From assembly GCA_001873285.1 (NCBI GenBank), contig MNYV01000076.1, positions 1 to 61,723 on the forward strand: a stretch of DNA of 61,723 nt, read 5' to 3'. The notes below the pieces were generated by a model. The model did no database searches, was not told the DNA's origin, and saw only the letters and a list, made by a program, of their open reading frames with translations. Origin of the DNA: Nitrospirae bacterium CG2_30_53_67 (GTDB taxonomy: Bacteria; CG2-30-53-67). This document shows positions 1 through 61,723 of this stretch, piece by piece. Both the position numbers and the translations under genes were made by a program. Within the stretch, counting starts at the first letter, position 1. The number at the start of each line of letters is the position of its first letter.

Positions 1-639
1 CCCTTCATCCACGAGGGCCACAATCACCGATGAAGACCCGGTTGCTTGATCCCAGGCCTCCGGGGCGTCGATATCCGCGTCCACGGTCCCTCCGTTATCC
101 CCTGTGTTCTGGAGGCCCCACTGGCTCGAAAAGGAAGCATCATTCGGAACGGCTGTGGTATGAACGATGAAGTTGGGTTCGCTGAACTTCACTTCAGGAA
201 TCCCTTTTAACATCTTTACCGCATCTTCCACCTTGAGGGTATCAGGAATCTTGACCCGGCAGAGATTTGCCGCATTCAGAACCTCCGCCACATACATACC
301 GGATCCGTTCAGAAGACCCGCGATCTTGTCTCTCCCTATCTGCTGAGAAAACTGGACCAGGATTTCATGATCCACATACGGTTTATCTTTGGATGGATCT
401 GTCAGCCCGTTCTGGCCCCGTGCCGTGACCCGCTTCCCATCCTCTGCAGACGAATAGGATACGTCCCTGGCCGCCTCTGAATCCATGGCTTGGCCGGGGA
501 GAGGGGGTCCCGCAATCATCGGTCCCTTGATCACCGGTTCATATTTTTGCTTTAACGGCTCACCGAGTACGGTAACAAAAACAAGCAACGCGATGAAAAC
601 TAAGAGAAACAATCTAGTATTTTTAATTTTTTTATCCAT
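1..639 (-). CDS. Subtilisin-like serine protease (peptidase S8), N-terminal part; gene runs off the left edge
   Basis: Own translation of the minus strand; not in the ORF track because there is no in-window stop. MDKKIKNTRLFLLVFIALLVFV looks like a signal peptide. HEILVQF...VKFSEPNFIV is I9-propeptide-like. SQWGLQNTG..DADIDAPEAWD..VIVALVDEG is the subtilase Asp-box region. ATG at 637-639 is preceded by GAGGGG. Confidence 0.75.
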   Translation of the reverse strand, partial: MDKKIKNTRLFLLVFIALLVFVTVLGEPLKQKYEPVIKGPMIAGPPLPGQAMDSEAARDVSYSSAEDGKRVTARGQNGLTDPSKDKPYVDHEILVQFSQQIGRDKIAGLLNGSGMYVAEVLNAANLCRVKIPDTLKVEDAVKMLKGIPEVKFSEPNFIVHTTAVPNDASFSSQWGLQNTGDNGGTVDADIDAPEAWDQATGSSSVIVALVDEG

Positions 640-654
640 AAACCCCTCAACAAT

Positions 655-693
655 AAAAAAAGCCGAACCTCTAAAGGCAAAGAAGGTTCGGCT
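655..693 (-). terminator. Intrinsic terminator hairpin, likely expression platform of the upstream riboswitch
   Basis: Minus-strand RNA reads AGCCGAACC-15 nt loop-GGUUCGGCU followed by UUUUUU. It ends 15 nt before the protease ATG and lies 25 nt downstream of the aptamer. Confidence 0.6.
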
Positions 694-718
694 TTCTTAA
701 AAAAATAGCTTTTAAAAA

Positions 719-806
719 CCTAACTTCGGCAGCCCCTCCACCCCGCACTTACGGGGCAGGCAGCTTTGCGCCTCACCCTCGCGGATGATTTGCCTTTTTC
801 GGTTAG
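719..806 (-). promoter_or_regulatory. c-di-GMP-I (GEMM-I) riboswitch aptamer
   Basis: Minus-strand RNA: CUAACCGAAAAAGGCAAAUCAUCCGCGAGGGUGAGGCGCAAAGCUGCCUGCCCCGUAAGUGCGGGGUGGAGGGGCUGCCGAAGUUAGG. It carries GGCAAA, a GNRA (GCGA)-capped helix CAUCC/GGGUG, the CGCAAAGC junction and the closing helix CUAAC/GUUAG. From memory this parallels V. cholerae Vc2: GGGCAAACCAUUCGAAAGAGUGGGACGCAAAGCC. Confidence 0.8.
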
Positions 807-1004
807 TTTCTTTAACTAATTGTTATTTATATCTTTTCTCTTGCTATGACCTCCTGTTATAAGATTCCGGCCAAAATTTCATCTCCGGATTATTTATCGT
901 CATATTTTAAGTAATCATTAATTGAAATATGGAATATTCTTTCGGTACAGTTACATTATATGATCTATGGTCTTGTACGTCAATAAAATTTTTCTATTTT
1001 TTTG

Positions 1005-2201
1005 TCAAATCAGCCGTTTTAAGGCTTCCTCGATACGATTCAGCCCTTTCTGGATCATCTCCATGGATGTGGCATAGGAGAGCCGGATATACGCATCGGC
1101 TCCAAACGCACTGCCTGGGACTGCGGCCGCCTGAGCGATATTCAGAAGATAGTCGCAGAGATCCACCGAAGATCGGATGGTCTGCCCCTCATGCCTCCTA
1201 CCGTAAAAGGCGCTCACCTTGGGGAATACATAAAAAGCTCCCTCCGGATTCAAACAGGAAATCCCTTCCATGGCATTGAGGCGATCCACAATATATTGCC
1301 TCCTTTGGTCAAACTCTTTGACCATTTTTTCCACGGTATCCTGCGGACCATTGAGCGCCTCTTCGGCGGCTTTCTGGGCAATAGAGTTGGGGTTGGACGT
1401 GCTCTGGCTCTGGATGTCGGACATGGACTTGATCACATCGGAAGGTCCGACCGCCCATCCGATCCTCCATCCGGTCATGGCATGGGACTTGGATACGCCG
1501 TTGATAATGATCGTTCTCTTTCTTACCTCCTCACCCAGTTCGGCAATGGAATGGAACTCGAAACCTCCATAGACCAGCTTTTCATATATCTCGTCCGAAA
1601 TGACGTAGATATCGTGCTCTACAATCACCTCGGCCAGTTCCTTCAGATTCTCCAGGGTGTACCCGCACCCGGTAGGGTTTGAAGGACTGTTGAGGATTAA
1701 GGCCTTGGTCTTTTGAGAAAGGCTTCTTCGCAGCAACTCACCGGTCAACCGGAACTTCTCTGCTTCCCGTGTCTCCACGATTCTGGGAACGGCGCCTTGC
1801 AGCAGGACCTGATCCGGATAGGAGACCCAGTACGGCGCCGGAATGATCACCTCGTCTCCCGGTTCATACAAGGCCTGGGCTGTATTGTACAGGGCGTGTT
1901 TGGCCCCGCAGGAAATCAGGACCTGCGAAGGTTTGTAGTCCAGTCCATTGTCCCTTTTCATTTTCTCACAAACCGCTTTCTTGAGATCCAACGTCCCTGA
2001 TGCAGGGGTGTATTTGGTAAACCCCGCGTTCAGCGCGCGTACGGCCGCCTCTTTGATGTTATTGGGTGTATCAAAATCCGGTTCTCCGGCTCCGAAACCC
2101 ACGATATCCACTCCCTGTGCGCGCAGCTCCTTGGCCTTTGCATCGATGGCCAGGGTCACCGAAGGTTTTATGACGCTCACGCGGCTTGCTTTCGACTTCA
2201 C
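1005..2201 (-). CDS. Aspartate/aromatic aminotransferase, PLP-dependent class I
   Basis: 398-aa ORF with the class-I aminotransferase pattern, including NSPSNPTG and the PLP-lysine motif SKSHAMTGWRIGW. Confidence 0.9.
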   Translation of the reverse strand: MKSKASRVSVIKPSVTLAIDAKAKELRAQGVDIVGFGAGEPDFDTPNNIKEAAVRALNAGFTKYTPASGTLDLKKAVCEKMKRDNGLDYKPSQVLISCGAKHALYNTAQALYEPGDEVIIPAPYWVSYPDQVLLQGAVPRIVETREAEKFRLTGELLRRSLSQKTKALILNSPSNPTGCGYTLENLKELAEVIVEHDIYVISDEIYEKLVYGGFEFHSIAELGEEVRKRTIIINGVSKSHAMTGWRIGWAVGPSDVIKSMSDIQSQSTSNPNSIAQKAAEEALNGPQDTVEKMVKEFDQRRQYIVDRLNAMEGISCLNPEGAFYVFPKVSAFYGRRHEGQTIRSSVDLCDYLLNIAQAAAVPGSAFGADAYIRLSYATSMEMIQKGLNRIEEALKRLI

Positions 2202-2246
2202 AGATCCTCCTCCTTATGGATGAAACATGCGGAATGGCTGCTCCCT

Positions 2247-2744
2247 CTACTGATTTATTTTCTCCTTGAGTTTATTTTCGACCACGACCGGGACCATGTC
2301 CTTAAGGCTGCCGCCTAATTTTGCGACTTCTTTGATGATGCTGGAACTCAGATAGGTGTACCTTTCGCTCGGCATTAAAAAAACGGTCTCAAAGTTGGGG
2401 TCCATTTTCCGGTTCATCAGGGCCAGTTGAAATTCATACTCGAAATCAGAAACTGCACGCAATCCCCGGATGACCGCCACAGCCTTGTTCTTCCTGACAT
2501 ACTCCACGAGGAGACCCTCGATCACATCGATTTCTATCCTGGAATTCCGCCCAATCACCTCCCGGATCAGATCCACCCGTTCTTCGAGAGTGAAGAAGGG
2601 GGATTTATTCAGGCTCGGCGCAACAGCAATGATGATCCGATCAAAGATACGCAAACCCCGTTCGATCAGATCCACATGTCCGTTTGTAATGGGATCAAAA
2701 GTCCCCGGATAGACGGCAATCTTATTTTTCAATTTCCTCTCCAT
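2247..2744 (-). CDS. coaD: Phosphopantetheine adenylyltransferase
   Basis: 165 aa with N-terminal VYPGTFDPITNGHVDLIERG (the T/HxGH nucleotidyltransferase motif) and typical PPAT length. Confidence 0.95.
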   Translation of the reverse strand: MERKLKNKIAVYPGTFDPITNGHVDLIERGLRIFDRIIIAVAPSLNKSPFFTLEERVDLIREVIGRNSRIEIDVIEGLLVEYVRKNKAVAVIRGLRAVSDFEYEFQLALMNRKMDPNFETVFLMPSERYTYLSSSIIKEVAKLGGSLKDMVPVVVENKLKEKINQ

Positions 2745-3360
2745 AGAATGAAAAGACCGTATCTTTGACCCGCTTGGCTCTCAACAGACGGAGTTTTCCG
2801 AAGCACTCGGGAAGGGGCCGCCGCCGGTCGTGCTCCGCAATCACCAGGCCATCCTTTCTCAGCATTCCCTGCTCTCCGATCACCTCAATCAGCGCATAGG
2901 CCGAGTGATCACGATAGGGCGGATCTAAAAAGATCAGGTCAAAGGTCTCTTGATCCATGGATGAACGGCGTAACCAAGCTTTGCAGTCCTTTCCATGAAC
3001 CGACACCTTATTCCCGAAACCGCACAGCGCCGTATTCTCCTTCAGAATTTTCAGGGCATCCGATCCGGATTCGATCATGATGACCTCTCCGGCGCCCCTG
3101 CTGGCCGCCTCAAGCCCTATGCTCCCTGTCCCGGAAAAAAGATCCAGGAATCTGCACCCGGGGACCCGGTCGCGAAGCATATCAAAAAGGGTTTGCTTGG
3201 CCCGGTCCGAGGTCGGCCTGACCGTATTCCCCTTCAGGGCGCTAAGCTTCCTCCCCTTACAGTATCCGGAGATAATCCTGACCACCTGCCCCCCGGTATG
3301 AATCCTATGGCTGGCGCCTTCCACCTGCGCCAAGATACCCAAAAGATTCCTGAATATCAA
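2722..3360 (-). CDS. rsmD: 16S rRNA (guanine966-N2)-methyltransferase
   Basis: RIISGYCKGRKL..RPTSDR..FLDLFSGTGSIGLEA..DPPY motifs. The true start may be the GTG at 3285 (VVRIISG), since RsmD proteins normally begin there. Overlaps the coaD start. Confidence 0.85.
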   Translation of the reverse strand: MIFRNLLGILAQVEGASHRIHTGGQVVRIISGYCKGRKLSALKGNTVRPTSDRAKQTLFDMLRDRVPGCRFLDLFSGTGSIGLEAASRGAGEVIMIESGSDALKILKENTALCGFGNKVSVHGKDCKAWLRRSSMDQETFDLIFLDPPYRDHSAYALIEVIGEQGMLRKDGLVIAEHDRRRPLPECFGKLRLLRAKRVKDTVFSFYGEEIEK

Positions 3361-3610
3361 TGAAAAATTTTATTGTCTTCAAAGAGAGGGATCCATAAAT
3401 TCGTGTCTTCTGATTCATACTGTAAATGCCTTCGCTTCGTATCAAAAGAGCGGATGATGACACTGTATCCTGGAACCGTTTCGACAATATCACCACAAAT
3501 ATAAAAATAATTTCATTTTAATCACATATTGTTATAAGTTTTACTTAATGTTATACATTATATAATCTAAAAACCAAACCCCATAAAGATGAAAACCTGA
3601 TATAAAGAGG

Positions 3611-3639
3611 TTGTCTTCCGGAGGCAAGACCGCTATAAT
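3611..3639 (+). promoter_or_regulatory. Candidate sigma-70 promoter for the zinc-ribbon gene/rlmN
   Basis: TTGTCT (3611-3616), 17-nt spacer, TATAAT (3634-3639), about 40 nt upstream of the 3681 ATG in an AT-rich spacer. Confidence 0.35.
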
Positions 3640-3680
3640 ATTCCTGCAAATAAAATAAAACGGATGACAAGGAATCAGCC

Positions 3681-3992
3681 ATGGGAAACGAAAAAAGAAT
3701 CAAGATCATCTGCCCCGAATGTCAGAGTGAGATCATCGTGGATTCACTCTCCTTTAAAATTCTTTATCACGAACCCAAAAATGACGATGAAGGCTCCCCA
3801 AAGAAAAAATCCATTCAGGAGCTTTTAAAGGAGATGGCGGAACAGCGGGAAAAAACCGCCGCCCGTTTTGAGGAAGAAAAAGAGGCCTTGAAACACCGGA
3901 GCGAATACCTTGAAAATAAATTTGAAGAGATCAAGAAACATGTGGATACCAACGATAAAACACCGCCTCCCCACCCTTTTGATTACGATTGA
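3681..3992 (+). CDS. Hypothetical small protein, N-terminal zinc-ribbon-like CPEC motif plus charged coiled-coil tail
   Basis: 103-aa ORF with an AAGGAA RBS. Starts with IICPECQSEIIV, followed by a Lys/Glu-rich helix. No family recognised. Confidence 0.55.
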   Translation: MGNEKRIKIICPECQSEIIVDSLSFKILYHEPKNDDEGSPKKKSIQELLKEMAEQREKTAARFEEEKEALKHRSEYLENKFEEIKKHVDTNDKTPPPHPFDYD

Positions 3993-4016
3993 TTCATCTT
4001 TCAGATCCATACACGC

Positions 4017-5069
4017 ATGATGACCGGAAATGAAAAAATCGATCTCATAGGAATCGGCCGCGAAGAACTATGCCGCATGCTTTCCGATTTCGGGATGAAA
4101 CCCTTTCGCGGGAAACAGCTTTTTCAATGGATCCATAAGAACGGCGAGACCTCCTTTGACAGGATGACCGATTTCTCCAAGAGGGACCGGGAAATCCTTA
4201 ATCAAAGGACCCGGATCCTCCTCCCTGCGCTCACCGAACAGATGCATGCATCTGACGGCACGGAAAAATTTCTTTACCGGCTCGCAGACGGACACACCAT
4301 AGAAGGCGTGTTGATCCCGGACAGAAAGAGATTGACGTTGTGCGTCTCCACTCAGGCGGGGTGCGCCATGGGATGCGCTTTCTGTCTCACCGGGCAGGGA
4401 GGCCTGGTTCGTCATCTGACCGCCTCCGAAATTGTTGGACAGGTCCTTCTGGTAAGAAAAATACTCCAGGAAAAACAGCGCTTGACCCATATTGTGCTCA
4501 TGGGCATGGGTGAGCCGCTGGCCAATTACGAAAATACCATACAGGCCGTGAGGATCCTGCTTGACCCCATGGGCGCTGATTTTTCAAAGAGAAAGATCAC
4601 CCTTTCAACCTGCGGGTTGATTCCGGGCATCAAGCGTCTCGCAGCAGAAAAGCTGGGGATCCATCTGGCCGTGTCTCTCAATGCATCCGACTCTTTGAGC
4701 AGAGGCCGGATCATGCCGGTCAACCGGACCTATCCCATGGAAGAGCTGCTCGACGTTCTCCGGAACTACCCCCTTCCTGTCCGAAACAGGATCACCTTTG
4801 AGTATGTCCTGATTCACGGAATCAATGATTCCCTGGACGATGCAACAAGGCTGACGCGGATTCTTCGCGGCATCCGATGCAAGATCAACCTTATTCCCTA
4901 CAACCCGGTTCAGGGTTTGGATTTTGCTTCCCCGCCAAAAAGACGGATAGAGGCCTTTCAGGATATCCTGCAGCAGAACCGATATACGGCCGTAATCAGA
5001 GAGAGCAGAGGACGGGAGATCTCAGCCGCCTGCGGGCAGCTCAGGGAAAGGGAAAGAGCAGGCCTCTGA
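4017..5069 (+). CDS. rlmN: 23S rRNA/tRNA (adenine-C2)-methyltransferase, radical SAM
   Basis: 350 aa with FRGKQLFQWIH N-terminus, radical-SAM CAMGCAFC cluster motif, MGMGEPLAN and C-terminal SAACGQL. Confidence 0.95.
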   Translation: MMTGNEKIDLIGIGREELCRMLSDFGMKPFRGKQLFQWIHKNGETSFDRMTDFSKRDREILNQRTRILLPALTEQMHASDGTEKFLYRLADGHTIEGVLIPDRKRLTLCVSTQAGCAMGCAFCLTGQGGLVRHLTASEIVGQVLLVRKILQEKQRLTHIVLMGMGEPLANYENTIQAVRILLDPMGADFSKRKITLSTCGLIPGIKRLAAEKLGIHLAVSLNASDSLSRGRIMPVNRTYPMEELLDVLRNYPLPVRNRITFEYVLIHGINDSLDDATRLTRILRGIRCKINLIPYNPVQGLDFASPPKRRIEAFQDILQQNRYTAVIRESRGREISAACGQLRERERAGL

Positions 5070-5097
5070 ATACGATGAAGGCCATCAACTTGATTTT

Positions 5098-5137
5098 AAA
5101 AAAAAGACCTCCCGTATGATAGATCCATACGGGAGGT
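5098..5137. terminator. Terminator between convergent rlmN and the DsbA-like gene
   Basis: Perfect 13-bp stem GACCTCCCGTATG/CATACGGGAGGTC (5105-5117/5125-5137) with a 7-nt loop. There are seven T after the stem on the minus strand and TTT on the plus strand. Confidence 0.7.
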
Positions 5138-5185
5138 CTTTGCAAGACTTGATCCTGCTTACCTTGCCGGAACGAACATGCCTGT

Positions 5186-6046
5186 TTATGACCTCTTCTT
5201 TTTCAACTCCTCGTCAATCATTGCCTTGAAACCCTCCAGGGAACGATTGGTCAGAATTCGTCCGTTGATGAAGATGGTCGGCGTCCCTCTGACCCCGGCC
5301 CGGCCGGCATCGGATACATCTTTATCGATGGCGTTTTTATGTTTTGGATCTTTAAGACTCTTTTGGAAGGAGTCCATATTCAAACCGAGTTCCCCTGCCA
5401 TGTCGAGGAGCTTCTGATCCGACAGGGCGCTATAATTATTAAAGATCTTTTCTTCATACTCCCAATATTTTCCTTGCTCATTCGCGGCCAAGGCAGCGAC
5501 AGCCGCCTGCCGGGAGAATGCATGCGTGGGGATGGGATAGATCTTGCTCACCAGCTTGACTTGTTTGGGATATTGCCCCAGCACCTGCCGGAGTAGCGGC
5601 AAAAGCCGCGCACAGTAGGGTCACTGGAAGTCTTCGAAGACGGCGATCACCACCGGCGCATCGGCCGGACCTTTAAAGGGAGACCCTTTGACATCGATCG
5701 GCTGGATGAAACTGACATTGATGACGGAAAGGGTCTTGGCCTTTTCATTGGTTACAAAGAGCTGGTCACCCCGTGGAGACACGGCGATTCGGCCGATGTC
5801 CTTGTCCACGGGGATCCGGCCCTCTATCTTTTTCGTCGCCTGGGATTGAACCAGCACTTCTCCGGATGTCAGGATGAAAACCCATTGGCCGTCCGGCGTG
5901 GAGGCAATGTCGATCGGGTTTTGATCCAGATTCAACGTGGATATTTTGCTCCATTCCACTTCCGCCTGAACGGAAAGGGGCAGAAAGCAAACCAAGACAA
6001 AAAACAGCATGGAAAGTAGAACTAAACCCCTTTTTCTTTTTCCCAT
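5186..6046 (-). CDS. Secreted DsbA/thioredoxin-fold thiol:disulfide oxidoreductase with in-frame TGA (candidate selenocysteine, U-P-Y-C)
   Basis: Track ORFs 5621..6046 and 5186..5602 are in the same frame. Read-through of TGA (5621-5623) gives APVVIAVFEDFQ-U-PYCARLLPLLRQVL..GKYWEYEEKIF..GVRGTPTIFINGR, the DsbA (Thioredoxin_4) pattern with the first Cys of CPYC replaced by TGA. The N-terminus has a signal peptide (LSMLFFVLVCFLPLSVQA). Confidence 0.8.
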
Positions 6047-6139
6047 AGTCCGCCTCCCGTGTAAGAAATTTTTTATAACCTATCTTAGTACAGTCATTTG
6101 AGTCAAGGAAATAATTTCTGCAACACCGCACACATCATC

Positions 6140-6727
6140 TTATCGGACCCTCTCGAAGTATCCGCCGAAGGCGCAGGGGCGGCAAAGGATTTTGCCGTGG
6201 ACCTGGACATCCCGCATGTCCTGAACCCAGTCGCCGCATTGATCACAGCGCACGCGTCTGACCGGACGGCCCGGCCTGTCCTGAACGGGAATATGGACCC
6301 GCACTTCTCGTATTTCAAAAAGTTCATCCTCGGGCATGACCTTATACGCCTCCCTCTGCTGGTCGTATTTCTCCTGGATACCGGGCGCGTATTTCCGCGC
6401 AAGCTCCCGTGATGATTCCCTGGCGCGGACCCTGACCGCCCTTCCGGTCTCCAGGTTGACGAAGGTGGCGGCCATGATCCCGTAATCCATGATCTTCACT
6501 GTCCGTTTCCCCACGCGGCATCCGGTAACCGACATAATGGCATCCGAGGCGCATCGGTCCATTTCCACGTAGACGATGATCTTCTTACGTTCCGCTTTGG
6601 ATTTCGGATCCTCGATCCCGATCTCACGGCAGCCGGTGACGGCCATCCTGGTCCCGATGACCTGTCCAGGGCACTCCTCGCCGTGAAAAGCCACCGATTC
6701 CTTCAAACATTCTTCCAGGGTTTTCAT
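6140..6727 (-). CDS. FmdE/FwdE-family protein with C-terminal zinc ribbon
   Basis: FHGEECPGQVIGTRMA matches the FmdE signature, and CDQCGDW..CRPC forms the ribbon. Start placed at ATG 6727 (AAGGAGAA RBS) rather than the track start 6778, which overlaps the upstream gene. Confidence 0.8.
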   Translation of the reverse strand: MKTLEECLKESVAFHGEECPGQVIGTRMAVTGCREIGIEDPKSKAERKKIIVYVEMDRCASDAIMSVTGCRVGKRTVKIMDYGIMAATFVNLETGRAVRVRARESSRELARKYAPGIQEKYDQQREAYKVMPEDELFEIREVRVHIPVQDRPGRPVRRVRCDQCGDWVQDMRDVQVHGKILCRPCAFGGYFERVR

Positions 6728-6767
6728 TCCGATCCATTCTCCTTGATCCCTTTTCGTGTTCACGATC

Positions 6768-7793
6768 CTATTGACCAAAAGGACAGACTGGAAAGCGGCA
6801 GGTCTCGCAGTTCAGACAGAGCCCGCCGTGGCCCAGGGCTGCAAGGGCCTCCCGTCCGATCCGTTCTCCGGCCAAAACCCGGGGGAGTATCAGGTCAAAG
6901 AGGGTGATATCGTGGAACATCCCGCACGCCGGCACACCGATCACAGGAATATCGCCCATATATGCGACCATGAGCATGGCCCCTGGAAGGACCGAAGAGC
7001 CATAAGTGATCTCCTCTGCGCCGGCATCAGCCACAGCAAGACGCGTCACATCGTCCGGATCAACGGACATCCCTCCTGTGGTCACGATGAGATCCGCCCC
7101 TTTTCCTATCAGATCCCGTATATGCCCGGCGATGACTTTCCTTTCATCCGGGGCGTAACGAACATCTACGATACTGGATCCGATCTCCTCCACCTTTTTT
7201 TGTATCACGGGTCTGAACCGGTCCTTGATCCTCCCGTGGTAGACCTCGTTTCCCGTGATCACCACTCCAACGCCGGCTTTCCGAAGCGGGAGGAGATGGA
7301 GGACACCCCCTGCTTCTTTGCAGACGGCAACGGCCTTTTCGATAATCTTCTTATGAATCACCAGCGGAATGGCCCGCGTCCCGGCCAGGATCTCTCCTTT
7401 CTTGACATACGTGTTGGTATGACGCGTGGCGCACATCACCTCGCCTATAAGATTGAATCGATAGAGAGCCTGAACATTGACCTTAAGCAGACCCTCATAC
7501 GCGGCCGTAAGCTCCAGTTTCCCCTCTTTGGGTTCTTTGGAAACCATAATACCCCGGCCGGCCAGCGCCGAGGCCAGCATCACCGCCGCATCATTTTCAT
7601 GGAGGTCCTCACCGCCGATCTCCAGGACATAAAGATGCTCTTTCCCCAGGTTTTTTAGATGTTCGATATCCGATTCGGTAATGATGTGCCCTTTTTTGAA
7701 GGCCCTTCCCTTGAACTGACCCGGGATGATTTCCGTAATGTCATGGGCCAGCACGGTTCCAACGGCATCGTGTACCGGCAATGTCTTCACCAT
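6768..7793 (-). CDS. Molybdopterin-binding (MoCF-biosynthesis/MoeA-like domain) protein
   Basis: 341 aa. N-terminus LPVHDAVGTVLAHDI is like MoeA domain I. The central part, VVITGNEVYHGRIKD..ADLIVTTGGMSVDPDD, is a MoCF_BD fold. The tail is Cys-rich (CLNCETCRFPVCP). Confidence 0.7.
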   Translation of the reverse strand: MVKTLPVHDAVGTVLAHDITEIIPGQFKGRAFKKGHIITESDIEHLKNLGKEHLYVLEIGGEDLHENDAAVMLASALAGRGIMVSKEPKEGKLELTAAYEGLLKVNVQALYRFNLIGEVMCATRHTNTYVKKGEILAGTRAIPLVIHKKIIEKAVAVCKEAGGVLHLLPLRKAGVGVVITGNEVYHGRIKDRFRPVIQKKVEEIGSSIVDVRYAPDERKVIAGHIRDLIGKGADLIVTTGGMSVDPDDVTRLAVADAGAEEITYGSSVLPGAMLMVAYMGDIPVIGVPACGMFHDITLFDLILPRVLAGERIGREALAALGHGGLCLNCETCRFPVCPFGQ

Positions 7794-7905
7794 TTCACCC
7801 TCCTGCTTGATTCATGGGTTCCCGATCCGTGTTGTGCATGTTTTACATAATGTTTTATCAAGAAACCCTTTAAAATTCAAGGTAAATAATCCCTCCGCCA
7901 TTCTC

Positions 7906-9066
7906 CTAAAACAAACCCTTCTTCTGCCTGGAACCCAAACATTGAGGGCAGGTTTCTCCGAGCAGCCCCAGAAAAGGCTCTCCGCAAATCCGGCAGCTCT
8001 TAGCAGATACACACATGAGCTCTCTCTCTTTTCCCTGGAGCAGTTCCTGAAGAACCACTTCCTCTTTAAACGAAACGGCCTTTGGAAGGCAGGCCTCCCC
8101 GCAAATCCGGCATCCGGTGCATTTTGAGGCATTGAAAAAAATGCGTATTTTTTTCCCCTCTTCATCCGGCTCTCTCCGGATGGCCCCGGTAGGACAGAGG
8201 GTCTCACAGACATTACAGCCGATGCAAGCCCCGGAAATCTCAAGGTCGACAACCGGGAAAACCTTAAAAGAGAGCTTCTCTTTTAGGGGTCCTCCCAGCA
8301 AAGGGAGCAATTCAAAGAGAAAGGACCGCATGGGATTCTCCCGGTGAGACCACCGGTTGATACCGGGGTCCTCCCCGGAATCAGGAATCAAATCCCTGGC
8401 GGCATCCAGGGTTCGCTTACGGAAGAAACTGAAGAGTTCCCTGCGTCCCAATCCTTCTCCGGAAGGTCTACTTTTATCCGAATGATCTTCCTTTAAAAGA
8501 TCAAAATCCTCCACTTCTTTGATCCGTTCCCCGGAAATCCCAAAACAAGAAAGCAGTTTACGTGTCCTCACGAGAAGCTGTTCATAGTGTTTCATGGATC
8601 CGAAAAAGGGACAGGTTTCACACCCGGTTCTTTTGATTAAAACCTCTTTCGCTCCCCAGGCAAAGGGGGCGATCAGATAGGCTTCCGACAGCCCGGCAAG
8701 ACAGGGAAGGACCATGACCTCCGCACGATTTTTTCTCTCGTGCATGATACAGGTCCATCGCGCAATGGAATCCGATTCCAGTTCTTTCTTGAGCCGTTCA
8801 CGCCGTTCCATCTCCTTGCGGCCGCTCAACGTGAATACCCCGTTGGGACAAGACGGGATGCATATCTCGCACCCGGAACAGCTCTCTCCGAGGACTACGG
8901 ATTGACCCAGTATATTCACCGCATCGCAAGGACACGCATTGAGGCATATTTTACAGCCTGAACGTGGATAACGGATCCTCGAACAAAGATGGGATCGAAT
9001 CCTGATGTCCGATTCCCTGGCCAACTGTCCCAGCATGCGGTTCAAAATCCCGCTCTGAAATACCAT
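7906..9066 (-). CDS. Multi-cluster 4Fe-4S ferredoxin-domain protein
   Basis: 386 aa with several CxxCxxCxxxCP motifs: CKICLNACPC, CSGCEICIPSCP, CIGCNVCETLCP, CTGCRICGEAC. Confidence 0.75.
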   Translation of the reverse strand: MVFQSGILNRMLGQLARESDIRIRSHLCSRIRYPRSGCKICLNACPCDAVNILGQSVVLGESCSGCEICIPSCPNGVFTLSGRKEMERRERLKKELESDSIARWTCIMHERKNRAEVMVLPCLAGLSEAYLIAPFAWGAKEVLIKRTGCETCPFFGSMKHYEQLLVRTRKLLSCFGISGERIKEVEDFDLLKEDHSDKSRPSGEGLGRRELFSFFRKRTLDAARDLIPDSGEDPGINRWSHRENPMRSFLFELLPLLGGPLKEKLSFKVFPVVDLEISGACIGCNVCETLCPTGAIRREPDEEGKKIRIFFNASKCTGCRICGEACLPKAVSFKEEVVLQELLQGKERELMCVSAKSCRICGEPFLGLLGETCPQCLGSRQKKGLF

Positions 9067-9153
9067 GAGTATCCTTCTTTAAAAAGATCCGGACATACGG
9101 TGTGATTGTATAACAATTTTTCTTGTGTTGGCAACCGGAAGATTTCCGAAGAT

Positions 9154-11244
9154 TTATTTTTCTTCTTGATTCATCGAACGTTTTTCAGGCTTCCTGAAGA
9201 GACTGAGGCGGTTTTTCCCTGAAGCCTTGGCGCGATATAGGGCTTTATCCGCAGCGTCTATCAAGCTCTTGATGTTCCTGGCATCTTCCGGATAGGTAGC
9301 CAGACCCGCACTGATGGTAAAATTTCCGATCGGCTGGTCTTCTTCGTAAGGAAAATAAAATTTTTCCACCTCTTTCAGGAGTCTTTCACCAATGACCACG
9401 GCCTCGCGTTTGGATGTCTGCGGGAGGACAACCGTAAACTCTTCACCTCCGTATCTTGCTACAAAATCAATATTACGGACCGTCTCCCGTATCACGGCTG
9501 CAACACTACGAAGCGCCTCATCGCCGGCCAGATGTCCATGATGATCATTGTACCATTTAAAATCATCCACATCGATCATCATCAGAGAGAGGGGATAACT
9601 ATGCCGCTGTGCCCTGGCGATCTCCTCCGTGGTCCTCTCAAAGAAATAGCGCCTGTTCAGCAGGTTGGTCAGATGATCCGTAATCAAGACCTGCTCCATC
9701 TCCTTGGACCTCTGATAAAGCTGAGTACGCTCCAGGGCTATGGCCACCTGGGAGGCGAATATCCTGACGATTTTGAGATCATCCTCATTGAAAATTTCCC
9801 CGGTGATCTTATCCGAGATGTTCAAAACACCGATGGGGCGGTCATTCATGATCAAGGGGATACTGATGAAGGATTTGGTCTTGTATTTCATTTTCTTTTT
9901 CCGCTTTACCCTCAAATCCTTTTCAATATCCTCCACCAGGAGCGGTTCCCCTTTCTCGACGACCCTGCCTGCTATGCCCTCTCCCACTTTGATGTGCAGG
10001 TTGCGGATGACGTTCTCCGGCATCCCTTTGCAGGCCTTGATGGTCAGTTCCCTGGATGCCTCATCCAGTATCATCAGCGATGCCTGTTCCGCCTTGACGA
10101 TTTCCGTGGACTTGTTCAGAATCAGATGGAAGAGCTCGTTTAATTCGCGTGTCTCACCCACCTCCGTCGTCAGCATCCCTAGGTTCGTGATATCCAGAAT
10201 CCGGTTTTTAAGCCTGATTCTGAGCTCCACATTCTGGATGGCCATGGCCGCTTGATCACAAAAGGCATGGATCATCCGGACGTTATTCTCAGAAAGTCCG
10301 GTATTCACGATGCAGATCAATCCTCTGACCTTCTGGCCCAGATAGATGGGGAAGAGATAAACCGAATGGACCTTTTCGTTAAATACCGATTTCTCGATCT
10401 GAATTCTTTCGCTGGTATACACGGGTTTGTGTTCCTTGAGGATTTGACTGACAAGGCCGTTTTGGATGCCGGGGTTGAAGGATTGGAGTCCCAATTCTTC
10501 TGCCCCGCAATAAGACTGGGTGATGAAATGCTTTCCCGATGGATCGAGAAGAACCAGAGAACACCCCGTCAGATCAAAGAGAATAGAGAGTGAATTGAGG
10601 ATCAGCCCGAAGAGTTCATGACTGTCCATGACCAGGTTGAGATCGTTTCCCAGGTGAAAGAGGCTGAAAAGTTTTGAGAAGTTCCGGCCGAAGTTCTGCG
10701 TCTGTCTGTAGGAGTCCGTCAGGGTCTGCCCCACAGAGGTTAAATAAGTTACGGCATTCTGAACCTCCCTAAACTTCCCTATCCTGAGTTCTCCGATCGC
10801 CTTGAAGAGTTGATCATGATTCAACCCGCATTCCGCCGCCAAGGCCATATACTTTGAAGAAACCGGCGCATCTGTGCATATCTTCCCACCGAAGATGGCG
10901 CCGATCACCTGTTGATCGGCCTTTAAAGGAATCGTGAAACAGAGAAGTCCGGCATAACAGATGAAGGTTACGGGCTCCCCGTCCCGAAGTGAACGGGCAA
11001 TCCGCAGCCCGCATTGCGATCTGCACCTTTGAAGCCCCTTTCCCGTGCCCCGGATCAGCCGGCACAGGTAACGTTCCTCATATGACCTGCCAAGTACCGC
11101 CCCATCGGACCCCACACATTTGATCGTCAAACCTGACAAGCGGGCGAAACCAGCCATAGACCTCTGCCATGAATCCGAAATCAGCAGTTTCCTGAAGTCT
11201 TTTTGTTCAGAAGGTTTCATGATATAACCATCCTGTCTTGACAA
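9154..11244 (-). CDS. Diguanylate cyclase with PocR-like sensor and GAF domains (PocR-GAF-GAF-GGDEF)
   Basis: 696 aa with a Cys-containing PocR-like N-terminus, two GAF-like segments and a C-terminal GGDEF domain. The active site is RYGGEEF and an RxxD I-site (RNID) lies 5 residues upstream. Confidence 0.85.
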   Translation of the reverse strand: MSRQDGYIMKPSEQKDFRKLLISDSWQRSMAGFARLSGLTIKCVGSDGAVLGRSYEERYLCRLIRGTGKGLQRCRSQCGLRIARSLRDGEPVTFICYAGLLCFTIPLKADQQVIGAIFGGKICTDAPVSSKYMALAAECGLNHDQLFKAIGELRIGKFREVQNAVTYLTSVGQTLTDSYRQTQNFGRNFSKLFSLFHLGNDLNLVMDSHELFGLILNSLSILFDLTGCSLVLLDPSGKHFITQSYCGAEELGLQSFNPGIQNGLVSQILKEHKPVYTSERIQIEKSVFNEKVHSVYLFPIYLGQKVRGLICIVNTGLSENNVRMIHAFCDQAAMAIQNVELRIRLKNRILDITNLGMLTTEVGETRELNELFHLILNKSTEIVKAEQASLMILDEASRELTIKACKGMPENVIRNLHIKVGEGIAGRVVEKGEPLLVEDIEKDLRVKRKKKMKYKTKSFISIPLIMNDRPIGVLNISDKITGEIFNEDDLKIVRIFASQVAIALERTQLYQRSKEMEQVLITDHLTNLLNRRYFFERTTEEIARAQRHSYPLSLMMIDVDDFKWYNDHHGHLAGDEALRSVAAVIRETVRNIDFVARYGGEEFTVVLPQTSKREAVVIGERLLKEVEKFYFPYEEDQPIGNFTISAGLATYPEDARNIKSLIDAADKALYRAKASGKNRLSLFRKPEKRSMNQEEK

Positions 11245-11535
11245 AACCTAACTCCCCGATTGTTTTATATGCAAAATTCATGCTAAATACCCTATATTAC
11301 AAAAAAATAGATTATTTTATGAAGACCTTATAACTGATTGTTTTTTCAAAAAATTAACAAAAACTGAAAGTCATTTGTTTCATAACATAAAACTGATTTT
11401 ATGCTGTTTTATGAAAAGTGGAAAAAATTTACATAAAATAGGCAATCTTTTTCCAAAAATGGAAAACTTTTTCCACTTTTCCTTTTTTTTGCTGATTTCA
11501 AAGATAATCGGCCATTTGAACACGTTGACCCATCC

Positions 11536-11573
11536 AAAAAAAAACCTCACCAATGTGCCCCATCGATGAGGTT
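11536..11573 (-). terminator. Intrinsic terminator after the DUF465 gene
   Basis: Minus-strand AACCUCAUCGAUGGGGCACAUUGGUGAGGUU followed by nine U. Confidence 0.6.
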
Positions 11574-11634
11574 ACACCCCCGCTTCCGTACATGGAGAAA
11601 GATCGCATCGCAGGACCAATCTTCTCACGCGGGT

Positions 11635-11856
11635 TTATTTCTTTTTATACCGGTCGATAATATACTGCATGTGATCCTTGGCAATCAGCTTCTGTTTTTG
11701 CAATTTTTTTCTTTCCAGATCCTCCTCTGAACTCATGAATTTCAACCTTTTCAAGTCCGAAAGCCTGCTTTCAATCTCATGATGCAATCTCGCCCATTTC
11801 TTAAAATCTTCATTTTCCGACTTCAACCGATCATATAGACCCTTCTCATTGACCAT
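11635..11856 (-). CDS. DUF465 (YdcH-like) small protein
   Basis: MVNEKGLYDRLKSENEDFKKWARLHHEIESRLSDL.. has the typical DUF465 coiled-coil pattern. ATG at 11856 has a GGAGGA RBS; the track start at 11907 is probably an over-extension. Confidence 0.7.
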   Translation of the reverse strand: MVNEKGLYDRLKSENEDFKKWARLHHEIESRLSDLKRLKFMSSEEDLERKKLQKQKLIAKDHMQYIIDRYKKK

Positions 11857-11942
11857 ACTGTTCCTCCATGACCGCAGATGCAAATCAATCAGGTCAGCAT
11901 GAATCATTCATACCATAATTTTTTGAATAACTCAAGAAAAGC

Positions 11943-12416
11943 TCATTCGGATTTCAGAGAGAATTTCATGACCAAGGCGTCTTCTTTGGTGTCGGCGTAG
12001 TATTTTTTTCTGACGCCGATTAATTGAAAGTTCGATTTTTTATAAAGGGTGATGGCTGCATGATTTCTCTCCCTGACTTCAAGAAAAATATGCCTCCCTT
12101 TCATTTTCTCAACCCTTTGGATAAGAACTTTCAATAATGCAGCGCCCACTCCCCGCCGGCGATGTGAAGGCGCCACACAGAGGTTAGTGATAAAGGCCTC
12201 GTCCAAGATGACAAAAGACGTGAGATATCCGACTAAATCCCCTTCATATCTGCAGACGAGGTTGATCCCACGGCTGTCTCGAACGGCGCTCACGAAAGAT
12301 TCTCTGCTCCACGGAGTGAGAAAGGCAGACCTTTCCATTCCGAGGATCCACTCGATATCCTTCTCGCACATATCGTGAATACGGCCGTACCCTTCAGAGA
12401 TAGGCGGCTCCATCAT
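11943..12416 (-). CDS. rimI: Ribosomal-protein-alanine N-acetyltransferase (GNAT)
   Basis: GNAT motif VAPSHRRRGVGAALL. ATGA overlap with tsaB, the usual tsaB-rimI pairing. Confidence 0.85.
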   Translation of the reverse strand: MMEPPISEGYGRIHDMCEKDIEWILGMERSAFLTPWSRESFVSAVRDSRGINLVCRYEGDLVGYLTSFVILDEAFITNLCVAPSHRRRGVGAALLKVLIQRVEKMKGRHIFLEVRERNHAAITLYKKSNFQLIGVRKKYYADTKEDALVMKFSLKSE

Positions 12417-13102
12417 GCGCGATTCCGGTAAAAAATTTCCGCCTCGGGTCTCCTGATATAGTTCGGGACCAGCGATTCATGGCTGACCGTCTGTCCGAGC
12501 TTATATTTTTGAACGGCAACCTCGCCGACAGCCGCTGCGGAAAGGAGGTTCGATGATGGAGGGACAAAAGACGCAAAAGAGCGGAGATGTTCTTTGATGA
12601 TGGATTGGTATTTTACAGCCCCTTCCCCGACAAAGAGCGTGGGCTCCTTGATGCATTCACAAAAGCGGGCCGGAGCAATGACCACCTCAGGAGAAATAAG
12701 GTTCATTTCCCCATTGATGGACCTAAATAGTCCCGCATAAACCTCTTTTTTACGCGCATCCAGCATGGCGCATATCGGAAGCCCCACCCCGCCGAAACCA
12801 TAGGCCAGGCCTAAAAGCGACGAAACCGGGATCAGGGGTTTGTTATCGGCAAAAGCCAACCCTTTCGCCGTGCTGACCGAGACACGAACGCCGGTAAAGG
12901 ACCCGGGGCCCACCGAAACAGCCACGGCATCGACCTGTTTCATGCTGAAGTCCTGATCAGAGAGGATCCTTTGTATTGCGGGAAGGAGTTTCCGGCTGTG
13001 CTTCACCTTGGAGCAGAGACTGTATTCCGAGATGAGCCCCGACTCTCCCATGAGGGCGACACTGCTGACCTCAGTGGATGCTTCAATGGAGAGAATAACC
13101 AC
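12413..13102 (-). CDS. tsaB: tRNA t6A biosynthesis protein TsaB
   Basis: ILSIEASTEVSSVAL..VAVSVGPGSFTGVRVSVSTAKGLA matches the TsaB/YeaZ pattern. Confidence 0.9.
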   Translation of the reverse strand: MVILSIEASTEVSSVALMGESGLISEYSLCSKVKHSRKLLPAIQRILSDQDFSMKQVDAVAVSVGPGSFTGVRVSVSTAKGLAFADNKPLIPVSSLLGLAYGFGGVGLPICAMLDARKKEVYAGLFRSINGEMNLISPEVVIAPARFCECIKEPTLFVGEGAVKYQSIIKEHLRSFASFVPPSSNLLSAAAVGEVAVQKYKLGQTVSHESLVPNYIRRPEAEIFYRNRA

Positions 13103-13162
13103 GGGACCCTTTCTGTGATCTTACGGGGCTCTTTTTTATAAGCCCGGATGCCTGATGATGTT

Positions 13163-13846
13163 TCATCTTTTCCATTTATGTTTCCTGGAAAAGAGCCTGT
13201 ATATCGATTGATAAAGGCGCCCTGAACGTTCCATGAAATTACGTTTGAGAAGATTCTGTTTGTCCTCATCGTCCGGATTCCCGTGAACGAAACGGTTTCT
13301 TATCTTGGAAAGGGCCTTCAAGTCAATTTCGGAAAACTGTTTGTACAGCCAGTTTCCTAAGGGATTCCAGGTGCCGCCCAGGATCATGGAGGCGCCGAAA
13401 TCAACCAGATAGGGCCGGTATCCTTTTGAGACCAGGATGTTTTTTTTGTGCTTCAGATCCGAATGGACGACCCCATGGTCATGCATACGCCGTATCAGAT
13501 CGTCAAGCGCATCAAAAAAAACCCGAGGGATGGGGGCATCCTTGGAAAACTTGGACAGAGGCACGCCATCGATAAATTCGAAGATGAATCCGTCTTTGTC
13601 TATGACTTTGTACAATTTCGGGATACCGGAGAGACCGAGAAGCTGCTGGTAGACTTTGCACTCTCGGGAGAGGAGCCACCTTCCGAAAAAAAAACGGTAA
13701 AAAAGGTTTCTTTTTGCGATATCCTTCAGAGCGGCGATGCGCCCATCCACGGAGATTTTATAGATATCCCCCTGATTCCCTTCTCCGATCACACTCACCT
13801 TGTAGGTTTCAAGGTTCCGGCGGTCTACCTGATCAAATACATCCAT
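13163..13846 (-). CDS. Small protein-kinase-like protein (RIO/Kdo-kinase-like fold)
   Basis: 227 aa with a Gly-rich loop IGEGNQGDIYK, a conserved Lys in AALKD, the catalytic loop HGVVHSDLKHKKNILV and DFG (LVDFGAS). Confidence 0.65.
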   Translation of the reverse strand: MDVFDQVDRRNLETYKVSVIGEGNQGDIYKISVDGRIAALKDIAKRNLFYRFFFGRWLLSRECKVYQQLLGLSGIPKLYKVIDKDGFIFEFIDGVPLSKFSKDAPIPRVFFDALDDLIRRMHDHGVVHSDLKHKKNILVSKGYRPYLVDFGASMILGGTWNPLGNWLYKQFSEIDLKALSKIRNRFVHGNPDDEDKQNLLKRNFMERSGRLYQSIYRLFSRKHKWKR

Positions 13847-13877
13847 GCTGGCTCGACTCCATGGACGAAGTCAACTT

Positions 13878-14894
13878 TTACCTGAACCTGTTCCAGAATA
13901 ATCCCCTCTTTTTCTTTTCATGATCTTTCAGCACAAGCGGTTCTTCCGTTCCCGCCGGGTATTCCGCTTTCTCAGTTTTTTGGGATTCAAGTTTGACGTT
14001 GATCTGCTCAAGAAGTTTCTGAATCATTTCATCCTTGAATAAAAGCGTATGCAGCTGTTCTTCTATATTCTTGATCTGCTTTTGAATCTCGTGCACGGTT
14101 CCTGCAAGGCGATCACCGCCGATTTCCGAGATCTCCTTGTCTTTGAAGGATGGCGTTGATGCCGCCTGCAAATCCCCGGCGGTCTGTTTCTCTGCCGGGT
14201 CCGCACGCGGATCATGCTCGGAAATCACCGGCGCCTCGTCTGCCGAGGAAGGTTTTTCCACTTCAGATTCCGATTCCTGAAACTCTTGAATGTCATGTTT
14301 CTTTCGGAGGTTCAACATAAGTTCTTTCGTGATCATCTTGAATGTCGGGAGGACCCCCTCTCCCGTCACTGCAACCGAGGCATAAAAGGGGACATGCCGG
14401 TGGTTGAGCCTCCGGTTCAGTTCCTCAAGGTCCATGAGATTAGGCAAATCCTGTTTGTTGTACTGCAAAACGAGAGGCATGGTCTCAGGATCCATTCCAT
14501 TGATGACCAGGTTCTCCTTCATGTTCTCAAGACTCTCCAGGTTTTTCTCCATCATCTCAACCTGCGAGTCGGCCACAAAAACCACGGCATCTGCGCCTTT
14601 GAGAACCAGTTTTCTGGTTGCATTGTAATAGACCTGTCCCGGAACCGTATAGAGCTGGAATCGTACCGTAAACCCGCGGATTTTGCCGAGATTGACAGGG
14701 AGAAAATCAAAAAAAAGCGTGCGGTCCGTGTCGGTCGCCAGAGAGAGAAGCTTTCCTCTGGTATCGGCGTTCATCTTGCTGTGGATGTACTGAAGATTCG
14801 TGGTCTTTCCGCCAAGCCCCGGACCGTAATAGACGATCTTTGCCGTGATCTCCTTATTCCCATAATTAAACAGGACCATTTTCTCCTCCTTCAC
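13878..14894 (-). CDS. MglA-family Ras-like GTPase with about 140-aa C-terminal extension
   Basis: The first ~195 aa are near-collinear with M. xanthus MglA as I recall it: KIVYYGPGLGGKTTNLQYIH, DTDRTLFFDFLP, YTVPGQVYY, VVFVADSQ, YNKQDL. An acidic, coiled-coil tail follows. Confidence 0.85.
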   Translation of the reverse strand: MKEEKMVLFNYGNKEITAKIVYYGPGLGGKTTNLQYIHSKMNADTRGKLLSLATDTDRTLFFDFLPVNLGKIRGFTVRFQLYTVPGQVYYNATRKLVLKGADAVVFVADSQVEMMEKNLESLENMKENLVINGMDPETMPLVLQYNKQDLPNLMDLEELNRRLNHRHVPFYASVAVTGEGVLPTFKMITKELMLNLRKKHDIQEFQESESEVEKPSSADEAPVISEHDPRADPAEKQTAGDLQAASTPSFKDKEISEIGGDRLAGTVHEIQKQIKNIEEQLHTLLFKDEMIQKLLEQINVKLESQKTEKAEYPAGTEEPLVLKDHEKKKRGLFWNRFR

Positions 14895-14963
14895 AACCCA
14901 TGGAGCTTGCCGTCGGCCGTCTACGGATTTGGTTGATAGATCCTTTCCATGAGAGAATGAGTC

Positions 14964-15779
14964 TCATGGCATTCCCTGACCCGGTATGCGGCTTCCTTCC
15001 TTGATCAGGCTCATGGCTTTTTCATTCTCACCGATCCAACGATAGACTGTGACAAGATGCGACCGGACGGCATTTTCACCGGGTTTCAGATCCAGGGCCT
15101 TCCGCAGATATTCCGTTGACTGATCGAAGATCCCCCTTTTGAAATAAACCCAGCCGAGGGTATCCAGCACGATGCCGTTCTGCGGTTCTGCCTTCAGAGC
15201 GTCCTTGCATAATTTCAACGCCTCATTCAAGAAGTCATTGGATTCTGCATAGGCGTAGGCCAGGTTGTTGTAGAAGAGGGGATTCGGTCCCTGAATATCT
15301 ATGGCCTTTCGAAAATGTTGAATCGCCTTTTGAATATTCCCTCGCCTCAGTTCGCAGATACCCAGTCCATTCTGAAGTTCGGCATTTTCAGGATACGGCT
15401 TCAGACCTTCCTGCAGCATCTGCAAGGCATCCTCAGTCTTTCCCTGTTTTAATAATATCACAGCCAGATTCACTCTGGCAATGAGATAACCTGAATTGAG
15501 TTCCAGCGCCTTCCGATACTGCATCCCGGCCTTGTCGATTTCCCCTTTTTTAAAATAGAGGTTTCCTAAATTGTTATAAGATCTTGGATTCCTCGGCATG
15601 CTTCGTATGATCCAAAGAAATTTTTCCTCGGCCCGGCGAAGATCTCCTTCTGAAACCAATCGGTTCGCTTCTGTAAAGACACGGTCCGCCGTTTCGTTTC
15701 CTATACCGAGTGAACCGCACCCTGAGTATAAAAAACAGAGCAGAAAAACCCTGATCATCTTCTTGGCGCAGGAAGACAT
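14964..15779 (-). CDS. TPR-repeat lipoprotein
   Basis: Signal peptide with lipobox (LYSGCGS), followed by 6-7 TPR units such as YNNLGNLYFKKGEIDKA. Confidence 0.8.
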   Translation of the reverse strand: MSSCAKKMIRVFLLCFLYSGCGSLGIGNETADRVFTEANRLVSEGDLRRAEEKFLWIIRSMPRNPRSYNNLGNLYFKKGEIDKAGMQYRKALELNSGYLIARVNLAVILLKQGKTEDALQMLQEGLKPYPENAELQNGLGICELRRGNIQKAIQHFRKAIDIQGPNPLFYNNLAYAYAESNDFLNEALKLCKDALKAEPQNGIVLDTLGWVYFKRGIFDQSTEYLRKALDLKPGENAVRSHLVTVYRWIGENEKAMSLIKEGSRIPGQGMP

Positions 15780-15791
15780 AACCGAAAGACT

Positions 15792-17141
15792 CTATGGATT
15801 CTGGACGGTTTTTTTAACGATCTTTCTGTTCCCGACTCTGTCAACCGCCACGATGGTGATCTCCGTGTCCGAAGAAATTTGGGAAAGAACATACTTAAAA
15901 CGTCCGGTTTTGTCGGGTAAGACAGGAACATCATTGATCGTGACTGCAGCATCCGGTTCCGTCTGGCCGCTGATCTGGGCATTCACTTTGCCGGAAACCT
16001 TGAGCAGGAGGAGATCATCCAGAACAATATCCGGAGGCGTCTGGTCAATGGTGATCTTGAATACGCTGTAATCACTGAAATCCCCTTCATTCCCCTCGGA
16101 TGTAATCGAACTCACACGCCAATAATAGATCCCGCTTTTTAATCCCTGGACCACCACTCCCTTCTCAGACAAGCCCGTACGGACAATGACGAGGTCCGTA
16201 AAATAGGGATCCAGCGCCACCTGTATCCGGTAGGTGACTCCCGACAGGGAATCATCCCACTTCAACACCATCTTCATCTCACTCAGATTCTTGAAAAAGA
16301 ATTCGGCCAGATTTTCAGGACTCCCCAATTTGGGAGGCGCCGGAAGATCCTTAATCTCACGGATCTTCTTCTCCTTGGAAATATCAACCGACTGGTTTCG
16401 CACAACCTCCATGGACTCCCCTCCAACCTTTACGTCTACTGCGCCGCTGAAAACCTTCAATTTGCTCTCCTGTTCCTTAGAGACCTGAACGGCCACCTTG
16501 GCCTCGGATATCTTCGCCAGAGCCGTGGGGGTCACGATCACAAACTCCGAGCCTTCGATCTTGGGGCGGCGTACAACCGCTTCCACGTCGCTTTGCAGAA
16601 GATTGATGGATGACTTTCTGATCTTGGTCAGACGGTTCTCCTTCATATCATGGATCACGACCAGTGAGTCCGGCTTGATGGTCAGCTTGTTTCCTTCATC
16701 GAAGAGAACCTCGGCATAACCGCCTGAATAGGTCCGGATAGTGTCCCCTTCTCTCAGGATCTGGTCCTTTTCCGCCTTCTGGAACTTCAACTCCTTCTGG
16801 CTCTTGACGTTCACGTCCCCTTTGACATAGACGAGCCTGGCAAAGTAGACATCCATGACATTGCTGTCGGGTTCATCCTGCTTTTTCTCAGGACTTGCCT
16901 GGAGCCCGAAAAAGGATCCTATCTTGACAAGAAAAGGAAACCGTCCTCCCTCCTTTTTCAGAAAGATGGGAAAGGATACGGCAAGGACCAGGATCAAAAT
17001 GAAGATGACAAAGACCCTCACGAGGACGCGGGGAATCCGAATCATCTTCCAGTCGAGGAGTGGTTTCCTCTCTTTTCTCATCTCTTTTCTTGTCATGACT
17101 CTATCTCTTTTCGTCCATGTCCGCGTCATTCCGCCGGTCAA
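15792..17141 (-). CDS. Membrane-anchored FecR-domain protein with FN3/Ig-like C-terminal domains
   Basis: One TM segment (VFVIFILILVLAVSFPIF), a FecR-like core (GDTIRTYSGGYAEVLFDEGNKLTIKPDS), then beta-rich domains (YYWRVSS). 4-nt overlap with the upstream HD-GYP gene. Confidence 0.65.
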   Translation of the reverse strand: MTGGMTRTWTKRDRVMTRKEMRKERKPLLDWKMIRIPRVLVRVFVIFILILVLAVSFPIFLKKEGGRFPFLVKIGSFFGLQASPEKKQDEPDSNVMDVYFARLVYVKGDVNVKSQKELKFQKAEKDQILREGDTIRTYSGGYAEVLFDEGNKLTIKPDSLVVIHDMKENRLTKIRKSSINLLQSDVEAVVRRPKIEGSEFVIVTPTALAKISEAKVAVQVSKEQESKLKVFSGAVDVKVGGESMEVVRNQSVDISKEKKIREIKDLPAPPKLGSPENLAEFFFKNLSEMKMVLKWDDSLSGVTYRIQVALDPYFTDLVIVRTGLSEKGVVVQGLKSGIYYWRVSSITSEGNEGDFSDYSVFKITIDQTPPDIVLDDLLLLKVSGKVNAQISGQTEPDAAVTINDVPVLPDKTGRFKYVLSQISSDTEITIVAVDRVGNRKIVKKTVQNP

Positions 17142-18871
17142 GCGATGTCGGGACGGACCGATGCAGGATGATGATATGGCTTTTCCTCGAGCATTTTTCT
17201 CTTGATGCCTTTGATCCGGTTGTTACGGAATGCCTGGATGAAGGCCTCGCAGACCTTGGGATCGAACCTCGTACCGGCCCAGGATTTGATCAGTTCCATC
17301 ACCTCTTCCTCGTCGGTCGCCACCTGGTAAGGTCTGTCGGATGTCATGGCATCAAAAGTGTCCGCCACGGCGATAATCCGGGCCGGCAACGGGATCTCCT
17401 CACCGCGGATCCCATCGGGATAACCCTCCCCATCGTATCGTTCGTGATGGTGGCGCATGGATGGAATGATCTTTTGGAGCTGTTTGATGGGCGCCATGAT
17501 ATTGGCCCCCTTGCCGGGATGCTGTTTGATCAGATTATACTCGGCCTTGCTCAGGCCGCTCGGCTTTCTCAGAATGCTGTCGTCGATCCCGATCTTGCCG
17601 ATATCATGGAGCAGGGCGGCAATATGGAGGATTTCTCTCGTCTTTAAATCCAGCTTCATTTCATCCGCTATGACCAGACTGTATTCCGTGACCCTCTCCG
17701 AGTGGCCGCGCGTGTAAGGATCCCTTTCGTCGATGGCTGCGGCAAGCGATGAAATCGCGCTCATGAACAGCCGCCTCATGTTCTTGTCATACAAGTCCAG
17801 CTGCTTAACCATGTAATTGAAGGTTTCGGCCAGCTGCCCGATCTCATTTTTTGCGCGTACGGTAATCTTTTCCTTGAAGTTTCCCTGGGCAATGACTAAT
17901 GCGCTCTTTGTAAAATTGATGATGGGGACACTGATCTTCCTGGCAAAAAAGATACCGATCCCGCAGACCAGGATGCCGGTGATGCCCCCCCAGACCAGGA
18001 TCTGCCGCTTCATCTCGGCCACCATGGTATAGGCATCCACACGGGGTTCCTGCACGACCACGCCCCATCCTTCAAAATCCAACGGCGCATAAGCTCCAAG
18101 CATTTCTTTCCCATTTTTGTCCGCAAAGGGGATGGCCCCTCCGGTTTTTCCCAAGGAAAGATACTTCCCGACGATCTCCACGTCCTTCATGTTTTCCTGC
18201 CGGAGAACCCCGGGACGATCCTTGCCGGCGATCAGACGGCCCAGACGGTCTATCAGATAGGCTTCACCGGACTGCCGGAAGGAGACCTTGTCCACGATCT
18301 CCCATATCTTATCCATGGACATGTCGGCAAGGAGGATCCCGGTCATGTTGTTTTCCTGAAAGACGGGAAGACCGATGGTGACGATGGCGGTTTTCTTCTC
18401 AGAAATACTCAGGGGATCGGCCACGAAGACATTCCCCTGCATGGATTGATCAAAGACCTGGTCCCGTATTTTTTTGCGTTCTTCCAAATAAAGCCCGCTC
18501 ATATCCGGCCGTACGACCTCGGCAATGGAGTTTCTCTGTGTGTCCAGCAGGGTGATGCTGATCAGATCCTTATATTCATCGAGGAAGAAGAACAGGAGCT
18601 GATATTTCTGGATATCCGAAAAGGATTGGGTCAGGGGGAGGAGCCGGGCGATGATCTCCAGTTTCTCGATGGTGTGCCTGAGGTGGCCGGAAACCTCGTC
18701 GGCGGTCTGCCTGGCCCGCTGGGCATGGGAATCCAAGAGGTCGTTTTCCAGGTATTCCTCATTGATCTTGACAAGATTTCTGTCGGATATGATCAGAGGC
18801 GCCAGGGAGATCATCAGCATCACGATGATTAACTGGAGCATCAATCGTCTTTTAGGCCTTATTTTTTGCAC
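17138..18871 (-). CDS. HD-GYP c-di-GMP phosphodiesterase with periplasmic Cache-like sensor and HAMP
   Basis: Two TM segments flank a periplasmic domain, followed by HAMP (IGQLAETFNYMV). HD-GYP motifs: HSERV, LLHDIGKIG, HHERYDGEGYPDG, DTFDAMTSDRPY. Confidence 0.85.
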   Translation of the reverse strand: MQKIRPKRRLMLQLIIVMLMISLAPLIISDRNLVKINEEYLENDLLDSHAQRARQTADEVSGHLRHTIEKLEIIARLLPLTQSFSDIQKYQLLFFFLDEYKDLISITLLDTQRNSIAEVVRPDMSGLYLEERKKIRDQVFDQSMQGNVFVADPLSISEKKTAIVTIGLPVFQENNMTGILLADMSMDKIWEIVDKVSFRQSGEAYLIDRLGRLIAGKDRPGVLRQENMKDVEIVGKYLSLGKTGGAIPFADKNGKEMLGAYAPLDFEGWGVVVQEPRVDAYTMVAEMKRQILVWGGITGILVCGIGIFFARKISVPIINFTKSALVIAQGNFKEKITVRAKNEIGQLAETFNYMVKQLDLYDKNMRRLFMSAISSLAAAIDERDPYTRGHSERVTEYSLVIADEMKLDLKTREILHIAALLHDIGKIGIDDSILRKPSGLSKAEYNLIKQHPGKGANIMAPIKQLQKIIPSMRHHHERYDGEGYPDGIRGEEIPLPARIIAVADTFDAMTSDRPYQVATDEEEVMELIKSWAGTRFDPKVCEAFIQAFRNNRIKGIKRKMLEEKPYHHPASVRPDIA

Positions 18872-20365
18872 CTATCCCTCCGGAATTTCCATGGACAGGG
18901 AATTCTTCTGCCTTCCGATCATAAAGACCGCGTTCCTTGTCCCTTCCTTGACCCGATACATGGACTGATCCGCCAGTTGGATCAGTTCGTTCTTATCCTT
19001 CACGTGGTTTGGGTAGGAGGCGATGCCGAAACTGGCCGTGAGGTGAAACGCCTCGCCTGTATCCGAATAAAACGTATACTCCTCCATGGTCTTCCTGAGG
19101 CGTTCAGAAGTGCCGAAGGCTGCTTCAGGCCCCGTCTCCGGCAGGACGGCGATGAACTCATCACCGCCATACCTGCAGATGACGTCCATGGGCCGGAGAT
19201 GATTCTTCAATATGGTCCCGATCTCCACCAGGAGCTGGCTCCCGACCAGATGTCCGAAACGATCGTTGACGCGCTTGAAATAATCAAGATCCAGGAAGAT
19301 CAGTGAAACCTGGGTATGGTACCGGTTTGCCCTTGAAATTTCGATATCAAGAGACTGATGCAGATATCTGAAGTTATAAAGCTGCGTCAATCCGTCGGTA
19401 ATGGCCAGCTCCGTCGCCTTCTTATAGAGGAGAGAGTTTTCAATCGCGATGGAAGCCTGGTCGACAAGGGTCAAAACAAGATCCAGGTCTTTCCGGTCAA
19501 AAGGCTTTCCATCAATCTTGTTGATGACCTCCAGAACGCCCAGGATCTTCCCCTTGCTGCGCAGCGGCACGCAGAGAATGGAACGCGTCTTAAAATCCAG
19601 GGAATCATCAATCTTATGGCAGAACCGTTTGTCCGTGGCGACGTCCTCCACAATGATGGGCTCACCATGAAGGGCCACCCATCCGGCGATCCCCTCCCCT
19701 ACCTTAAGCCGGAACCTCTTGATATCGTGTTTTTTCTCTCCCTCGGCCAATTCAAAGTAGAGTTCGTTCTTTTCCTCATCCAGCAGCAGCACGGAGCCGG
19801 CCTCGGCCTTGACCAGTTCATTGGTCTTTTCCATGATGATGTCGAGAATGCTTCCTGTGTCCAGTGTGGAAGTCAGGGCCTTGCCGACCTTGATGAAGTA
19901 GGAGAGTTCCCTGGTGGTTTGATCCCGTTCAGAGGTGGTGCGGATCAGATCTTCAAACTGCGCCTTGCGGTCCTCGGCCTTTCCAAGAGCAAAAATAAGC
20001 CTCTTGGCATGGATGGATAAAATGAGATAGTCGTCTATCTGTGTGATCTTCTGCTGAAAAATCGTTTCGAGATCGTCTTCGAACACCGCCAGGATCACCT
20101 GGGTCGCGGGATTCCCTTTCTTCAGGTCTTTGATCCGGTCCGTATCCCATGACGATTTCCCCACAATCAGAATGGAACCTGGTTCAGGTTGAGGGCCTTG
20201 GTTGCGGCATACCAGCGGATCGAATCTGGACCCCTGCATGAAACCCAGCAAGGCATCCTCTTCCTGACGGTTAAGACCGTGCAGATAGACCCGAACGTTT
20301 TTATTCATGGTACCGTCTTTCCTAAAGAATGATCCCGATCCCGGCTGACCTGTCTGCCGTCGCAC
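18872..20365 (-). CDS. Diguanylate cyclase (receiver-like N-terminus, GAF, GGDEF)
   Basis: GAF segment (GIAGWVALHGEPIIVEDV). GGDEF domain with RYGGDEF and an RxxD I-site (RPMD). Confidence 0.85.
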   Translation of the reverse strand: MRRQTGQPGSGSFFRKDGTMNKNVRVYLHGLNRQEEDALLGFMQGSRFDPLVCRNQGPQPEPGSILIVGKSSWDTDRIKDLKKGNPATQVILAVFEDDLETIFQQKITQIDDYLILSIHAKRLIFALGKAEDRKAQFEDLIRTTSERDQTTRELSYFIKVGKALTSTLDTGSILDIIMEKTNELVKAEAGSVLLLDEEKNELYFELAEGEKKHDIKRFRLKVGEGIAGWVALHGEPIIVEDVATDKRFCHKIDDSLDFKTRSILCVPLRSKGKILGVLEVINKIDGKPFDRKDLDLVLTLVDQASIAIENSLLYKKATELAITDGLTQLYNFRYLHQSLDIEISRANRYHTQVSLIFLDLDYFKRVNDRFGHLVGSQLLVEIGTILKNHLRPMDVICRYGGDEFIAVLPETGPEAAFGTSERLRKTMEEYTFYSDTGEAFHLTASFGIASYPNHVKDKNELIQLADQSMYRVKEGTRNAVFMIGRQKNSLSMEIPEG

Positions 20366-20376
20366 AGGCAGGCCGG

Positions 20377-21045
20377 TCAGTGACTCCCTGCATGACTGTC
20401 TCCCGATTCCGTGGAGAGTCCCCGTATAGGCTTCAACAGCGCCCGAACGGCCCCGCCCGGATGGGACGATCCGGAAACGAATGAAAGAACGGCCGCGCCG
20501 GCCGCACGGGCCTTGAAGACTTCCCTGATATTCATCGGGGTGATCCCTCCGATGCCGATCACCGGAACGCCGACCTTTCGGACCGCTTCTTCGAGCGCCT
20601 CGACGCCCGACACAGGGACCCCCTTCTTGGACCGGGTGGCAAAAACCGACCCGAAACCGATGTAGTCAGCCCCGTCTTTTTCTGCCTGCCGCGCCTCATA
20701 GAGCGAATGGGCTGTGGCGCCGATCATTCTGCCGGGATCGAGGAATCTTCGCGCCGCAGGAACAGGAAGATCCTCCGCTCCCAGATGGAGACCATCCGCA
20801 TCGGAAAGCATCGCGATGTCCAAACGGTCGTTGATCACCAGATCGGCACCATATTGCCGGGTTAAAACCCGAAGTTCCGCGGCTTCCCTGAGCTGTACCC
20901 TTCCGGGTTTTCCTTTCCCGCGATATTGAATCACCCCGGCCCCTTCCTTAAGGACGGCCTCCGCAGTCTGATGGGGGTCGGCCTCTCCGCCGACAATCAC
21001 GCAGAGTTTCCACTTCGTGCCGTTCCTTGGCATCCTCTCCTTCAT
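20377..21045 (-). CDS. thiE: Thiamine-phosphate synthase
   Basis: VIQYRGKG..LVINDRLDIAMLSDADGLHLG..ADYIGFGSVFAT..PVIGIGGI matches the ThiE pattern. Confidence 0.85.
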   Translation of the reverse strand: MKERMPRNGTKWKLCVIVGGEADPHQTAEAVLKEGAGVIQYRGKGKPGRVQLREAAELRVLTRQYGADLVINDRLDIAMLSDADGLHLGAEDLPVPAARRFLDPGRMIGATAHSLYEARQAEKDGADYIGFGSVFATRSKKGVPVSGVEALEEAVRKVGVPVIGIGGITPMNIREVFKARAAGAAVLSFVSGSSHPGGAVRALLKPIRGLSTESGDSHAGSH

Positions 21046-22394
21046 CAGATCTGCACCTTCTCCAAAAACGTCGTATAGACCTCACCGGCGAGAAATTCCG
21101 GCGCCCTCATCACTTTTTTATGAAAAGGGATCGTGGTCTTGATCCCCTGTACCACAAATTCATCCAAGGCCCTCTTCATGACGGCGATGGCTTCTGAACG
21201 GTCCTTGCCTTTCACGATCACCTTGGCGAGCAGGGAGTCGTAATTCGAGGGCACCCGGTACCCGGAATAGACCGCCGTATCCACCCGGACGTTCGGACCT
21301 CCAGGCTGAATGAACATCTCGATCAGGCCGGGGCACGGAGTAAAGGTTTCGGAATCCTCGGCGTTGATCCGGCATTCGATACTGTGACCCAGGATATGGA
21401 CCTGATCCTGCATGAAGGATAGAGGTTCGCCGGACGCAATCCTGATCTGTTCCTTGATCAGGTCAATCCCCGTGACCATTTCCGTAACCGGGTGTTCAAC
21501 CTGAATTCTTGTATTCATCTCCATAAAATAGAATTCGCCCTGGTCATCGAGAATGAATTCCACGGTCCCCGCATTGGTGTAACCTACAGCCTTCGCCGCA
21601 CAAAGGGCTGCATCACCGATCCGTTTTCGCAGGTCTTCATCCAAGGCAGGAGACGGAGATTCCTCAATCAGTTTCTGATGCCTGCGTTGAATGGAACAAT
21701 CCCTCTCACCGAGCTCAACCATGTTCCCCATTTCGTCGGCTAAGATCTGGATCTCGATATGACGGGGCTTTTCTATGTACCGCTCGATATAGACGGACGC
21801 ATCATTGAACACGGCCGCCGCCTCGGCCTTGGCCATGGCAAAAAGATGCGGCAGAGAGGCCTCGGAATGGACCACCCGCATCCCCTTGCCTCCGCCGCCT
21901 GCTGAGGCCTTGATGATGACCGGAAGACCGATTTTTCTTGCAATCTCAAGGGCTTCACGTTCGGTCTCTACGACACCTTCACTACCGGGGATCACCGGCA
22001 CCCCTGCTTGTTTCATGGTATTCCTGGCTTGGGCCTTGTTTCCCATCAATCGAATATGATCGGCGCTCGGACCGATAAACTTGATACCCGACGAGGCACA
22101 GATATCCGCGAATTCAGCATTCTCCGATAGAAACCCGTAACCGGGATGTACGGCCTCTACGTCCGTCATCTCACAGGCGCTCAGGATGTTGGGCACATTC
22201 AGATAACTCTGCCCGATGGGAGGAGGTCCCACGCAGATACTCTCGTCCGCATGTTGGACATGCAGGGAATGGGCGTCCAGATCCGAATGAATCGCCACGG
22301 TTTGAATCTCCATTTCCTTGCAGGCTCGGATGATCCGTACCGCGATCTCTCCCCGGTTTGCAATCAGGATCTTCTGAAACACATCAGTCTCCAA
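21045..22394 (-). CDS. accC: Acetyl-CoA carboxylase, biotin carboxylase subunit
   Basis: KILIANRGEIAVRIIRAC..GGGGKGMRVV..EMNTRIQVEHPVTE are canonical AccC motifs. Confidence 0.95.
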   Translation of the reverse strand: METDVFQKILIANRGEIAVRIIRACKEMEIQTVAIHSDLDAHSLHVQHADESICVGPPPIGQSYLNVPNILSACEMTDVEAVHPGYGFLSENAEFADICASSGIKFIGPSADHIRLMGNKAQARNTMKQAGVPVIPGSEGVVETEREALEIARKIGLPVIIKASAGGGGKGMRVVHSEASLPHLFAMAKAEAAAVFNDASVYIERYIEKPRHIEIQILADEMGNMVELGERDCSIQRRHQKLIEESPSPALDEDLRKRIGDAALCAAKAVGYTNAGTVEFILDDQGEFYFMEMNTRIQVEHPVTEMVTGIDLIKEQIRIASGEPLSFMQDQVHILGHSIECRINAEDSETFTPCPGLIEMFIQPGGPNVRVDTAVYSGYRVPSNYDSLLAKVIVKGKDRSEAIAVMKRALDEFVVQGIKTTIPFHKKVMRAPEFLAGEVYTTFLEKVQI

Positions 22395-22418
22395 TGATGG
22401 GGGTGAATGCTCTTTGTT

Positions 22419-22892
22419 CTACGGCAAGGGTTCCAGGATGAAAAGAGGTTCGCCGTATTCCACAGGAGACTTGTCCTCCTTCAGGATCCGGAGCACACTC
22501 CCTTTCACATCGGCTTCGATCTCATTCATCAGTTTCATGGCCTCGATGATACAAAGAGGCTGTCCTTTTTCCACGGCGCTCCCCACTTCTACAAAGGGAG
22601 GCGAATCCGGGGCAGGACACCGATAAAAGGTCCCGACCATAGGGGACTTCACCACGATTTGACCGGGGACCATCTCGGGAACGGAGGTCTCGGCGGATGC
22701 AGGGGGCTTCTCAGCATCTTCCTCTCCGGTCCGGGGAGAAGACTTGGAAGGCGCCGGTTCTTTGACGGAATGTACGCGGTGTGCCTCGCCCAGGATGATC
22801 CGGACTCTGAATCCTTCACGTTCCAATTCGATTTCTGAGATCCCGGTTCCCTGAACCATCTCGATCAATTCTTTGATCTCTTTAAGGTTCAT
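22419..22892 (-). CDS. accB: Biotin carboxyl carrier protein
   Basis: C-terminal biotinyl domain with the biotinylation motif [11 protein letters not shown]. Confidence 0.9.
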
Positions 22893-22913
22893 TTCTCTCC
22901 CCTTTGAACCACG

Positions 22914-23489
22914 CTATGGCTTCTCGGTTTCCCTGGCACGTTCTATGAATTCACCTGTCCTCGTATCGATCTTCGCCGACTCCCCTTCATTCAAATAAAG
23001 AGGCACCTTGACCACAAAACCGGTTTCCATGACCGCAGACTTGCTCCCGCCTGATGCCGTATCTCCCTTGACGCCGGGTTTGGTCTCCACGACCTTAAGC
23101 ACGACAAAATTGGGGAGTTCCAATCCGATCGGGCGCCCGTTATGAAAAAGGATCTTTGCCTGGATATTTTCCTTGAGAAAGTTTTTATTATCACCCAGCT
23201 GCTCCTCGGTCAGATAGAGCTGCTCAAAGTTCGATGTGTCCATGAAGCAGTACTGTCCCTCGGACCTGTAAAGATATTGCATCTCCCGCTCATCCAGATC
23301 GGGTTTCTCCACTTTCTCGCCTGATCGGAATGTCCTGTCGATGACCGCGCCGGTCTTGAGCCGCTTCAACCGGGTCCGGACAAATGCCCCGCCCTTGCCG
23401 GGTTTGACATGCTGAAACTCCACGATGATATAGGGCTCTCCATCCAACTCAATCTTCAATCCATTTCTGAAATCCGCCGTCGAATACAC
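22914..23489 (-). CDS. efp: Translation elongation factor P
   Basis: FRNGLKIELDGEPYIIVEFQHVKPGKGGAFVRTRLK is canonical EF-P. Confidence 0.95.
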   Translation of the reverse strand: MYSTADFRNGLKIELDGEPYIIVEFQHVKPGKGGAFVRTRLKRLKTGAVIDRTFRSGEKVEKPDLDEREMQYLYRSEGQYCFMDTSNFEQLYLTEEQLGDNKNFLKENIQAKILFHNGRPIGLELPNFVVLKVVETKPGVKGDTASGGSKSAVMETGFVVKVPLYLNEGESAKIDTRTGEFIERARETEKP

Positions 23490-23554
23490 TGATTCCTCCT
23501 TGAGATCCTATCCCGTCAAACTATTTTATAATGAAATATCAGAAAAATCCAACA

Positions 23555-24643
23555 CTAAACTTCTCCTTCCACGGCCTTCCATCCCTTGGAAAGGGTAGTC
23601 AAGACACGGCACCCGTCCACGGTGACCTGAACCATGTCTTCAATCCTGACCCCGCCCAAACCCGGGATGTAAATCCCAGGCTCCACGGTGAAGACCATCC
23701 CTTCACGGATGCGCATCCGGTTCTTCGGAGCCACATGAGGCAGTTCGTGGACCTCCAAACCGATACCGTGTCCGGTTCCATGACCGAAATATTTACCAAA
23801 GCCCGCTTTTTGAATCATTTTTCTTGCTGTTGCATCAATTTCTGCCAGATATTTACCTGGTTTAATCGCACGAATCGCTTCATTTTGCGCATCGAGGACC
23901 GTCTCGAAGATCTTCCGTTTCTTGCCGGCGAACCGTTTCCCGATAAACAAGGTTCGAGTCATGTCGGAAAAATAACCGCCGCATTCCGCCCCGAAATCCA
24001 CAACCACAAGATCCCCTTGCATCAACCTCTTTTCCGATGCCGTGCCGTGCGGCATGGCCGACCGCTCGCCTGATGAAACGATCAGGTCAAATGCAGCACG
24101 GGCTGCCCCCGCCCTGCGTATCAATCCCTCCATGGAAAGTGCGATCTCCCTTTCGGAGATGCCGGCACGAATCTTTTTTCTTACCGTTTTGAATGCCTCT
24201 TCCGCCCGGCGTACGGCCTTAAGGATCTTCCGGACCTCTGCTTCGGATTTGATCATCCTGATGGATTCCAGACCCGCTGTCACCGGAATGAGACGAATCG
24301 GGGAGATTTTTTTCCTTAATTCCTGGAAGGACTGAAACCTCAGATCTTCAGGTTCAAAACCGAGCCGGCCGATCCTTGTTTTTTTCAGCAGACGGAGGAT
24401 CCGTTCCGGAACTTTCTCGTTCTTTTTAAGAACCTGGATATGGAAACCGGCGATTTCCTGCTCCGATTGGACGGCATATCGTGAATCGGTGATGAAATAA
24501 TCATGAGAGGATGCGATCAGGATGACCCCGGCCGAACCTGTAAATCCTGAAAGGTATCGGACATTCTCCCTCTTGCTCACCAGAAAGGCATCCACCCGGT
24601 TTTTTTGAAGGAGTTCATGGACAGCATCCATTGACCTCTTCAT
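23555..24643 (-). CDS. Xaa-Pro aminopeptidase (peptidase M24B)
   Basis: [41 protein letters not shown] are the M24 metal-ligand motifs. Confidence 0.9.
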
Positions 24644-25092
24644 GGATGACGTCCCCGGCTTTCAGAAACCAGGGTTACGGCTGCTCTCAACCCGAGAACA
24701 TAACTTTCCCTGCCGAACCCCGAAATTTGTCCTTTTGCCACCGGCGCGATAAAAGAATGCCGGCGGAAGGGTTCCCTGGCATGGATATTGGAAAGATGAA
24801 CCTCTACCGTAGGAATTTCCACGGCTGCGACGGCATCCCGGATAGCGATACTGGTGTGCGTGAATGCCGCCGGATTGATGACGATGGCCTGAAATGAACC
24901 GGGCGCCTGCTGGATCCAGTCAATGATCCTGGCCTCTTCATTGGATTGCCGGGTGGTCACCTGCACACCGAGAGATTTTGCGGTCTTCTTGAGATCCCGA
25001 TCAATCTCCCGAAGGGTCAGCGTGCCGTAGATTTCCGCCTCGCGGGTCCCCAGAAGATTCAGATTGGGACCATGTATCACAAGAACCTTCAT
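24640..25092 (-). CDS. aroQ: 3-dehydroquinate dehydratase, type II
   Basis: [48 protein letters not shown]. Confidence 0.95.
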
Positions 25093-25107
25093 AAAAGCGT
25101 GTCCATT

Positions 25108-25464
25108 TTACTCGAATTCCGATGCCATGCGGGGCACCAGGATGCGTAATTTAAAACGGCCTTTACCGAGATTTCCGGTCCCGTTCAGAATCAAAGCCAC
25201 AAAATATTCTTCGTTGATCTTGCGTGCAATGGCGGTCTTTTCCCTGTTGACCATCATCATTTCACCCATGGGCCCCGTGTCCATGGATAGGGCGGCACGA
25301 TTCATTTCTTTGACAACGCCGGATAACTCGATGCCGATCAACTGAAGGTCCAGATTCTCGTCCCCGAGGTATTCTTCGACCGAAATGCCGTCCATCCCCA
25401 TGATGACGGCCCCCAATGCGCCATCCACGGAACAGACGACCTCCTTCAGCAGTTCTTTGAACAT
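25108..25464 (-). CDS. Roadblock/LC7 (MglB-like) domain protein
   Basis: 118 aa. VDGALGAVIMGMDGISVEE...EYFVALIL is a typical Robl/LC7 pattern. Confidence 0.7.
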   Translation of the reverse strand: MFKELLKEVVCSVDGALGAVIMGMDGISVEEYLGDENLDLQLIGIELSGVVKEMNRAALSMDTGPMGEMMMVNREKTAIARKINEEYFVALILNGTGNLGKGRFKLRILVPRMASEFE

Positions 25465-26327
25465 CGCTTCTCCTTTTCGTCACGGATCCGTTCGAGCCAG
25501 TTTTCAAGATGGTGAATCACGGACGTCCTGGATACAGGCCATACTTCGGCCGGAGGATATTCTTCCTCCTTTTCCTCTGCGGTTTCACGCATAGGAGCCT
25601 GCATCATCGTTTTCTTCAGTTCATCCAATCTCTGCTGATAGGTCTGATTCCAAGGCTCATCTTGAAGTAAATTCTCATAAATTTCCACGGCTTTTTCATA
25701 GTGACCCTGCCGTGCATAAAGCTCTCCGAGAGTCGGGGTATGGATCTCCCCTCGATCCGTCTGATCATCGGATTTCCGACCGGAAGGCAAACCGGCGTCT
25801 TCATCACAGGGCTGCTCCATCACTCCAGGATCACGCCCCGGTTCTTCCACGGCCCTTTCTTGACTGATCATCTCGCCAAGGTAGCGGTCATCTTCCTGCA
25901 GGTCGTCAGTTTCTTCCGGCCGTTCGGAAAACCCTCCGCTCATGGAAACCGTTTCCGAGCCGTCATCCGGATGGGCAGCAGAAGATGCAGGCAGGACCGC
26001 CGGCCCTTCTTCGTCTTTGACCTCCTGAATGATGTCGACTTCCTCAAGGAAGGCATCATCCAGGTCCATGCCGGAGAAGTTCGAATCGGAATCCACAATC
26101 TCTATCTCAACATGGAGAGAAGAGATATCGATCTCTTCAGAACTCAGTCCGGATACCGGTTCTCCTTTTACAGAGGGTTCCTTCTGATCCGCTTTGCTTA
26201 AAAAAATATCCTTTTCTATTTTATTCTGGACCTCATCAAAAAAATCCGGGCCGTTTTGTTCCTGATTCTCTTTCACCATAAGGGTTCTTTCTTTGATAAA
26301 GCAAGGAGTTTTCACAAGAAAATTCAT
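25446..26327 (-). CDS. Hypothetical highly acidic protein with one C-terminal TPR-like unit
   Basis: 293-aa ORF that is Asp/Glu-rich, with LGELYARQGHYEKAVEIYENLL. Start uncertain (26327 or ATG 26279). Overlaps the Roadblock gene start by 19 nt. Confidence 0.5.
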   Translation of the reverse strand: MNFLVKTPCFIKERTLMVKENQEQNGPDFFDEVQNKIEKDIFLSKADQKEPSVKGEPVSGLSSEEIDISSLHVEIEIVDSDSNFSGMDLDDAFLEEVDIIQEVKDEEGPAVLPASSAAHPDDGSETVSMSGGFSERPEETDDLQEDDRYLGEMISQERAVEEPGRDPGVMEQPCDEDAGLPSGRKSDDQTDRGEIHTPTLGELYARQGHYEKAVEIYENLLQDEPWNQTYQQRLDELKKTMMQAPMRETAEEKEEEYPPAEVWPVSRTSVIHHLENWLERIRDEKEKRCSKNC

Positions 26328-26457
26328 CTAACTAATTAAATAATAACAAAAAACTCTTAAAAGTCAAGGTTAAAATTTTTCTTGATTTTCATAAAAAGGA
26401 ATGCTAAATTGTCATAATATTGTTGTTCAGAATACATCAGAATCCACGGAGAGAATC

Positions 26458-27813
26458 ATGGAGCAAAGAAAAATTCTTATTGCAGATGACGACCACATCG
26501 AAAAAGAATCGTTGGCCACGATCCTCCATCGCGAGGGTTATGAAACCATCACGGCAGGGGACGGCAAGGAGGCATGGGAAAAGATACAGCAGTCTCCTCC
26601 GGACCTAGTGCTGACCGACCTGAAAATGCCTTATCTGAACGGGTTGGAACTCTTATCCGAAATCAAGGCCCATTATCCGGAAATCGAAGTCGTCATTATC
26701 ACGGGTTATGCCACGGTGGAGTCGGCCATCAACGCCATGAAGGTGGGCGCCATAGATTACATCTCCAAGCCTTTTAATGTGGAAGAGGTAAAAATCATCA
26801 TCAAAAAGACCTTGGAAAAAAAGGAACTCCAGGAAGAGAACATACAACTCCGCAAACAGTTGAAGGAGTATTATCAGTTCAAGAATATCATAGGGAGCAG
26901 TCACGCCATACAAGAGGTCGTGAGGATCCTGAAAAAGATCGTCAACGGCATGAGCCCTGTATTGATCACGGGCGAGGAAGGCAACGGCAAGGAACTTCTG
27001 GCTAAGAGCCTTCATTACAACAGTCCGAGAAAAGACCGGCCCTTTATCACCGTCAACTGCGGCGCTTTTCAGCAGGATCAGATGGAGCGGGAGATCTTCG
27101 GAGGCCCGAACGGAAAGGGGGTGCTCGAACAGGCCAACCATGGAACCCTTTTTATAGACGAAATAGAAAGCCTCCCCATTCCTCTCCAGGTCAGACTCCT
27201 GGAAAGTTTGAAGGATAACATGATCCGGGTCACGGAAAAGAATCAGCGGATCCCTCTCAACATCCGTTATATCACCGCAAGCACGGTAGACTTGGGGCGG
27301 GAGACCGAACTGGGAAATTTCCGGGAGGATCTCTACTACCGGCTTTCCGTCATACCCATATTTATCCCCCCCCTGCGGGACCGTAAAGAAGACATCCCTC
27401 TGCTTTTAAATCATTTCTTAAAGCAGTTGAACAAGGAGCATAACAAGAAAATCAGGTTCATCGATTCTGAGGCCATGGATGATCTCATGACCCACACCTG
27501 GCAGGGAAACGTCACCGAACTTTATAATGTGATTCAACGAGCCGTGATCCTGACCGAGGGCGAGGTGATTAACACGGATGTCTTCCCTGACCGCCTGAAC
27601 GAGGTTCGGGAAGAAGAAGTCCTGGTCATTCCCAAAATCCCCAAACACGGGATCAACCTGAAAGAAGAAGTGGAAAAATTCGAGACCCAGCTGATCAATC
27701 ATGCGCTCAAACGAACCAACGGCGCCATCACTTTGGCGTCTGAGATGTTGAAATTGAAGCGAACGACTCTTGTGGAAAAGACCAAACGGTTGAAGGATAT
27801 CGCAGAGTATTAA
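26458..27813 (+). CDS. NtrC-family response regulator (REC, AAA+ sigma-54-interaction-like, Fis-type HTH) lacking GAFTGA
   Basis: REC domain (ILIADDD..DLVLTDLKMP), AAA+ domain (VLITGEEGNGKE, TLFIDEI) and C-terminal HTH (ASEMLKLKRTTLVEKTKR). ATG at 26458 with a GGAGAG RBS; the track start at 26401 is over-extended. Confidence 0.85.
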   Translation: MEQRKILIADDDHIEKESLATILHREGYETITAGDGKEAWEKIQQSPPDLVLTDLKMPYLNGLELLSEIKAHYPEIEVVIITGYATVESAINAMKVGAIDYISKPFNVEEVKIIIKKTLEKKELQEENIQLRKQLKEYYQFKNIIGSSHAIQEVVRILKKIVNGMSPVLITGEEGNGKELLAKSLHYNSPRKDRPFITVNCGAFQQDQMEREIFGGPNGKGVLEQANHGTLFIDEIESLPIPLQVRLLESLKDNMIRVTEKNQRIPLNIRYITASTVDLGRETELGNFREDLYYRLSVIPIFIPPLRDRKEDIPLLLNHFLKQLNKEHNKKIRFIDSEAMDDLMTHTWQGNVTELYNVIQRAVILTEGEVINTDVFPDRLNEVREEEVLVIPKIPKHGINLKEEVEKFETQLINHALKRTNGAITLASEMLKLKRTTLVEKTKRLKDIAEY

Positions 27814-27847
27814 AGAGCGGGAAAGCCTTTAATGAAAGGAAAGATAG

Positions 27848-28861
27848 ATGAATGAACGCTGCCGACTGTCCGAGATCATAGGCGAAACACGGGGGATCAA
27901 ACTCTCCCGGCGGTTGATCACCCAGGCCTATAAGACCGATACACCGGTTCTTCTGCAGGGAGAACCGGGTACAGGCAAAGATCTGATCAGCAAGATCATC
28001 CATGATAACAGCAGCCGGGCCGGCAAGCCCCTGATCACCATGAACTGTGCCGCCCTGGATGAGGCGGCCTTGCAAAGGAATCTTTTTCATGAAGAGGAAG
28101 GTTTCAAGAATGTTTTCCAGCAGGCCCAAGGCGGGACCCTTTTTCTGAAAGAGATCGATGCGCTCCCTCTGAATCTGCAGATTAAGTTCCTGAACAAAAT
28201 CAAAAAGGATCTTTTCAAATCGACCAGCGCCCTCAATCACGTTGTGCCGCAAGCCCGGATCATGACCTCGACCGAAGACGAGTTGGAAAGACTCATCCGC
28301 AAGAAACGATTTCGGGAGGATCTATATTACCAGCTCAATGTCATTCACATCTACCTGCCCCCGCTTCGGAAAAGAATCAAGGACTTTCCTTTGCTGGCCG
28401 AATATTTTGTCCGGATGTTCAGTTCGAAACTGGATAGACATCCGCCCGAAATCTCAAAAGAGATCTATCCGATCCTTCGGTCTTATGAATGGATGGGGAA
28501 CATCCAGGAGTTTGCCAACGCCATGGAATACGCTGTAAACATGGCCGGGGAAGGGAAGCTGATCTCGGCCGAAGAACTTCCACAGCATATCCTGGAATCC
28601 AAAGGGTACGACATAGCAAACGAAATCCTCTTCCCGCAAAAAGGCATTGATCTGAAGAACGCCGTCAAGAAATTTGAACGGAACCTGATCCTTCAGGCGC
28701 TGGAACAAACCGACGGAATCATCAGCAACGCCGCGGAGATCCTGCGTGTCAAGAGAACCACCCTCGTGGAAAAAATCAAGCGGGAAAAGATCAATTCGGA
28801 ACGGTTCAAAAAACGTCGGCGCCTGCACAAGAGTCTGGAGAAAAAGAAGATCGTCAACTGA
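27848..28861 (+). CDS. Stand-alone AAA+ sigma-54-activator-like protein plus HTH, degenerate motifs
   Basis: Begins directly with the AAA+ module (IIGETRGIK, VLLQGEPGTGKD). The Walker B reads TLFLKEID. REDLYYQLNV is present, as is the HTH AAEILRVKRTTLVEKIKR. No receiver or sensor domain. Confidence 0.8.
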   Translation: MNERCRLSEIIGETRGIKLSRRLITQAYKTDTPVLLQGEPGTGKDLISKIIHDNSSRAGKPLITMNCAALDEAALQRNLFHEEEGFKNVFQQAQGGTLFLKEIDALPLNLQIKFLNKIKKDLFKSTSALNHVVPQARIMTSTEDELERLIRKKRFREDLYYQLNVIHIYLPPLRKRIKDFPLLAEYFVRMFSSKLDRHPPEISKEIYPILRSYEWMGNIQEFANAMEYAVNMAGEGKLISAEELPQHILESKGYDIANEILFPQKGIDLKNAVKKFERNLILQALEQTDGIISNAAEILRVKRTTLVEKIKREKINSERFKKRRRLHKSLEKKKIVN

Positions 28862-30067
28862 TCAGGGTTTCTCTTGAAGAAAATCCCTGCATAAACGATT
28901 GAGGATTTTTCGAGCTATTTCGCTTTTCGGCAGGATATCGGTTTCTTCCACATGCCCTTTGCGGTCCAGGATGATCACCCGGTTCTGGTCGGAACCGAAT
29001 CCGGTCCCATGGCCGCTGATATCATTGGCCACGAGCAGGTCAACCCCTTTCTCGTTCATCTTCCTTAGAGCCTCATCCATAGGATGACCGGTCTCTGCGG
29101 CAAAACCGACCAGGATCTGCCTGGTTCGCTGTTTTGAAAGCTCCTTGATAATATCCGGATTGGGCGCCAGCGCCAGGTTGAACGGCTCGGTCCCTCTCTT
29201 GATCTTTTCAGGATGGACGGATGCAGTCCTGAAATCTCCAACCGCTGCGGCCATCATCAAGATATCCGTATCCTGGAAATATCCCATAACCTGCTCCCGC
29301 ATCTCCAGGGCCGTCTGAACCTGGACATAGTTCACCCCGGCAGGAGGGACAAGCATGGTCGGCCCGCTGACCAGTGTGACGGAAGCTCCCATGCGCCTGG
29401 CTTCCCGGGCAAGCGCATATCCCATCTTCCCCGATGAACGATTGCTGATGTAACGGACCGGATCGATCGGTTCTACGGTCGGACCTGCGGTAATCAGAAC
29501 TTTTTTCCCTAAAAGAGGACCGGAGGAGACCAGAATCGTTTTAACCGTCCGGATGATCTCCTCTACCTCGGCCATTCTGCCGATCCCTTCTTCTCCGCAA
29601 GCCAGTTCCCCGACTCCCGGCTCCAGGATATGCGTGCCATACCCACGAAGAATCTCCATGTTCCTGACCACGGACGGGTTTTTGTACATTCTAACGTTCA
29701 TAGCCGGAACGATCAGGATAGGGGCGTCCACGGCAAGAACCATGGTGGAGAGGAGATCATCAGCGATCCCACCGGCCATCTTTCCGATAAAATCGGCCGT
29801 GGCCGGTGCGATCAGCATCATCTGGATATCTGAAGCCAACTCGATGTGGGATAGGGGAGACCCTTCTCCGGTTTTGTACATCTCCGTCAATACAGGAGCC
29901 CCGGTAAGGGTTTGGAGGGTGAGAGGCGCAACAAAATGAGCGGCGTTTCGGGTCATGACCACCCGAACACTCATCCCCTGCTTGATCAGCCCCCGGACGA
30001 GGTACGGGGTCTTGTACGCTGCAATCCCTCCGGTGATCCCTACCAATATTCGCATGCCGCTCAACAT
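28862..30067 (-). CDS. coaBC: Bifunctional phosphopantothenoylcysteine decarboxylase / phosphopantothenate-cysteine ligase
   Basis: MLSGMRILVGITGGIAAYK..PAMN..ITAGPT.EPIDPVRYISNRSSGKMG. Start placed at ATG 30067 (GAGGAG RBS); the track extension to 30169 reads into a repeat element. Confidence 0.9.
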   Translation of the reverse strand: MLSGMRILVGITGGIAAYKTPYLVRGLIKQGMSVRVVMTRNAAHFVAPLTLQTLTGAPVLTEMYKTGEGSPLSHIELASDIQMMLIAPATADFIGKMAGGIADDLLSTMVLAVDAPILIVPAMNVRMYKNPSVVRNMEILRGYGTHILEPGVGELACGEEGIGRMAEVEEIIRTVKTILVSSGPLLGKKVLITAGPTVEPIDPVRYISNRSSGKMGYALAREARRMGASVTLVSGPTMLVPPAGVNYVQVQTALEMREQVMGYFQDTDILMMAAAVGDFRTASVHPEKIKRGTEPFNLALAPNPDIIKELSKQRTRQILVGFAAETGHPMDEALRKMNEKGVDLLVANDISGHGTGFGSDQNRVIILDRKGHVEETDILPKSEIARKILNRLCRDFLQEKP

Positions 30068-30088
30068 CGGTTGAGACTCCTCATGAAT

Positions 30089-30258
30089 CTTAGCGGCCCT
30101 ATTCGTAAATACGGCGGCATTCGAGTGCCGTAGGGCGGGCTCATCGGCGTTCCGCTCCTTGCGGCGCACCAGAGGGGTACGCCTCAGTCGCGCGCGGGGA
30201 TGCGCCCGCCCTACGACCCTCTCGGTACGTTACCCTATTTACGAACAGGACCACTTAG
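30089..30258. mobile_element. MITE-like palindromic element, family A, copy 1
   Basis: 170 bp, collinear with 32820-32990 and 61470-61640. Ends are CTTAGCGGCCCTATTCGTAAATA ... TATTTACGAACAGGACCACTTAG (inverted). The whole element is an imperfect palindrome. Confidence 0.8.
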
Positions 30259-30578
30259 TCCGGTTCTTTTGAGGTCTTGGCCCGGGCGGTTTCTTTTTCC
30301 TTTTCCTGTATCACCTTCACCTCGGCTTCCTCTTTTTCCCTTATCCGTTTCTCCAGGTCATCCCGGATTTTCGCGGTCTCTTCCGGACCGTAGTAGGAAA
30401 CCTTGCCCGCTTTGATCTCTTCCAAAGCGATGCTGATGGGTTTTTTATAAGATGTCTCAATCAGAGGTTTTGCCCCCCGGATCAGCATCTTGGCCCTTTG
30501 TGCCGCAACCTGAGCCAGCCGGAATCTGCTGGTCTCGATCTTCTTCTCCAGAATCTCCAAAGGAGACAAAATTGCCAT
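30255..30578 (-). CDS. rpoZ: DNA-directed RNA polymerase omega subunit
   Basis: MAILSPLEILEKKIETSRFRLAQVAAQRAKMLIRGAKP. ATG at 30578 is preceded by AAGGAGGAGG. The stop codon TAA (30255-30257) lies inside the terminal CTTAG of repeat A copy 1. Confidence 0.9.
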   Translation of the reverse strand: MAILSPLEILEKKIETSRFRLAQVAAQRAKMLIRGAKPLIETSYKKPISIALEEIKAGKVSYYGPEETAKIRDDLEKRIREKEEAEVKVIQEKEKETARAKTSKEPD

Positions 30579-30623
30579 GCTTCCCTCCTCCTTGAAAAAA
30601 GTCCGCACTTCATCTATCCGGCC

Positions 30624-31241
30624 TTAGCCTCCTAAAAATTCCTTTTTGATCCAATGACGATCGACTCGATTCACAGAACGGCGTGAGGCCGTCAGGATGG
30701 CCCCGAGATCTTCAAGGGTCCGGTCGAAATCATCGTTGACCAGCAGATAGTCATATTTCTCGAACTGAGCGATTTCCTCCCGCGCCTTTTCCAGCCGTTT
30801 CTGAATCTCTTCCTCCGGATCGGAACGCCTGTTCCTAAGCCTTGCTTCGAGCTCGGAAAACGTGGGGGTGACCACAAACACAAAGACGGCATTGAGTTCC
30901 TTCAGGGACATCAATTTCCGCGCACCCTGCGCATCAATATCGAGAATGGCATCCGAGCCTTGTTGATGAATTTCGTCAAGCATGCTTTTGGACGTGCCGT
31001 ACAGATGCCCATGGACGCGTGCCCACTCGATGAACTCCCCTTCACGCTTCATGCCTTCGAAGGTCTCTTCATCCACAAAGAAATAGTCACGGCCATGGAT
31101 CTCTCCAGCCCGCGGGGGACGGGTTGTGTAGGAAACCGAATGCATAAGACGCGGGAACTTTTTAACCGCAGCCTGACAAAGGGAGGTCTTTCCAGCTCCG
31201 GAAGGCGCGGAAAGAACCAGCAAGATCCCCTTCCAGTTCAC
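30624..31241 (-). CDS. gmk: Guanylate kinase
   Basis: LSAPSGAGKTSL..YTTRPPRAGEIHGRDYFFV. GTG start with an AAGGAG RBS. Confidence 0.95.
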   Translation of the reverse strand: MNWKGILLVLSAPSGAGKTSLCQAAVKKFPRLMHSVSYTTRPPRAGEIHGRDYFFVDEETFEGMKREGEFIEWARVHGHLYGTSKSMLDEIHQQGSDAILDIDAQGARKLMSLKELNAVFVFVVTPTFSELEARLRNRRSDPEEEIQKRLEKAREEIAQFEKYDYLLVNDDFDRTLEDLGAILTASRRSVNRVDRHWIKKEFLGG

Positions 31242-31369
31242 TCACATCTCCTTTTACCATCTCTGTTCGTGAAGACGATCCTGATTGAATGCCAAAGCAT
31301 AAGAAGTATGAAGAGAGGCGAAGACTGCGATCCATTCGCACGCCCGGCATGGGGGCGTTCTGAACGGCT

Positions 31370-31651
31370 TTATTCTCCGCCTTTATCGACTTCAAACATC
31401 TCTTTTTCAGCCTTGGTGAAAAACCTCTGGCTGATGGTTTCAGCCTGGACGGCGGAAAGGATGACATGGTCACTATCCGTAACCAAGATGGCTCGGGTTC
31501 TCCGCCCCTGCGTGGCATCGATCAGTTTTCCTGATCCTTTCGCAACCTCTTTGAGCCTCTTCATAGGAGCAGAACTCGGGGTCACCACAGCGACAATCCG
31601 GTCTGCAACAACCACGTTACCATAACCGATGTTGATGAGATCTTTTGCCAT
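31370..31651 (-). CDS. remA: DUF370 / RemA-family protein
   Basis: [58 protein letters not shown] is the canonical RemA pattern, in the usual position next to gmk. Confidence 0.85.
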
Positions 31652-31785
31652 AGGCGCATCTCCCTCTTTAGTTACGATCCGATATAGCCGGCTGTTTATT
31701 TATACCTTCCAGGCCGCCATTGCAAAACCTGGGTTATCATAAACAAAAAAAATCAATGTTGCAAGTTTATTCTACTTTTATTCCA

Positions 31786-32655
31786 TTATTCCACATTTTG
31801 AATCTGTTCGCGTATTTGCTCCAATTCGCATTTGCATTCCACCACCCACTGACTCATCATAAGATCATTTCCTTTGGAACCGATGGTATTGACCTCCCGG
31901 TTCATTTCCTGCAGAAGAAATTCCAGCCGCCTTCCATGGGGCCCATCTCCATCCATGGCCGCATGAAACTGCTGGATGTGGCTCATCAGCCGGGTCAACT
32001 CCTCTTCGATATCGCTTCGATCCGCGAAGACCAGGACCTCCTGCAACAAACGCCCCTGGTCTATCGTGTCCTCAGGAAGGAACTCGTTCAGCCGTTTTAA
32101 AAGCCTCTCCCTGTACATCTCCACAACCTGAGGAGAGCGCTCCATAAACTTCCGGCACGTCCCCCCGATCACCCGCAGGGATTCTTTGATCCCCTCGGTG
32201 AGGTTCCCCCCTTCAAGAAGACGCATCCGATCCAGAGAGTCAAGCGCCGCGTCCAAGGATGGATGGACCGCCTCCCAGATTCCTTCGATATCCTGACTTT
32301 CCTCTTGAGACCTGAAGATCTCCCGGAATGCCGCAAGGTCCTTCAAGTCCGGATCCTGCCGTAACCCGTACCGATCCTTAAGACGATTGAGAAGCTGATA
32401 GACCTGATCCGACAGGGCTTCATCCAAAGAGAAAGTGAATGCCTCGCTCTTGCGGGGGTTTTCCGGGCTGCAACTGAGATCCAGCCGGCCTCGTTTAATT
32501 CTTTTTTTTATCTCTTCCCTGAATCGGCTCTCTAAGGATGCGAGATTTCGAGGTATTCTAAAAGAAACCTCTCCAAAACGGTGATTAACCGAGCGTAACT
32601 CAGTCACCCAGCCTTCAGACTCCCCCCTGCCGAACCCGGTCATGCTTTTAATCAT
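31786..32655 (-). CDS. yicC: YicC-family stress-induced protein (endoribonuclease)
   Basis: MIKSMTGFGRGE..ELRSVNHRF.. with a C-terminal EFLLQEMNREVNTIGSK..KCELEQIREQIQNVE. Confidence 0.9.
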   Translation of the reverse strand: MIKSMTGFGRGESEGWVTELRSVNHRFGEVSFRIPRNLASLESRFREEIKKRIKRGRLDLSCSPENPRKSEAFTFSLDEALSDQVYQLLNRLKDRYGLRQDPDLKDLAAFREIFRSQEESQDIEGIWEAVHPSLDAALDSLDRMRLLEGGNLTEGIKESLRVIGGTCRKFMERSPQVVEMYRERLLKRLNEFLPEDTIDQGRLLQEVLVFADRSDIEEELTRLMSHIQQFHAAMDGDGPHGRRLEFLLQEMNREVNTIGSKGNDLMMSQWVVECKCELEQIREQIQNVE

Positions 32656-32819
32656 CCGTTAACCTTTTCCCTTTGAATTTTTTGATTATAGACAGCATAG
32701 TGAAATTTGTCAAATTATATTTTGTTTTTTCAATAAAAACCCGCTTTTAATATGGATTTTATCCATTTCATCCCCAATGAAGGTCCTTCAATAGATTGGA
32801 TCAGGACTCCCCTGCCGGA

Positions 32820-32990
32820 CTTAGTGGTCCTATTCGTAAATACGGTCGCATTCGAGTGCCGTAGGGCGGCCTCATCTGCGTTCCGCTCCTTGCGGCGTAC
32901 CACAGTGGGTACACCTCAGTCGCGCGCGGAGATGAGACCGCCCTACGACCCTCTCGGTACGTTACCATATTTACGAACAGGACCACTTAG
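32820..32990. mobile_element. MITE-like palindromic element, family A, copy 2
   Basis: 171 bp with near-perfect 22-bp terminal inverted repeats CTTAGTGGTCCTATTCGTAAATA / TATTTACGAACAGGACCACTTAG. The internal arms GTAGGGCGGCCTCATC / GATGAGACCGCCCTAC also pair. Lies between divergent yicC and the MFS gene. Confidence 0.85.
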
Positions 32991-33038
32991 GAGATTAATG
33001 TCTTTAAAGAGGATCGGCATCTGTGATATATTTTTTTT

Positions 33039-34343
33039 ATGAATTCCATGGAACAATTCCAGCATTCCGTCAACCGCCACCACCGGTGGAACCTATCCAT
33101 CGGCTGGCTGGACGGCATCTTCTTCGCCCTGGGCGGGAGCATGATCTCCCATATCACCGTGCTCCCCGTCTTTTTGAGGATGTTCACGGAGAGCAAACTG
33201 ACCATCTCCGTGGTGCACTCGCTGACCATGATCGGCATCTTTGTCCCCCAGATTTTCTCCGCTCATTACATCGAATCCATGCCCATGAAGAAAGGGATGG
33301 TGATCCTTCTGGGGGGCATCATGCGCCTCCCCTGGCTGATCCTCGCCCTGATTCTTCCGATGATCGTGCAGCTTCCGTCCCCTTATCCTCTGGTCATCTT
33401 TTTTTCCCTATACCTGATATTCACCACAGGATGGGGGCTGATCATCCCCCCTTGGCTGGACATGATGGGAAGGATCATTCTTCCCAATAAACGCGGGATC
33501 TTCCTTGGAATCCGTTTCACCCTGGGGAGGGTCTTGTCTATTCCAGGCGCCATCCTCACCTTCTTTATCATTAAGGGATTCCCATTCCCATACAACTTCG
33601 CCCTCTGTTTCGCAACGGCCTTTATCATTCTGAATCTCTCCCTGTTTTTCTTTTCCCTGACACGAGAGATCCCCTACCCGGTCGTCAAGAAGAAGATCGC
33701 ATTGTTCCCTTTTCTGAAGTCTCTGCCAGGCATCCTGCGGAGAGACACCAACTTCCTCTATTACAACATATCCTACACCTTGATCGCTTTTACGAATCTC
33801 TCCCTCTCGCTTTATTCAGTTTATGCCGTTGAACATTTTCATCTTCCCAGCAGCTATGCCGGCATTTTCACGGCACTGTTCTTGGGATCACAAGCACTGA
33901 CCGGACTGCTCTGGGGCGCCATCGGCGACCGATACGGGCACAAACTCAGCATGGTCATATCAGCACTAATGAGCATCCTGGCCGCCCTCACGGCCCTGAC
34001 CGCCCGCTCCCAAACCCTTTTTTATGCCGTCTTCCTCTTCGCCGGCGGCTATATCAGCGCCACCCTCATCTCCAACATGAACATCGTCCTGGAGTTCTGC
34101 CCCCCCGAAGAAAGGCCCCTTTATATCGGACTTTCCAACAGCTTTGCCGCTCCGGTCTTCGCGCTCTCCCCGATCATCGGGGGGATGATCGTGGATCACT
34201 TTTCCTATCAGACGGTCTTCATGGCCGCCGCATTGCTCACCGGGATCGGCCTCCTCGTTCTTGTTTTTCTGGTCAGGGATCCCCGTTTTTCGGCGCCCCA
34301 AGGGCCGGAGGGAGCGAACTCGTTCAGCGCACAAAAGCAATAA
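33039..34343 (+). CDS. MFS-family transporter
   Basis: 434 aa with about 12 hydrophobic segments and a typical MFS loop (GRIILPNKRGIFLG; GAIGDRYGHK). Confidence 0.8.
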   Translation: MNSMEQFQHSVNRHHRWNLSIGWLDGIFFALGGSMISHITVLPVFLRMFTESKLTISVVHSLTMIGIFVPQIFSAHYIESMPMKKGMVILLGGIMRLPWLILALILPMIVQLPSPYPLVIFFSLYLIFTTGWGLIIPPWLDMMGRIILPNKRGIFLGIRFTLGRVLSIPGAILTFFIIKGFPFPYNFALCFATAFIILNLSLFFFSLTREIPYPVVKKKIALFPFLKSLPGILRRDTNFLYYNISYTLIAFTNLSLSLYSVYAVEHFHLPSSYAGIFTALFLGSQALTGLLWGAIGDRYGHKLSMVISALMSILAALTALTARSQTLFYAVFLFAGGYISATLISNMNIVLEFCPPEERPLYIGLSNSFAAPVFALSPIIGGMIVDHFSYQTVFMAAALLTGIGLLVLVFLVRDPRFSAPQGPEGANSFSAQKQ

Positions 34344-34361
34344 CTTCAAGGAAAGGATCTG

Positions 34362-34439
34362 GACCTTCTGACATGCATCATCACGGCTGCCGACAGCTAT
34401 GATGCCATGACCTCCGTAAGGATTTACAGGCAAGGTCTT
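34362..34439 (+). pseudogene. Relic of an HD-GYP domain C-terminus
   Basis: Plus-frame translation DLLTCIITAADSYDAMTSVRIYRQGL matches the end of HD-GYP domains (compare DTFDAMTSDRPY in the 17138 gene). No start codon and no upstream domain; it begins right after the MFS stop. Confidence 0.45.
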
Positions 34440-35706
34440 ATTCGATCCGGGTACGCTCCTGGTAATCGTCAATCAGCTTCCCGAGTCTGATCGTCTCGCT
34501 GTAAATGATGCGCAGAAATTCATCCCGGGTCGACTCGGATTCATCCTTATACTTCATGAGCAGTTCGGCATAGGAACGGATGGAGGTGAGAGGCGTTCTG
34601 AGATTGTGGGCTGCCCTGTTCAGGTCATCCGCCTTCTTCTTGTTCAGATCAACCAAGCGCCGGTTGGCTTGATCGAGTTCCTGGGTTCTCTCCTTGACTC
34701 TCTCCTCAAGCGACTGATTGAAGCTGTTCAATTCCTGGTTTCTCATCTCCAGCGCCCGGTAGGCGTTTTCGAGTTCCAGGAGTTTGTACTCGAGTTTGCT
34801 GACCAGCCTCTCGTTGTATTCCCGGTAATATTTGACTTCATCACCCAGGAGGGCATCATGATCGACGCCAGGCATCTCCCCTCCGCGCTCTTTTCTCTCC
34901 CTGAACACTTCCTTGATGATCTCCAGGAGACGTTTTGCGGGGATGGGACGGATGATATACCGTTCTGCTCCCAGATCCAGTCCGAACCGGATATCTTTGT
35001 TGTCCGCGTAGGTGGAGGTATAAAAGACAAAGGGAATATTCATCAGGGCGCCTGAAGTCTTGACCATGCGGCAGAATTGATAGCCGTCCATGCCCGGCAT
35101 GAGAATGTCGGAAAGGATGATATCCACTGGATTGTCGGTTTCGAGAATCGTCATGGCATCTTTCCCGTCCACGGCCATCATCACATTCATGCCGGCGTGG
35201 GTCAGAACCTTGGCGCCCAGCCGGAGGTGCATGGGGTTGTCATCCACCAGCAGGACCTTCCTGCCTGCAAGCTCTTCATCCTTCATCAGAGTTTGATCTT
35301 CGTCGTAAGAAGTAAAACTGATTTCAGGATTGAGTATTCGTTCCACCTCCTCGATCAGCATGAGCCGTTGTATCGGTTTGGATAGGTATCCATGATATCC
35401 GGATTTGATAATCCGTTCCCTGTCTCTCTCCATCCCGCTTGCCGTTATCGCTATGGCAGGGACTTCGGTGAGTTCCGGAACCTCGTGGATCCGGTTCAAG
35501 GCATCGAAGCCGTCCATAACCGGCATGAGAAGATCCATGAGGATCAAGTCAGGCCTTTCAGAGGATGCCTTTTGAACGGCTTCCAATCCGTTTACCGCCT
35601 CGCTGACCACAAACCCCTCGGACTCCAGGATCTTCCGCACAAGGATCCTGCTCTTTTCGTCGTCATCCGCATAGAGGATCTTGTTCCGGACATTTCCCTG
35701 TTCCAA
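34438..35706 (-). CDS. Double-receiver protein with coiled coil and HisKA (DHp) domain but no ATPase domain
   Basis: REC1 (ILYADDDE..DLILMDLLMP), REC2 (VLLVDDNP..DIILSDILMPG), a coiled coil, and an H-box AAHNLRTPLTSIRSYAELL. The ORF stops at ..RLGKLIDDYQERTRIE, where the HATPase_c domain would normally begin. Confidence 0.75.
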   Translation of the reverse strand: MEQGNVRNKILYADDDEKSRILVRKILESEGFVVSEAVNGLEAVQKASSERPDLILMDLLMPVMDGFDALNRIHEVPELTEVPAIAITASGMERDRERIIKSGYHGYLSKPIQRLMLIEEVERILNPEISFTSYDEDQTLMKDEELAGRKVLLVDDNPMHLRLGAKVLTHAGMNVMMAVDGKDAMTILETDNPVDIILSDILMPGMDGYQFCRMVKTSGALMNIPFVFYTSTYADNKDIRFGLDLGAERYIIRPIPAKRLLEIIKEVFRERKERGGEMPGVDHDALLGDEVKYYREYNERLVSKLEYKLLELENAYRALEMRNQELNSFNQSLEERVKERTQELDQANRRLVDLNKKKADDLNRAAHNLRTPLTSIRSYAELLMKYKDESESTRDEFLRIIYSETIRLGKLIDDYQERTRIE

Positions 35707-35717
35707 TATCTCCGCTC

Positions 35718-36104
35718 CTATTCAGAAGACTCGACAAAGGCATCCCGGATCAGCTCTATTTCCCGGGTGCGGCCGGCGGCCCCGATCAGAACCGCCACCA
35801 CATCAAAACGGCAGGTCATCCCCTGATCACCCCGGTCATTGAGAAAGGCATGAGCCATTCTGATCAGACGATGCTGCTTGCGCCGGTCCACGGCTTCCTG
35901 AGGAAGCCCGTAACCGTCGTTCGACCGGGTCTTGACCTCGATGAAGACCAGCGTATTCTCTTCTCTGGCGATAATATCGATCTCCCCTAAGGGGGTCCGG
36001 TAATTCGTAGTGAGAATCACATAGCCGTGTTTGCGAAGGTATCGTATCGCTTTTCTTTCACCGATTTTGCCGAGGATCAGATTGTGCATAGGAATTTTCA
36101 TCAT
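35718..36104 (-). CDS. yraN: YraN-family (UPF0102) endonuclease-like protein
   Basis: GERKAIRYLRKHGYVILTTNYRTPLGEIDIIARE..LVFIEVKTRS. Confidence 0.85.
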   Translation of the reverse strand: MMKIPMHNLILGKIGERKAIRYLRKHGYVILTTNYRTPLGEIDIIAREENTLVFIEVKTRSNDGYGLPQEAVDRRKQHRLIRMAHAFLNDRGDQGMTCRFDVVAVLIGAAGRTREIELIRDAFVESSE

Positions 36105-36769
36105 CTTCTAAAATCCGCGCAATACTCTCTGACCCTCCGGAACGTCTTCCTGTGGATCGGACTCGGACCGAATATCCGAATCTTCATGAGGTGCTCGGGA
36201 GTTCCGTATCCCTTGTGCCTCCTGAAATTGTATACCGGATAAGTCTCGTGATATTCATCCATGATCCGGTCGCGTGTGACCTTGGCGATCACTGAAGCAG
36301 CAGAAATGGATTGGGATCTTACGTCTCCTTTAACAATCCCGAGTTGAGGAATCGTGGATCTGATCTTAACCGCGTCAATCAGGAGGTAATCGGGTCCGGG
36401 GTTGAGATGAAAAACGGCGTCTTCCATGGCTCTTCGCGTGGCCTCCAGGATGTTGATGCGGTCAATGACGGTGGAATCAGAGATGCCTACGGCCAGACAA
36501 ACCGCTTGTCTTTGGATTTCTTTGAAAAGAACTTCGCGTTCGGAAGGGGTTAATTGTTTGGAGTCGGTAAGATTCCGGATCCGGCATCCCTCGGGCAGCA
36601 CCACAGCAGCGGCCACCACGGGCCCGGCCAGGGGGCCCCGGCCCGCTTCATCAATCCCGGCTACCAGACGGTATCCGGATCGGCGGGCCTCATTCTCGAA
36701 AAACAGGACGTCGGCTTCATGCTCCCGGATGAAGAGTCCGCCCCTGCCGGCAATCGGTTTCCCTTGCAT
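36101..36769 (-). CDS. rnhB: Ribonuclease HII
   Basis: VAGIDEAGRGPLAGPVVAAAV..DSKQL..DSTVID..IAKVTRD. Confidence 0.95.
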   Translation of the reverse strand: MQGKPIAGRGGLFIREHEADVLFFENEARRSGYRLVAGIDEAGRGPLAGPVVAAAVVLPEGCRIRNLTDSKQLTPSEREVLFKEIQRQAVCLAVGISDSTVIDRINILEATRRAMEDAVFHLNPGPDYLLIDAVKIRSTIPQLGIVKGDVRSQSISAASVIAKVTRDRIMDEYHETYPVYNFRRHKGYGTPEHLMKIRIFGPSPIHRKTFRRVREYCADFRR

Positions 36770-36902
36770 GAGATGCCGTCTCCTTGGGTTGAAGCTCCCT
36801 GCAACAAGGCGCAGGAAATCTTTCAGATCTCAGGATCACACAGCATGAAAACGGGATCGCAAGGCCGGACCTCTATCTGGAAAAAACAAGGGAAGGCATG
36901 CC

Positions 36903-37289
36903 TCACTCTGAGGATTTCTCTTTGGGTTTTCCCTTTTCCTGTTTTTCCCTGGAGATTTCATGAAGCCTGGCAGCCTTGCCGGAAAGATCCCGGAGATAAT
37001 GGAGTTTCGCCCTTCTCACTTTTCCCCTCTGCACCATCTCGATCCGATCAATGATGGGAGAATTGAGGGGGAAGACCCTCTCCACCCCGACCCCGTTGGA
37101 AATTTTCCGCACGGTCATGCACCTTCGTGCGCGGTTTCCTTTGAGCCCGACAACAACCCCTTCGAAGACCTGGATCCTTTCCTTTTTCCCTTCAATCACA
37201 CGGACGTGTACCCTGACCGTGCTTCCTGGTTGAATGACAGGGAGATCCTCCTTCACGTCCCGTTTTTCCAGCATTTCCAAGATATTCAC
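36903..37289 (-). CDS. rplS: 50S ribosomal protein L19
   Basis: PVIQPGSTVRVHVRVIEGKKERIQVFEGVVVGLKG..RKISNGVGVERVFPLNSP. Confidence 0.95.
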   Translation of the reverse strand: MNILEMLEKRDVKEDLPVIQPGSTVRVHVRVIEGKKERIQVFEGVVVGLKGNRARRCMTVRKISNGVGVERVFPLNSPIIDRIEMVQRGKVRRAKLHYLRDLSGKAARLHEISREKQEKGKPKEKSSE

Positions 37290-37900
37290 TCTAAGCTCTC
37301 CTTTTCAAACGTGTTCTTTCCTGTGCTTTTTATGGGATCTGACCGATCCCCGGCCAACCGATCGATCACGATGGAGACCGCGCTCCTCACTGAAAGATGG
37401 TTATACCCGTTTTGACCTCGAATAGGCTCCAAAACCTCATCCGCCTCGTCCAGGATATCATCCGTCAGCCCCCAGCCTGTGCCGAAGAGAAGCAGATAGG
37501 GCTCTTCTCCATCACGGATCTTGGTCCTGAGATCCGCAAACCCGATCGTCGGCTGAAAACGTCCGGCAGCCGTGATCACCACTCTCGGTGATCTTCCGCC
37601 GTTTTCTTCGCGCACCCGGTCAACCGCCTCCTTTAGGGTCCCGCAAAGCGCCATCAGACCGAAGGCCTCTTTGCGTGTGGCATTGTAGCCTGCGCCGAAA
37701 CCCTCCTTCCAATGATGAACGATTCTCCGAACCAACGCCGCCTGGGAAGGGACCGGCTGGACCACAAAGAACCGGCTGACATGATAGGTCCTCGCCACCC
37801 TGGCGATATCATGCAGGTCAAGATTGGTGATGCAGGTCGTCACCACGTGACCTTGTTTATCATAAACCGGATAATGGAGCAGCGCAATATATAAGTTCAT
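37286..37900 (-). CDS. Predicted SPOUT-type SAM-dependent RNA methyltransferase (Methyltrn_RNA_4-like)
   Basis: IALLHYPVYDKQGHVVTTCITNLDLHDIARVARTYHV.. and the conserved position between trmD and rplS. Family assignment is from memory of the pattern. Confidence 0.6.
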   Translation of the reverse strand: MNLYIALLHYPVYDKQGHVVTTCITNLDLHDIARVARTYHVSRFFVVQPVPSQAALVRRIVHHWKEGFGAGYNATRKEAFGLMALCGTLKEAVDRVREENGGRSPRVVITAAGRFQPTIGFADLRTKIRDGEEPYLLLFGTGWGLTDDILDEADEVLEPIRGQNGYNHLSVRSAVSIVIDRLAGDRSDPIKSTGKNTFEKESLE

Positions 37901-37939
37901 GGCCGGAATCTTCCACCCACTGCCCGCTTCTTTATGTCC

Positions 37940-38704
37940 CTATACAGGCTCGGCTCCCCCGTCATCCCCTCTTCGGATTCTCTCCAGCATCTCCAGATCC
38001 TCCCCGGTCAGCCCGGCTCGCTCCAGGAGATCCGGCCGGTTTCGGAATGTCTTCTCCAGGGCCTTGAACCTTTGGAACCGGCGGATCCTTTCATGGTGCC
38101 CCGAGAGGATCACCTCCGGAACCTGCATCCCCCGGTAGGATTCAGGCCTGGTGTACTGGGGATGTTTCAGGATGCCTTGAGAGAAGGAATCCGTGTTCAC
38201 CGATCTTTCATCTCCCACCACCCCGGGAAGGCAGCGGGAAACCGCGTCCAGGACCACCAATGCCGCCAGTTCCCCCCCGGAAATCACATAATCTCCGATG
38301 GAGATCTCATCGTCCACCAGGTGTTCCGTCACCCGAGCGTCCACCCCTTCATACCGGCCGCAGATCAGCGTCACCGCTCTCGATCCTTGGGATAACGATC
38401 TGGCCGCCTCCTGGTCAAAGGGTCTTCCCTGAGGCGACATCAGGATCAGCCGGGTCTCCGGGCTCAAGTCCCGTATCCGGTCAACCGCCAGGAAAAGCGG
38501 CTCAGGCTTCATGACCATCCCGGCGCCTCCGCCGTAAGGGTAATCATCTACGGTACGGCGCTTGTCCTCCGTATAGTCCCGGAGCTGATGGATCCGGACG
38601 GTGATCTTTCCATCCTCCAGCGCCCTCCCCAGGATTCCTGAATGGATATAAACCGAAATGATCTCCGGAAAGAGCGTGAGCACGTCCCAGACAAAATTAC
38701 TCAA
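37940..38704 (-). CDS. trmD: tRNA (guanine37-N1)-methyltransferase
   Basis: DVLTLFPE..DDYPYGGGAGMVMKPEP..LICGRYEGVDARV..ISIGDYVISGGELAA. Confidence 0.95.
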   Translation of the reverse strand: MSNFVWDVLTLFPEIISVYIHSGILGRALEDGKITVRIHQLRDYTEDKRRTVDDYPYGGGAGMVMKPEPLFLAVDRIRDLSPETRLILMSPQGRPFDQEAARSLSQGSRAVTLICGRYEGVDARVTEHLVDDEISIGDYVISGGELAALVVLDAVSRCLPGVVGDERSVNTDSFSQGILKHPQYTRPESYRGMQVPEVILSGHHERIRRFQRFKALEKTFRNRPDLLERAGLTGEDLEMLERIRRGDDGGAEPV

Positions 38705-39206
38705 GGAGTCCCTCCACCTCGTGGACGATCAGCCTTTGGTTTTCAAGGTCTATCTTCCGGATCACCTCCCGAATGGCGGGAATCAGGACTTCCCTTGCCT
38801 CTCCCCTGACCACATAGACATCGTTGCTTCCGGTCTCCAGGATATCCTCCACCCGGCCAAGATATTCCTCCCGGTCGGTATAGACGGAAAGACCGATGAC
38901 GTCCGAATAATAATACCTCCCCTCCGGCAGGCGCACGGCCTCTGCCCGATGGATGAGGATCCGGGACCGCATGAAAGGCGCCACATGTTCCGGCGTGTCC
39001 TTCCCTTCAAAATGAAGGATCACCCGGTCCTGCTGGAATCGGACCCGGTCAATCCGGACGGGGTGTCTCTCCCCTGCTGAATCCTCGATGACCACATCAT
39101 GCAGGTCTAAAAACCGCTTCGGGGAATCGGTCAGGGGAAAGACCTTGACCTCTCCCTGGATACCGTGCTTGCGAAAAATGATCCCGACTTCGATCCACTC
39201 GACCAT
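38697..39206 (-). CDS. rimM: 16S rRNA processing protein RimM
   Basis: IEVGIIFRKHGIQGEVKVFPLTD.. plus a PRC-barrel C-terminus, in rpsP-rimM-trmD synteny. Confidence 0.9.
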   Translation of the reverse strand: MVEWIEVGIIFRKHGIQGEVKVFPLTDSPKRFLDLHDVVIEDSAGERHPVRIDRVRFQQDRVILHFEGKDTPEHVAPFMRSRILIHRAEAVRLPEGRYYYSDVIGLSVYTDREEYLGRVEDILETGSNDVYVVRGEAREVLIPAIREVIRKIDLENQRLIVHEVEGLLE

Positions 39207-39232
39207 GATATCATGACAACAGCATGGCGCCT

Positions 39233-39463
39233 CTACTCGATGATTTCGAGGACGCAGCGCTTGCCCAACTTGGTTCCGGCGGCATTCAGGATGGTCCTGA
39301 GCGACCTCGCCGTCCTCCCCTGTTTGCCGATCACCTTTCCCAAATCCTCCTGGGCAACCTTCAGTTCAATGACCGTTGTCTTCTCTCCTTGAAGTTCTTG
39401 TACTGCCACGGATTCAGGATGATCCACCAGCGCCTTCACCACATATAGGATGAGATCTCTCAT
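39233..39463 (-). CDS. KH-domain RNA-binding protein (UPF0109/YlqC)
   Basis: [36 protein letters not shown]. Confidence 0.85.
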
Positions 39464-39513
39464 ATTCCGTTACCCCCACACTTGAGCCGTACTGAAACCG
39501 GGCGTTTAAGCCT

Positions 39514-39777
39514 TCATGCAGTCTTTAAGTATTTCCGCCAGACCCCTGATTTCTTCAGGAATTTTTTCACCGTTTCCGTAGGTTGTGCGCCGGACTCCAG
39601 CCACTTAAGAACGGCTTCTTCCTTGAGTTTGATCACGGAAGGATTTTTGCCGGGATCATAGGTCCCGACCTGTTCAATGAACTGACCATCTCTTGCCTTG
39701 CGTGAGTCCATCACCACAATCCTGTAATAGGGGAATTTTTTTGCGCCGAAACGACTCAGTCGTATGGAAACAGCCAT
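39514..39777 (-). CDS. rpsP: 30S ribosomal protein S16
   Basis: [42 protein letters not shown]. Confidence 0.95.
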
Positions 39778-39804
39778 GTCTTCACCTCCCTTTCATGAAA
39801 CCCA

Positions 39805-41211
39805 TCAACGTTTGATCTTCCGCTTCTTTTTTAACTTGTTCCTAAACCGTCCGCCGCCCATCATGTCCAACGGATTCCCCTGGCCCATTCCCGGATACCC
39901 TGACGGCATGGCCGGAGTCCCACCATTCCCGAAGAGACGGAACATCTTCTGCATCTTTGCAAACTGCTGCAGGAGGCGGTTGATTTCCTGCACCGTGGTC
40001 CCGCTCCCACGGGCGATCCGTTTGCGGCGGCTTCCGTTGATCATCTGATAGGATCCCCGTTCATCGGGTGTCATGGAACCGATGATCGCCTCGATACGAG
40101 TCAGTTCCTTCTCATCGGGTTTCGCCGAATTCAGTTCCTTGATTCTCCCGAATCCCGGAATCAGCTTGATGAGCTGTTCCAGAGATCCCATCTTCCTGAT
40201 TTTTTTTAACTGATCCAGAAAATCGTTCAGGGTAAACTGTTGTTTCCGGATCTTTTGCTCCAGCTTACCGGCCTGTTCCTCGTCGTAGGATTCCTGGGCC
40301 TTCTCGACAAGGGTCAATAGGTCCCCCATTCCGAGAATCCTGGAAACCATCCGTTCCGGGTGGAAAACCTCAATTTGTTCCAGCTTCTCTCCGGTCCCCA
40401 CAAACTTGATCGGTTTCCGGGTCACATAGTTGATGGAAAGGGCCGCACCGCCTCTCGCATCCCCGTCCAGCTTGGTCAGGATCACCCCGGTGATATCGAG
40501 ACGCTCATTAAAGCGCTGTGAAGTATGGACGGCATCCTGGCCGGTCATGGCATCAGCCACGAAAAGGATTTCATCAGGGGCCGTCTCTTGCTTGATCCGG
40601 TCCAACTCTTCCATCAAGGCTTCATCGATATGGAGCCGTCCGGCCGTATCTAAAAAGAGGATATCGAACCCCTGGGATTCGGCCCTTTTTTTGGCCTCTT
40701 TGCAGATGGCCACCGGGTCCTGACTCTCGGAACTGTGGACCGGGATCCCCAACTGTTCTCCGAGAACCTGGAGTTGCAGAATGGCTGCAGGCCGCTGGAC
40801 ATCCGCTGCGGCCATCAGCGGACGATGCCCCTTGTTCTTGTACATCCTGGCCAGTTTGCCTATGGTCGTGGTCTTTCCGGACCCTTGAAGGCCCGCGACC
40901 ATCACCACTGTGGGAGGCCTTGAAGAAAGCTTCATCCCGCTTTCTTTGGATCCCATCATAGCCGTCAGTTCCTGCTGGACGATCTGGATAAACTGCTGGC
41001 CGGGATTCAGACGCTGGTGAACCTCGATATTCAAAGAGCGTTCCTGAATACGCTCAAGAAGGTCCCGGACCACCTTGTAGTTGACGTCCGCTTCCAGCAG
41101 GGCCATCTTCACGTCATTGAGCGCCTGCTGGATATTCTCCGCAGAGAGTCTCCCTTTCCCCGTGATGTTCCTGAAGATCGAGTTCAGTTTATCAGTCAGC
41201 GTATCAAACAC
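39805..41211 (-). CDS. ffh: Signal recognition particle protein Ffh
   Basis: GTG start at 41211 (VFDTLTDKLNSIFRNITGKGRL, TAGGAG RBS). GLQGSGKTTTIGKLA, DTAGRL, TKLDGDARGG and a Met-rich M domain are present. The track ORF extends 74 codons too far upstream into an AT-rich promoter region. Confidence 0.95.
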   Translation of the reverse strand: MFDTLTDKLNSIFRNITGKGRLSAENIQQALNDVKMALLEADVNYKVVRDLLERIQERSLNIEVHQRLNPGQQFIQIVQQELTAMMGSKESGMKLSSRPPTVVMVAGLQGSGKTTTIGKLARMYKNKGHRPLMAAADVQRPAAILQLQVLGEQLGIPVHSSESQDPVAICKEAKKRAESQGFDILFLDTAGRLHIDEALMEELDRIKQETAPDEILFVADAMTGQDAVHTSQRFNERLDITGVILTKLDGDARGGAALSINYVTRKPIKFVGTGEKLEQIEVFHPERMVSRILGMGDLLTLVEKAQESYDEEQAGKLEQKIRKQQFTLNDFLDQLKKIRKMGSLEQLIKLIPGFGRIKELNSAKPDEKELTRIEAIIGSMTPDERGSYQMINGSRRKRIARGSGTTVQEINRLLQQFAKMQKMFRLFGNGGTPAMPSGYPGMGQGNPLDMMGGGRFRNKLKKKRKIKR

Positions 41212-41302
41212 GGAACATACTCCTACACCAACCCGTAAATCCTGTTTTTTTCGGTTAATTTCAATAAACCATACAGGATTCCGATAGGAATTAAAGATAC
41301 TA

Positions 41303-41331
41303 ATATTATTTTTTTTTCTTTTGTCTGTCAA
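41303..41331 (-). promoter_or_regulatory. Candidate sigma-70 promoter of ffh
   Basis: Minus strand: TTGACA (41331-41326), 17-nt spacer, TAATAT (41308-41303), about 90 nt upstream of the GTG. Confidence 0.5.
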
Positions 41332-41417
41332 GATAATAATGGGATAATAATGGGGATAATAGCAATGTCCCAAATCCACCATCAAGCAGTATAAAGTTCC
41401 AATCTTTAATAAGCATT

Positions 41418-44078
41418 TTATCCAATCTTCCACCGCCTTATTAACTTCTCAATCTCCACGGCAAAGAATACCCCGGATGACAATGCAATCGTAAATATCA
41501 GTTCATTCAGGGTCAACGGTTCTGTCTTAAATATCGGGTTTAAAAAAGGTGCGTACAACGTGACCATCTGAAGGGCAAAGGTCAATGCGACTGCGCCAAG
41601 GAGGTATCGGTTAGATAACAACCCTATCTTAAACAGAGACTCTTTTTCCGATCGTATGGCAAGAACATGCCCGAGCTGGGTCAGACAGAGCACGGTAAAT
41701 ACCATGGTCTGCCAGTGAGCATGCTCTGTATTGATGGACCAGGCCTGAACAAAAAGGACGATGCCGGCCATCAAGAGGCCTACCCATATCGCATGGGCGC
41801 CGAGACCGTGGCTAAAGATGCTCTCTTTGGGATGCCGCGGCGGTCTGCTCATGACATCGCCCTCGGCAGGCTCCGCGGACAGGGCGAGGGCGGGAAGCCC
41901 GTCTGTCACCAGATTGATCCAGAGTAAATGGATCGGAAGAAGCGGGATCGGAAGGCCGGCCAGCGGCGCAAGGAAGAGGGTCCATATCTCTCCCGAATTC
42001 GTTGTGAGGAGATACTTGATGAATTTTCTGATATTATCATAGATCTTTCTCCCCTCCCTCACCGCCTTTACGATGGTGGAAAAATTGTCGTCCAGGAGGA
42101 TCATGTGGGCGGCTTCTTTTGATACGTCCGTTCCGGTGATGCCCATGGCAACGCCGATGTCCGCCCTCTTTAATGCCGGCGCGTCGTTTACCCCGTCCCC
42201 GGTCATGGCGACAAACTGGCCTTTGTCCTGGAGAGCTTTTACTATTTTCAGTTTTTGCTCGGGGGCGACCCGCGCGTACACCCGGATATGCTCGACCCGT
42301 TCCTCGAATTCCTCTAATGATAACTTCTCCAGCTCTTGTCCGGTCATGAGCGCTTTTGAATCATCGTCTACGATGCCCAGACGCTGGGCTATTACCCGCG
42401 CGGTGATGGGATGGTCGCCGGTTATCATGACAGGCTTTATCCCCGCTGCCTTGCACAGGGCAACCGCTTCCCCGGCTTCTTCCCGGGGCGGGTCCAGCAT
42501 GCCGGTAAGGCCGATGATCGTCAGGCCGGTCTCAACATTCCCTGAGGACATATCATCAGGCAGGGCGTCCCACGTTCTCATTGCAATACAGAGGACCCTC
42601 AGGCCGTCCGCCGCCATCCGTTCATTAATCCTGCTTATCTCTTCACTATCAACGGCCCTTAATCCTCCCGATGTTAATATATTGTCCGACTGGTCTATCA
42701 GAACATCTATTGCCCCCTTGGTAAAGGAGATGAATCCCCCCTCGCCCCCCTTTGAGAAAGGGTGGGTGTGGGGGATTTTATGGAACGTCGTCATACATTT
42801 TCTTGCAGAATCGAACGGTATTTCCGTTACTCTCGGGAAGTCGTTTTCCAGTTCTTTTTTCTCAAAACCCTGTTTCTTTGCCATGTCATAGAGTGCAATT
42901 TCCGTAGGGTCTCCTATGACAGAGCCATCAGCGCCCGTCTGCGCGTCATTACTTAAGGCAAGGGCATTCAATAGATGGTGGAGGGGTGAATGGCCGGCCT
43001 GACGTTTCGCTTTAACAAATTCCATCTCGGCACTCCGAAGTATTTTACCATCAAGATAGATCTCTTCAACGGTCATCTTATTCAGCGTGAGCGTTCCTGT
43101 TTTATCAGAACAGATATACGTCACAGAACCGAGGGTCTCTACAGCAGGCAGTTTTTTTATTAGGGCATGTTGCATGATCAGCTTCTTTGCCCCCAGCGCA
43201 AGGGATATGGTTATGACCGCGGGAAGCGCTTCAGGGATCGCGGCCACTGCCAGAGAGATCGCTGTGAGGAGCATGAGCATGGGCGGCTCTCCCCTCAGAA
43301 TGCCGATGACGAGAACAATGGCGCATATAGCAAGCACGGCAAGCGCGAGTTTCCGGCCGAACACGGCAAGCCTTTTTTGAAGGGGCGTCTTTACCTCCTC
43401 CTCTTCCTGAAGCATTGCGGCAATCCTGCCAAGTTCCGTATCCATGCCGGTCCCCGTGATAACGCCGACACCGCGGCCGGAGGTCACAAACGTGCCTTTG
43501 TACGCCATGTTTTTTCTGTCGCCCAGGGGCAGGTGTTCGTCGTGTAGTTCCTTTGTTGTTTTTTCAACCGGCACGGATTCGCCCGTTAGGGCGGCCTCTT
43601 CGACCTTAAAAAGAGCTGCTTCGATCATGCGCATATCAGCGGGGACGATCTTCCCCGCCTCAAGCAGAACGACATCGCCCGGCACAAGCCGGGACGCTGA
43701 GATGGTTTCCGGCATACCGTTCCTCATCACCGTTGCGGATGGCGCTGCCATCTTCTTAAGGGCCGTCATGGCCTTTTCCGCCCTGTATTCCTGGATAAAC
43801 CCGACAGCCGCGTTCAGGACAACAATGACAATGATGGCAATGGTGTCCGACACCTCGCCGATAAACCCTGAAATAAAAGCGGCGGCAATGAGGACAAGGA
43901 TCATGAAGTCCTTGAACTGGTCAAGGAACATCATGAAAGGGGTCTTTTTCTTTTTCTCTGTTAATTCGTTCGGGCCGTGCTCCAGGAGCAGTTTTTGTGC
44001 ATGTGCCGCGGAAATGCCCTGGAGAGACGACCCGAGTTCCGCCATGACGTCTTCGATGTTCTTTTGATGCCAGCGCAT
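41418..44078 (-). CDS. P-type cation-transporting ATPase, type IIA (Ca2+-ATPase-like)
   Basis: 886 aa with TGES, ICSDKTGTLT, AIPEALPAVITISLALG, MITGDH and TGDGVNDAPALK. Confidence 0.9.
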   Translation of the reverse strand: MRWHQKNIEDVMAELGSSLQGISAAHAQKLLLEHGPNELTEKKKKTPFMMFLDQFKDFMILVLIAAAFISGFIGEVSDTIAIIVIVVLNAAVGFIQEYRAEKAMTALKKMAAPSATVMRNGMPETISASRLVPGDVVLLEAGKIVPADMRMIEAALFKVEEAALTGESVPVEKTTKELHDEHLPLGDRKNMAYKGTFVTSGRGVGVITGTGMDTELGRIAAMLQEEEEVKTPLQKRLAVFGRKLALAVLAICAIVLVIGILRGEPPMLMLLTAISLAVAAIPEALPAVITISLALGAKKLIMQHALIKKLPAVETLGSVTYICSDKTGTLTLNKMTVEEIYLDGKILRSAEMEFVKAKRQAGHSPLHHLLNALALSNDAQTGADGSVIGDPTEIALYDMAKKQGFEKKELENDFPRVTEIPFDSARKCMTTFHKIPHTHPFSKGGEGGFISFTKGAIDVLIDQSDNILTSGGLRAVDSEEISRINERMAADGLRVLCIAMRTWDALPDDMSSGNVETGLTIIGLTGMLDPPREEAGEAVALCKAAGIKPVMITGDHPITARVIAQRLGIVDDDSKALMTGQELEKLSLEEFEERVEHIRVYARVAPEQKLKIVKALQDKGQFVAMTGDGVNDAPALKRADIGVAMGITGTDVSKEAAHMILLDDNFSTIVKAVREGRKIYDNIRKFIKYLLTTNSGEIWTLFLAPLAGLPIPLLPIHLLWINLVTDGLPALALSAEPAEGDVMSRPPRHPKESIFSHGLGAHAIWVGLLMAGIVLFVQAWSINTEHAHWQTMVFTVLCLTQLGHVLAIRSEKESLFKIGLLSNRYLLGAVALTFALQMVTLYAPFLNPIFKTEPLTLNELIFTIALSSGVFFAVEIEKLIRRWKIG

Positions 44079-44123
44079 AGTTATCCTGATCCTTTCCTCT
44101 CCACGAGTACTCGATTAAAAAGT

Positions 44124-45119
44124 TTACCGCATGCTATACAGCAGCACAAAATTGACCATAAACACGAACACTATCATGACGGAATCCCACGCCAAAAGCA
44201 TAGGTTTTTTCTCCGCGCGATAGGTCAGTCCGATCACTGCGATGGCCGTCATCATGACGGCGGAGAGGGCAGAGATGGTGTGATTTTGATTGACAAAGGA
44301 AAGCAGGGGGCCGTTGACATAGAGAATATCGTCAATGCCGAGGATGAGAATGTTAAAGATGTTGCTTCCGAACAGATTGCCGATCGCAAGGTCCACGGCC
44401 CCCATTTTCACCGCTGCCGATGAGACCACCACCTCGGGAAGGGATGTGGACATCGCAATGAAGATATTGCCTACGAAACTCTGCCCCAGGCCGGTCGATT
44501 CCGCTATCCCTTCGCCGATCTTCGGCAGGAACATAGCGGCAACGATGACGATAGCGGCATTGACCGCGTAATTGATAACAGCGGTTCTCGTCGGGATGTT
44601 TCCATATTGAAGTACAGCCACGTTATTGATATACAGGATGATCTGTTTTTTTTCGTAGAAATAGACCATTCTCATGGCGAAAAAATAGATGCCGATGAAC
44701 ACCAGACTGTAAACGCCGATCCAGCCCAGCGAAAACGCGTGGTTTGCGAAGAAAAGACTCAACGCAACAGCACCCAGGAGAAGTATCCCAAACGCGGCGG
44801 CGAGGGCATGGCCCTGGTGCGCTTTTGCGGATATCGGCATCGGCCTATACACCGCGTCCAGGACAGCAAGGATCAGCATATTAAAGACGCAGCTTCCCAG
44901 CACATCACCGACCGCAATATCCGGGACCCCTGCGTAGGTGACCGAGCTTATCCCGGTCACCAGCTCCGGCAGCGAGGTGACGGTTGCCATAAGCACAACG
45001 CCGATCCAGGTCCTCCCCATCCCGGTCTTTTCAGCGATGATGTCGCCGTACCGGGAAAGCCTTGTGCCTGCATAGACAATTGCCGCTGTGCAGAGGATAA
45101 ACGCAATCCAGAGAAGCAT
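44124..45119 (-). CDS. Ca2+/Na+ antiporter (CaCA family, YrbG-like)
   Basis: 331 aa with two alpha-repeat motifs, GDVLGSCVFNMLIL and GNLFGSNIFNILIL, and about 10 TM segments. Confidence 0.85.
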   Translation of the reverse strand: MLLWIAFILCTAAIVYAGTRLSRYGDIIAEKTGMGRTWIGVVLMATVTSLPELVTGISSVTYAGVPDIAVGDVLGSCVFNMLILAVLDAVYRPMPISAKAHQGHALAAAFGILLLGAVALSLFFANHAFSLGWIGVYSLVFIGIYFFAMRMVYFYEKKQIILYINNVAVLQYGNIPTRTAVINYAVNAAIVIVAAMFLPKIGEGIAESTGLGQSFVGNIFIAMSTSLPEVVVSSAAVKMGAVDLAIGNLFGSNIFNILILGIDDILYVNGPLLSFVNQNHTISALSAVMMTAIAVIGLTYRAEKKPMLLAWDSVMIVFVFMVNFVLLYSMR

Positions 45120-45315
45120 GATTATCTTCCTTTAAATACCGTGGTTCATTCCGACTGGACCACCCCGCAGCAAACTGAGCGGTATCTGATCATTAACGTC
45201 TCTCCTCCTTAGGATCGGAGGGGATTAAGGGGAGGGTGAAGCATCCGGCATTTTTCATTTTACCCCCACCCCTGACTAAATCATTCAAGAGCAGGCTAAG
45301 CGGTAATCCCGCTAT

Positions 45316-45615
45316 TTATTTTTTAAACACGTTGAAAAGCTTATTAAGTCCGGTCTTGTCCATCTTCGCCACCTGTTCCATCTCTCCGGCATCGAGCCAG
45401 ACGCCGGCACACTCGGAACATTTGTCGATCTTTATTTCCTTGTAGTCGATTTCGATCAGTTCCATCCCGCACTTCGGACACATCATATAGTGCAGTTCTT
45501 TCCGTTTTTTCTTTTCTTCCGCCGCAAGCCGCTTGTGTTTTTCCTCCTCGATCTTCTTCTTGCCCTCAAATTCCATTCTCGCAAAATACTCTGCTTCTTT
45601 TTCACTTGGTCTCAT
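45316..45615 (-). CDS. Zinc-ribbon (zf-TFIIB-like) domain protein
   Basis: CPKCGMEL..IDKCSECAGVWLDAGEMEQV follows a Lys/Glu-rich N-terminus. Confidence 0.6.
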   Translation of the reverse strand: MRPSEKEAEYFARMEFEGKKKIEEEKHKRLAAEEKKKRKELHYMMCPKCGMELIEIDYKEIKIDKCSECAGVWLDAGEMEQVAKMDKTGLNKLFNVFKK

Positions 45616-45717
45616 TTGAATTACCCCCTTCTTTTGTTTTTTGGAATTTACTTTTATTGGAATGTTAAACAGTTACGACCGACTTTAACATGATTCTGCT
45701 GCTAATAATGAAGTTCT

Positions 45718-46371
45718 TCAGGAAAGCGCTTCTCTGAAAAGGCGGATCGTTTCCTTGTAATTTTTCGTCTCGAAGATGGCCGAACCGGCCACCAGGATAT
45801 CGGCTCCGGCCTGAGCGATTTTTCCGGCATTTTCGATCTTGACCCCTCCGTCCACTTCGATGGCCGTATTCCGTCCGTGAGCCTTGATCATCTCTTTGAG
45901 ACGGGAGATCTTGGGGAGGACCGCCTCAATAAAACTCTGCCCGCCGAAACCTGGGTTGACCGACATGATCAGGACCTGATCCAGATCCTTTAAAACATAC
46001 TCTAATACATGGATCGGCTGATGAGGATTCAAGGCCGCTCCCGCCTGTATCTTGAGATCCTTGATCTGCTGGATGGTCCGGTGCAGATGGATGCAGGCCT
46101 CGGCGTGGACGGTCAGGATATCCGCACCGGCCTTGACAAATTCCAGGATGTATTTCGAGGGGTCTGAGATCATCAGGTGGACGTCCAGGGGGAGGCGCGT
46201 CACCGCACGGATCGCCTTGACCACCGGAGGACCGATGGTGATATTCGGGACGAAGTGCCCGTCCATGACATCCACATGAATAAAGTCCGCCCCGGCTTCT
46301 TCCACGGCCCGGATCTCTTCCCCGAGCCTCACGAAATCCGCTGAAAGAATCGAGGGCGCTATTTTGACCAT
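45718..46371 (-). CDS. rpe: Ribulose-phosphate 3-epimerase
   Basis: [42 protein letters not shown]. Confidence 0.95.
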
Positions 46372-46531
46372 GGTCGGCGCCTATTCAATAGTGGGTTGAA
46401 AAACTTGAGTTCGAGACAATGTAACGAATATCACTCTGCATGTCAAGCTGGTTTGACGATGGGTCCGTTTCGAAAACCTCAATAAACTCCATATCATCTT
46501 TTGTCCCCGAAACCCTATGCCGGACAGCCCT

Positions 46532-47557
46532 TCAGAGATTCATATCCTGATAAGCCATGAGCCGGCTGAAATCAAAGAGCGCGCCCATGGCCAGATTCTC
46601 CGTATGAATGCCTGACTCCTCGACCGCTGCCAGTGGATTGAGGCCGCCGGCCACAATGATGCCGGCCCGTCCTTCCACCACCGGGATATCGAGCAGCGGC
46701 TGGTTGGGCTTTCCTGCCATCAGGACGGCGCCCAATCCGATACCTTCGAGCTGCCTGACAAGCCTTCGGATCTCAGGGAGGGCCACGGCCGGAATCTCCC
46801 TGAAGCTCGCCCCGATCAGGCCGCGTCCCGTGCGGACGGCATCAAGAACGCTGGTCATATGCCCTTTGATAAAGATCTCCAAAGGATCCAGCGAGGAACC
46901 GTCATAATGAATAATCTGTGTAAATCTGTGCGGCTCGCCTTGATAGATATCGAGGAGCCCTCCGAACTTTGAAACCACGGGAATGCCCGCATGGATGAAG
47001 ATGCCGTTCAAGGTCACACTGCAGATCGTGCCGATAGCGGTTTTCCCTTCAGGAACGAAAAAATCACCCATCGGCGTCCCAGGGCCGGAAATGGTGATGT
47101 ATTGCCCCATCCCCAGTCTCTTTTCAAAAACCGGGGTCATGATTTTTAACGCATCTTTTATGAACCGGGTATCGATCAGGGAAATATTCAACAAGACCGG
47201 ACCGGATTTCTTTTTGATAGAAAAATTCATCCTGTAAGAAAGAGCGTCTATTTTAGAGGAAATCAACCCCACCTTATCAACCACCAGAGCATTTTGCAAC
47301 TCCTCTTCACCCTTAGCCGTGATCTTCCGTCCCAGTCTTTCGGATCTCTTGCATGTCAGGCCCAACTGATCGGTCAGCGCCAGGTAATGACGTACCGTCC
47401 TGTGGCTGAGATTGATCCCGAAAGACTGAAGGGTCTCCGCAAGATGGGTGCTCCCCAGCGGTCGTCTTGCGTTATTAAGGGCCTTAAGGATGGCCACGAT
47501 TTTTCGTTCTTTATTGATATCCATCTCGCGTAAAACCCTGAATGGTCTGTCATCCAT
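46532..47557 (-). CDS. nrpR: NrpR-type regulator (winged HTH plus one DUF128/NrpR domain)
   Basis: The N-terminal wHTH (ILKALNNARRPLGSTHLAETL..SHRTVRHYL) and the remainder resemble the archaeal nitrogen repressor NrpR family as I recall it. Lies divergent to the glutamate synthase genes. Confidence 0.7.
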   Translation of the reverse strand: MDDRPFRVLREMDINKERKIVAILKALNNARRPLGSTHLAETLQSFGINLSHRTVRHYLALTDQLGLTCKRSERLGRKITAKGEEELQNALVVDKVGLISSKIDALSYRMNFSIKKKSGPVLLNISLIDTRFIKDALKIMTPVFEKRLGMGQYITISGPGTPMGDFFVPEGKTAIGTICSVTLNGIFIHAGIPVVSKFGGLLDIYQGEPHRFTQIIHYDGSSLDPLEIFIKGHMTSVLDAVRTGRGLIGASFREIPAVALPEIRRLVRQLEGIGLGAVLMAGKPNQPLLDIPVVEGRAGIIVAGGLNPLAAVEESGIHTENLAMGALFDFSRLMAYQDMNL

Positions 47558-47783
47558 TCACTTCCCAGCCTGACCCAAGAGCGGTAAAATGTAGGATCAG
47601 TGCTTGAAAATGAACTTCTTATAAACACCGGCATCATCAACAGGCCGAGATTAGGAAATCTTACCATAAGAACCCGCGTAGATCAAGATTTTAACGGCAA
47701 TATTGCCTATATTTTTAAAACGTCTGTTTTAGGGTACATTGTAGAATCAGGCGCATTTTTTGTTTCATACAATTATTAAATCT

Positions 47784-48091
47784 GGTTCTTCTCCCATATA
47801 GCGGGTAAAAAGGGTTCGAGGGTTGAAGATCCATAGGGTTCCAGGGGTCGAGGGGTCAAGGGTTCAAGTGAAGTGCTAAAAACATAAAGAGCCGAGGGCC
47901 ATAGGGTTACACTTCGCGTGTCCTGCTTTTTATATAATTGCCCTCTGCTAAGGCTAATACACTAAGGCATCTTGGGTTCAAGGGTTCCAGTGTTTTTCTC
48001 TGGAGATTTTGCTTGCGTTTAAGTATTTCACTTGAATCCTTGACCCCTGGAATCCTTGACCCCTTATTACCCATTAAATGGGAGGAGAACC
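47784..48091. mobile_element. MITE-like element, family B, copy 1
   Basis: 308 bp. The left end GGTTCTTCTCCCATATAGCGGGTAAAAAGGG... and right end ...CCCCTTATTACCCATTAAATGGGAGGAGAACC are inverted. The arms are built of degenerate GGKTCRAGG units. Collinear with 51127-51369 apart from an extra internal ~65 bp. Confidence 0.75.
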
Positions 48092-48111
48092 AAGTTTATT
48101 AAAGTTTTTTG

Positions 48112-48140
48112 TTGACAGACCTTTTCCTCATGATTATAAT
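48112..48140 (+). promoter_or_regulatory. Consensus sigma-70 promoter of the glutamate synthase cluster
   Basis: TTGACA (48112-48117), exactly 17 nt, TATAAT (48135-48140). Begins 21 bp after the end of MITE B copy 1. Confidence 0.6.
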
Positions 48141-48364
48141 ATTAAAAATTAATCGGTCATGATATGCCGGTAAATAAAAGGGCGCTGACTGGGCTATAAT
48201 CATAAAATAACTTCCTCGTCAGGGGCATAACCTCCCATAAGCAATCACCATTGACCTCCGAATTATAGATGACGCGCTGATGGATGCAGGTTGATCGGGG
48301 GATTTTATCCAGCCAGAAGCCTCGTTACCATCTGTATGATGATCAGAAGAAAAAGGGCGGAGAG

Positions 48365-49480
48365 ATGTGCCGTTTAAGCGCAATGACATGCCGAGATTAT
48401 TTCTCCCCCATGGAGAATATCCTGGCCCTGGAAACCATGAAGGAAGGCCACGACGGGTCCGGCCTGGGACTGTTGCTCAAAGACCTGGGCGGGGCTTTCA
48501 AGGACATGAAGGGATACCCTATTCTCTCCGGAATCTGTTCCAATCATGGGCTGGAGATCTTGGACCAGTATATGAAGGCACGGGGGTTCAATGAACTCAT
48601 GGCCTGGGAGCCTGAAATCCGCAGGGTTCCCGGTTCAGAGATCCAAAGACGGGACCACTATTTTGCCAAGGTCTATGACTATCCTCTGGATGTGCGGGAG
48701 GCCCCCATGCCGGGAAAAGAGGATCTGCTCATGAAGACCCGCATCGCCCTGCGGAGCAGAGGAGAAAGAGATGAATCGATTTTTGTCTTCTCTTTCTATC
48801 CGGATATCATCACGATCAAAGAAGTTGGAGACCCTTTGCATCTGGGAGAGTTTTTCAGTCTGGACCGAGACGAGCTTAAAGCCAAAATCATCTTTGCGCA
48901 GGGCCGGCAGAATACGAATTATGCGATCTACCTCTATGCCTGCCATCCCTTTTTCATCCAGGGATACGGCACCATGACCAACGGGGAGAACACGGCCTTT
49001 GTCCCCATCCGTGAATTCCTGACAAGCCGGGGCTTCCCGGGTTATATGGGTTACAACAGCGACAGTGAGGTTTTAACCCACATCCTTCACTACTGCCACA
49101 GACAGTTGAAATATCCGCTGATCTATTACAAGGATGTGATCACACCGCTCAAAAATGCTGAGATCAACGGCCGCCCGGACGGCAAGGCCCTCCGTCTCAT
49201 CAGGAATTCGCTTCGCCCGCTCTGCATCGACGGGCCGAACTGTGTGATCGGATTCACTCCTGACGGCACGGTCTTCATGACCCAGGATTCCAAGAAACTC
49301 AGGCCGGGCGTGGTCGGAGGCGCACCGGGAAAGTTTGCGCTCATGTCTGAAGAATGCGGACTGGACAAGGCCATCCCGGACCGGGACAAGAGCGTGGATT
49401 TCGCCCCCATGAAATATGACATGGCCATGGTCACGCCCGATGCCAAGGAGTTAAAAAAATGGAACCAGCTGAACGTTTAG
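48365..49480 (+). CDS. Glutamate synthase, glutamine amidotransferase (class II, Ntn) subunit, archaeal-type split GltB domain 1
   Basis: MCRLSAMT.. has Cys right after the initiator Met, as class-II GATases require. ATG at 48365 with a GGCGGAGAG RBS; the track start at 48284 is over-extended. Confidence 0.85.
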   Translation: MCRLSAMTCRDYFSPMENILALETMKEGHDGSGLGLLLKDLGGAFKDMKGYPILSGICSNHGLEILDQYMKARGFNELMAWEPEIRRVPGSEIQRRDHYFAKVYDYPLDVREAPMPGKEDLLMKTRIALRSRGERDESIFVFSFYPDIITIKEVGDPLHLGEFFSLDRDELKAKIIFAQGRQNTNYAIYLYACHPFFIQGYGTMTNGENTAFVPIREFLTSRGFPGYMGYNSDSEVLTHILHYCHRQLKYPLIYYKDVITPLKNAEINGRPDGKALRLIRNSLRPLCIDGPNCVIGFTPDGTVFMTQDSKKLRPGVVGGAPGKFALMSEECGLDKAIPDRDKSVDFAPMKYDMAMVTPDAKELKKWNQLNV

Positions 49481-51117
49481 ATCAAAATCACCAACTCTCT
49501 CTCAAAGAGTTTCCCTATATCATCCGGTGGCGGGAAGACCGCTGCACCCGCTGCGGCCGCTGTACGGCCGTCTGCCCCGTCAATGCCATTGAACCTTCGG
49601 TCTTTTCCCAGCGGCTGGTGCAGTCAGAGGGAAGCACCCCCTTCCCCGCCGTGGTTCGAAGGATCACGCACGGAATCCGGCAGGTCACGGATATGGAAAG
49701 GCACTGCACCGGATGCAGCGCCTGCGCCCTGGTCTGTCCGAACGTCGCGATCGAACCGGAATACAACCCGCATCACAAGTTCCTTTTTTACAAGAACAAG
49801 GGGGGCGTTCCCTACAAGAGGGGCGGCCGGAGAAACGATCCAAGCCCATCCACCGTGGACCAATTGAAATTCACCCGGATCTCCATGCTCACGGACCCGG
49901 CGCTGGATGCCGGACGCCACGAATTCCACATCCGAACCCTCCTCGGAAGGAACCTTCCACCGGAAAAGCTCCCTCTGGAGGTCGAAGACGGTCTTCTTGC
50001 GGTCAAGAAGGATTCCGGATTCATCCCGCCGGTCAGGGAGATCTATCCGATTCGTATTGCAAGCATGTCCGTAGGCGCCCTCTCCCCGCACATGTGGGAA
50101 GGGCTGGCCATGGGGGTTGCTTACCTCAATGAAGTGGAAGGGCTTCCTGTGGTCATGTGCACCGGCGAAGGAGGCATACCGCCCAGGCTCCTGACCTCTC
50201 GTTTTGTGAAATATTTTATCATTCAGATCGCATCGGGTTATTTCGGCTGGGACGAGATCATCCATGCCATTCCGAAGATGGTGGAAGATCCCGCGGCTAT
50301 CGAGATCAAATACGGCCAGGGCGCAAAACCCGGAGACGGCGGCCTGCTCATGGCCTACAAGGTTCTCAAACTCATCGCAAAGATCCGGGGCGTGCCTGAA
50401 TACGTGGATCTCGCGTCTCCGCCCACCCACCAGACCCAGTATTCCATCGAGGAGGCCGTGGCCAAGATGATCCAATCCATGTCCATGGCCTGGGGGTTCC
50501 GTGTCCCGGTCTATCCCAAGATCTCCGGGACCAAGACGGCCAGGGCGGTCCTCAACAATCTGGCAAGAAATCCCTATGCGGCGGCCCTCTGCATCGACGG
50601 CGAAGACGGGGGGACCGGCGCGGCCTACAATATCTCCATGGACAAGATGGGTCACCCGATCGCATCCAACATCCGGGACTGCTACCTCGACCTGGTTAAA
50701 CAGGGGAAACAGAACGAACTCCCCCTGATCGCCGCAGGCGGCATGGGAAAGACCGGCAGCCTCGCGGCCAATGCCGCGGCCATGATCATGCTGGGAGCCT
50801 CGGCCGTGGACATCGGGAAATATATCATGCAGGCCGCGGCCGGCTGCCTTGGGAATGAATACAACCGCTGCAACCTCTGCAATACGGGACGGTGTCCCAG
50901 GGGGATCACCACGCAGGATCCCAAACTCTACAGGCGGCTCGACCCGGATAAGGTTGCGGAACGGGTGGTGGAGGTCTTCAAGTCCGCGGACGTGGAACTC
51001 AAGAAGATCTTTGCACCCATGGGGCGCAGCACTCAGCTCCCCATCGGCATGTCAGACGGCCTGGGTGTTGCGGACAAGGAGATCGCCGAACGGCTGAATA
51101 TCAGCTACGTCTGTTGA
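49459..51117 (+). CDS. Glutamate synthase FMN/Fe-S catalytic subunit (GltB domain 2) with N-terminal 2x[4Fe-4S] ferredoxin domain
   Basis: CTRCGRCTAVCP and CTGCSACALVCP, followed by MSVGALS..TGEGG..KYGQGAKPGDGG..DGEDGGTGAA..AAGGM. Confidence 0.9.
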   Translation: MEPAERLDQNHQLSLKEFPYIIRWREDRCTRCGRCTAVCPVNAIEPSVFSQRLVQSEGSTPFPAVVRRITHGIRQVTDMERHCTGCSACALVCPNVAIEPEYNPHHKFLFYKNKGGVPYKRGGRRNDPSPSTVDQLKFTRISMLTDPALDAGRHEFHIRTLLGRNLPPEKLPLEVEDGLLAVKKDSGFIPPVREIYPIRIASMSVGALSPHMWEGLAMGVAYLNEVEGLPVVMCTGEGGIPPRLLTSRFVKYFIIQIASGYFGWDEIIHAIPKMVEDPAAIEIKYGQGAKPGDGGLLMAYKVLKLIAKIRGVPEYVDLASPPTHQTQYSIEEAVAKMIQSMSMAWGFRVPVYPKISGTKTARAVLNNLARNPYAAALCIDGEDGGTGAAYNISMDKMGHPIASNIRDCYLDLVKQGKQNELPLIAAGGMGKTGSLAANAAAMIMLGASAVDIGKYIMQAAAGCLGNEYNRCNLCNTGRCPRGITTQDPKLYRRLDPDKVAERVVEVFKSADVELKKIFAPMGRSTQLPIGMSDGLGVADKEIAERLNISYVC

Positions 51118-51126
51118 GAAAAAAGT

Positions 51127-51369
51127 GGATTATCTCCAAAAGAGTGGGTGAAAACATCAGGGGTCCAGGGGTCAAGGATTCCAGGGGTCAAGTGAAGTGT
51201 TAAAATCATAAGGGGCCGAGGATTATAGGGTCCAAGGGTTCCAGTGTTTTTCTCTGAAGATTTTGCTTGCGTTTCAGTATCTCACTTGAACCCTTGATCC
51301 CTCGACCCCTGGAACCCTATGGATCTTCAACCCTTGACCCCTTTTTACCCACTAGATGGGAGAAGAACC
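51127..51369. mobile_element. MITE-like element, family B, copy 2
   Basis: 243 bp starting 10 bp after the gltB-domain-2 stop. The reverse complement of the right end closely matches the left end of copy 1 (GGTTCTTCTCCCATCTAGTGGGTAAAAAGGGGTCAAGGGTTGAAGATCCATAGGGTTCCAGGGGTCGAGG). The left end is more degenerate. Confidence 0.7.
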
Positions 51370-51417
51370 AAAAAAGCAGACGGAATACAGCAGACAGCCT
51401 ACAGGGAAAAAAATGAT

Positions 51418-51620
51418 CGTTCGCTTTGGGTCTGCGACAAATTTATGGGTAACCATTTCTCTAAGAGCGTCATTCCCCGACTTGATCGGGGAATCCAGAC
51501 AATTAAGGAACTGGATTGTCCGGTCAAGCCTGTCCTACGACTTGATCGGGGGACCGGACAATGACAACCATATGTAATCCTGATGTGTACCCACAAATTT
51601 GTCGCACACTCGTTCGCTTT
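51418..51620. mobile_element. MITE-like element, family C, with flanking 10-bp direct repeat
   Basis: 19-bp inverted repeats TGCGACAAATTTATGGGTA (51433-51451) and TACCCACAAATTTGTCGCA (51588-51606). Flanked by identical CGTTCGCTTT at 51418-51427 and 51611-51620. Contains an internal direct repeat CGACTTGATCGGGG (51477, 51537). Confidence 0.6.
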
Positions 51621-51660
51621 TCTGATTGCTGACCGCTGAAAGCTTTTTTGTGAGAAGACA

Positions 51661-53979
51661 ATGATCATTCATGGAAACATAAAAGGCAAGAGAGTCTCTT
51701 CCCGTGAACTCGAGGAACAAATCCAGAAAGCGGTCCGGGACGGACAAAGGGCGCTCTCCATCCGGGCGGACGGGCAGCACGGCATCGGCGGCCGCATCTG
51801 GCCCACCGGGCAGAAGGTCCGAATCACGGTGGAAGGTCCCGTGGGACAGCGTCTCGGAGGCATGGGCATGGACGGCGCCGAGATCATCGTAAAGGGAAGC
51901 GCCTCCGATGACGTGGGCTGGATCAACTGCGGGGCCAGGATTACGGTTCTTGGGGATGTGACCAACGGCGCCCACAATGCCGGCGCCCAGGGACTCCTCT
52001 ATGTCCAGGGAGGAGGCGGCGCCCGTTGCGATACCATGACCAAGGCCAACCCTCGGTTTGAACCGTTGCAATCCTGGTACTTCCGGGATGTAGGGGACTC
52101 TTTCGCAGAGTTCAAAGCAGGGGGCATCGCGGTGGTCTGCGGTGTGCATCCCAAAAATCCCGATAACATTCTCGGTTACCGTCCCTGTGTCGGGATGGTC
52201 GGAGGAAGCATCTACTTCCGGGGCCCCATTCAGGGATACAGTGAATCAGACGTCAAGTGCGTTGATCTCACCCCCCAGGACTGGGACTGGCTGTGCAAGA
52301 ACATCAAGCCGTACCTCAAGGCCATCGACCGGATGCCCTACCTTGGAGAATTGACCCGATCTCCCAAGGACTGGAAGAAACTCATCGCCTATACCCCGGC
52401 GGAAAAGGCCGAGCGCAAAGGAATGAAGATATCCACCACGGCGTTTAGGGCCCAAACCTGGGAGCCCACCGTGGGTAAAGGGGGCATCTTCGGCGAATAT
52501 CTGGATCACGATCAGACCCTTCTCCCCTATATTACAACCGGTGAGAATCGGCGGTTCCGCCCTGTCTGGAACCATCAGAAATATCTGCCCCCCTGTGCCT
52601 ATGCCTGTCCTTCACGGATCCCCTCCCACAGGCGGGCCTCCCTGATCCGTCAGAACAAGCTGCAGGAGGCCCTTGAACTGGCGCTTCAGTACAGTCCCTT
52701 CCCTGCCAGTGTCTGCGGCCAGATCTGCCCGAACCTTTGTATGGATGCCTGCACCCGGGGAAGGCTGGACAAACCCCTGGATATCAAAAACCTCGGAGCA
52801 TTGAGCCTGGATCTCCCCGCGCCCAAGAAGGCCCGGTCCACAGGGAAGAAGGTCGCGGTGATCGGGGCCGGTCCAGGCGGGCTTTCCGCGGCCTGGCAGC
52901 TGGCGCTCAAGGGACACAACGTGAGTCTTTATGAGACATCAGAAAGACTCGGCGGGAAAATGGAGTGGTGCGTCCCTCGTAACCGCCTGCCGCAGAAGAT
53001 CCTGAAAAAGGAGATCTCCCGTTTTGAAGAGCTGGGGGTCGGAATCCATCTGAAAACCAAAGTGACCGGGAAACTGTTCAAGGAGATTTACAGAAAACAC
53101 AACATCGTGGTCGTGGCCTGCGGCGCGCAGGAGGCCAGAACTATGCCCTTCCAGGGATCGGAACACGTGGTTCCCGGCATTGAATTCTTAAAACAGGTCA
53201 ACTACGGCGAACCCATGGACCTCGCAAGGAAAAAGGTGGTGGTCATCGGCGCCGGGAACGCCGGCATGGATATCGCCTGCCAGTCTTATAACTTGGGGGC
53301 CGAGTCCGTGACGGCCGTGGATATCCAGCCGCCCGCAAGTTTCAGCAAGGAACAGGAACTGGCAAAGGCCATGGGCACCCTGATCCTCTACCCCAAGATC
53401 GCGGAGAAATACGATCCAAAGAAAAAAAAGATCTATTTCCGGGACGGCGCCTCTTTAAATGCCGACGTGGTGATCATCTCCATCGGCGAGACCCCGGTCC
53501 TCGGCTTCCTGCCTCCGAGCGTGCACACGGAACGGGGGTTCATCACCGCCGATGAACACGGCCGGACATCGGATATAAAAGTATTCGCCGTGGGAGACGC
53601 CGCCCGGCCGGGACTCGTCACCCACGCCATCGGTCAGGGCCGTCTCACCGCAGAAGCGATACACGCCCAGATGATGAACTTTGATCTGATCCCGGAAATC
53701 AAGCAGGTCATTCCTTACGATAGGATCAGGACCGTCTATTACGAAAGATCCCTGCTCGATGAATTTGTGCCGCAAAAAGAAGCGGACCGCTGTATGTCCT
53801 GCGGATCATGCAGGGACTGCCGCATGTGCGAGACCGCCTGTTATTACGGGGCCATCACGCGCAAGGAAACCGAAGACGGCGGATTTGAATATGTGGCGGA
53901 CCCCAAACTCTGCATCGGCTGCGGTTTCTGCACAGGCATCTGTCCCAGCGGGGTTTGGGAGATGGTTCAAAACATCTGA
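51661..53979 (+). CDS. Fusion protein: GltB C-terminal (GXGXG) domain, GltD-like NAD(P)H/FAD oxidoreductase, C-terminal ferredoxin domain
   Basis: N-terminus ADGQHGIGGRIW..GQRLGGMGMDGAEIIVKGSASDDVGW (GltB domain 3). Middle part KKVAVIGAGPGGLSAA..VVVIGAGNAGMD..AVGDA plus Cys clusters (GltD-like). C-terminus CMSCGSCRDCRMC and CIGCGFCTGICP. Confidence 0.85.
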   Translation: MIIHGNIKGKRVSSRELEEQIQKAVRDGQRALSIRADGQHGIGGRIWPTGQKVRITVEGPVGQRLGGMGMDGAEIIVKGSASDDVGWINCGARITVLGDVTNGAHNAGAQGLLYVQGGGGARCDTMTKANPRFEPLQSWYFRDVGDSFAEFKAGGIAVVCGVHPKNPDNILGYRPCVGMVGGSIYFRGPIQGYSESDVKCVDLTPQDWDWLCKNIKPYLKAIDRMPYLGELTRSPKDWKKLIAYTPAEKAERKGMKISTTAFRAQTWEPTVGKGGIFGEYLDHDQTLLPYITTGENRRFRPVWNHQKYLPPCAYACPSRIPSHRRASLIRQNKLQEALELALQYSPFPASVCGQICPNLCMDACTRGRLDKPLDIKNLGALSLDLPAPKKARSTGKKVAVIGAGPGGLSAAWQLALKGHNVSLYETSERLGGKMEWCVPRNRLPQKILKKEISRFEELGVGIHLKTKVTGKLFKEIYRKHNIVVVACGAQEARTMPFQGSEHVVPGIEFLKQVNYGEPMDLARKKVVVIGAGNAGMDIACQSYNLGAESVTAVDIQPPASFSKEQELAKAMGTLILYPKIAEKYDPKKKKIYFRDGASLNADVVIISIGETPVLGFLPPSVHTERGFITADEHGRTSDIKVFAVGDAARPGLVTHAIGQGRLTAEAIHAQMMNFDLIPEIKQVIPYDRIRTVYYERSLLDEFVPQKEADRCMSCGSCRDCRMCETACYYGAITRKETEDGGFEYVADPKLCIGCGFCTGICPSGVWEMVQNI

Positions 53980-54026
53980 TCCATCAACTGATCCTGTCTG
54001 AAAATAGTCTATAACCTTATTCCCTG

Positions 54027-55022
54027 TTGAGGAGCGCCATGAGAACAATAAAACCCCTGATGCGTTGTCTGATCCTGATCATCCTGTTTATGCTCCCCGG
54101 GTGCATCACAGTCCAGGTGGGGATGCGGTCGCCCCAGGACAGACTCAGAGAGACCGTGGTCCAGGACAAGGGATGGAACAAGATCCTGATCCTGGACATC
54201 AACGGATTCCTGAGTGATGTGGGTCCCTGGAAGCCCTATTCCCCCCCGGTGACCGTGCTCAATGACGTGAAAGAGAAACTCCGCAAAGCCGAAAAGGACA
54301 GCCGGATCAAGGGGGTGATCCTCCGGATCAACAGCCCCGGCGGAACCGTGACCGCTTCGGACAGCATCTACGACGAAATCAAACAATTCAAGGAGAAAAA
54401 GCGCGTCCCCGTAGCGGCCCAGATGATGGACACCGCGGCATCAGGAGGCTATTACGTGGCCTTGGCCGCGGACCGGATCGTGGCCCAGCCGACCAGCATC
54501 ACCGGAAGCATCGGGGTCATGGTTCAGAAATTCGACGTGCATGAACTGCTCGCCAAGATCGGCGTCATGAACACCCCGGTAAAATCCGGCGAGCACAAGG
54601 ATATCGGTTCCCCGTTCAGGCCCCAGACCGAAGAGGAACAAAAACTGCTTCAGAAGACCATTGATGAACTCTACGGCCGTTTTGTGCAGACCGTGGCTGA
54701 TAACCGGAAGGGACTCACGCGGGATGAAGTCCTGGCCCTGGCCGACGGGAGGATCTATACCTCTGAACAGGCCCTGAAGAACAGGCTCATTGACCGGATC
54801 GGTTATTTAAACGATGCCATTGATGAAGTAAAAAACATGGCCGGTCTGGAAACGGCCCGGGTGATCATCTACCACGTCCCATCCGCCTATACGGAGAACA
54901 TCTATTCGTCCGTTCCCCTTCCCCCGGTCAGTGAGATTCATCTCCTCAATCTGAACCGGGACCTTGCAGGATTGGGGAGTCCGTTCCTCTATCTGTGGGA
55001 GCCAGGGTTTCAGGGCTGGTGA
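54027..55022 (+). CDS. sppA: Signal peptide peptidase SppA, 36K type
   Basis: Lipobox-like LPGC, then VILRINSPGGTVTAS..AASGGYYVALAAD..TGSIGV. Confidence 0.9.
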   Translation: MRSAMRTIKPLMRCLILIILFMLPGCITVQVGMRSPQDRLRETVVQDKGWNKILILDINGFLSDVGPWKPYSPPVTVLNDVKEKLRKAEKDSRIKGVILRINSPGGTVTASDSIYDEIKQFKEKKRVPVAAQMMDTAASGGYYVALAADRIVAQPTSITGSIGVMVQKFDVHELLAKIGVMNTPVKSGEHKDIGSPFRPQTEEEQKLLQKTIDELYGRFVQTVADNRKGLTRDEVLALADGRIYTSEQALKNRLIDRIGYLNDAIDEVKNMAGLETARVIIYHVPSAYTENIYSSVPLPPVSEIHLLNLNRDLAGLGSPFLYLWEPGFQGW

Positions 55023-55983
55023 TGCCCCGTGCAGCCGCACCCGAGGAAAGCGGAAGAGAGACCAGGGAGAAGGGATCCACCCTGGCGCCGTTGAGTTTCA
55101 CGCCCCAGTGCAGGTGGGGTCCGGTCACGCGTCCCGTGGCGCCCACGTGCCCGATGACCTCCTCTCTACTGACAGAAGACCCCTTCCCGACCGTCATGTC
55201 ATTCAGATGCGCATACAGGGTATAGAGCCCGAATCCGTGGTCCAGAATCACGGTATGGCCGCTGAAGAAGAGATCGCCGGCAAAAACCACCCGACCGGCA
55301 TTGGAGGCATGGACCTCTGTCCCGGAGGCGGCCTTAAGGTCGGCGCCTGAATGCGGGTTCCTGGGTTCCCCGTTGATGATCCTCCGGAGCCCGAACCGGC
55401 TTCCGCTTTGCACATCAAGCGGCACGGCAAAACCCTGATCGAAGATCCGATCAGGATTCTGTATACTGAAAATGGCGTCCTGCAGTTTCTGTTCCTCTTT
55501 ATACCGTTTCAGGTCCTTGCCGGACAGGTGGACGTACTTCTCGTCCACGGTGATCCGTTCCACGGGAAATTCTTTTTTCTGAATTTTCAGGATCATGGTT
55601 CCCGATGACTCGATGCCGTCAGGGAACTCCGCCCGATAAGTGAGGGTCTGCTCTCCGGGCGGGATATCCAGGTCGATCCCGGCCAGCCCCATCCAGACCT
55701 TTTTGTCCTCGGCCGGGAAGAACAGGATCTTCTGTTTGCCGAGGGAGGCGCTCACCCTGGCAATCTCCCGAGGGGATCCGACCCGGATTAGGACCGCCTC
55801 CCCGGGAAAGAGTTCCTTGGGTAATGTTTCGAACTGCAGATCTCTCTTCGGGACTTCCTTCGAAACCATGGAAGACGGGTCACGCTCAGGGAGGTCCGGT
55901 GCGCCGTGACCGATGACGGTCATCCCCAAGGCGGCGAGCATGGCCCCCATAAAAAACAGAAGGGTAAAACCGGGACGCGGCAT
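54946..55983 (-). CDS. M23-family metallopeptidase
   Basis: HSGADLKA..GHTVILDHGFGLYTLYAHL..GATGRVTGPHLHWGVKLNG. Start placed at ATG 55983 (signal peptide MPRPGFTLLFFMGAMLAALG, GGAAGGAG RBS). Confidence 0.85.
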   Translation of the reverse strand: MPRPGFTLLFFMGAMLAALGMTVIGHGAPDLPERDPSSMVSKEVPKRDLQFETLPKELFPGEAVLIRVGSPREIARVSASLGKQKILFFPAEDKKVWMGLAGIDLDIPPGEQTLTYRAEFPDGIESSGTMILKIQKKEFPVERITVDEKYVHLSGKDLKRYKEEQKLQDAIFSIQNPDRIFDQGFAVPLDVQSGSRFGLRRIINGEPRNPHSGADLKAASGTEVHASNAGRVVFAGDLFFSGHTVILDHGFGLYTLYAHLNDMTVGKGSSVSREEVIGHVGATGRVTGPHLHWGVKLNGARVDPFSLVSLPLSSGAAARGITSPETLAPTDRGTDSPILQGPGSD

Positions 55984-55984
55984 T

Positions 55985-56125
55985 CTATTCTTCACTCCTT
56001 CCGGAAAGGCCGCAGCGGATATACTCAATCTTGATGCACCGGTCCATGACCACCTCGATCCCGGCCGCTTCCAGTCTCCTCGCGGCCTCAACAACCACGG
56101 CCTCCCCGTCTTTGACTTTCCGGAT
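55985..56125 (-). pseudogene. Possible 3-prime relic of a CoA-binding (YccU-like) protein gene
   Basis: The frame reads ..KVKDGEAVVVEAARRLEAAGIEVVMDRCIKIEY.., resembling only the last ~40 residues of CoA-binding domain proteins. No plausible start, and the upstream part of the ORF overlaps tsaC. Confidence 0.35.
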
Positions 56126-56172
56126 CTTCTTTTCACACGTGAAATTCCGCCGCCCTTTGGGGGGGCGGAATT

Positions 56173-56793
56173 TCACTGCATGAAGAACTTCAGATCCCCA
56201 GACCCTTCCCGCATGATCTCGATCTTGTTGTCCACGAGGGAGATGACGCTGGAAGGAAGGACGGGCAGGATGCCGCAATTCAGGATCAGATCCACTTGCC
56301 CACCGAATTGTTCAAGAAGTTCTTCCGGGTCCGAGATGACTTCCTCTGTGCTCCGGTTGGTGCTGGTGCTGATGATGGGGTTCCCCAGTTCCTTCACGAG
56401 CAAAAGAGGGACGGGATGTTCCGGGATCCGGATCCCGACGGTCTTGCTCCTGCTCCGGAGCAGCCTCGGAGTCTCTCTGCTGGCCGGAAGAATGAAGGTG
56501 TAAGGCCCCGGCAGAAACCGCTTCAGAATGCGGTACGCAAAATTGGAGACCATGGCATACCGGCTGATATGGGTCAGATCCGAGCAGACAAAAGACATGG
56601 GTTTCTTGGGATCTCTCCCTTTGATACGGATGATGCGGTTGACCGCATGAATGTTGGTAATGTCGCACCCCAGACCGTAAACGGTATCGGTGGGATAGAT
56701 GATGACGCCGCCGGAACGCATGACTTCAACCGCCCGCTGAATGTGTCGTCCCTGGGGATTCTTAACATGGATATGGAGGACCGGAGCGGCCAT
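56173..56793 (-). CDS. tsaC: L-threonylcarbamoyladenylate synthase (YrdC/TsaC type)
   Basis: GGVIIYPTDTVYGLGCD..RIKGRDPKKP..LPGPYTFIL..VGIRIP..STS.N. Confidence 0.9.
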   Translation of the reverse strand: MAAPVLHIHVKNPQGRHIQRAVEVMRSGGVIIYPTDTVYGLGCDITNIHAVNRIIRIKGRDPKKPMSFVCSDLTHISRYAMVSNFAYRILKRFLPGPYTFILPASRETPRLLRSRSKTVGIRIPEHPVPLLLVKELGNPIISTSTNRSTEEVISDPEELLEQFGGQVDLILNCGILPVLPSSVISLVDNKIEIMREGSGDLKFFMQ

Positions 56794-56940
56794 AAATGCT
56801 TTATCCTTTGGGAAAGGATTATACCCAAACCATGGAATCTTGTACAGTCAAAAAGGCGGGCCGGGCCGGGCCGGTTATGCTCCGGAATCCTGTATATCAA
56901 GGGGATGAAGGCGGCGCTCAATCAAGAAAAATCAGGGCCG

Positions 56941-57510
56941 TTAAGAAACAGATCGGGGACTTGCAACTAGGGTCCGCCCGTCCGGGTCGACCGCATCACA
57001 GATGAGGTCGGAAAAATCGTCTGCCAGTTTTTCTTCCTCATCATGATCCATGGCGATCCCGGAGGCATCTCTTAAAAAATGAAAATATTCATGCACCAGG
57101 GTCTTGATATCATAATCCCTGGTGATATAAATGGTCTTACTCTCGGAATCATAAAGGCCGTCTACAGGGAGAAGCAGCCCGTACCGGCCGATCACCCTGC
57201 TGTTCATGGTCTGGTCCGAGATGATCTGGATCTCCAGTTCTCTCCGACCGCTTTTGAACTGATCATCCTTGAGACGCAGACCGACCCGCTTCTCAATGAA
57301 GCTTGGATAGACTTTGAACGAGACCTCCAGATACTTGTTGATCTCGTCATACTTGTTATACTCATGGTAGATCTGGGTCCTGCAGAACTCATTCTCCAGG
57401 GCCATGAACTTGACCAGTTCCACCCCCCCGTTGCTGTAACGGGCTCCGAGCATGTCGTTTTGGAGAAGGATCAGCACAAAGGATATCAAAAAAACTGTGC
57501 GTTTCATCAA
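56941..57510 (-). CDS. Hypothetical secreted protein with HExxH motif
   Basis: Signal peptide MMKRTVFLISFVLILL plus LVHEYFHFL (HExxH). No family recognised. Confidence 0.5.
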   Translation of the reverse strand: MMKRTVFLISFVLILLQNDMLGARYSNGGVELVKFMALENEFCRTQIYHEYNKYDEINKYLEVSFKVYPSFIEKRVGLRLKDDQFKSGRRELEIQIISDQTMNSRVIGRYGLLLPVDGLYDSESKTIYITRDYDIKTLVHEYFHFLRDASGIAMDHDEEEKLADDFSDLICDAVDPDGRTLVASPRSVS

Positions 57511-57611
57511 ACAACTTCCTGCTTCATTCTCTGCCTATGGCAGGGGCTCTTAAATGCATTTCCTGTCTTATTTTTCGGCATTTTATAAAAATACTTTAAT
57601 ATTTTTTAAAC

Positions 57612-59786
57612 TCATTCCCCCTCTTTTTCCAAAATGGACAGTTTAGTCAGACGATAAAGGAAATTGCAGACCTCGAAATCCACCAGGGTGGACCGGGCGC
57701 AGATCTCACTGATGGTCCTTTTGCCGTTGATCAATGAGAGGATCAGCTGCTGGTCATTATTCAGTTCGGTCCCGTTGAGTTTCTCTTTGCCCCCCTTGGC
57801 AAAGGCAAAGACGATGTCCATGGAAGGGATGGCATGGCGCATCTTTTCCCATTCATCCTCCCTGCGCGCCCCTTCCATGAGAAGATTCATGACATCCAGT
57901 GAAAGATCTTCGGCCGGATCGATGTTCGGTTCCTTGTTGATGAACTCAAAGCGCCCTTCCGGGAAGAGGAAAAGGGAATAAACGATCTCCGTGGCCTGGA
58001 CCTTGAGGGCCGCTCGAAGGTCCTCTTTGCGGACGGCGCCGATTCCGATCAAGGCCTTGCCGAGCCGTTTCGTGGGATCCTCTGCGCACAGGGTCAGCGC
58101 CCGCTCCCTCTCCTTTTCCGTGATCATCCCAAGCTTGATCAGCAGATAACCGAGTTTGTTCTTGTTGTCCTTGTCCATACAGGAGGCTGAAGAGATCTTC
58201 CCCTCACGAAAATAGAGACATTTCTCATCATGCCTGCTCTGGATCACCAGGGTCCCTGTGTTCCTGCAAGAGGCCATGAGCTGAAGGAGGTCAGGCACCC
58301 GGATGGTCTTCAACTCACCTCTCAGTTCCACCAGGGCGGAAGGCGCATTTTCGGAATCAGGGGCCGGCGCCGGAGGCTTCTCATCTTCCCCCTGCTTCAG
58401 CCCGGCGCTCAGAGGCTCACCCTCGCCGCCGGATCCGGGCGCGTCATGTTCCCGCTCCTTGGTCTCCTTCAAAGACGGTTTTGCTTCCGGGAGATCGGTT
58501 TCCTGCGCTCCTTTCCGCCTTAGGATCAAAAACAGGATGATCAGGAACAATACAAGAAGCAAGACCGCAGCGCCCAGTGACAGGATACCGTAATAGGCCT
58601 TCCGGGGCGCGCCTTGAACAGGACCCGTCGCTTCGATCTTTGAGAGATCGGCCTTCACCTCCTCCGCTTTCCCGGTCTTGTCCGCATCGGCTCCTTTCCC
58701 TCTCTCCCCCTGTCCCTTGCTCTCAGGCTCTTCATGCACGATCTTTTCAGGAGGCGCTTGCTGAGGGAGAGTCGAACTCCGGGCCTGGGCCTCTTCGTTC
58801 TTCTTGACGGGAGGCTTCGGCTCATCCGGCTTGGCTGTTGTCCCGATCTGAGCAGGGCCTGGGACAGGCGCCTTCAGGTCTGCCGCGACTTTCTCTTTTC
58901 CCGCAGGGGCCTGTACCGTCTCTTTGGCAACGGTGATGCCGGTCTCCTCCTTCACCGGCTTCTGATGCTGATCCCAACGTACCGGCGCCGGGTAAAAGGA
59001 GATATGGCTGACCGGCTGCACAAACCGAGAGATCTTCAATCCCAGAAGGATCTGCTGGCCGTCCGAATCCGAACCCATGCCGAGCAGCAGATTCTTGACC
59101 TTAACGATCAGGTCCGGCTGAAGCCCCTTTCTCGACACAACCGGGTCGGACGCAAATGACCTGGAGGTTTTGAGCACCACCACGTTCTGCATCACCCCGG
59201 TATCAAAATGCTTCACTGCGTCCAACAACCCGCTCTCCACACAGGCCGCATCGTAAGTCCCGTTGATCACCCCGGAGATATTGTCGGCGAAATGGGATGA
59301 GACACTTATTTTTTGAAATATTTTTTCCGGATCGTCCTCAAGGGCCTCCATCAGAAAGGACCATCTCGACCGGCTCTTCTCATCCATCACCAGACGCCGA
59401 TTCCCCCTTTTCAGATCAGAGATCGAATGCACGGACCCGTTCCTGGCCGAGATCAGCAGGAGATTGTGAGTCTCTTCCTCAGACCGGGTAAAGTTCGAAA
59501 TGAGCTGCAGGGCCCCGTCATGTTCATAATAAAAGACATTACTGACAACAGCCAGATCAGCCTCTTTGCTATCGAGGGCTCGGAACAGAGCATTCTCAGT
59601 CTGAAACGGGCGAACCGCGATTTTCTCATCCATACGGTCCTGGAGATAGCCGCAGAGAAGATTTGCCTCTTCTTCGGACCGGACCAGGGAGTTGTTATTC
59701 GGCACAAAACCGAAAGTCAACTGGGCCTGCGCCGATCCCGCCATCACCCATGTCATTATGAATCCGATCAAGAACGCTCGTTTCAT
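57612..59786 (-). CDS. Single-pass membrane protein: periplasmic PhnD-like solute-binding domain, Pro/Lys/Glu-rich linker, TM, cytoplasmic DUF4388-like domain
   Basis: Signal peptide followed by LTFGFVPNNN..ADLAVVSN (PhnD-like). TM segment YYGILSLGAAVLLLVLFLIILFLIL. C-terminal part has IRVPDLLQLMASCRNTGTLVIQ (DUF4388 pattern). Confidence 0.6.
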   Translation of the reverse strand: MKRAFLIGFIMTWVMAGSAQAQLTFGFVPNNNSLVRSEEEANLLCGYLQDRMDEKIAVRPFQTENALFRALDSKEADLAVVSNVFYYEHDGALQLISNFTRSEEETHNLLLISARNGSVHSISDLKRGNRRLVMDEKSRSRWSFLMEALEDDPEKIFQKISVSSHFADNISGVINGTYDAACVESGLLDAVKHFDTGVMQNVVVLKTSRSFASDPVVSRKGLQPDLIVKVKNLLLGMGSDSDGQQILLGLKISRFVQPVSHISFYPAPVRWDQHQKPVKEETGITVAKETVQAPAGKEKVAADLKAPVPGPAQIGTTAKPDEPKPPVKKNEEAQARSSTLPQQAPPEKIVHEEPESKGQGERGKGADADKTGKAEEVKADLSKIEATGPVQGAPRKAYYGILSLGAAVLLLVLFLIILFLILRRKGAQETDLPEAKPSLKETKEREHDAPGSGGEGEPLSAGLKQGEDEKPPAPAPDSENAPSALVELRGELKTIRVPDLLQLMASCRNTGTLVIQSRHDEKCLYFREGKISSASCMDKDNKNKLGYLLIKLGMITEKERERALTLCAEDPTKRLGKALIGIGAVRKEDLRAALKVQATEIVYSLFLFPEGRFEFINKEPNIDPAEDLSLDVMNLLMEGARREDEWEKMRHAIPSMDIVFAFAKGGKEKLNGTELNNDQQLILSLINGKRTISEICARSTLVDFEVCNFLYRLTKLSILEKEGE

Positions 59787-59837
59787 AACGGTCTGTTCCT
59801 CAATTTTCTATCGGGGTCGGAACGGATTGCAGCGGGT

Positions 59838-61223
59838 TTATCTGAAGGGATAAACCTCCTGCCCTACCACCTGATTCAACCTGGCGATCGCTTTCACATA
59901 ATCGAGTTTCTTGAAGAGCCAATGGGCATCGGACCAGCGTTTCTGAACCTGGGAGTCGTTCACATCCTTCACGGTCGTCATCCCGTACGGGTACCCCTGC
60001 CGCACAACCTTGACCTGCCGGATGGCCTTTTCCCTGGCTTCTTCCCGGATCTTGAGCTGCTCGTAGAATTCATTGACCTCCGTCAGAGCCTGCTGTACCT
60101 GAAGGGCGATCTGTTTTTGCAGATACTCATACTGATTCTCAAGCTCCACCATGTGGTGCGAGGCTTCCTTGTATTCCCCGTAACCTTTGAAGCCGTCAAA
60201 CAGATTCATACGAGCGCCGATTCCGACCGTGCTCACAGAGTCCTGGTTGGCGTCGAAGTCGTCGCTGGTCCAGGTCTTCTTGGCGAACGCCGCGATCATG
60301 GGAAGGTTCGAAACGGCCGCCACCTTCCTTTGAAGCTTGGCGCTTTGAACCGCGTCCTTCAGCATCCGGATTTCCGGGCGGTTCTTCATGGCCGTATCCA
60401 CCATGGCCTGCAAATCCTGGCGGAAGTCCGGATAATTCAGTTTGTCCCCCACGATGTTGATGGTCGCCGAGACATCCACGCCCATGGTGATTTTCAGGGC
60501 CTCCAGACTTAACGTCTCCCACTTGTTCAGCTCCGGGAGCCAGGTCCGCATATCGTCCAGGTCATACTGGACCTGAATCACATCCTTCTCCGGCGCGTTT
60601 CTCGCCCCCTTCTTGAAATCCGCATCCGCCGTCTTATAAAAGAGCTCCATCTCCGAGATCGTCTCCAAGAGGATCTTCCTCGCCTCACGGGCCAGCACCG
60701 CCTGCTGGTAAGAGGTCACCACGGTGAGCAGGAGCTGATTGCGGACGTCTTCTCGTTTGCTCTCGGCTACATTCACACCGAGTTTGGCCAGGCGGTTCAT
60801 GTTGGTGATCCGGCCCCAGGTAAAAAGCGGGAGTTCAACCCCGGCCTCGGTCACGATCATCTTGTCATCGGTTAAATCGAAACGCTCCACCGTCATAGGC
60901 GAGGCATAGCCCACGACAGGCAGAGAAAAGTTTTGCAGATTGATGGGTTCGTCCAATTTGATGGAACTCGAACTCACCATGACCTGAGGGTAATACGCCG
61001 ACCGGGCCTGCATGAGCACGGCCTTGGCCTTTTTCACCGCCGCTTCAGAGGCGATCAGCCCCTGGTCCTTTTCCATCGCGGCCTGAATGCAAGCGGCCAG
61101 ATCCAGACTCTGGAGATCCACAGCGTATCCCGTCCCAGCCGTCATAATAAAAATAATTAAACCGATGATTCCCTTTCTCCACGTTTCACATTCTCCCATA
61201 ACGCCTCCTCTCTTAAAATCCAC
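59838..61223 (-). CDS. TolC-family outer membrane efflux protein
   Basis: 461 aa with two OEP repeats (LDLAACIQAAMEKDQGL.., YPQV..; second half LQAMVDTAMKNRPEIRML). The exact start is uncertain. Confidence 0.8.
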   Translation of the reverse strand: MDFKRGGVMGECETWRKGIIGLIIFIMTAGTGYAVDLQSLDLAACIQAAMEKDQGLIASEAAVKKAKAVLMQARSAYYPQVMVSSSSIKLDEPINLQNFSLPVVGYASPMTVERFDLTDDKMIVTEAGVELPLFTWGRITNMNRLAKLGVNVAESKREDVRNQLLLTVVTSYQQAVLAREARKILLETISEMELFYKTADADFKKGARNAPEKDVIQVQYDLDDMRTWLPELNKWETLSLEALKITMGVDVSATINIVGDKLNYPDFRQDLQAMVDTAMKNRPEIRMLKDAVQSAKLQRKVAAVSNLPMIAAFAKKTWTSDDFDANQDSVSTVGIGARMNLFDGFKGYGEYKEASHHMVELENQYEYLQKQIALQVQQALTEVNEFYEQLKIREEAREKAIRQVKVVRQGYPYGMTTVKDVNDSQVQKRWSDAHWLFKKLDYVKAIARLNQVVGQEVYPFR

Positions 61224-61469
61224 ATAGACTACAGACTATCAATAGGTCCGCTGCCGTTAAACCGAGTACAAGTCAGAGAACCCCAATATGCTCTCCCACA
61301 GAGGTAATTAACGCATGGCTTTTAGTGCCGTTCGTAAAAGAGGCTCAAAACTCGGCAAGCATTTGAAACCAAAGCTCTAATCTGCTATTTAAGTATCTCC
61401 CGGTGTGCTTTTTCTGTCAATGGGAATTTGACATATATACTGCTTTTCAATCCGTCCCGGATGGGAGCG

Positions 61470-61640
61470 CTTAGTGGCCCTATTCGTAAATACGGTCGCA
61501 TTCGAGTGCCGTAGGGCGGCCTCATCTGCGTTCCGCTCCTTGCGGCGTACCACAGTGGGTACACCTCAGTAGCTCGCCTTGATGAGACTGCCCTACGACC
61601 CTCTCGGTACGTTACCATATTTACGAACAGGACCACTTAG
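61470..61640. mobile_element. MITE-like palindromic element, family A, copy 3
   Basis: 171 bp, almost identical to 32820-32990 except for an ~15-bp central patch (AGTAGCTCGCCTTGATGAGACTG versus AGTCGCGCGCGGAGATGAGACCG). Confidence 0.85.
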
Positions 61641-61723
61641 GCAGGGTCCTTCAAAGAATAAACCTATCCAGTGAGTGAAAAACCATGACGGATCTTCGTC
61701 GGAAGGTGATCGCTGAAGTGGAC

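Follow-up and report, generated by a model that had tools for sequence, protein, structure and literature searches.

We consider it likely that an uncultured Nitrospirota bacterium uses a canonical GEMM-I riboswitch as a transcriptional OFF switch in front of the gene for an exported S8 subtilase, and that this switch employs an antiterminator that invades the loop of an intrinsic terminator. The parts of this model differ in strength. Control of the protease gene by a c-di-GMP-I riboswitch is very probable, and there is a good chance that the gene is switched off at high c-di-GMP, as judged from the sequence. For the antiterminator, in which a strand of the ligand pocket would pair with the terminator loop, complementarity in the window and in related leaders tips the balance in its favor.

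The window, i.e. the whole stretch of 61,723 nucleotides (nt) analyzed here, is one complete contig of a 2.37 Mb genome (95% complete; G000) from an organism that is common in groundwater and aquifer metagenomes (DNA runs). None of the RNA sequencing runs searched contains the stretch, and scanning metagenomes for a clade-specific aptamer pattern gave no match. GEMM-I matches are present in each of the eight other family genomes (4-11 per genome), and in seven of them (G001, G002, G003, G004, G005, G007 and G008) one is located directly upstream of an orthologous protease of about 1030-1100 amino acids (aa). The order promoter-aptamer-terminator-protease is kept in eight of the nine family genomes, and G001 has a second copy of riboswitch and expression platform, located before a different gene.

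Organization of the leader

The leader comprises roughly 310 nt of the minus strand, and its elements follow each other in the order promoter, aptamer, terminator, Shine-Dalgarno (SD)-like sequence and ATG (Table 1). The promoter is preceded by an A/T-rich tract, and each of the nine related leaders has it as TTGACG-N17-TATAAT (TATACT in G004), at a distance of 150-178 nt from the downstream aptamer core. As the promoter is shared, the transcript probably begins ~140 nt before the aptamer. Sequence and fold of the region between this putative start and the aptamer are poorly conserved between genera, except for a UAUACAGAAAGAAU-like 5' start and the AGGAGG box. A second aptamer in this region was considered and dropped, as the region matches no Rfam family (only chance-level matches at E values up to 10) and single-sequence folds of the related leaders reveal no common structure. 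At the other side of the aptamer, the linker ends in an AAGAAA tract (698-693) that, according to the fold, can pair with the U-tract and lengthen the terminator helix. Translational control in the window was rejected because the SD-like sequence lies outside every predicted alternative helix.

Table 1. Features of the riboswitch locus and c-di-GMP signaling genes in the window
Feature	Position	Strand	Remarks
Sigma-70-type promoter	955..983	minus	TTGACG-17 nt-TATAAT; -35 at 983-978, -10 at 960-955; 11/12 consensus positions
5' leader, predicted transcription start to aptamer	807..948	minus	~140 nt
AGGAGGU box	855-849	minus	conserved; inside upstream leader
Hairpin UUAGUU/AACUAA	819-803	minus	weak, -2.3 kcal/mol; overlaps P1 5' strand
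c-di-GMP-I (GEMM-I) aptamer	720..806	minus	RF01051 65.2 bits, RF03167 60.0 bits; isolated fold
Aptamer P1	806-800 with 728-720	minus	closing helix CUAAC (806-802)/GUUAG (724-720)
Proposed antiterminator strand CGAAAAAGGCAAA	789..801	minus	CCGA + J1/2 + GGCAAA; 5' half of ligand pocket
GGCAAA	794-789	minus	read in sequence
Aptamer P2	793-768	minus	GCGA tetraloop; CAUCC-GCGA-GGGUG at 787-774
Junction GGCGCAAAGC	772-763	minus	read in sequence
Aptamer P3	765-731	minus	
U/A-rich linker, aptamer to terminator	693..719	minus	read in sequence and fold
Intrinsic terminator (predicted)	655..692	minus	fold -22.8 kcal/mol, z -5.5
Terminator 5' arm GCCGAACCUU	692-683	minus	
Terminator loop CUUUGCCUUUA	682-672	minus	11 nt
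Terminator 3' arm GAGGUUCGGC	671-662	minus	
U-run	661-655	minus	U7
SD-like GAGGGG	643..648	minus	3 nt before ATG; outside terminator
S8 subtilase gene, 5' part	1..639	minus	213 codons; cut by contig end
GGDEF gene	9208-9681	minus	
HD-GYP gene	17252-17743	minus	
GGDEF gene	18932-19405	minus	

The aptamer

According to sequence and predicted fold, the minus strand from 806 to 720 is a canonical class I c-di-GMP (GEMM-I) aptamer, and binding of the ligand is to be expected. A sequence-only reading of this DNA had made the same assignment and had proposed a search with RF01051 as a check. Such a search with Infernal is significant, covering the full model (positions 1-87) with an E value of 1.4e-12 and a score of 65.2 bits, as compared to a gathering cut-off of 35 bits. 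The hallmarks on which that reading was built, i.e. GGCAAA, the GCGA-capped helix, the GGCGCAAAGC junction and the CUAAC/GUUAG closing helix, are all found in the sequence. Moreover, it contains both the GCGA tetraloop on P2 and C770, the C44-equivalent. When folded alone, the 91-nt aptamer adopts P1, P2 and P3. In an alignment of nine leaders from five genera 95.6% of the P1/P2/P3 cells are paired, as opposed to 32-50% with slid partners, and four pairs, spread over all three helices, have changed on both sides in a compensatory manner.

The protease

The part of the protease gene that lies in the window encodes an N-terminal hydrophobic signal/membrane segment, a fervidolysin-type propeptide (PF22148, E = 5.8e-10) and the start of the catalytic domain with its Asp motif (VALVDEG). 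Positions 1-237 of the window overlap with a second contig, C89 (G000:C89:3-239; 97.5% nt identity), in which the reading frame runs on for 899 aa, and the full protease, assembled across this overlap, has ~1033 aa. The continuation matches Peptidase_S8 (PF00082, E = 2.4e-55), exhibits the motifs HGTEVAG and SGTSASTP, and also contains bacterial TSP3 calcium-binding repeats (TSP3_bac) and a choice-of-anchor U domain. In the C-terminal tail, a run of eight Gly is followed by a Cys, then by a hydrophobic helix and finally by basic residues. As this tail resembles a sorting signal and occurs together with the choice-of-anchor U domain, the protease is predicted to be exported and probably surface-anchored. 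Thus, the earlier description of the gene product as a secreted S8 subtilase is correct with respect to the S8 family, whereas the anchor domain and the sorting-like tail suggest attachment to the surface rather than free secretion.

The terminator module and its conservation

The hairpin downstream of the linker, together with its U7 tract, is predicted to be an intrinsic (Rho-independent) terminator, albeit with an atypically long loop. Its 10-bp stem is made up of nine Watson-Crick pairs and one G-U pair, and the last U is exactly 15 nt away from the ATG at position 639. Hairpin, a 9-bp stem and 15-nt spacing had all been recognized before, but the U-run, then given as six residues, has seven. 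With more than 8 nt, the loop is too long for the consensus terminator scan, which therefore did not detect the hairpin.

In all nine leaders the terminator arms CCGAACC/GGUUCGG are identical, i.e. they show no covariation, whereas P1 and the linker drift between genera. The loops comprise 12-15 nt across the leaders (11 nt in the fold of the window hairpin), are U-rich and usually contain UUUG(C/U). The number of terminators varies from one to three. The window has a single copy, and genera 3, 4 and 5 possess two or three, lined up in tandem as units of 54 nt. Among the nine family genomes a hairpin with such a U-rich loop is found only behind these riboswitches. If the bare pattern CCGAACC..GGTTCGG..TTTT is searched across all species genomes, the matches listed include unrelated terminators from many phyla, and thus the stem alone is not diagnostic, only the nine family genomes being informative. 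A plain terminator needs neither conserved arms nor a conserved long loop, and the pattern would fit if loop and 3' arm were additionally constrained by pairing with a partner that does not vary. The invariance of the arms may be explained by the 3' arm having to match the invariant CCGA of the aptamer as well.

Complementarity between the ligand pocket and the terminator

The candidate partner is the strand CGAAAAAGGCAAA, which constitutes the 5' half of the ligand pocket. Within this strand, AAAGGCAAA (797-789) is perfectly complementary to UUUGCCUUU in the terminator loop (681-673), and the CCGA is complementary to UCGG of the terminator 3' arm. The duplex of loop and pocket strand has a predicted energy of -15.8 kcal/mol, a value that is reached by 2% of the loop shuffles in the duplex-level control for the window. 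If transcripts are truncated immediately upstream of the 3' arm, the unconstrained minimum free energy (MFE) structure contains a pairing between aptamer 5' core and loop in seven out of seven leaders. Blocking of the 5' arm leads to pairing of loop and 3' arm with the aptamer 5' strand in four of the seven.

The strength of this signal varies between lineages. The loop-shuffle fractions are 0.025 for the window (G000), 0/200 for G007, 0.065 for G001, 0.135 for G003, 0.235 for G002, 0.255 for G004 and 0.415 for the second copy in G001 (G001b). Fisher combination of one value per genus gives about 0.002, with the loops being homologous and the lineages not fully independent. U-rich loops pair easily with an A-rich strand, and in G001b, G002, G003 and G004 the complementarity is not significant singly against composition-preserving shuffles. 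As the U-rich composition is kept, the test is conservative.

Further evidence comes from the only variable nucleotide, x, of the pocket strand, ACCGAxAAAGGCAAA(C). It is A in genus 1, G in genus 2, U in genus 3 and C in genera 4 and 5, and the predicted pairs are A:U, G:C, U:A and C:G, respectively, a match that holds for every tandem copy except T2 of G004, although RNAduplex picks the best pairing and the table is therefore flattering, especially for the A:U pair of genus 1.

Energetically, the terminator state is favored by 8-14 kcal/mol in five of seven leaders, including that of the window, so that the antiterminator model depends on co-transcriptional kinetics. Even in the presence of the whole terminator, the global MFE structure of the G003 and G002 leaders is that with the antiterminator. 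Altogether, we regard loop invasion by the pocket strand as somewhat more probable than a different arrangement. Two other strands were tried as antiterminators and discarded, namely the CCGAAG strand at the aptamer 3' side and AGGUU of the linker, which form bulged helices of 5-7 bp that are too short and lack conservation. In a second GEMM-I group of this family, the aptamer core GGACGC opposes a GCGUCC terminator arm, suggesting that antitermination by a core strand is a local habit.

One point that speaks against the model is its geometry, as antiterminators do not usually take the form of a long-range helix around folded hairpins, here P2 and P3.

Direction of control

Based on these pairings we propose the following course of events. 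During transcription in the absence of ligand, the 5' half of the pocket (CCGA of P1, the J1/2 adenines and GGCAAA) would be largely single-stranded and could pair with the nascent loop UUUGCCUUU and next with UCGG of the 3' arm. The GCCGAACC/GGUUCGGC stem would then be blocked from closing and the protease mRNA would be made. With c-di-GMP bound, the same nucleotides would be locked in P1, P2 and the ligand pocket, leaving the loop free, so that the hairpin with its U7 tract might form and transcription might stop 15 nt before the start codon. The pocket strand contains G20, the G21-C22 pairs and the 5' strand of P1, and ligand binding must thus withdraw it from the terminator. Consequently, read-through is predicted without ligand and termination with c-di-GMP, which makes an OFF switch the likely mode of action. 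The protease would then be made at low c-di-GMP, for instance for surface remodeling or dispersal.

In the sister genera that have two or three copies of the 54-nt module, each copy is complementary to the pocket strand, and this single strand may probably be reused at each stop. It is conceivable, though we would not expect it to be so, that one aptamer and one to three terminator modules form a platform with multiple checkpoints in which the loops are invaded in turn, the pocket strand being passed from copy to copy by strand displacement behind the polymerase. If so, c-di-GMP would be sampled anew at each stop, which would sharpen the response without the need for extra aptamers.

An ON switch, in which the terminator forms by default, the ligand prevents its formation and the protease is made at high c-di-GMP, is unlikely. 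In the MFE structure of the full-length window leader the terminator is formed and P1 is replaced by the UUAGUU/AACUAA hairpin, i.e. the default state could be 'terminated', and GEMM-I ON switches do exist, with the T1 terminator of Bc1 unfolding in the presence of c-di-GMP (PMC11218506). However, the upstream hairpin is weak (-2.3 kcal/mol) and its form is not conserved. Moreover, no sequence was found that would be released by the ligand and would be able to invade the terminator, since all complementary strands are inside the ligand-bound core.

Equally improbable, or slightly more so, is that the hairpins are ligand-insensitive, acting as constitutive attenuator or as an element of the mRNA 3' end or of mRNA stability, and that the complementarity simply reflects U-rich composition and shared descent. 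The lineages that fail the shuffle test singly and the much higher stability of the terminator state in most leaders would both be in line with this explanation. There are also precedents: Bc1, with its dual terminator, is unresponsive to c-di-GMP in vitro and in vivo (PMC11218506), and the Vc2 aptamer is reported to control the stability of an upstream RNA and not termination (bioRxiv 10.1101/617340). Nevertheless, a plain terminator would not require strict conservation of arms and long loop across five genera, the partner changes follow the variable pocket nucleotide x, and this type of hairpin is confined to these leaders within the nine family genomes.

Relation to known c-di-GMP systems

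Multiple terminators in one platform have been described before, as have GEMM-I riboswitches as such and their association with exported proteases. The prototype of RF01051, Vc2 from Vibrio cholerae, shares with the window aptamer the three helices, the GNRA-capped P2, the core of GGCAAA and a ACGCAAAGC-type sequence, contacts of the G20/A47/C92 type and the location in a 5' leader. In contrast to Vc2, the window aptamer has a G at the A43-equivalent position, resides in an uncultured groundwater Nitrospirota host and is followed by a predicted platform that consists of an intrinsic terminator with a long loop.

As to the target, there is a parallel in C. difficile, where the secreted protease PPEP-1 is under the control of a class I OFF switch and is made when c-di-GMP is low (PMC11477304). 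Like the window riboswitch, that of PPEP-1/ZmpI (CD2830) belongs to class I and acts as transcriptional OFF switch on an exported protease, a mode of action that was demonstrated there and is predicted here. The targets themselves differ, however, as PPEP-1 is a zinc metalloprotease of small size whose adhesin substrates are known, whereas the gene in the window encodes a ~1033-aa subtilase with TSP3 repeats and a sorting-like tail. The subtilase would fit the known theme of surface-remodeling proteases that are made when c-di-GMP is low. With it, an aquifer Nitrospirota lineage joins the hosts of GEMM-I riboswitches, and a probably surface-anchored subtilase would join the c-di-GMP regulon.

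As to the expression platform, that of Bc1, a c-di-GMP-I riboswitch from the Bacillus cereus group, contains a dual terminator (PMC11218506). The sister genomes resemble it in that one aptamer is followed by several intrinsic terminators, two or three in their case and one in the window. The two terminators of Bc1 differ from each other, only T1 responds and there is no net effect (PMC11218506), whereas the sister genomes have tandem copies of a single 54-nt module, all of which are complementary to one and the same aptamer strand. The tandem module with its long, pocket-complementary loops may be a compact natural system for the control of several terminators by one aptamer, and it is this feature that deserves experiments.

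c-di-GMP signaling is clearly present in the host genome, as indicated by 13 GGDEF and 16 HD_5 (HD-GYP-type) matches in the whole genome (one fewer proteins). Two GGDEF genes and one HD-GYP gene are encoded in the window, as stated in the sequence-only reading, whereas an HD-GYP relic, which had been listed alongside them, was not found with the Pfam models HD_5 or HD. The vicinity of these genes had been mentioned in connection with a link between the second messenger and secreted proteolysis. Since they are 8-19 kb away from the riboswitch and part of a genome-wide set, their proximity adds little and does not tie them specifically to the riboswitch.

Ligand pocket and class assignment

The predicted pocket is of the canonical G/A/C type and corresponds neither to the GGC variant nor to the A20 type that prefers 3'3'-cGAMP. 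G794, A767 and C729, which we take to be the equivalents of G20, A47 and C92 based on the Rfam alignment and the Vc2 sequence, are invariably G, A and C in the nine leaders. In Vc2, it is G20, A47 and C92 that contact c-di-GMP (PMC4744006). The G located two nt upstream of the C in GCAAA, which had been pointed out previously as predicting selectivity for c-di-GMP over 3'3'-cGAMP, is indeed present (G794), and the invariance of all three contact positions favors c-di-GMP as well. The 3'3'-cGAMP riboswitch (GEMM-Ib) of Geobacter has the same scaffold, but carries an A at position 20 in place of the G that is invariant in the nine leaders.

The GGC variant deserves mention because of the way the aptamer is labeled by default. 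A standard Rfam scan (cmscan with clan competition) reports RF03167, 'c-di-GMP-I-GGC', with 60.0 bits, i.e. only 1 bit above the cut-off of 59 bits, and leaves RF01051 unreported. The orthologous riboswitch of G001 receives the same label (63.1 bits). Reportedly, Weinberg et al. in 2017 used 'GGC' as a name for positions 20/47/92. A c-di-GMP-I-GGC aptamer would have an altered pocket and perhaps a natural ligand other than c-di-GMP. It resembles the window RNA in overall fold and in most of the sequence, yet in the RF03167 consensus ACGC is followed by a conserved G (ACGC-G-AA), which is replaced by the canonical A in the window RNA (GGCGC-A-AAGC; a mismatch in the alignment) and in its eight relatives, so that all nine leaders have the same residue at the variant-defining position, the equivalent of position 47. 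With this exchange and a higher bit score for RF01051 (65.2 versus 60.0), assignment to the variant is very improbable, and the label appears to be an artefact of clan competition, which resolves overlaps by E value and thus retains RF03167 despite its lower bit score. In practice, this is a warning that Rfam clan competition can give the GGC-variant label to an RNA, and to its relatives, that have a canonical pocket.

GEMM-I RNAs in the Nitrospirota family

In Rfam cmscan with clan competition, the GEMM-I RNA upstream of the protease gene and that of the extracted stretch L038 are both labelled 'c-di-GMP-I-GGC', with 60.0 and 63.1 bits, respectively, at an RF03167 cut-off of 59 bits. The canonical model RF01051 scores higher for both RNAs (65.2 and 67.2 bits, respectively); moreover, both lack the G of the variant and have the canonical G/A/C pocket, i.e. 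automated Rfam annotation would mislabel them as GGC variant.

Two further GEMM-I-like elements in the genome that contains the window (G000) are sub-threshold. The element on contig C74 carries a ~70-nt insertion in P3, and its position equivalent to G20 is A (CAGAGCAAACC), the signature of cGAMP-type GEMM-Ib; the gene of a large PKD-repeat surface protein follows it. In the element on C175 P2 is shortened, and ~100 nt downstream lies a 418-aa ORF that looks like a candidate flavoprotein of the sulfide:quinone/NADH-dehydrogenase type. If this element is genuine, its target would be atypical.

Among the related genomes, G001 carries a paralogous copy of the riboswitch, and the gene following it encodes a secreted protein with a CxxCH haem-binding motif (CQGCH). 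Four other genomes share a separate orthologous group, in which the 5' arm of the terminator, GCGUCC, is complementary to GGACGC of the aptamer core, and a conserved hairpin (CCUCCCGAGAGAUGCCG...CGGCAUCUCUCCCUCC) follows the terminator.

Location of the features (G, genome; C, contig; L, extracted stretch)
Feature	Location	Strand	Remarks
GEMM-I RNA labelled as GGC variant	window 724-803	-	
GEMM-I RNA labelled as GGC variant	L038 2734-2811		
Sub-threshold GEMM-I-like element	G000:C74:17889-18033 = L005 1501-1644	-	RF01051 30.9 bits, RF03167 43.1 bits
Sub-threshold GEMM-I-like element	G000:C175:27215-27287 = L002 1502-1573	+	31.8 and 38.9 bits
Paralogous riboswitch copy	G001:C47:19864-20020 (L027 around 1495-1680)		same CCGAACC/GGUUCGG terminator
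Orthologous GEMM-I group	L011, L012, L015, L016 = G007:C201, G008:C272, G003:C17, G005:C39		
Conserved Shine-Dalgarno-like AGGAGGU box	window 849-855	-	equivalent place in eight related leaders
Protease C-terminus	G000:C89, last ~60 codons of ORF (L216 about 2520-2699)		
Rebuilt second terminator-module copy	L069 (G002:C105), ~120-200 nt after aptamer		

Protease gene and leader

The protease gene is divided between two contigs, whose ends (window 1-237 and G000:C89:3-239) overlap with 97.5% identity (6 mismatches in 237 nt), and the break is probably due to strain variation disrupting the assembly. At the C-terminus a choice-of-anchor U domain is directly followed by GDSGGGGGGGGCSL..., a hydrophobic helix and KRFRSRERVL. 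NCBIfam sorting-signal models gave no match to this region; the tail resembles a C-terminal sorting signal with a Cys, of MYXO-CTERM or GlyGly-CTERM type.

In most leaders the AGGAGGU box, located ~55 nt upstream of the aptamer, precedes an ORF of only ~2-14 codons that varies in sequence (read by eye). The box could serve as a ribosome-binding stabiliser or belong to a mini-ORF. Downstream of the aptamer, the second terminator-module copy of G002 has lost its U-run and forms a longer hairpin (GAACCUCAUUU...AAAUGAGGUU) covering the GAGG before the start codon, which together suggest a shift from a second terminator toward Shine-Dalgarno sequestration.

Follow-up and report, generated by a model that had tools for sequence, protein, structure and literature searches.

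Does the in-frame TGA on the minus strand of this contig break a gene, separate two genes, or encode selenocysteine (Sec)? The window, by which we mean the entire stretch of 61,723 nucleotides analyzed, contains two ORFs (5621..6046 and 5186..5602) in a common minus-strand frame, of which a TGA at 5623..5621 is the sole interruption. Public records at NCBI hold the gene as two "hypothetical protein" fragments (OIP64463 and OIP64464, together with copies), and gene callers split it likewise; this had been anticipated in the sequence-only reading of the locus, which proposed a single selenoprotein gene. Our results indicate that 6046..5186 is very probably one functional gene for a secreted thiol-disulfide oxidoreductase of the DsbA fold, with Sec as its attacking residue (U-P-Y-C).

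Reading frame and genetic code

Read through the TGA, the coding sequence of this DsbA-like protein (5186..6046, minus strand) comprises 286 codons from an ATG at 6046..6044 to a TAA at 5188..5186, and the UGA is codon 142. The translation proceeds from APVVIAVFEDFQ across the UGA into PYCARLLPLLRQVLGQYPKQVKLV and on to GTPTIFINGR, with the local context FEDFQ-U-PYC. Full-length homologues measure about 284 amino acid residues and have their architecture in common with the read-through product. A Shine-Dalgarno-like GGGAGG can be read from the sequence 6 nt 5′ of the ATG (6053..6058, minus strand). On the same strand, 45 nt past the stop codon, is an intrinsic terminator (5103..5141) possessing a 17-bp stem and then a T-run, which ends the transcription unit downstream of the complete reading frame; nothing resembling a terminator is found in the part of the gene that follows the UGA. 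Scanning upstream of the gene for the sigma-70 consensus revealed no credible promoter. A TTGACT is present there at 6106..6101, without a well-spaced -10 element.

The TGA is a true codon and not a read error, since it is identical in seven of seven independently assembled contigs (NCBI, JGI, ENA) from different samples, which represent the Crystal Geyser "Nitrospirae bacterium CG2_30_53_67" and its relatives. Differences among the seven within the gene amount to three SNPs, all of them synonymous and one located downstream of the TGA, and the 144 codons following the TGA are free of disruption. Neither additional lesions nor a genuine two-gene split, the outcomes that the sequence-only reading had regarded as adverse, are seen.

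There is next to no probability that the halves are two separate genes or that UGA specifies Trp or Gly under another genetic code. Some pipelines do put W in the TGA orthologues, as would be expected under code 4; this residue occupies the active-site column in nine of the 120 best homologue clusters, and in the sole such cluster checked at the DNA level (L001) a TGA had been translated under genetic code 4. However, the DNA shows TGA in a code-11 context, and the W read in place of the catalytic Cys is a gene-caller artefact. Within the window TGA serves as an ordinary stop codon more often than TAA or TAG, ending 23 of the 45 well-supported (Pfam-supported) ORFs. The half of the gene 3′ of the TGA has no Shine-Dalgarno site comparable to that of the first and no ATG upstream, and it starts partway through a Pfam domain. 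Both versions of this explanation are refuted by stop-codon usage together with the continuity of the domain.

Protein architecture and the active-site column

Pfam searches, run with Cys placed at the TGA, reveal a DsbA-fold catalytic domain at residues 121-279 (5210..5686, minus strand), which matches Thioredoxin_4 (PF13462; 7e-27, 95.1 bits against a cutoff of 23.2, profile positions 4-165 of 165) and DSBA (PF01323; 2e-20, 73.9 bits against a cutoff of 25.6). Because the Thioredoxin_4 match covers residues 121-279, the domain is continuous across the TGA. The active-site tetrad U142-P-Y-C145 (5612..5623, minus strand) has UGA in place of the nucleophilic first Cys of CPYC, exactly as had been recognized from the DsbA/Thioredoxin_4 pattern. 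For this domain a profile search of the PDB returned 3gyk, DsbA, BdbD, and ScsC. For structural comparison an AlphaFold2 model (pLDDT 93.7) of a 63%-identical Cys homologue, P0002, was employed. The top Foldseek matches were BdbD (3eu3), 3gyk, alpha-DsbA2, and ScsC with target TM values of about 0.8 (approximately 0.76-0.80 for the first three and 0.64-0.82 for the ScsC entries). The model indicates that the catalytic domain is a thioredoxin fold with an inserted helical domain, and places the beginning of a helix (residues 143-158) at the UPYC/CxxC motif. The family alignment assigns the cis-Pro loop of the thioredoxin/DsbA fold, the GTPT motif, to Thr255-Pro256 (5279..5284, minus strand); residues G254, T255, and P256 are invariant in the 30 sequences aligned.

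The N-terminus, MGKRKRG-LVLLSMLFFVLVCFLPLSVQA followed by EV, shows the n-, h-, and c-regions of a signal peptide, and the homologues are alike in this respect. We therefore predict a Sec-pathway signal peptide at residues 1-28 (5963..6046, minus strand), consisting of MGKRKRG, a hydrophobic core, and VQA immediately before EV, which would export the protein to the periplasm; in the P0002 model this end forms a helix at residues 3-20. Between the signal peptide and the catalytic domain is the β-rich domain that had been noticed earlier (residues ~40-112; 5711..5929, minus strand). A family profile compared with the PDB matches its repeats to the YVTN β-propeller 1l0q (E 1.3e-17) and also to hydrazine synthase beta, and the P0002 model has seven strands at residues 46-110. 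NCBIfam propeller matches are weak (TIGR02276 reaches 17.1 bits, the cutoff being 27.85). Though YVTN-like, the domain is not a complete propeller of 6-8 blades; with its seven strands it resembles about two blades.

No gene for DsbB, VKOR, DsbD, CcdA, or ScsB was conserved adjacent to the gene in the orthologue neighbourhoods searched. One subclade exhibits synteny of housekeeping genes only; those recognized by eye resemble trigger factor, ClpP, PhoH-like, and YbeY-like genes.

The sequence-only reading had proposed checking whether homologues carry Cys or TGA at the active-site column. With one exception they do so at the 27 orthologous loci collected, which come from 26 GTDB species genomes plus a metagenome contig: the codon is TGA in 14, TGC or TGT in 12, and TCA in one. 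A TGA is found at the same column in seven more distant DsbA-only genes of Acidobacteriota and Myxococcota, for a total of 21 fetched loci; these seven possess a different hairpin, with a GGU loop. Judged from the alignments, recurrence of TGA at a single column on this scale is far beyond chance. Sec and Cys forms are intermingled in a neighbor-joining tree, and a single CPYC is present in 95 of the top 120 homologue clusters. JGI labels the homologues "predicted DsbA family dithiol-disulfide isomerase" or "protein-disulfide isomerase". The UGA is aligned with a conserved catalytic Cys, and such a Sec/Cys pair is a criterion for a selenoprotein gene.

An ordinary pseudogene, arising by nonsense mutation of TGC or TGT to TGA in a Cys-type DsbA-like gene, is extremely unlikely. 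While one substitution suffices to turn a Cys codon into TGA and two fragments are what annotation pipelines report, the TGA orthologues are scattered over the tree and are joined by the seven distant relatives, the hairpin specific to the TGA forms covaries (see below), and the gene shows no further lesions and only synonymous SNPs. The comparative data effectively refute this explanation.

Hairpins downstream of the UGA

Both hairpins that had been pointed out beyond the UGA are present, H1 (GCGGC-UUUU-GCCGC) at 5609..5596 and H2 at 5593..5576 on the minus strand, or +15..+28 and +31..+48 when the U of UGA is taken as +1. The loop CAGGUG, previously placed at +34..+39, is correctly located if counting begins at the base after the UGA. 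As folded here H2 consists of a 7-bp stem (CUCCGGC/GCUGGGG) and an AGGU loop (5586..5583). The bSECIS model of Zhang & Gladyshev, as summarized in PMC13188914, specifies a loop of 3-9 nt with a G within its first two positions, a stem of 4-16 bp, a spacing of 16-37 nt, and an MFE of -7.5 kcal/mol or lower. H2 agrees with all four of these published values: its loop is 4 nt long with G at position 2 followed by another G, its stem is 7 bp, its spacing from the UGA is 34 nt, and its energy is -10.8 kcal/mol. This spacing is close to the upper end of the known range. Either hairpin had been offered as a possible SECIS, and for H2 the suggestion stands. H1 (energy of the region, -10.5 kcal/mol) is likewise specific to Sec forms, but because its loop is without a G and so departs from the bSECIS loop rule, it is not a candidate for SelB binding by the consensus model; we regard it as a putative accessory or spacer hairpin.

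Comparison of the orthologues bears out the expectation that a SECIS-like structure would be conserved among the TGA-containing genes. A hairpin is found at the H2 position in 14/14 TGA orthologues with the loop A-G-G/U-U, and is mostly missing from the Cys forms. Within the 14 Sec forms A38, G39, and U41 are invariant and the six inner pairs are paired in 100%; across all H2 cells 93.9% are paired, versus 54.8% in the Cys forms. The energies range from -7.1 to -11.8 kcal/mol in the Sec forms and from -0.4 to -4.1 in the 12 Cys forms (Mann-Whitney p = 1.7e-5). Compensatory changes occur at five of the seven pairs (pair 34:45, for instance, is GC in eight and CG in six), the observed covariation score was reached by none of 500 shuffles, and RNAalifold independently predicts H2 as the only helix. 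The loop of the Escherichia coli fdhF SECIS contains GGU, which the AGGU core of the H2 loop resembles.

H1 was compared by energy and resampling, since its register differs between subclades and column-wise covariation is not scorable. Its mean energy is -8.3 kcal/mol in the TGA orthologues against -2.7 in the Cys forms (p = 1.7e-4), and a hairpin at this position gives z ≤ -1.7 in 13 of the 14 TGA orthologues (L017, -0.8). Resampling of synonymous codons resulted in mean z values for the TGA forms of -3.1 (H2) and -2.5 (H1) compared with approximately -0.8 in non-TGA forms; for the window gene itself the values are -2.4 (H2) and -3.3 (H1). Single-sequence folding alone is unconvincing, because the 70-nt region shows no significant extra stability over dinucleotide shuffles (z = -1.45); the evidence for the hairpins is accordingly that from codon resampling and comparative analysis. 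Rfam detected no SECIS family in 5450..5700 at E ≤ 10, the hits being noise. A c-di-GMP riboswitch was the only Rfam match in the whole window at gathering thresholds. Two scans of the window for other selenoprotein genes, one for frames split by a single TGA and one for a TGA with a bSECIS hairpin, left only the DsbA site credible; no other TGA in the window is both flanked by long ORFs and accompanied by a bSECIS-like hairpin.

H2 is not strictly diagnostic of the Sec state, because the two closest non-TGA relatives, L086 (TGT) and L002 (TCA), have kept it. That these relatives have swapped the codon but retained the hairpin would, under one explanation, mean that the lineage is moving away from Sec: the gene would be of Sec type by descent, the Sec machinery lost, and the UGA now a terminator yielding a 141-residue fragment. 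Pfam scans of the window (45 ORFs) and of 17 kb upstream, some 80 kb altogether, revealed no selA, selB, selD, or tRNA-Sec, and ARAGORN detected no tRNA in the window. We nevertheless consider such a relic very unlikely, for H1 and H2 are both intact well beyond the synonymous-codon expectation, the codons downstream of the UGA are undisrupted with their lone SNP synonymous, and the allele is the same in all seven assemblies. Furthermore, selB and selC have been reported in a groundwater Nitrospirae lineage, though not in a genome tied to CG2_30_53_67.

The UGA might also be decoded as Cys, instead of or besides Sec, in a SECIS-dependent manner by a selC* tRNACys(UCA) and SelB*, a system described in some Desulfobacterales and suspected for Nitrospirae-like contigs. 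The site is one at which Sec and Cys are interchangeable. In the published study, however, every isolate genome with selC* also had a complete Sec apparatus; selC*, selB*, and cysS* were not seen in the ~80 kb of sequence, and UxxC DsbA-like proteins are already established selenoprotein candidates. We assign this alternative a slim chance.

Proposed mechanism and comparison with known systems

Insertion of Sec thus remains our preferred reading, and the following course of events is proposed. Ribosomes would start at the ATG at 6046 and, on reaching UGA142, insert Sec rather than terminate, with H2, 34 nt downstream, recruiting SelB and Sec-tRNASec through its AGGU loop. H1 would fall in the intervening stretch, probably fixing the spacing or stabilizing H2. 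A further 144 codons would be translated to the UAA, and the transcript would end at the terminator (5141..5103). The signal peptide would direct the protein to the periplasm, where Sec142 and Cys145 may alternate between selenolate/thiol and selenenylsulfide, exchanging with the cysteines of substrates in a groove formed by Thr255-cisPro256. The two-blade YVTN-like module may oligomerize, as do the N-terminal domains of DsbC, ScsC, and alpha-DsbA2, in which case the enzyme would more likely be a reductase or isomerase than a DsbA-type oxidase.

More tentatively, and as something we think possible rather than probable, the orthologues may constitute an undescribed subfamily of periplasmic selenoproteins, joining a two-blade YVTN-like module to DsbA, with Sec in about half of the species. 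Three features may characterize it. Its SECIS may be bipartite, with H1 a spacer of variable register and H2 the SelB-binding hairpin at the far end of the permitted spacing. Sec may have been lost repeatedly, leaving relic SECIS hairpins in the Cys form L086 and the Ser form L002; if true, this runs counter to the published view that Sec-to-Cys reversion is rare in bacteria and mostly affects FdhA and SelD. Lastly, the incomplete propeller may allow the protein to form an oligomeric isomerase or reductase.

What is gained is chiefly a corrected annotation, and current understanding is unchanged, the UxxC DsbA-like class being already established. Many orthologues have been mis-called in the same way, some of their translations showing W at the active site, and PGAP cannot rescue the gene because no NCBIfam model covers the family. 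The correction places a predicted selenoenzyme in the periplasm of a subsurface Nitrospirae-type bacterium from Crystal Geyser, and adds a Sec/Cys family that is well sampled, with Sec in about half of its 27 orthologues. Its candidate SECIS, in which a putative accessory hairpin precedes a 7-bp stem that covaries and bears an A-G-G/U-U loop, lends itself to dissection by its simplicity, and the family offers a natural series for studying the benefit of Sec in a DsbA-type active site and the decay of the SECIS after Sec loss.

Bacillus subtilis BdbD, ScsC of Caulobacter, Proteus, and Salmonella, and Wolbachia alpha-DsbA2 share with the window protein the thioredoxin core with its helical insertion, a CxxC at the N-terminus of helix 1, and the Thr-cisPro loop. 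ScsC and alpha-DsbA2 possess an extra N-terminal module that oligomerizes, and act as reductases or isomerases. Unlike the window protein, all three have Cys rather than Sec, and their N-terminal modules are helical rather than propeller blades. The best NCBIfam match of the catalytic domain is NF041057, the Rcas_1661 thioredoxin-like (seleno)lipoprotein (E 2e-20, positions 72-246 of 247), likewise DsbA/Trx-like and a family in which NCBI already recognizes both Sec and Cys forms. The window protein falls outside it, because its 73.4 bits are far under the curated equivalog cutoff of 190; it differs also in its predicted type-I-like signal peptide, with no obvious lipobox, and in its N-terminal domain. 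With respect to the RNA, the bSECIS consensus is a single-hairpin model without a counterpart of H1 between the UGA and H2.

The closest comparison is with "DsbA-like protein form 1" (PF01323), the DsbA-like UxxC selenoproteins described in 2005 by Zhang, Fomenko & Gladyshev (PMC1088965), which also appear in PMC1794560, PMC5029168, and PMC13188914, and which had been counted in 41 bacterial genomes by 2016; the published reference sequences are COG2761-type (NIP15863.1). Common to both are the DsbA fold, Sec at the first position of CxxC (UxxC), widespread Cys homologues, and a stem-loop just past the UGA with a G in its apical loop; form 1 occurs in anaerobic delta-proteobacteria-like lineages. 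Compared by published description, the window protein differs in scoring best with Thioredoxin_4 (PF13462), in an N-terminal two-blade YVTN-like domain that goes unmentioned in the publications on form 1, and in two hairpins downstream of the UGA, the one with the G-containing loop at 34 nt. A UxxC motif in a PF01323-positive protein is the published definition of the family and is what the window protein displays, making its gene a new, mis-annotated member of the established UxxC DsbA-like selenoprotein class.

A single reading frame across an in-frame TGA

The open reading frames at 5621..6046 and 5186..5602 on the minus strand lie in a common frame, as the sequence-only reading had proposed, and their sole separator is a TGA at 5623..5621. 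The read-through product contains 286 codons, ends with TAA at 5188..5186 and has the sequence MGKRKRG...VVIAVFEDFQ-[TGA]-PYCARLLPLLRQVLGQYPK...GTPTIFINGR...KKKRS. When the TGA is translated as Cys, Pfam matches include DSBA (2e-20) and Thioredoxin_4 (7e-27, 95 bits; profile positions 4-165 of 165). Since the latter covers residues 121-279, the domain is continuous across the stop codon. A GGGAGG sequence is found 6 nt 5′ of the ATG, and a terminator with a 17-bp stem and T-run (5141..5103, minus strand) lies 3′ of the gene. The second half of the gene is preceded by neither a ribosome-binding-site-like sequence nor an ATG.

The source population is known from Crystal Geyser MAGs, named "Nitrospirae bacterium CG2_30_53_67" and "CG_4_9_14_3_um_filter_53_35" at NCBI; one assembly with the gene is GCA_002774505.1 (contig PEYF01000048.1). 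The TGA is identical in seven contigs, each assembled independently, which rules out a sequencing error. Within the gene these contigs differ by three synonymous SNPs, one of which lies 3′ of the TGA, and by nothing else. An alternative genetic code with a sense UGA is likewise ruled out by stop usage: TGA closes 23 of the 45 Pfam-supported reading frames in the window, and UGA is thus an ordinary stop here. The fragmented annotation that had been anticipated is encountered in NCBI, JGI and ENA. NCBI lists the halves as two "hypothetical protein" records, and an incomplete copy under the name "thioredoxin, partial," and the JGI and ENA gene callers divide the gene in the same way.

The family profile matches solved DsbA-like proteins, including 3gyk, Corynebacterium DsbA and TsdA, B. 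subtilis BdbD, and ScsC. Modelled with AF2 (pLDDT 93.7), the Cys homologue P0002, a protein cluster 63% identical to the window protein, has BdbD, 3gyk, Wolbachia alpha-DsbA2 and ScsC as its closest structures (target TM ~0.8). The TGA codon, U142, lies at the N-terminal end of helix 143-158, where DsbA carries its nucleophilic Cys, and the cis-Pro loop G254-T255-P256 is invariant in the family alignment. The N-terminal β-rich domain noted earlier is borne out by seven strands in the P0002 model, making about two blades, and by a family profile match of residues ~30-107 to YVTN β-propeller repeats (1l0q, E 1.3e-17; hydrazine synthase beta); NCBIfam and Pfam matches to this region are weak. As two blades are unable to close a propeller alone, it is plausible from the model that this module oligomerises, which by analogy with DsbC, ScsC and alpha-DsbA2 would make a role as reductase or isomerase more likely.

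Probable selenocysteine and cysteine at the active-site column

A search of 5.8 billion proteins yielded 2399 matches, the best of which are mostly ~284 residues long and share one layout: a predicted signal peptide, a β domain of ~80 residues and a DsbA domain. A single CPYC is present in 95 of the top 120 clusters. Nine others (P0006, P0011, P0013, P0016, P0017, P0021, P0023, P0030 and P0043) carry "W" at the first Cys position, as WPYC or WLYC. In P0011 (locus L001), the only W cluster checked in DNA, the W is a TGA read under code 4; if the other clusters are the same, they represent systematic mis-translation of selenoprotein genes on short contigs.

A scan across GTDB, with each species represented by a single genome, yielded 80 loci. 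The orthologue set consists of 27 loci that possess the N-terminal domain (L001-L027), drawn from 26 GTDB species genomes and one metagenome contig. Both states that the sequence-only reading had suggested looking for occur at this column. TGA is found in 14 of the 27 loci (L001, L003, L004, L006, L011, L015, L017, L019, L020, L021, L022, L024, L025 and L026), TGC or TGT in 12, and TCA (Ser) in L002 alone. TGA also occupies the column in seven DsbA-only genes from Acidobacteriota, Myxococcota and unclassified MAGs. In the neighbour-joining tree the Sec (TGA) and Cys forms of the orthologues are intermixed, L015 (Sec) being sister to L008 and L009 (Cys), which indicates that the state has switched several times. 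In L025 (~3400..3900) the TGA lies in a U-K-Y-C motif; the segment QGKFWEFHDLLFENY is duplicated there, shifting the frame, and this duplication is probably a scaffolding artefact.

Hairpins downstream of the UGA

Both hairpins described earlier were found at their reported offsets. In all 14 of the TGA orthologues analysed (L025, found later, was excluded), two hairpins lie within 50 nt of the UGA. The second, H2, spans +31..+48 (5593..5576, minus strand; the U of UGA is +1) and consists of a 6-7 bp stem with closing pair C37-G42 and a loop of A-G-G/U-U, in which A38, G39 and U41 are invariant. Its six inner pairs are paired in all 14 sequences. Two-sided changes occur in five of seven pairs, with pair 34:45 being GC in eight sequences and CG in six, and none of 500 shuffles reached as high a covariation score. 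Pairing falls to 24-51% in slid registers, and the H2 helix alone forms the RNAalifold consensus structure. A SECIS-like structure is thus shared, with covariation, by every TGA orthologue analysed. The same columns are 54.8% paired in 12 Cys orthologues, and the energies of the region (-7.1 to -11.8 kcal/mol in Sec forms vs -0.4 to -4.1 in Cys forms) do not overlap (p = 1.7e-5).

Because the H2 stem overlaps codons of the conserved L-x-Q-V-L-x, synonymous-codon resampling was used; the mean z was -3.1 for TGA forms versus about -0.8 for non-TGA forms, and -2.4 for the window gene. Against dinucleotide shuffles the stability of the 70-nt segment was not significant (z = -1.45), and no Rfam family matches the hairpin region. 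[quoted passage not shown] The window H2, with a 4-nt AGGU loop, 7-bp stem, spacing of 34 nt and -10.8 kcal/mol, lies within all of these limits.

The first hairpin, H1 (GCGGC-UUUU-GCCGC; 5609..5596, minus strand), is also Sec-specific (mean -8.3 in Sec vs -2.7 kcal/mol in Cys forms, p = 1.7e-4; mean z -2.5 on synonymous resampling). Its register and sequence vary among subclades, and its loop is without a conserved G. The earlier suggestion that either hairpin might be the SECIS therefore holds for H2 and not for H1, which we infer to be an accessory or spacer element rather than the SelB-binding site.

The two nearest relatives without TGA both still possess H2. L086 (JGI 3300036760, 736..738), the second-closest homologue at 63% identity, has TGT (Cys) and a perfect H2 (-12.1 kcal/mol, z = -5.0 on synonymous resampling), H1 being gone. 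L002 (GCA_936413585.1, CAKYLW010000018.1, 10424..10426), the closest NCBI homologue at 64% identity, has TCA, giving S-P-F-C, and retains both hairpins (H1 -9.1, H2 -10.6 kcal/mol). This TCA reflects either a Sec-to-Ser change of very recent date, which would cripple the active site, or a MAG consensus error. From the tree, and from the identity of the window H1 stem to that of L022 (Sec form), L086 and L002 are most simply read as having lost Sec recently and carrying leftover SECIS hairpins. L086 resembles a relic SECIS after Sec-to-Cys conversion, although such conversion is called rare in bacteria in a 2026 review.

The Acidobacteriota/Myxococcota TGA genes have a hairpin of another kind, GAGGGUCG-GUC-CGACCCUC, which is highly conserved, lies at ~+14..+34 and encodes R-V-G-P-T-L. 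It accompanies the TGA in L039 (3085), L047 (3064), L051 (3751), L071 (3070), L078 (1403) and L082 (3076), and is absent from L070 (3076), where the TGA is present. The different hairpin suggests that this group gained Sec independently.

Genomic context and relationship to known selenoproteins

The window gene is flanked by RlmN on one side and, directly upstream (6140..9066, minus strand), by genes for an FmdE-domain protein with a Cys-rich C-terminal tail, a MoeA-like MoCF_biosynth protein and a 386-aa 4Fe-4S protein, which look like a molybdenum/tungsten cofactor set. None of these neighbours is shared by its relatives, which makes a functional link to the cofactor set improbable. Beside the orthologues, no gene for a redox partner is conserved. 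Elsewhere in the window, a c-di-GMP-I-GGC riboswitch (RF03167; 724..803, minus strand; 60 bits, gathering score 59) lies just 5′ of a gene starting at ~639 (minus strand) and running off the window start, which encodes a fervidolysin-like Peptidase_S8 (1033 aa at the full length seen in L089). Enzymes of c-di-GMP are plentiful: PocR-GAF-GGDEF (9154..11244), GAF-GGDEF (18872..20365) and dCache-HAMP-HD_5 (17138..18871). A regulator of the NrpR family, best known as an archaeal nitrogen repressor, is encoded in this Nitrospirae-type genome at 46532..47557 (minus strand; PF01995, 6.6e-78), adjoining glutamate-synthase-like and Fe-S/flavin oxidoreductase genes (49459..51117 and 51661..53979, plus strand).

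The Sec/Cys column and the covarying, Sec-specific H2 support the selenoprotein reading, and on this comparative evidence the gene is very probably decoded with Sec. Greater confidence is withheld because the Sec machinery is the missing piece: no tRNA-Sec, selA, selB or selD is present in the 61.7-kb window or 17 kb upstream. A published survey records selB and selC in "a groundwater lineage of Nitrospirae," its genomes unnamed there. A tRNASec-like tRNACys(UCA), selC*, able to recode UGA to Cys, occurs in Thermodesulfovibrio and Nitrospirae-like contigs, and for this reason Cys insertion at UGA142, instead of or besides Sec, is kept as a rival, albeit a highly improbable one.

As a Sec-decoded gene it joins an established class. 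DsbA-like UxxC proteins (Sec at the first Cys of CxxC) were described in 2005 as a Sargasso Sea family of nine sequences (PMC1088965), in 2006 from Anaeromyxobacter, Desulfovibrio desulfuricans and Desulfotomaculum reducens (PMC1794560), and by 2016 from 41 organisms (PMC5029168); a 2026 review lists "DsbA-like protein form 1, PF01323, UxxC" (PMC13188914). The window gene is a previously mis-annotated addition to this class. The NCBIfam "(seleno)lipoprotein" model NF041057 is related, but its cutoff of 190 bits is far above the 73 bits of the window protein, which is not a member, with the result that PGAP leaves fragments. That the gene belongs to a separate subfamily, marked by a bipartite SECIS and by repeated loss of Sec, is a tentative proposal, somewhat less probable than its converse. 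The features particular to the subfamily are the YVTN-like module, Sec in ~50% of members and a two-hairpin SECIS at long spacing, compared with which the SECIS spacing of the DsbA-only TGA group is more canonical.

Follow-up and report, generated by a model that had tools for sequence, protein, structure and literature searches.

The gene string at positions 13163-20365 (minus strand) of contig MNYV01000076.1 raises the question of whether a tailed MglA-like GTPase belongs with the c-di-GMP genes around it. The window analyzed here is the whole stretch from position 1 to 61,723 of this contig (61,723 nucleotides), from the metagenome-assembled genome (MAG) CG2_30_53_67. An earlier note on this DNA described six co-directional genes and proposed that they could be a c-di-GMP-coupled module rather than a chance neighborhood. 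All six minus-strand ORFs were recovered from the ORF list and Pfam searches, with the coordinates and domains given in that note (Table 1).

Table 1. Genes of the string and segments of the tailed GTPase, listed in descending coordinates
Feature	Coordinates	Strand	Basis
Receiver-like-GAF-GGDEF diguanylate cyclase	18872..20365	-	Pfam GAF + GGDEF, 156 bits
TM-dCache_1 (periplasmic)-TM-HAMP-HD-GYP sensor phosphodiesterase	17138..18871	-	Pfam dCache_1 + HAMP + HD_5
Single-pass membrane protein, periplasmic FecR/DUF7354 + Ig-like	15792..17141	-	Pfam FecR, 36 bits
TPR protein with signal peptide and lipobox-like YSGC	14964..15779	-	Multiple TPR Pfam families; signal read by eye
Tailed MglA paralogue, MglA-CT	13878..14894	-	Longest ORF 338 aa from GTG 14894; PDB match, orthologues
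MglA G domain, aa 1-195	14295..14879	-	Conserved motifs; AF2 core pLDDT ~90
Acidic Pro/Ser-rich linker, aa 196-255	14115..14294	-	Net charge ~-11; pLDDT 40-52
Single long helix, aa 256-303 (~48 residues)	13971..14114	-	AF2 pLDDT ~85
Basic-aromatic C-terminal patch HEKKKRGLFWNRFR	13881..13922	-	Net charge +5
227-aa mini-kinase	13163..13846	-	Pkinase 39 bits, RIO1 27.6 bits, weak Bud32/Kdo

An MglA paralogue with a complete G domain

Residues 8-198 of the GTPase match Myxococcus xanthus MglA (PDB 6h17; E value, 3e-77), and Pfam assigns the protein to the Arf/Ras small GTPases. The MglA hallmarks named in the earlier note were all confirmed: GPGLGGKTT (P-loop), DTDRTLFFDF (intrinsic Arg), TVPGQ (G3, with the MglA-type Thr and the catalytic Gln), and NKQD are present, and the equivalents of R53, T78, Q82, and NKxD are invariant in an alignment of 50 homologues. 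By its sequence, the protein is a genuine MglA with a complete, catalytically competent G domain. Translation probably begins at ATG 14879, giving 333 instead of 338 residues, since a ribosome-binding site (GGAGGAG) precedes this codon and all orthologues begin with MVLFNY.

In a tree built on the G domain only, with SofG sequences left out, the canonical short MglAs, including that of M. xanthus, group together (SH-aLRT, 91) and the extended proteins form a second group (89), with support of 99 each for the FFWNR and KKxWF tail clades. The tailed proteins are thus placed separately from the canonical MglB-coupled MglA. We found no description of MglA-CT or its cyclase pairing in the searchable literature, and the published MglA classification took proteins of 150 to 240 aa only (PMC4316618); MglA-CT apparently represents a widespread, undescribed subfamily of MglA-type GTPases.

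As the earlier note stated, no mglB adjoins the locus, and none was detectable anywhere in the CG2_30_53_67 MAG. However, the MAG is missing the entire region in which its congener encodes mglBA, and a loss of MglB can therefore not be claimed. All seven relatives that have the tailed gene, and four of four distant genomes, encode an ordinary mglB-mglA pair elsewhere. On this genomic evidence, MglA-CT exists as a paralogue alongside the canonical MglB-MglA module and is no replacement for it; since the tailed-MglA genomes examined outside the MAG carry the canonical pair, the absence of MglB is no property of the MglA-CT system.

MglA-CT shares its G domain, Arg finger, catalytic Gln, G3 Thr, and NKxD with the Group 1 MglAs of M. 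xanthus and Thermus thermophilus (PDB 6h17, 5ymx, 3t12). In contrast to these ~195-aa proteins, it is 333 aa long with a conserved linker-helix-basic/aromatic tail, lies away from mglB, forms a separate group in the tree, and is paired with a GGDEF cyclase. M. xanthus SofG (239 aa; PMC4316618) and Bdellovibrio bacteriovorus MglA resemble it in being MglA-family GTPases encoded apart from mglB. For SofG, neither a basic-aromatic C-terminal tail nor a cyclase pairing is reported in the accessible literature; the MglA of Bdellovibrio is a short protein from a genome that has lost mglB, in contrast to MglA-CT genomes, which retain mglBA.

The six-gene string and its neighbors

The three junctions of 0 to 4 nt described previously were reduced to two of the five: the GGDEF and HD-GYP genes abut (0 nt), and the HD-GYP and FecR genes overlap by 4 nt. 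Both junctions hinge on GTG/TTG starts, and orthologues suggest later ATG starts for the FecR and GGDEF genes, the cyclase probably beginning at ATG 20308. Junctions that involve neighboring housekeeping genes are also close (thiE-GGDEF, 11 nt; accC/thiE, 1-nt overlap; tsaB/rimI, 4-nt overlap), so tight spacing is not peculiar to the six genes. Throughout the region, the genes run in one long co-directional string, housekeeping genes among them, and the sole convincing terminator within ~15 kb follows rimI and a 90-aa ORF.

The HD-GYP protein carries the motif HHERYDGEGYPDG, as read from the translation. The FecR protein has a sub-threshold Ig match (Big_6, 19 bits) and is weakly LipL45/Lsa33-like. 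From its predicted signal, the TPR protein is probably a lipoprotein of the periplasm or outer membrane; as it and the FecR protein are largely periplasmic, direct contact with the cytoplasmic GTPase is precluded. The mini-kinase retains a G-loop (GEGNQG), a catalytic Lys in AALKD, HSDLKHKKN, and DFG, all invariant in six orthologues, and is devoid of a substrate-binding C-lobe.

A less likely possibility is that the six genes together make up a single dedicated operon for c-di-GMP-coupled polarity or surface sensing. They are co-directional and tightly spaced, but no terminator or promoter bounding them was found in the ~15 kb scanned. Their order is retained in 7/7 same-family relatives that possess the locus, but the synteny takes in the flanking pepP-efp-accBC-thiE and tsaB-rimI alike and does not single the six genes out; within-family conservation of the string is therefore uninformative. 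MglA-CT, the kinase, and the FecR protein are all present in the family and all missing from the sister family, although this co-presence and co-absence amounts to one evolutionary event. The kinase has a basic-aromatic C-terminus of its own (FSRKHKWKR), like the GTPase; however, none of 10 tailed-MglA loci outside the family has an adjacent kinase or a conserved TPR homologue, and distant mini-kinase homologues occur in genomes or places without MglA. The sub-linkages cyclase-MglA-CT and cyclase-HD-GYP-FecR do recur elsewhere. The latter trio, its genes overlapping by 4 nt, is found in one distant family and has no MglA close by; there, a full-length 34% HD-GYP homologue follows the cyclase orthologue, and a 29-31% FecR homologue is the only one outside the CG2_30_53_67 family. 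The full string is restricted to the CG2_30_53_67 family, as are the mini-kinase and the TPR lipoprotein. Conservation of the neighborhood thus extends beyond the family for the cyclase link and not for the six genes as a unit.

Architecture and conservation of the C-terminal tail

The tail of ~140 aa is part of an uninterrupted ORF in 8 related genomes and in >100 metagenomic homologues. The seven same-family relatives encode continuous orthologous ORFs (323-338 aa; full-length identity, 57-73%), and a frameshift or annotation artefact is therefore rejected; the extension is real and conserved, across five genera of the family, and its architecture is common to Nitrospirota-type homologues.

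In the AF2 model, the linker and the extreme end are disordered, and residues 256-303 form a helix predicted with confidence. The linker is variable and poorly conserved in alignments, and disorder is predicted for it. In the helix, hydrophobic residues are spaced by 3-4 with the conserved pattern L..AV.QIQ.QI..xE.QL..LL..D....LL.QI..KL, making it a candidate coiled-coil or interaction helix; a PDB search with the helix gave no significant match and returned GCN4 zippers alone, at non-significant scores. The earlier label of an acidic/coiled-coil tail is too simple: the most conserved element is the basic-aromatic end. This patch reads KKKRGLFWNRFR in CG2_30_53_67 and KKRWFRF elsewhere, KK(K/R)GFFWNR is invariant in the family, and 102 of the 120 best homologues have a polybasic-aromatic ending.

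From its composition alone, the patch is a candidate membrane-binding or docking motif, and the tail probably holds MglA-CT at the membrane. With its flexible spacer behind the G domain and its final Lys/Arg and Phe/Trp cluster, MglA-CT resembles eukaryotic Ras/Rho polybasic hypervariable regions, MARCKS-type clusters, and MinD/FtsA targeting sequences. In contrast to these, MglA-CT has no CaaX or lipidation signal, and the window variant is non-amphipathic as a helix: its helical hydrophobic moment is low (0.10-0.33), so it is no classic MinD-type amphipathic helix.

It is unlikely, in our judgment, that the patch is instead a docking peptide (e.g., for the GAF or receiver-like domain of the cyclase) or a nucleotide- or c-di-GMP-binding element, with the helix folding back to regulate the G domain from within the protein. 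The motif does sit at the very C-terminus and is sharply clade-conserved (KKKGFFWNR versus KKRWFRF), the low hydrophobic moment speaks against a MinD-type helix, and one study describes allosteric binding of an MglB C-terminal helix to MglA (PMC6785124), a regulator in trans to which a fold-back helix can be likened. However, a polybasic and aromatic end of net charge +4 to +6, placed past a long flexible linker, is a typical feature of peripheral membrane binding, MinD-like ends occur in related extended MglAs (EEKKGLFRRLFGK in P0065, KKRGFFKRLFGIR in L014), the motif is unlike the commonly described c-di-GMP-binding motifs, and the helix appears isolated in the AF2 model.

Linkage to a GAF-GGDEF cyclase

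The sole cross-lineage neighbor of the tailed MglA is the receiver-like-GAF-GGDEF cyclase. Of the 10 outside loci, 8 have a co-directional GAF-GGDEF gene 1-21 nt upstream, a spacing that suggests co-translation; the ninth has an adjoining plain GGDEF gene, and in the tenth a GGDEF hybrid kinase is encoded at a distance of 1.4 kb. The cyclase of the window is the best match in its genome to these adjacent cyclases (44-52% identity, 305-390 bits, against 181-229 bits for the next-best paralogue), and by these scores they are its orthologues. No GGDEF gene was found within 1.5 kb of 22 other MglA loci (17 short forms, of which 13 adjoin MglB, and 5 other extension types), nor in several kilobases flanking 6 further extended MglA loci. 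Since secA lies upstream in nearly all eight adjacent-cyclase loci, these may be one ancestral arrangement, giving ~2-3 independent lineages and not ten. In CG2_30_53_67, the cyclase and the GTPase have three genes between them, and genes resembling the cyclase orthologues are also found, without linkage, in genomes with MglAs of other types. Collectively, these comparisons support a c-di-GMP gene linkage that exceeds a chance neighborhood; this part of the original proposal stands, together with the distant trio, while the six genes as one conserved unit do not.

It is quite improbable that the neighborhood is meaningless and that the tailed MglA acts, in the manner of canonical MglA or SofG, on type IV pili or other motility or polarity targets. 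Although the genome encodes seven PilB/PilT/GspE-type ATPases, MglA family neighborhoods reportedly vary widely (PMC4316618), and secA-cyclase-MglA-CT could be one phylum's frozen accident with inherited synteny, the orthologous cyclase is linked in a second lineage without any other shared synteny, with thiE instead of secA upstream and other genes downstream, the spacing points to co-translation, and the pair persists while downstream genes change freely.

The cyclase has an intact, invariant RYGGDEF motif and RxxD I-site, as in active receiver-GGDEF cyclases such as PleD and WspR; it differs in that a GAF domain sits between the receiver-like and GGDEF domains. Its N-terminal domain has no conserved acidic pocket, in line with the pseudo-receiver MglA effectors FrzS and AglZ. 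The receiver of FrzS, which acts with MglA to control type IV pili, is atypical and has no phosphorylation site (PMC1974792). The receiver likeness of the cyclase is weak (E value, 2e-4; no Pfam match).

On balance, we favor the reading that MglA-CT is an MglA paralogue that associates with the membrane and is coupled to the local synthesis and turnover of c-di-GMP. Sequence comparison establishes the G domain with its catalytic residues, the tail and its conservation, the paralogy, and the gene linkage with cyclase orthology; membrane binding, physical contact between the proteins, which of them controls the other, and any part in polarity or motility are inferred. The basic-aromatic end would anchor the GTPase to the inner face of the cytoplasmic membrane with no lipid anchor, the long linker would give the G domain reach to partners, and the helix may drive dimerization or partner binding. 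GTP-bound MglA-CT could then recruit or activate the cyclase by way of the enzyme's pseudo-receiver, a domain type also carried by known MglA effectors, and c-di-GMP would be produced locally. In the CG2_30_53_67 family, the pair may be joined to an envelope-facing degradation arm of the dCache-HAMP-HD-GYP protein, the FecR/Ig protein, and the TPR lipoprotein, forming a make-and-break c-di-GMP unit at the membrane; the mini-kinase is a lineage-specific neighbor of these genes. A precedent for MglA/c-di-GMP coupling exists in Bdellovibrio, where MglA, a TPR protein, and CdgA, a receptor for c-di-GMP, work together in one hub (PMC3983030). The pairing of this GTPase and cyclase across distant bacteria suggests that a polarity GTPase and second-messenger signaling are linked in a way not yet described.

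The tailed MglA paralogue and its subfamily

Residues 8 to 198 of the window's GTPase, here called MglA-CT, matched the crystal structures of M. xanthus MglA (PDB 6h17) with an E value of 3e-77. Its G domain possesses the P-loop, the intrinsic Arg in DTDRTLFFDF, the Thr and catalytic Gln of TVPGQ and the NKQD motif, all invariant in a 50-sequence alignment. Both hallmarks of Group 1 of the MglA family, the Arg finger in switch I and the catalytic Gln in switch II, are present, and the G3 (DxxG) motif carries Thr instead of the conserved Asp (YTVPGQ; T78 invariant among the 50 homologues), which PMC3000849 describes as an MglA feature. This confirmed the earlier note's assignment of a GTPase with all MglA hallmarks, and an ORF check with Pfam and NCBIfam confirmed the six minus-strand ORFs and the domains it had ascribed to them (see table). 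The start codon is likely ATG 14879, because all orthologues begin MVLFNY and GGAGGAG precedes this ATG. The resulting protein of 333 aa includes a conserved 138-aa tail and is thus larger than the single-domain Group 1 MglAs of 150 to 240 aa. The classification of Wuichet and Sogaard-Andersen (2014; PMC4316618) took in only proteins of 150 to 240 aa and counted as coupled those with mglB encoded within four genes; by its definition, MglA-CT is an orphan.

Features of the window and of the comparison loci
Feature	Position	Strand	Length	Description	Source
Six-gene string	13163-20365	-			ORF check, Pfam/NCBIfam
Partner cyclase	18872-20365	-	497 aa	GAF-GGDEF	Pfam/NCBIfam
HD-GYP protein		-	577 aa	dCache_1-HAMP-HD-GYP	Pfam/NCBIfam
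FecR-domain protein		-	449 aa	One TM helix, weak Ig match	Pfam/NCBIfam
TPR protein		-	271 aa	Signal peptide and lipobox-like YSGC	Pfam/NCBIfam
MglA-CT	13878..14894	-	338 aa (longest ORF)	Small GTPase	Pfam/NCBIfam
Mini-kinase	13163-13846	-	227 aa	Minimal kinase, Pkinase/RIO1/Kdo-like	Pfam/NCBIfam
Co-directional string	26327 to 11635	-	17 genes	Tight spacing throughout	
Promoter-like site	26367-26340			Best site	
Intrinsic terminator	11573-11543			Sole convincing one	
Second cyclase	9154-11244	-	696 aa	Tandem GAF, GGDEF, Cys-rich N-terminal sensor region	
Small ORF	25108-25464	-	118 aa		
Acidic one-TPR protein	25446-26327	-	293 aa	Precedes the 118-aa ORF	
Activator-like genes	26401-27813 and 27848-28861	+		Sigma-54-type, adjacent	By eye
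Cyclase, HD-GYP and FecR trio of G035	L064 (G035:C77:36000-54000), 5023-9709			4-nt overlap at both junctions	
secA-cyclase-tailed MglA strings	L048, L050, L054, L055 (about 4600-7630)			Nitrospirota-type loci, 8-nt secA overlap	
MglAs with other extension kinds	L014 (G032), L056-L059 and L061, L009 and L019				

Full-length orthologues of MglA-CT (323 to 338 aa, 57 to 73% identity) occur in seven relatives, which span five genera of the family. These organisms are uncultured, and their MAGs come from groundwater, among other sources. Four parts emerge both from the alignment and from an AlphaFold2 model (mean pLDDT, 73). After a well-folded G domain, an acidic, Pro-rich and weakly conserved linker (aa 196 to 255; pLDDT, 40 to 52; net charge, about -11) leads into a helix with conserved 3-4 hydrophobic spacing (aa 256 to 303; pLDDT, about 85), which is followed by a short spacer, EEPIxLEE, and a C-terminal end that is invariant in the family alignment as KK(K/R)GFFWNR. 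In MglA-CT itself this end reads HEKKKRGLFWNRFR, with a net charge of +5 and with F and W. Structure prediction of the tail, suggested in the earlier note, yielded a confident helix, with a linker of low pLDDT and an unstructured C-terminal end. Uninterrupted ORFs in eight genomes and more than 100 homologues established that the extension is real and ruled out the frameshifted separate ORF, or other annotation artefact, that the same note had considered.

Searches of the tail against Pfam and PDB matched no family, and matches to GCN4-type coiled coils or zippers were non-significant. A profile of the FFWNR-type tail returned only eight matches from 1.84 billion representatives; the convincing ones were all MglA-CT GTPases or fragments of them, so that within this set the FFWNR-type tail was not seen as a module on other proteins. 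The hydrophobic moment of the terminal segment was 0.10 to 0.33 in the window and family variants, compared with 0.71 for KTKKRWFRF. Because of this low moment and the unstructured end in the model, a classic MinD/FtsA-type amphipathic targeting helix is ruled out for the window variant, and its tail was not assigned to the MinD-type targeting sequences, even though MinD-like ends do occur in some relatives. The +5 charge and F/W composition still fit a putative basic-hydrophobic membrane patch, and the closest analogues of a long acidic spacer with a basic-aromatic end are the polybasic hypervariable regions of Ras/Rho and MARCKS-type clusters.

A search of 5.8 billion proteins retrieved thousands of MglA homologues, and architecture was read on the best 120. 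Nearly all of these are 300 to 520 aa long, many from Nitrospirota/Thermodesulfovibrionales MAGs, and they are annotated merely as "GTPase domain-containing protein." They share a linker, a helix and a terminal K/R-rich patch followed by W/F, this terminal motif being present in 102 of the best 120 (typically KKRWFRF or KKSWFRFS). MglA paralogues also carry C-terminal extensions of at least three further types: a MinD-like KKRGFFKRLFGIR end (352 aa), a beta-rich domain (271 to 395 aa) and an acidic 395-aa form. In a quick tree of moderate deep support, built from the first 200 residues alone (no tail columns), canonical short MglAs, including those of M. xanthus and the family's short copies, formed one group (SH-aLRT, 91), and extended MglAs formed the other (SH-aLRT, 89; FFWNR and KKxWF tail clades, 99 each). 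The phylogenetic placement that the earlier note left to be made thus puts MglA-CT among the extended MglAs and outside the canonical ones, and this G-domain tree, at its moderate support, sets it as a paralogue apart from the short, MglB-coupled group.

A canonical mglB-mglA operon was found on another contig in all seven relatives carrying the tailed gene, with mglB adjoining the short MglA paralogue rather than the tailed one. Four further tailed-MglA genomes could be reached, and each of the four has exactly one tailed copy and one MglB-adjacent short copy. The window MAG (2.37 Mb, 95% complete) contains neither mglB nor a second mglA; as the earlier note had observed, no mglB is adjacent, and no Roadblock/LC7 match was found near MglA-CT or elsewhere in the MAG. 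In a congener, mglBA is flanked by genes, among them one for pyruvate:ferredoxin oxidoreductase, whose close homologues the window MAG also lacks; an unassembled region is thus the best explanation for the absence of mglB. The reading that MglB was lost is not supportable, since the entire mglBA region is missing from the MAG and mglBA occurs in all relatives. MglA-CT is a paralogue beside canonical MglA and not an MglB-less replacement.

On the same strand, some 10 kb upstream, lies a 118-aa ORF. Its orthologues in three relatives match Roadblock/LC7 (PF03259) weakly (18 to 24.5 bits); the window copy has no Pfam match, an hhalign probability of 2% against an MglB profile and an unusable AlphaFold2 model (pLDDT, 38.6). 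Similar 122-aa ORFs with weak Roadblock matches occur in two distant tailed-MglA genomes. The product could be a divergent MglB/MglC-like partner.

Linkage of tailed MglA to a diguanylate cyclase

Ten loci with tailed MglA from other lineages were compared with the window. A GAF-GGDEF gene lies directly upstream of the tailed MglA, on the same strand and with a gap of 1 to 21 nt, in eight of the ten; the ninth has a plain GGDEF gene in this position, and the tenth a GAF-kinase-receiver-GGDEF gene 1.4 kb away. Support for the linkage comes from only two or three lineages that are truly independent. In most cases secA comes before the cyclase gene, with an 8-nt overlap between the two, and the genes downstream of the tailed MglA vary; the window family adds a second lineage, which has no secA at this place. 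As a test of orthology, the window genome was searched with five of the cyclases, and each clearly found the cyclase of the six-gene string as best match (44 to 52% identity over about 340 aa; 305 to 390 bits), and the next GGDEF paralogue scored 181 to 229 bits, identifying the window cyclase as the orthologous partner. Three genes separate it from MglA-CT in the window family.

As a control, 22 other MglA loci (17 short, 13 of these MglB-adjacent, and 5 with other extension types) had no GGDEF gene within 1.5 kb, and six further extended MglA loci had none in several kb of flank. MglAs with the other extension kinds had no GGDEF neighbour at the loci examined, so that the link to the cyclase is specific to the basic-aromatic-tailed group. 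Collectively, these findings bear out the earlier note's view that the c-di-GMP link is more than chance. MglA-CT belongs to a large, phylogenetically distinct and unrecognised MglA subfamily with a predicted cyclase partner. That it was overlooked would be explained by the exclusion of proteins above 240 aa from the classification (PMC4316618).

The partner cyclase scored 156 bits against Pfam GGDEF, and RYGGDEF and an RxxD I-site (R372..D375) are invariant in 12 orthologues; these are the motifs of a predicted active diguanylate cyclase. Its N-terminal domain had no match in Pfam, and its profile matched almost only receiver domains in PDB (E values, 2e-4 to 1e-3). No conserved acidic pocket was found in this domain, which is therefore taken to be a pseudo-receiver. 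A second cyclase, just past the terminator, is syntenic in the family (ORFs of 683 to 707 aa in relatives).

The six-gene string and its surroundings

The six genes are syntenic within the family, as are the genes on either side (upstream, pepP-efp-accB-accC-thiE; downstream, tsaB-rimI); since these housekeeping flanks are equally syntenic, family synteny is uninformative as proof of a six-gene module. All belong to a tightly spaced 17-gene string that mixes housekeeping genes (aroQ, pepP, efp, accBC, thiE, tsaB and rimI) with signalling genes. Promoter and terminator scans gave counts no higher than shuffled controls. Divergent from the string are two activator-like genes; both show AAA+ and HTH regions, and just one of them shows a receiver as well. 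The family has the mini-kinase, the FecR protein and MglA-CT, and its sister family lacks all three, a joint pattern that represents a single evolutionary event. Neither a TPR lipoprotein nor a kinase gene flanks the tailed MglA in the ten outside loci, at odds with a six-gene unit. Neighbourhood conservation thus extends across lineages for the cyclase-tailed MglA pair and not for the full six-gene string. Likewise, of the c-di-GMP-coupled module proposed in that note, the c-di-GMP gene link stands through the orthologous cyclase, and the six-gene unit does not.

The HD-GYP protein matched HD_5 with 132.5 bits and carries the HHE...GYP signature HHERYDGEGYPDG, read from the translation, marking it as a putative c-di-GMP phosphodiesterase. 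In G035, a genome of a distant family, a homologue of the cyclase (41% identity) is followed by a full-length dCache-HAMP-HD-GYP homologue (34%) and a FecR/DUF7354 protein (29 to 31%), with no MglA nearby. Seen beside the outside pairs and this trio, the window string joins two linkages via the cyclase, one with MglA-CT and one with HD-GYP and FecR. Two GT2 glycosyltransferase genes lie slightly downstream of the G035 trio, and the trio, a conserved make/break/FecR set for c-di-GMP, may control exopolysaccharide synthesis.

The mini-kinase, encoded between mglA-CT and tsaB-rimI, has an intact G-loop, catalytic Lys, HxDLKxxN and DFG and no C-lobe, and its C-terminus, like that of the adjacent GTPase, is basic-aromatic and conserved (YRLFSRKHKWKR). 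It scored 27.6 bits against RIO1 (cut-off, 22) and 39.3 against Pkinase (cut-off, 31.7), consistent with a minimal protein-kinase-like fold of a generic kind. The idea that it is a Bud32-like partner of TsaB was rejected, as scores against Bud32 models (18 to 30 bits) were far below the cut-offs (125 to 246) and distant homologues are not beside tsaB; the two inspected adjoin neither an MglA nor a tsaB gene.

Proposed role of the GTPase-cyclase pair

As the model for Ras-like polarity switches in bacteria, MglA is regarded as small and soluble, under the control of MglB and RomRX. Nearly all eukaryotic small GTPases have a spacer with a membrane anchor. In our literature search, no MglA was described as tailed or membrane-targeted, and there was no report of a built-in spacer, helix or membrane anchor for MglA. 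In the mechanism we propose, the +5 basic-aromatic patch after the acidic spacer would make the tail a lipid-free peripheral membrane anchor, and the helix may dimerise or bind a partner. Membrane-held MglA-CT-GTP would then recruit or activate the pseudo-receiver cyclase, leading to local c-di-GMP production. In the window family, the dCache-HD-GYP, FecR/Ig and TPR proteins would form a periplasm-facing, envelope-sensing arm that opposes it by degradation.

Recruitment or activation is the simplest model because known MglA-GTP effectors include pseudo-receiver and TPR proteins, and because MglA of Bdellovibrio acts within a hub that includes a c-di-GMP receptor (PMC3983030). Such a mechanism is plausible. 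Several PilB/PilT-type ATPases are encoded in the window genome. The description of MglA-CT, its tail and its linkage is secure. More tentatively, and with greater doubt than confidence, we suggest that MglA-CT and the cyclase are an ancient two-protein signalling pair in which a lipid-free, membrane-tethered Ras-like GTPase spatially gates c-di-GMP synthesis. In this lineage the pair would have joined the envelope-sensing HD-GYP/FecR/TPR arm, perhaps together with a mini-kinase associated with the membrane, into a complete make-and-break c-di-GMP device at a defined membrane site. If this is true, the gating pair would be a bacterial counterpart of the membrane-anchored eukaryotic small GTPases that recruit an effector enzyme. 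The tailed subfamily would add to MglA a built-in spacer, a helix and a probable membrane anchor, and its pairing with one diguanylate cyclase across lineages points to a direct connection between a small GTPase and c-di-GMP.

Follow-up and report, generated by a model that had tools for sequence, protein, structure and literature searches.

Two adjacent genes of Nitrospirae bacterium CG2_30_53_67, here called P1 and P2, probably encode lineage-specific, sigma-54-independent atypical EBPs that arose from a canonical sigma-54 activator, with P2 as an ATPase-dead and likely partner or competitor of P1. The genes lie within contig MNYV01000076.1, of which the whole stretch analyzed, 61,723 nucleotides, is referred to as the window. 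In public records both are labeled “sigma-54-dependent transcriptional regulator,” and this label is very likely wrong. Each protein has lost the GAFTGA motif of loop L1, by which canonical activators contact sigma-54, and this loss is conserved together with the pair itself.

P1 is a response regulator of 451 amino acids encoded on the forward strand at 26458..27813, as judged from the ORF call, Pfam, and its orthologues. The Pfam domains are Response_reg (residues 6-114), Sigma54_activat (144-301), AAA_lid_14, and HTH_8 (405-444), giving a REC-AAA+-HTH_8 protein with a deleted L1. The start at 26458 is favored since all the orthologues begin with MExRK and an alternative ATG, at 26401, would lie upstream of the predicted -10 element. 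In the receiver domain (26473..26799; PF00072, 106 bits), D10, D11, D54 (26617-26619), T82, and K104 are invariant in the orthologue alignment. The AAA+ core (26887..27360, PF00158) carries the Walker A motif GEEGNGKE (26971-26994) and the Walker B residues DE (27157-27162). In P1 the phospho-acceptor receiver is intact, as are both Walker motifs and both arginine fingers. Within the core, the L1 remnant GGPNGKG (27100..27120) marks the site of a nine-residue deletion that removes GAFTGA. The sensor I Asn is replaced by Thr, and Thr takes the place of Arg at the sensor II position (27514..27516, in GNVTEL). Across the P1 clade the sensor II residue is T in 13 proteins, S in one, and A in one; in the canonical proteins it is R in all 34. 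Two P1 orthologues also have Arg for the Walker A Lys. The protein ends with a Fis-type HTH_8 (27670..27789, Pfam). A cognate histidine kinase for P1 was not found within the window, and no ntrY-like kinase adjoins the gene. The nearest kinase candidate, encoded at 34438-35706, has a REC-REC-HisKA layout and lacks an ATPase domain.

P2 begins 34 nucleotides past the P1 stop codon with its own ribosome-binding site and no terminator in between, and it encodes 337 amino acids on the forward strand (27848..28861). Pfam finds Sigma54_activat (residues 10-168), AAA_lid_14, and HTH_8 (273-312) and no input domain. Of the ATPase motifs, P2 retains only Walker A (GEPGTGKD, 27959..27982), in which the Lys is kept in 18 of 18 orthologues. 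The L1 remnant HEEEGFKNV (28088..28114) is the site of a 7-8-residue deletion that again removes GAFTGA, and in an AF2 model it forms a short inter-helix linker. Walker B is degenerate, with K101-E102 replacing D-E (28148..28153), and the Asp position is K in 12, Q in five, and E in one member of the P2 clade. At the second arginine-finger position, which acts in trans, Q162 (28331..28333) gives YYQL where canonical proteins have YYRL; here the clade has Q in 17 and H in one, and all 34 canonical proteins have R. The sensor I Asn has become Glu, and the sensor II position is Q220 (28505..28507, in GNIQEF), a Q in 18 of 18. The Fis-type HTH_8 (28664..28783, Pfam) is within the most conserved part of P2 and is followed by a conserved basic C-terminal tail (EKINSERFKKRRRLHK..., 28787..28858), in which 15 of 24 columns are invariant. 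The AF2 model has a pLDDT of 72.8, and its best fold match is NtrX, a structurally solved atypical EBP.

P1 scores 148.8 bits and P2 128.2 bits against PF00158 (cut-off 20.2). In phmmer alignments with NtrC1 (1ny5), FleQ (5exx), and ZraR (1ojl), the stretch GAFTGAxxxx falls in a gap of nine residues in P1 and 7-8 in P2, and the same gaps appear when the two are aligned to 34 canonical homologues. Both proteins lack the “GG” of L2, and both have lost the Asn of sensor I and the Arg of sensor II, so that a complete ATPase site (Walker A and B, sensors, and arginine fingers) is absent from P1 as well as from P2. All 34 canonical comparators have D, N, R, and R at Walker B, sensor I, the arginine finger, and sensor II, and the deletions and substitutions of P1 and P2 are fixed across all 15 P1 and 18 P2 orthologue clusters and absent from the comparators, so they are not due to chance. 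Both proteins therefore combine what identifies an atypical EBP in sequence: homology to PF00158, absence of the sigma-54 contact motif, and a retained HTH. An earlier note on this DNA, made from the letters alone, had proposed that about eight residues including GAFTGA are missing from P1 and that P2 again lacks GAFTGA; the gap sizes bear this out, and proper alignment places a GAFTGA-like loop in neither. Its open reading frames and quoted peptides were exact, the variant motifs GNVTEL in P1 and FLKEI and GNIQEF in P2 are as it described, and P2 does lack an input domain. Its view that neither protein should remodel the sigma-54 holoenzyme is supported in its core by the conserved deletions, and a canonical-type contact with sigma-54 appears to be ruled out for both as far as sequence can tell.

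The GAFTGA-less state is a conserved one and not the product of recent decay. Orthologues were grouped into 15 clusters for P1 (75-100% identity) and 18 for P2 (66-99% identity); all of them share the deletions. No genome has a broken reading frame, the lengths are identical (451 and about 337 amino acids), and pseudogenization was rejected on these grounds. The pair is found with full synteny in four other genomes, each of another genus (L002-L005), at 73-84% identity, and this cross-genus identity equals or exceeds that of neighbors, pepP, coaBC, and gmk among them. Of the phylum's 14 genomes, seven have a P2 orthologue; these seven belong to a single uncultured family, and the two genes always co-occur. 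An apparent loss of the pair in another genus of this family (g4) was rejected as an assembly gap: contig C142 of genome G004 stops 233 bp past aroQ, contig C75 stops inside coaBC, and genome G006 lacks the whole region.

Conservation is higher in the HTH and receiver domains than in the AAA+ cores. Mean pairwise identity is 89% for the P1 receiver, 71-76% for the AAA+ cores, 88% for the linker and HTH region of P1 (residues 387-451), and 96% for that of P2 (residues 253-313, 45 of 61 columns invariant). In the tree, short internal branches follow a long stem in both the P1 and the P2 clade. P1 and P2 are 37% identical to each other, and a sister relationship between them is not rejected (lnL +12, p-AU 0.72).

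The closest non-orthologous relative of P1 offers a view of the state before these losses. This protein, P0136, is a canonical REC-EBP encoded at locus L019 of assembly GCA_041486405.1 and is 46% identical to P1. Like P1, its gene is divergent from those of a TPR protein and a 118-amino-acid MglC-like protein (46% identical), with the same back-to-back promoter layout. Unlike P1, it retains GSFTGA and the Asn and Arg of sensors I and II, respectively, along with Walker A, Walker B, and both arginine fingers; unlike the pair locus, L019 has no downstream P2 gene. P0136 thus probably shows the ancestral, sigma-54-competent state, and since it shares the gene context while keeping GSFTGA and lacking P2, the loss of L1 and the duplication appear to be derived.

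The control region upstream of the pair is nearly invariant in a five-genome alignment over about 135 bp (26325..26457) and contains two back-to-back sigma-70-type promoters. One, TTGACT-16-TATTAT, was found by a promoter scan on the reverse strand (26367..26340); the other, read from the sequence on the forward strand, is TTGATT (26382-26387)-17-TGcTAAATT, with its -10 at 26405-26410 and a predicted transcript start near 26417. These promoters drive the pair itself and the neighboring operon; they bear on the expression of these genes and not on what P1 and P2 target. Nor does promoter type separate the loop-less from the loop-bearing state, since P0136, with GSFTGA intact, shares the layout. 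An inverted repeat (AAAGTCAAG...CTTGATTTT) considered as an operator is better read as the two back-to-back -35 boxes. When the genome was scanned for further copies of the conserved control-region blocks, as a guess at the regulon, only one weak extra site emerged, a one-mismatch copy of TTGTCATAATATTGTT at position 5141 of contig C106, upstream of a lipoprotein gene, which is not convincing. An Rfam scan of the conserved 5' region returned only sub-threshold chance matches.

The divergent operon begins, on the reverse strand (25108..26279), with an acidic protein containing a single TPR unit, followed by a 118-amino-acid MglC-like Roadblock protein, in agreement with the earlier description of a Roadblock/acidic-TPR operon divergent to the pair. 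The TPR protein probably starts at 26279, and its longest ORF begins at 26327. With the genes that follow, the operon reads mglC-like/TPR-aroQ-pepP-efp-accBC. Its 118-amino-acid neighbor is an MglC homologue by a search of PDB sequences (7ct3, E 3.5e-20); a Pfam search with it gave no match even at E = 10. Among the genomes searched, the operon is present wherever the P1/P2 locus is assembled, including the syntenic L002-L005, and neither the operon nor the pair was found in genus g4 or family f2.

The genome carries rpoN, along with 15 other EBPs, all of full-length L1 (14 with a GAFTGA-type pattern and one with GTFTGA), which score 218-255 bits against PF00158, far above P1 and P2 (151 and 130 bits within the same genome-wide comparison). 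A -24/-12 promoter was not found at the locus: no site resembling TGGCAC-N5-TTGC is present within 25000-29200, and matches across the window are not above chance. A search for sigma-54 promoters in L019 likewise gave nothing above chance and none at the locus.

How might such a pair work? P1 could be phosphorylated on D54 by an unlinked kinase and bind DNA by means of nucleotide binding and receiver-controlled oligomerization. It would then activate or repress sigma-70 promoters, as do NtrX, VpsR, HupR, and the NtrC proteins of Rhodobacter and Caulobacter. P2, presumably co-transcribed with P1, would be an ATP-binding, non-hydrolyzing paralogue in which DNA binding is the main selected function, and it would most likely co-assemble or compete with P1 at shared operators. 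Likely among the targets is the ultra-conserved stretch of divergent promoters that separates the pair from the mglC-like/TPR operon. Action at sigma-70 promoters, as suggested in the earlier note, would fit the literature on atypical EBPs (PMC6158489; bioRxiv 10.1101/2023.06.06.543975) and also fits the locus, with its sigma-70-type promoters and no -24/-12 elements. The two proteins may interact, as their adjacency and co-conservation suggest.

An alternative that seems unlikely, though it deserves serious thought, is that P1 and P2 are independent sigma-54-independent DNA-binding regulators, each a homo-oligomer at different operators, with no heteromer formed. The two are just 37% identical, P2 has a unique, invariant basic tail opposite a strongly acidic divergent neighbor, and the neighbor operon co-occurs with the pair. 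P2 could then answer to a protein acting in trans, in the way that PspA controls PspF, and the acidic TPR or MglC-like products are possible candidates for this role. PspF is itself an input-less AAA+-HTH protein, the layout seen in P2, and pspF is divergent from the operon encoding its controller. However, P1 and P2 are separated by 34 nucleotides with no intervening terminator and always occur together. The trans-control of P2 is also weakened by L019, where the TPR/MglC-like operon accompanies a canonical EBP without P2 and is therefore not specifically tied to it.

A more elaborate form of partnership, an obligate mixed assembly of P1 and P2, is rather improbable. For the mixed ring that the earlier note raised as a possibility, the motifs argue that, with alternating subunits, the P1 sites would receive the defective arginine finger of P2 and the P2 sites would lack the Walker B Asp; with no complete ATPase site, such an assembly would bind nucleotide and not hydrolyze it. 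It could act as a phosphorylation-gated, ATP-binding, non-hydrolyzing switch of sigma-70 promoters. The TPR and MglC-like products of the divergent operon might modulate it in trans, the acidic one by acting against the invariant basic tail of P2. If true, a polarity-GTPase-type module would be linked to transcription in an uncultured phylum.

It is very doubtful that P2, and perhaps P1, serves as a poison or capping subunit in the rings or at the enhancers of the 15 canonical EBPs, damping sigma-54 transcription globally. The genome does encode rpoN and these full-length-L1 proteins, any interface joined by P2 would be catalytically dead for want of the trans arginine finger and the Walker B Asp, and the P2 recognition helix, KRTTLVEK, is generic for the subfamily. 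However, P2 has only about 40% identity to canonical EBPs and a long stem in the tree, so that its oligomer interfaces have diverged, and its most constrained part is the HTH, as would be expected of a protein with a specific operator rather than a promiscuous poison of rings. Still less credible is activation of the sigma-54 holoenzyme by P1, P2, or both through a non-canonical contact surface. The presence of rpoN and the retention in P1 of Walker A, Walker B, and both arginine fingers would allow for it, but the entire L1 hairpin is deleted rather than substituted, the L2 glycines and the residues of sensors I and II are also gone, no sigma-54 promoter was found nearby, and the characterized L1-deleted relatives all use sigma-70 (PMC6158489; bioRxiv 10.1101/2023.06.06.543975). 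Finally, the idea that both genes are relics in decay, without any selected function, to which the multiple catalytic losses, the variable Walker B position of P2 (K, Q, or E), and the Lys-to-Arg change in Walker A of two P1 orthologues might point, is effectively refuted by intact frames and identical lengths everywhere, a cross-genus identity on par with housekeeping neighbors, an identity of 96% in the HTH region of P2, and short internal branches after a long stem.

The reading of P1 and P2 as sigma-54-independent regulators makes the locus a well-resolved natural example of sigma-54 activators rewired to sigma-54 independence. Both states are visible: the probable ancestor, a canonical EBP in the same context, and the derived form, with its L1 deletion, sensor losses, and dead-ATPase duplicate. 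Since the pair is conserved like housekeeping genes in a candidate phylum of 14 known species, it is probably a central regulator there. If P1 and P2 do co-assemble, they would offer a simple system for studying the role of an AAA+ ring in transcription without ATP hydrolysis.

Among known systems, the pair is less unusual than the earlier note implied, since EBPs without GAFTGA and with a degenerate Walker B are an established class, and the novelty here is modest. The atypical EBPs include TyrR, PhhR, HupR, HsfA, NtrX, VpsR, and the NtrC of Rhodobacter and Caulobacter; those that lack GAFTGA act with sigma-70, and some have a degenerate Walker B (PMC6158489). NtrX of the alphaproteobacterial NtrY/NtrX system (Brucella abortus, PDB 5m7n/5m7o/5m7p) resembles P1 as a REC-AAA+-HTH_8 protein with a shortened L1 lacking GAFTGA, and it is the third-best match of P1 among solved sequences, after two NtrC1 chains. 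It is reported to be a sigma-54-independent repressor at its own promoter (PMC6158489). Unlike P1, NtrX retains the sensor II Arg (GNLRQL), and it has no P2-like partner. P1 is not an NtrX orthologue, as it scores 356.8 bits against the NtrX model with a cut-off of 600; it is also below the NCBIfam equivalog cut-offs for AtoC (385.9 vs 714) and NtrC (337.8 vs 558.6), and the best such score for P2 is 237 vs 795, for PrdR. In Rhodobacter capsulatus and Caulobacter, NtrC underwent independent L1 deletions (eight residues in Caulobacter, compared to nine in P1), and both proteins regulate sigma-70 promoters, with phosphorylation of the receiver Asp still of importance (bioRxiv 10.1101/2023.06.06.543975). 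They share the REC-AAA+-HTH layout of P1; however, both are genuine orthologues of NtrC, with links to NtrB and the control of nitrogen, whereas P1 is an orphan regulator in another phylum and another context.

PexR of Myxococcus was considered as an analogue and rejected, since it keeps GAFTGA and acts with sigma-54. The tandem arrangement recalls HrpR and HrpS of Pseudomonas syringae, which, like P1 and P2, are encoded by tandem paralogous EBP genes and provide a precedent for a hetero-oligomeric EBP pair. HrpR and HrpS both retain GAFTGA and are active ATPases, and neither is known to have a receiver. P1 and P2, on the other hand, both lack GAFTGA, one of them is ATPase-dead, and one has a receiver. 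The hrp genes form one operon, and their products act together and co-dependently to activate a sigma-54 promoter (PMC3105312). For the combined losses of P2, the precedent is VpsR of Vibrio cholerae, which lacks GAFTGA, has D-to-N and E-to-D changes in Walker B, and activates sigma-70 RNA polymerase (PMC6158489). The two are distant (127.7 bits, PDB 7v2b): VpsR has a receiver and needs c-di-GMP, whereas P2 has no input domain, ends in a basic tail, and lacks the arginine finger and the sensor II residue as well.

The absence of the GAFTGA loop from two adjacent regulators, P1 and P2, is correctly observed and solid, and its novelty is modest. Both open reading frames lie where the earlier note placed them. 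P1 (26458-27813, plus strand; 451 amino acids) comprises, by Pfam, Response_reg (6-114), Sigma54_activat (144-301, 148.8 bits), AAA_lid_14, and HTH_8 (405-444). P2 (27848-28861, plus strand; 337 amino acids) has Sigma54_activat (10-168, 128.2 bits), AAA_lid_14, and HTH_8 (273-312), then a basic tail, and Pfam finds no N-terminal input domain in it. The start predicted for P1 at 26458 is taken as correct because all orthologues share the 451-amino-acid form beginning MExRK and because the other possible ATG, at 26401, is upstream of the predicted -10 box. Since the P1 stop and the P2 start are only 34 nt apart, with P2 having its own ribosome-binding site (AAAGGAAAG) and no terminator-like site in the gap, the two genes are predicted to form one operon. 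The P2 stop (28859-28861) abuts that of the convergent coaBC (28862-28864), leaving zero intergenic room for a terminator. The GC fraction of the region (26001-28000) is 0.466, compared to 0.52-0.53 in the flanks.

In phmmer alignments to solved structures, P1 shows a clean 9-residue gap exactly at the stretch aftgavsske of NtrC1, and P2 a 7-8-residue gap over the same L1 stretch in FleQ and ZraR, bearing out the earlier claim that the loop is missing from both proteins. NtrX, a known GAFTGA-less regulator, has a similarly short loop in the P1 alignment. The AlphaFold2 model of P2, which draws on 21 sequences and has a mean pLDDT of 72.8 (80-93 across the alpha/beta core), retains the AAA+ fold of bacterial enhancer-binding proteins (EBPs), with a short linker (residues 81-88) in place of the L1 hairpin and low confidence in the L2 region (122-133). 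Foldseek ranks NtrX (5m7n, E 3e-20) first among the matches to this model, ahead of FleQ, ZraR, NifA, VpsR, and PspF.

The catalytic residues were compared in an alignment of both orthologue clades and 34 canonical homologues, among them this genome's 15 other EBPs. The Walker A Lys is kept in all 34 canonical proteins, all 18 of the P2 clade, and 13 of the P1 clade (Arg in 2), and the first Arg finger is Arg throughout. The Walker B Asp is invariant in the canonical (34) and P1 (15) sets and is replaced in the P2 clade by Lys (12), Gln (5), or Glu (1). At sensor I, canonical proteins have Asn (32) or His (2), the P1 clade has Thr, Ser, Ala, or Ile, and the P2 clade has Glu (17) or Gln (1). 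The second Arg finger is Arg in all 34 canonical proteins and 14 of the P1 clade (His in 1), and Gln (17) or His (1) in the P2 clade; the sensor II Arg, also found in all 34, is Thr (13), Ser (1), or Ala (1) in the P1 clade and Gln in all 18 of the P2 clade. The glycines of the L2 loop, which precedes sensor I, are gone from both clades. Every residue listed by the earlier note (the Walker B change in P2, GNVTEL in P1, GNIQEF in P2) was therefore right, but the list was incomplete, as sensor I of both proteins and the trans-acting Arg finger of P2 are also lost. The Walker A Lys-to-Arg change (GEEGTGRE) occurs in the P1 orthologues P0132 and P0135 (2 of 15 clusters) and hints that ATP hydrolysis may be dispensable for P1 too.

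Recent decay in this genome, which intact motifs in orthologues would have implied, is effectively refuted, as every P1 and P2 orthologue shares the deletion length and the substitutions. The protein-database search gave 15 clusters for P1 (75-100% identity, next protein 46%) and 18 for P2 (66-99%, next protein 41%); a full-length L1 loop is missing from these two clades and from no other of the 240 proteins retrieved. The pair is also conserved in relatives: four other genomes keep the complete order accC-accB-efp-pepP-aroQ-mglC-like-TPR, divergent P1-P2, and convergent coaBC-rpoZ-gmk-remA-yicC. There, P1 (75-84%) and P2 (73-84%) are as similar to the window copies as their neighbours are, or more so (pepP 57-75%, coaBC 55-76%, gmk 66-82%). 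P2 orthologues occur in 7 of the 14 species genomes of the phylum (GTDB), all 7 from the family of the window; the five genomes of the sister family have none.

Apparent loss of P2 in two genomes of the same family is uninformative, since one (G006) is without the entire region and the contigs of the other (G004, a sister genus) break at the locus. In G004, contig C142 stops 233 bp past aroQ and C75 within coaBC, breaks that flank exactly the P1/P2 locus (L016, L018), and the module is unassembled rather than absent; repeats, for instance the palindromic elements near rpoZ/coaBC, may be the cause.

Canonical EBPs conserve their AAA+ core more than any other domain. The opposite is seen here, where it is the least conserved part within both clades: mean pairwise identity in P2 is 96% for the HTH region vs 71% for the core, and in P1 it is 89% for the receiver (REC) and 88% for the HTH vs 76%. 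As the HTH and REC identities exceed those of the core, the sequences point to selection acting above all on DNA binding and signal input. Both clades have long stems (0.9 and 1.2 substitutions per site) and short inner branches in the maximum-likelihood tree, a pattern that indicates rapid early change and purifying selection thereafter.

A tree constrained to make P1 and P2 sisters was not rejected (12 lnL units above the free quick search, p-AU 0.72). A single L1 deletion in the ancestor and a later tandem duplication would fit this result; long-branch attraction could give the same tree. P0136 (46% identity; GCA_041486405.1, locus L019), the protein nearest to P1 beyond its own clade, is canonical, with GSFTGA, Walker A and B, the sensor I Asn, both Arg fingers, and GNIRELEN. 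In this distant relative, the EBP gene is likewise divergent from a TPR gene followed by a gene for a 118-amino-acid protein 46% identical to the MglC-like one in the window, and no P2-like gene lies downstream. Because a canonical EBP has the same divergent neighbours, the partnership with this operon would predate the loss of the sigma-54 loop; because P0136 keeps GSFTGA without a P2 in that context, the L1 deletion and P2 are probably derived, in one family.

The sigma-54 system of the genome is intact, with P1 and P2 as the exceptions, because rpoN, which the earlier note had proposed looking for, is present (Sigma54_DBD, 203 bits) and all 15 other EBPs (218-255 bits on PF00158) keep a full-length L1. 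This is of the GAFTGA type in 14 (GAFTGA, GSFTGA, GSYTGA, or GAFTDA) and GTFTGA in the 15th (C19). The accompanying search for nearby -24/-12 promoters was negative: 25000-29200 contains no TGGCAC-N5-TTGC-like element, and over the whole window matches are at chance level. The approximately 135 bp upstream of P1 (26325-26457) read as two predicted back-to-back sigma-70-type promoters. Between genera with a protein identity of only about 75%, the block is near-invariant, and the flanking non-coding DNA is not alignable. The minus-strand promoter (26367..26340) is TTGACT-16-TATTAT with a TG before (10 of 12 matches in a scan) and TTGACT-16-TAAAAT in three relatives; the plus-strand one, read from sequence, is TTGATT (26382-26387)-17-TGcTAAATT. 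The -35 boxes are 14 bp apart, and the conserved 5' leader ends CCAYGGAGA. Since conservation seems above what promoters alone need, operators may be embedded in the block. The region upstream of P0136, read in the same way, has the same layout, so promoter type would tell of the expression of these genes and not of their regulatory targets. A regulon search of the genome with conserved control-region blocks gave one extra, unconvincing site: the sole near-copy of the leader block TTGTCATAATATTGTT (contig C106, 5141-5156; 1 mismatch in 16; about 0.05 expected by chance per genome). It is intergenic, upstream of a Gly-rich lipoprotein-like gene, and may mark a second target or have arisen by chance.

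In the divergent operon, the 118-amino-acid protein (25108-25464, minus strand) is homologous over its full length to MglC of Myxococcus (PDB 7ct3, E 3.5e-20) with no Pfam match even at E = 10, and its gene shares 19 nt with the acidic TPR gene upstream. The longest reading frame of the TPR gene (minus strand) begins at 26327, within the promoter block; as that ATG is missing from relatives, translation probably begins with the ATG at 26277-26279 (MVKENQEQ...). About 10 kb from the MglC-like gene, a 338-amino-acid Arf/Ras-like small-GTPase-domain protein is encoded beside multi-TPR, FecR-domain, and small protein-kinase-like genes (13878-15779, minus strand), and these may be parts of one polarity-type module. 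The two-component gene nearest to the orphan P1 (34438-35706, minus strand) encodes a REC-REC-HisKA protein that ends at the DHp domain, without HATPase_c.

A catalytic site in an AAA+ ring is completed by the Arg finger of the adjoining subunit. Because the fingers act in trans, every catalytic site of an alternating P1/P2 ring would be incomplete, the P1 sites for want of the trans Arg and those of P2 for want of the Walker B Asp. Co-assembly of the two proteins, if it occurs, would give a nucleotide-bound scaffold and no motor. We infer such co-assembly, as well as operators, a regulon, and a kinase. In P1, D10, D11, D54, T82, and K104 of the receiver are invariant among orthologues, and the linker aligns to that of NtrC1 with two single-residue gaps only.

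The L1 GAFTGA is needed to engage region I of sigma-54, and the characterised relatives without it (TyrR, PhhR, HupR, HsfA, NtrX, VpsR, and the NtrC of Rhodobacter and of Caulobacter) act with sigma-70 RNA polymerase, some needing ATP binding but not hydrolysis (PMC6158489; bioRxiv 10.1101/2023.06.06.543975). On the basis of these relatives, P1 would be a phosphorylation-controlled, sigma-54-independent DNA-binding regulator, and P2 an ATP-binding, non-hydrolysing, sigma-54-independent paralogue whose selected function would be DNA binding. The main practical consequence is that the public annotation of these genes as "sigma-54-dependent" is probably wrong.

Each protein is a new lineage-specific atypical EBP within a known class. 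By NCBIfam scores, neither is orthologous to a named atypical EBP, as all equivalog models fall below their cut-offs (the best for P1 are AtoC at 385.9 vs 714 and NtrX at 356.8 vs 600; the best for P2 is PrdR at 237 vs 795). A degenerate Walker B besides a missing GAFTGA is known from VpsR (PMC6158489; bioRxiv 10.1101/2023.06.06.543975). Less common are the tandem operon of two atypical EBPs, the input-less and apparently ATPase-dead architecture of P2 with its invariant basic tail, and a putative canonical ancestral state visible in the same gene context.
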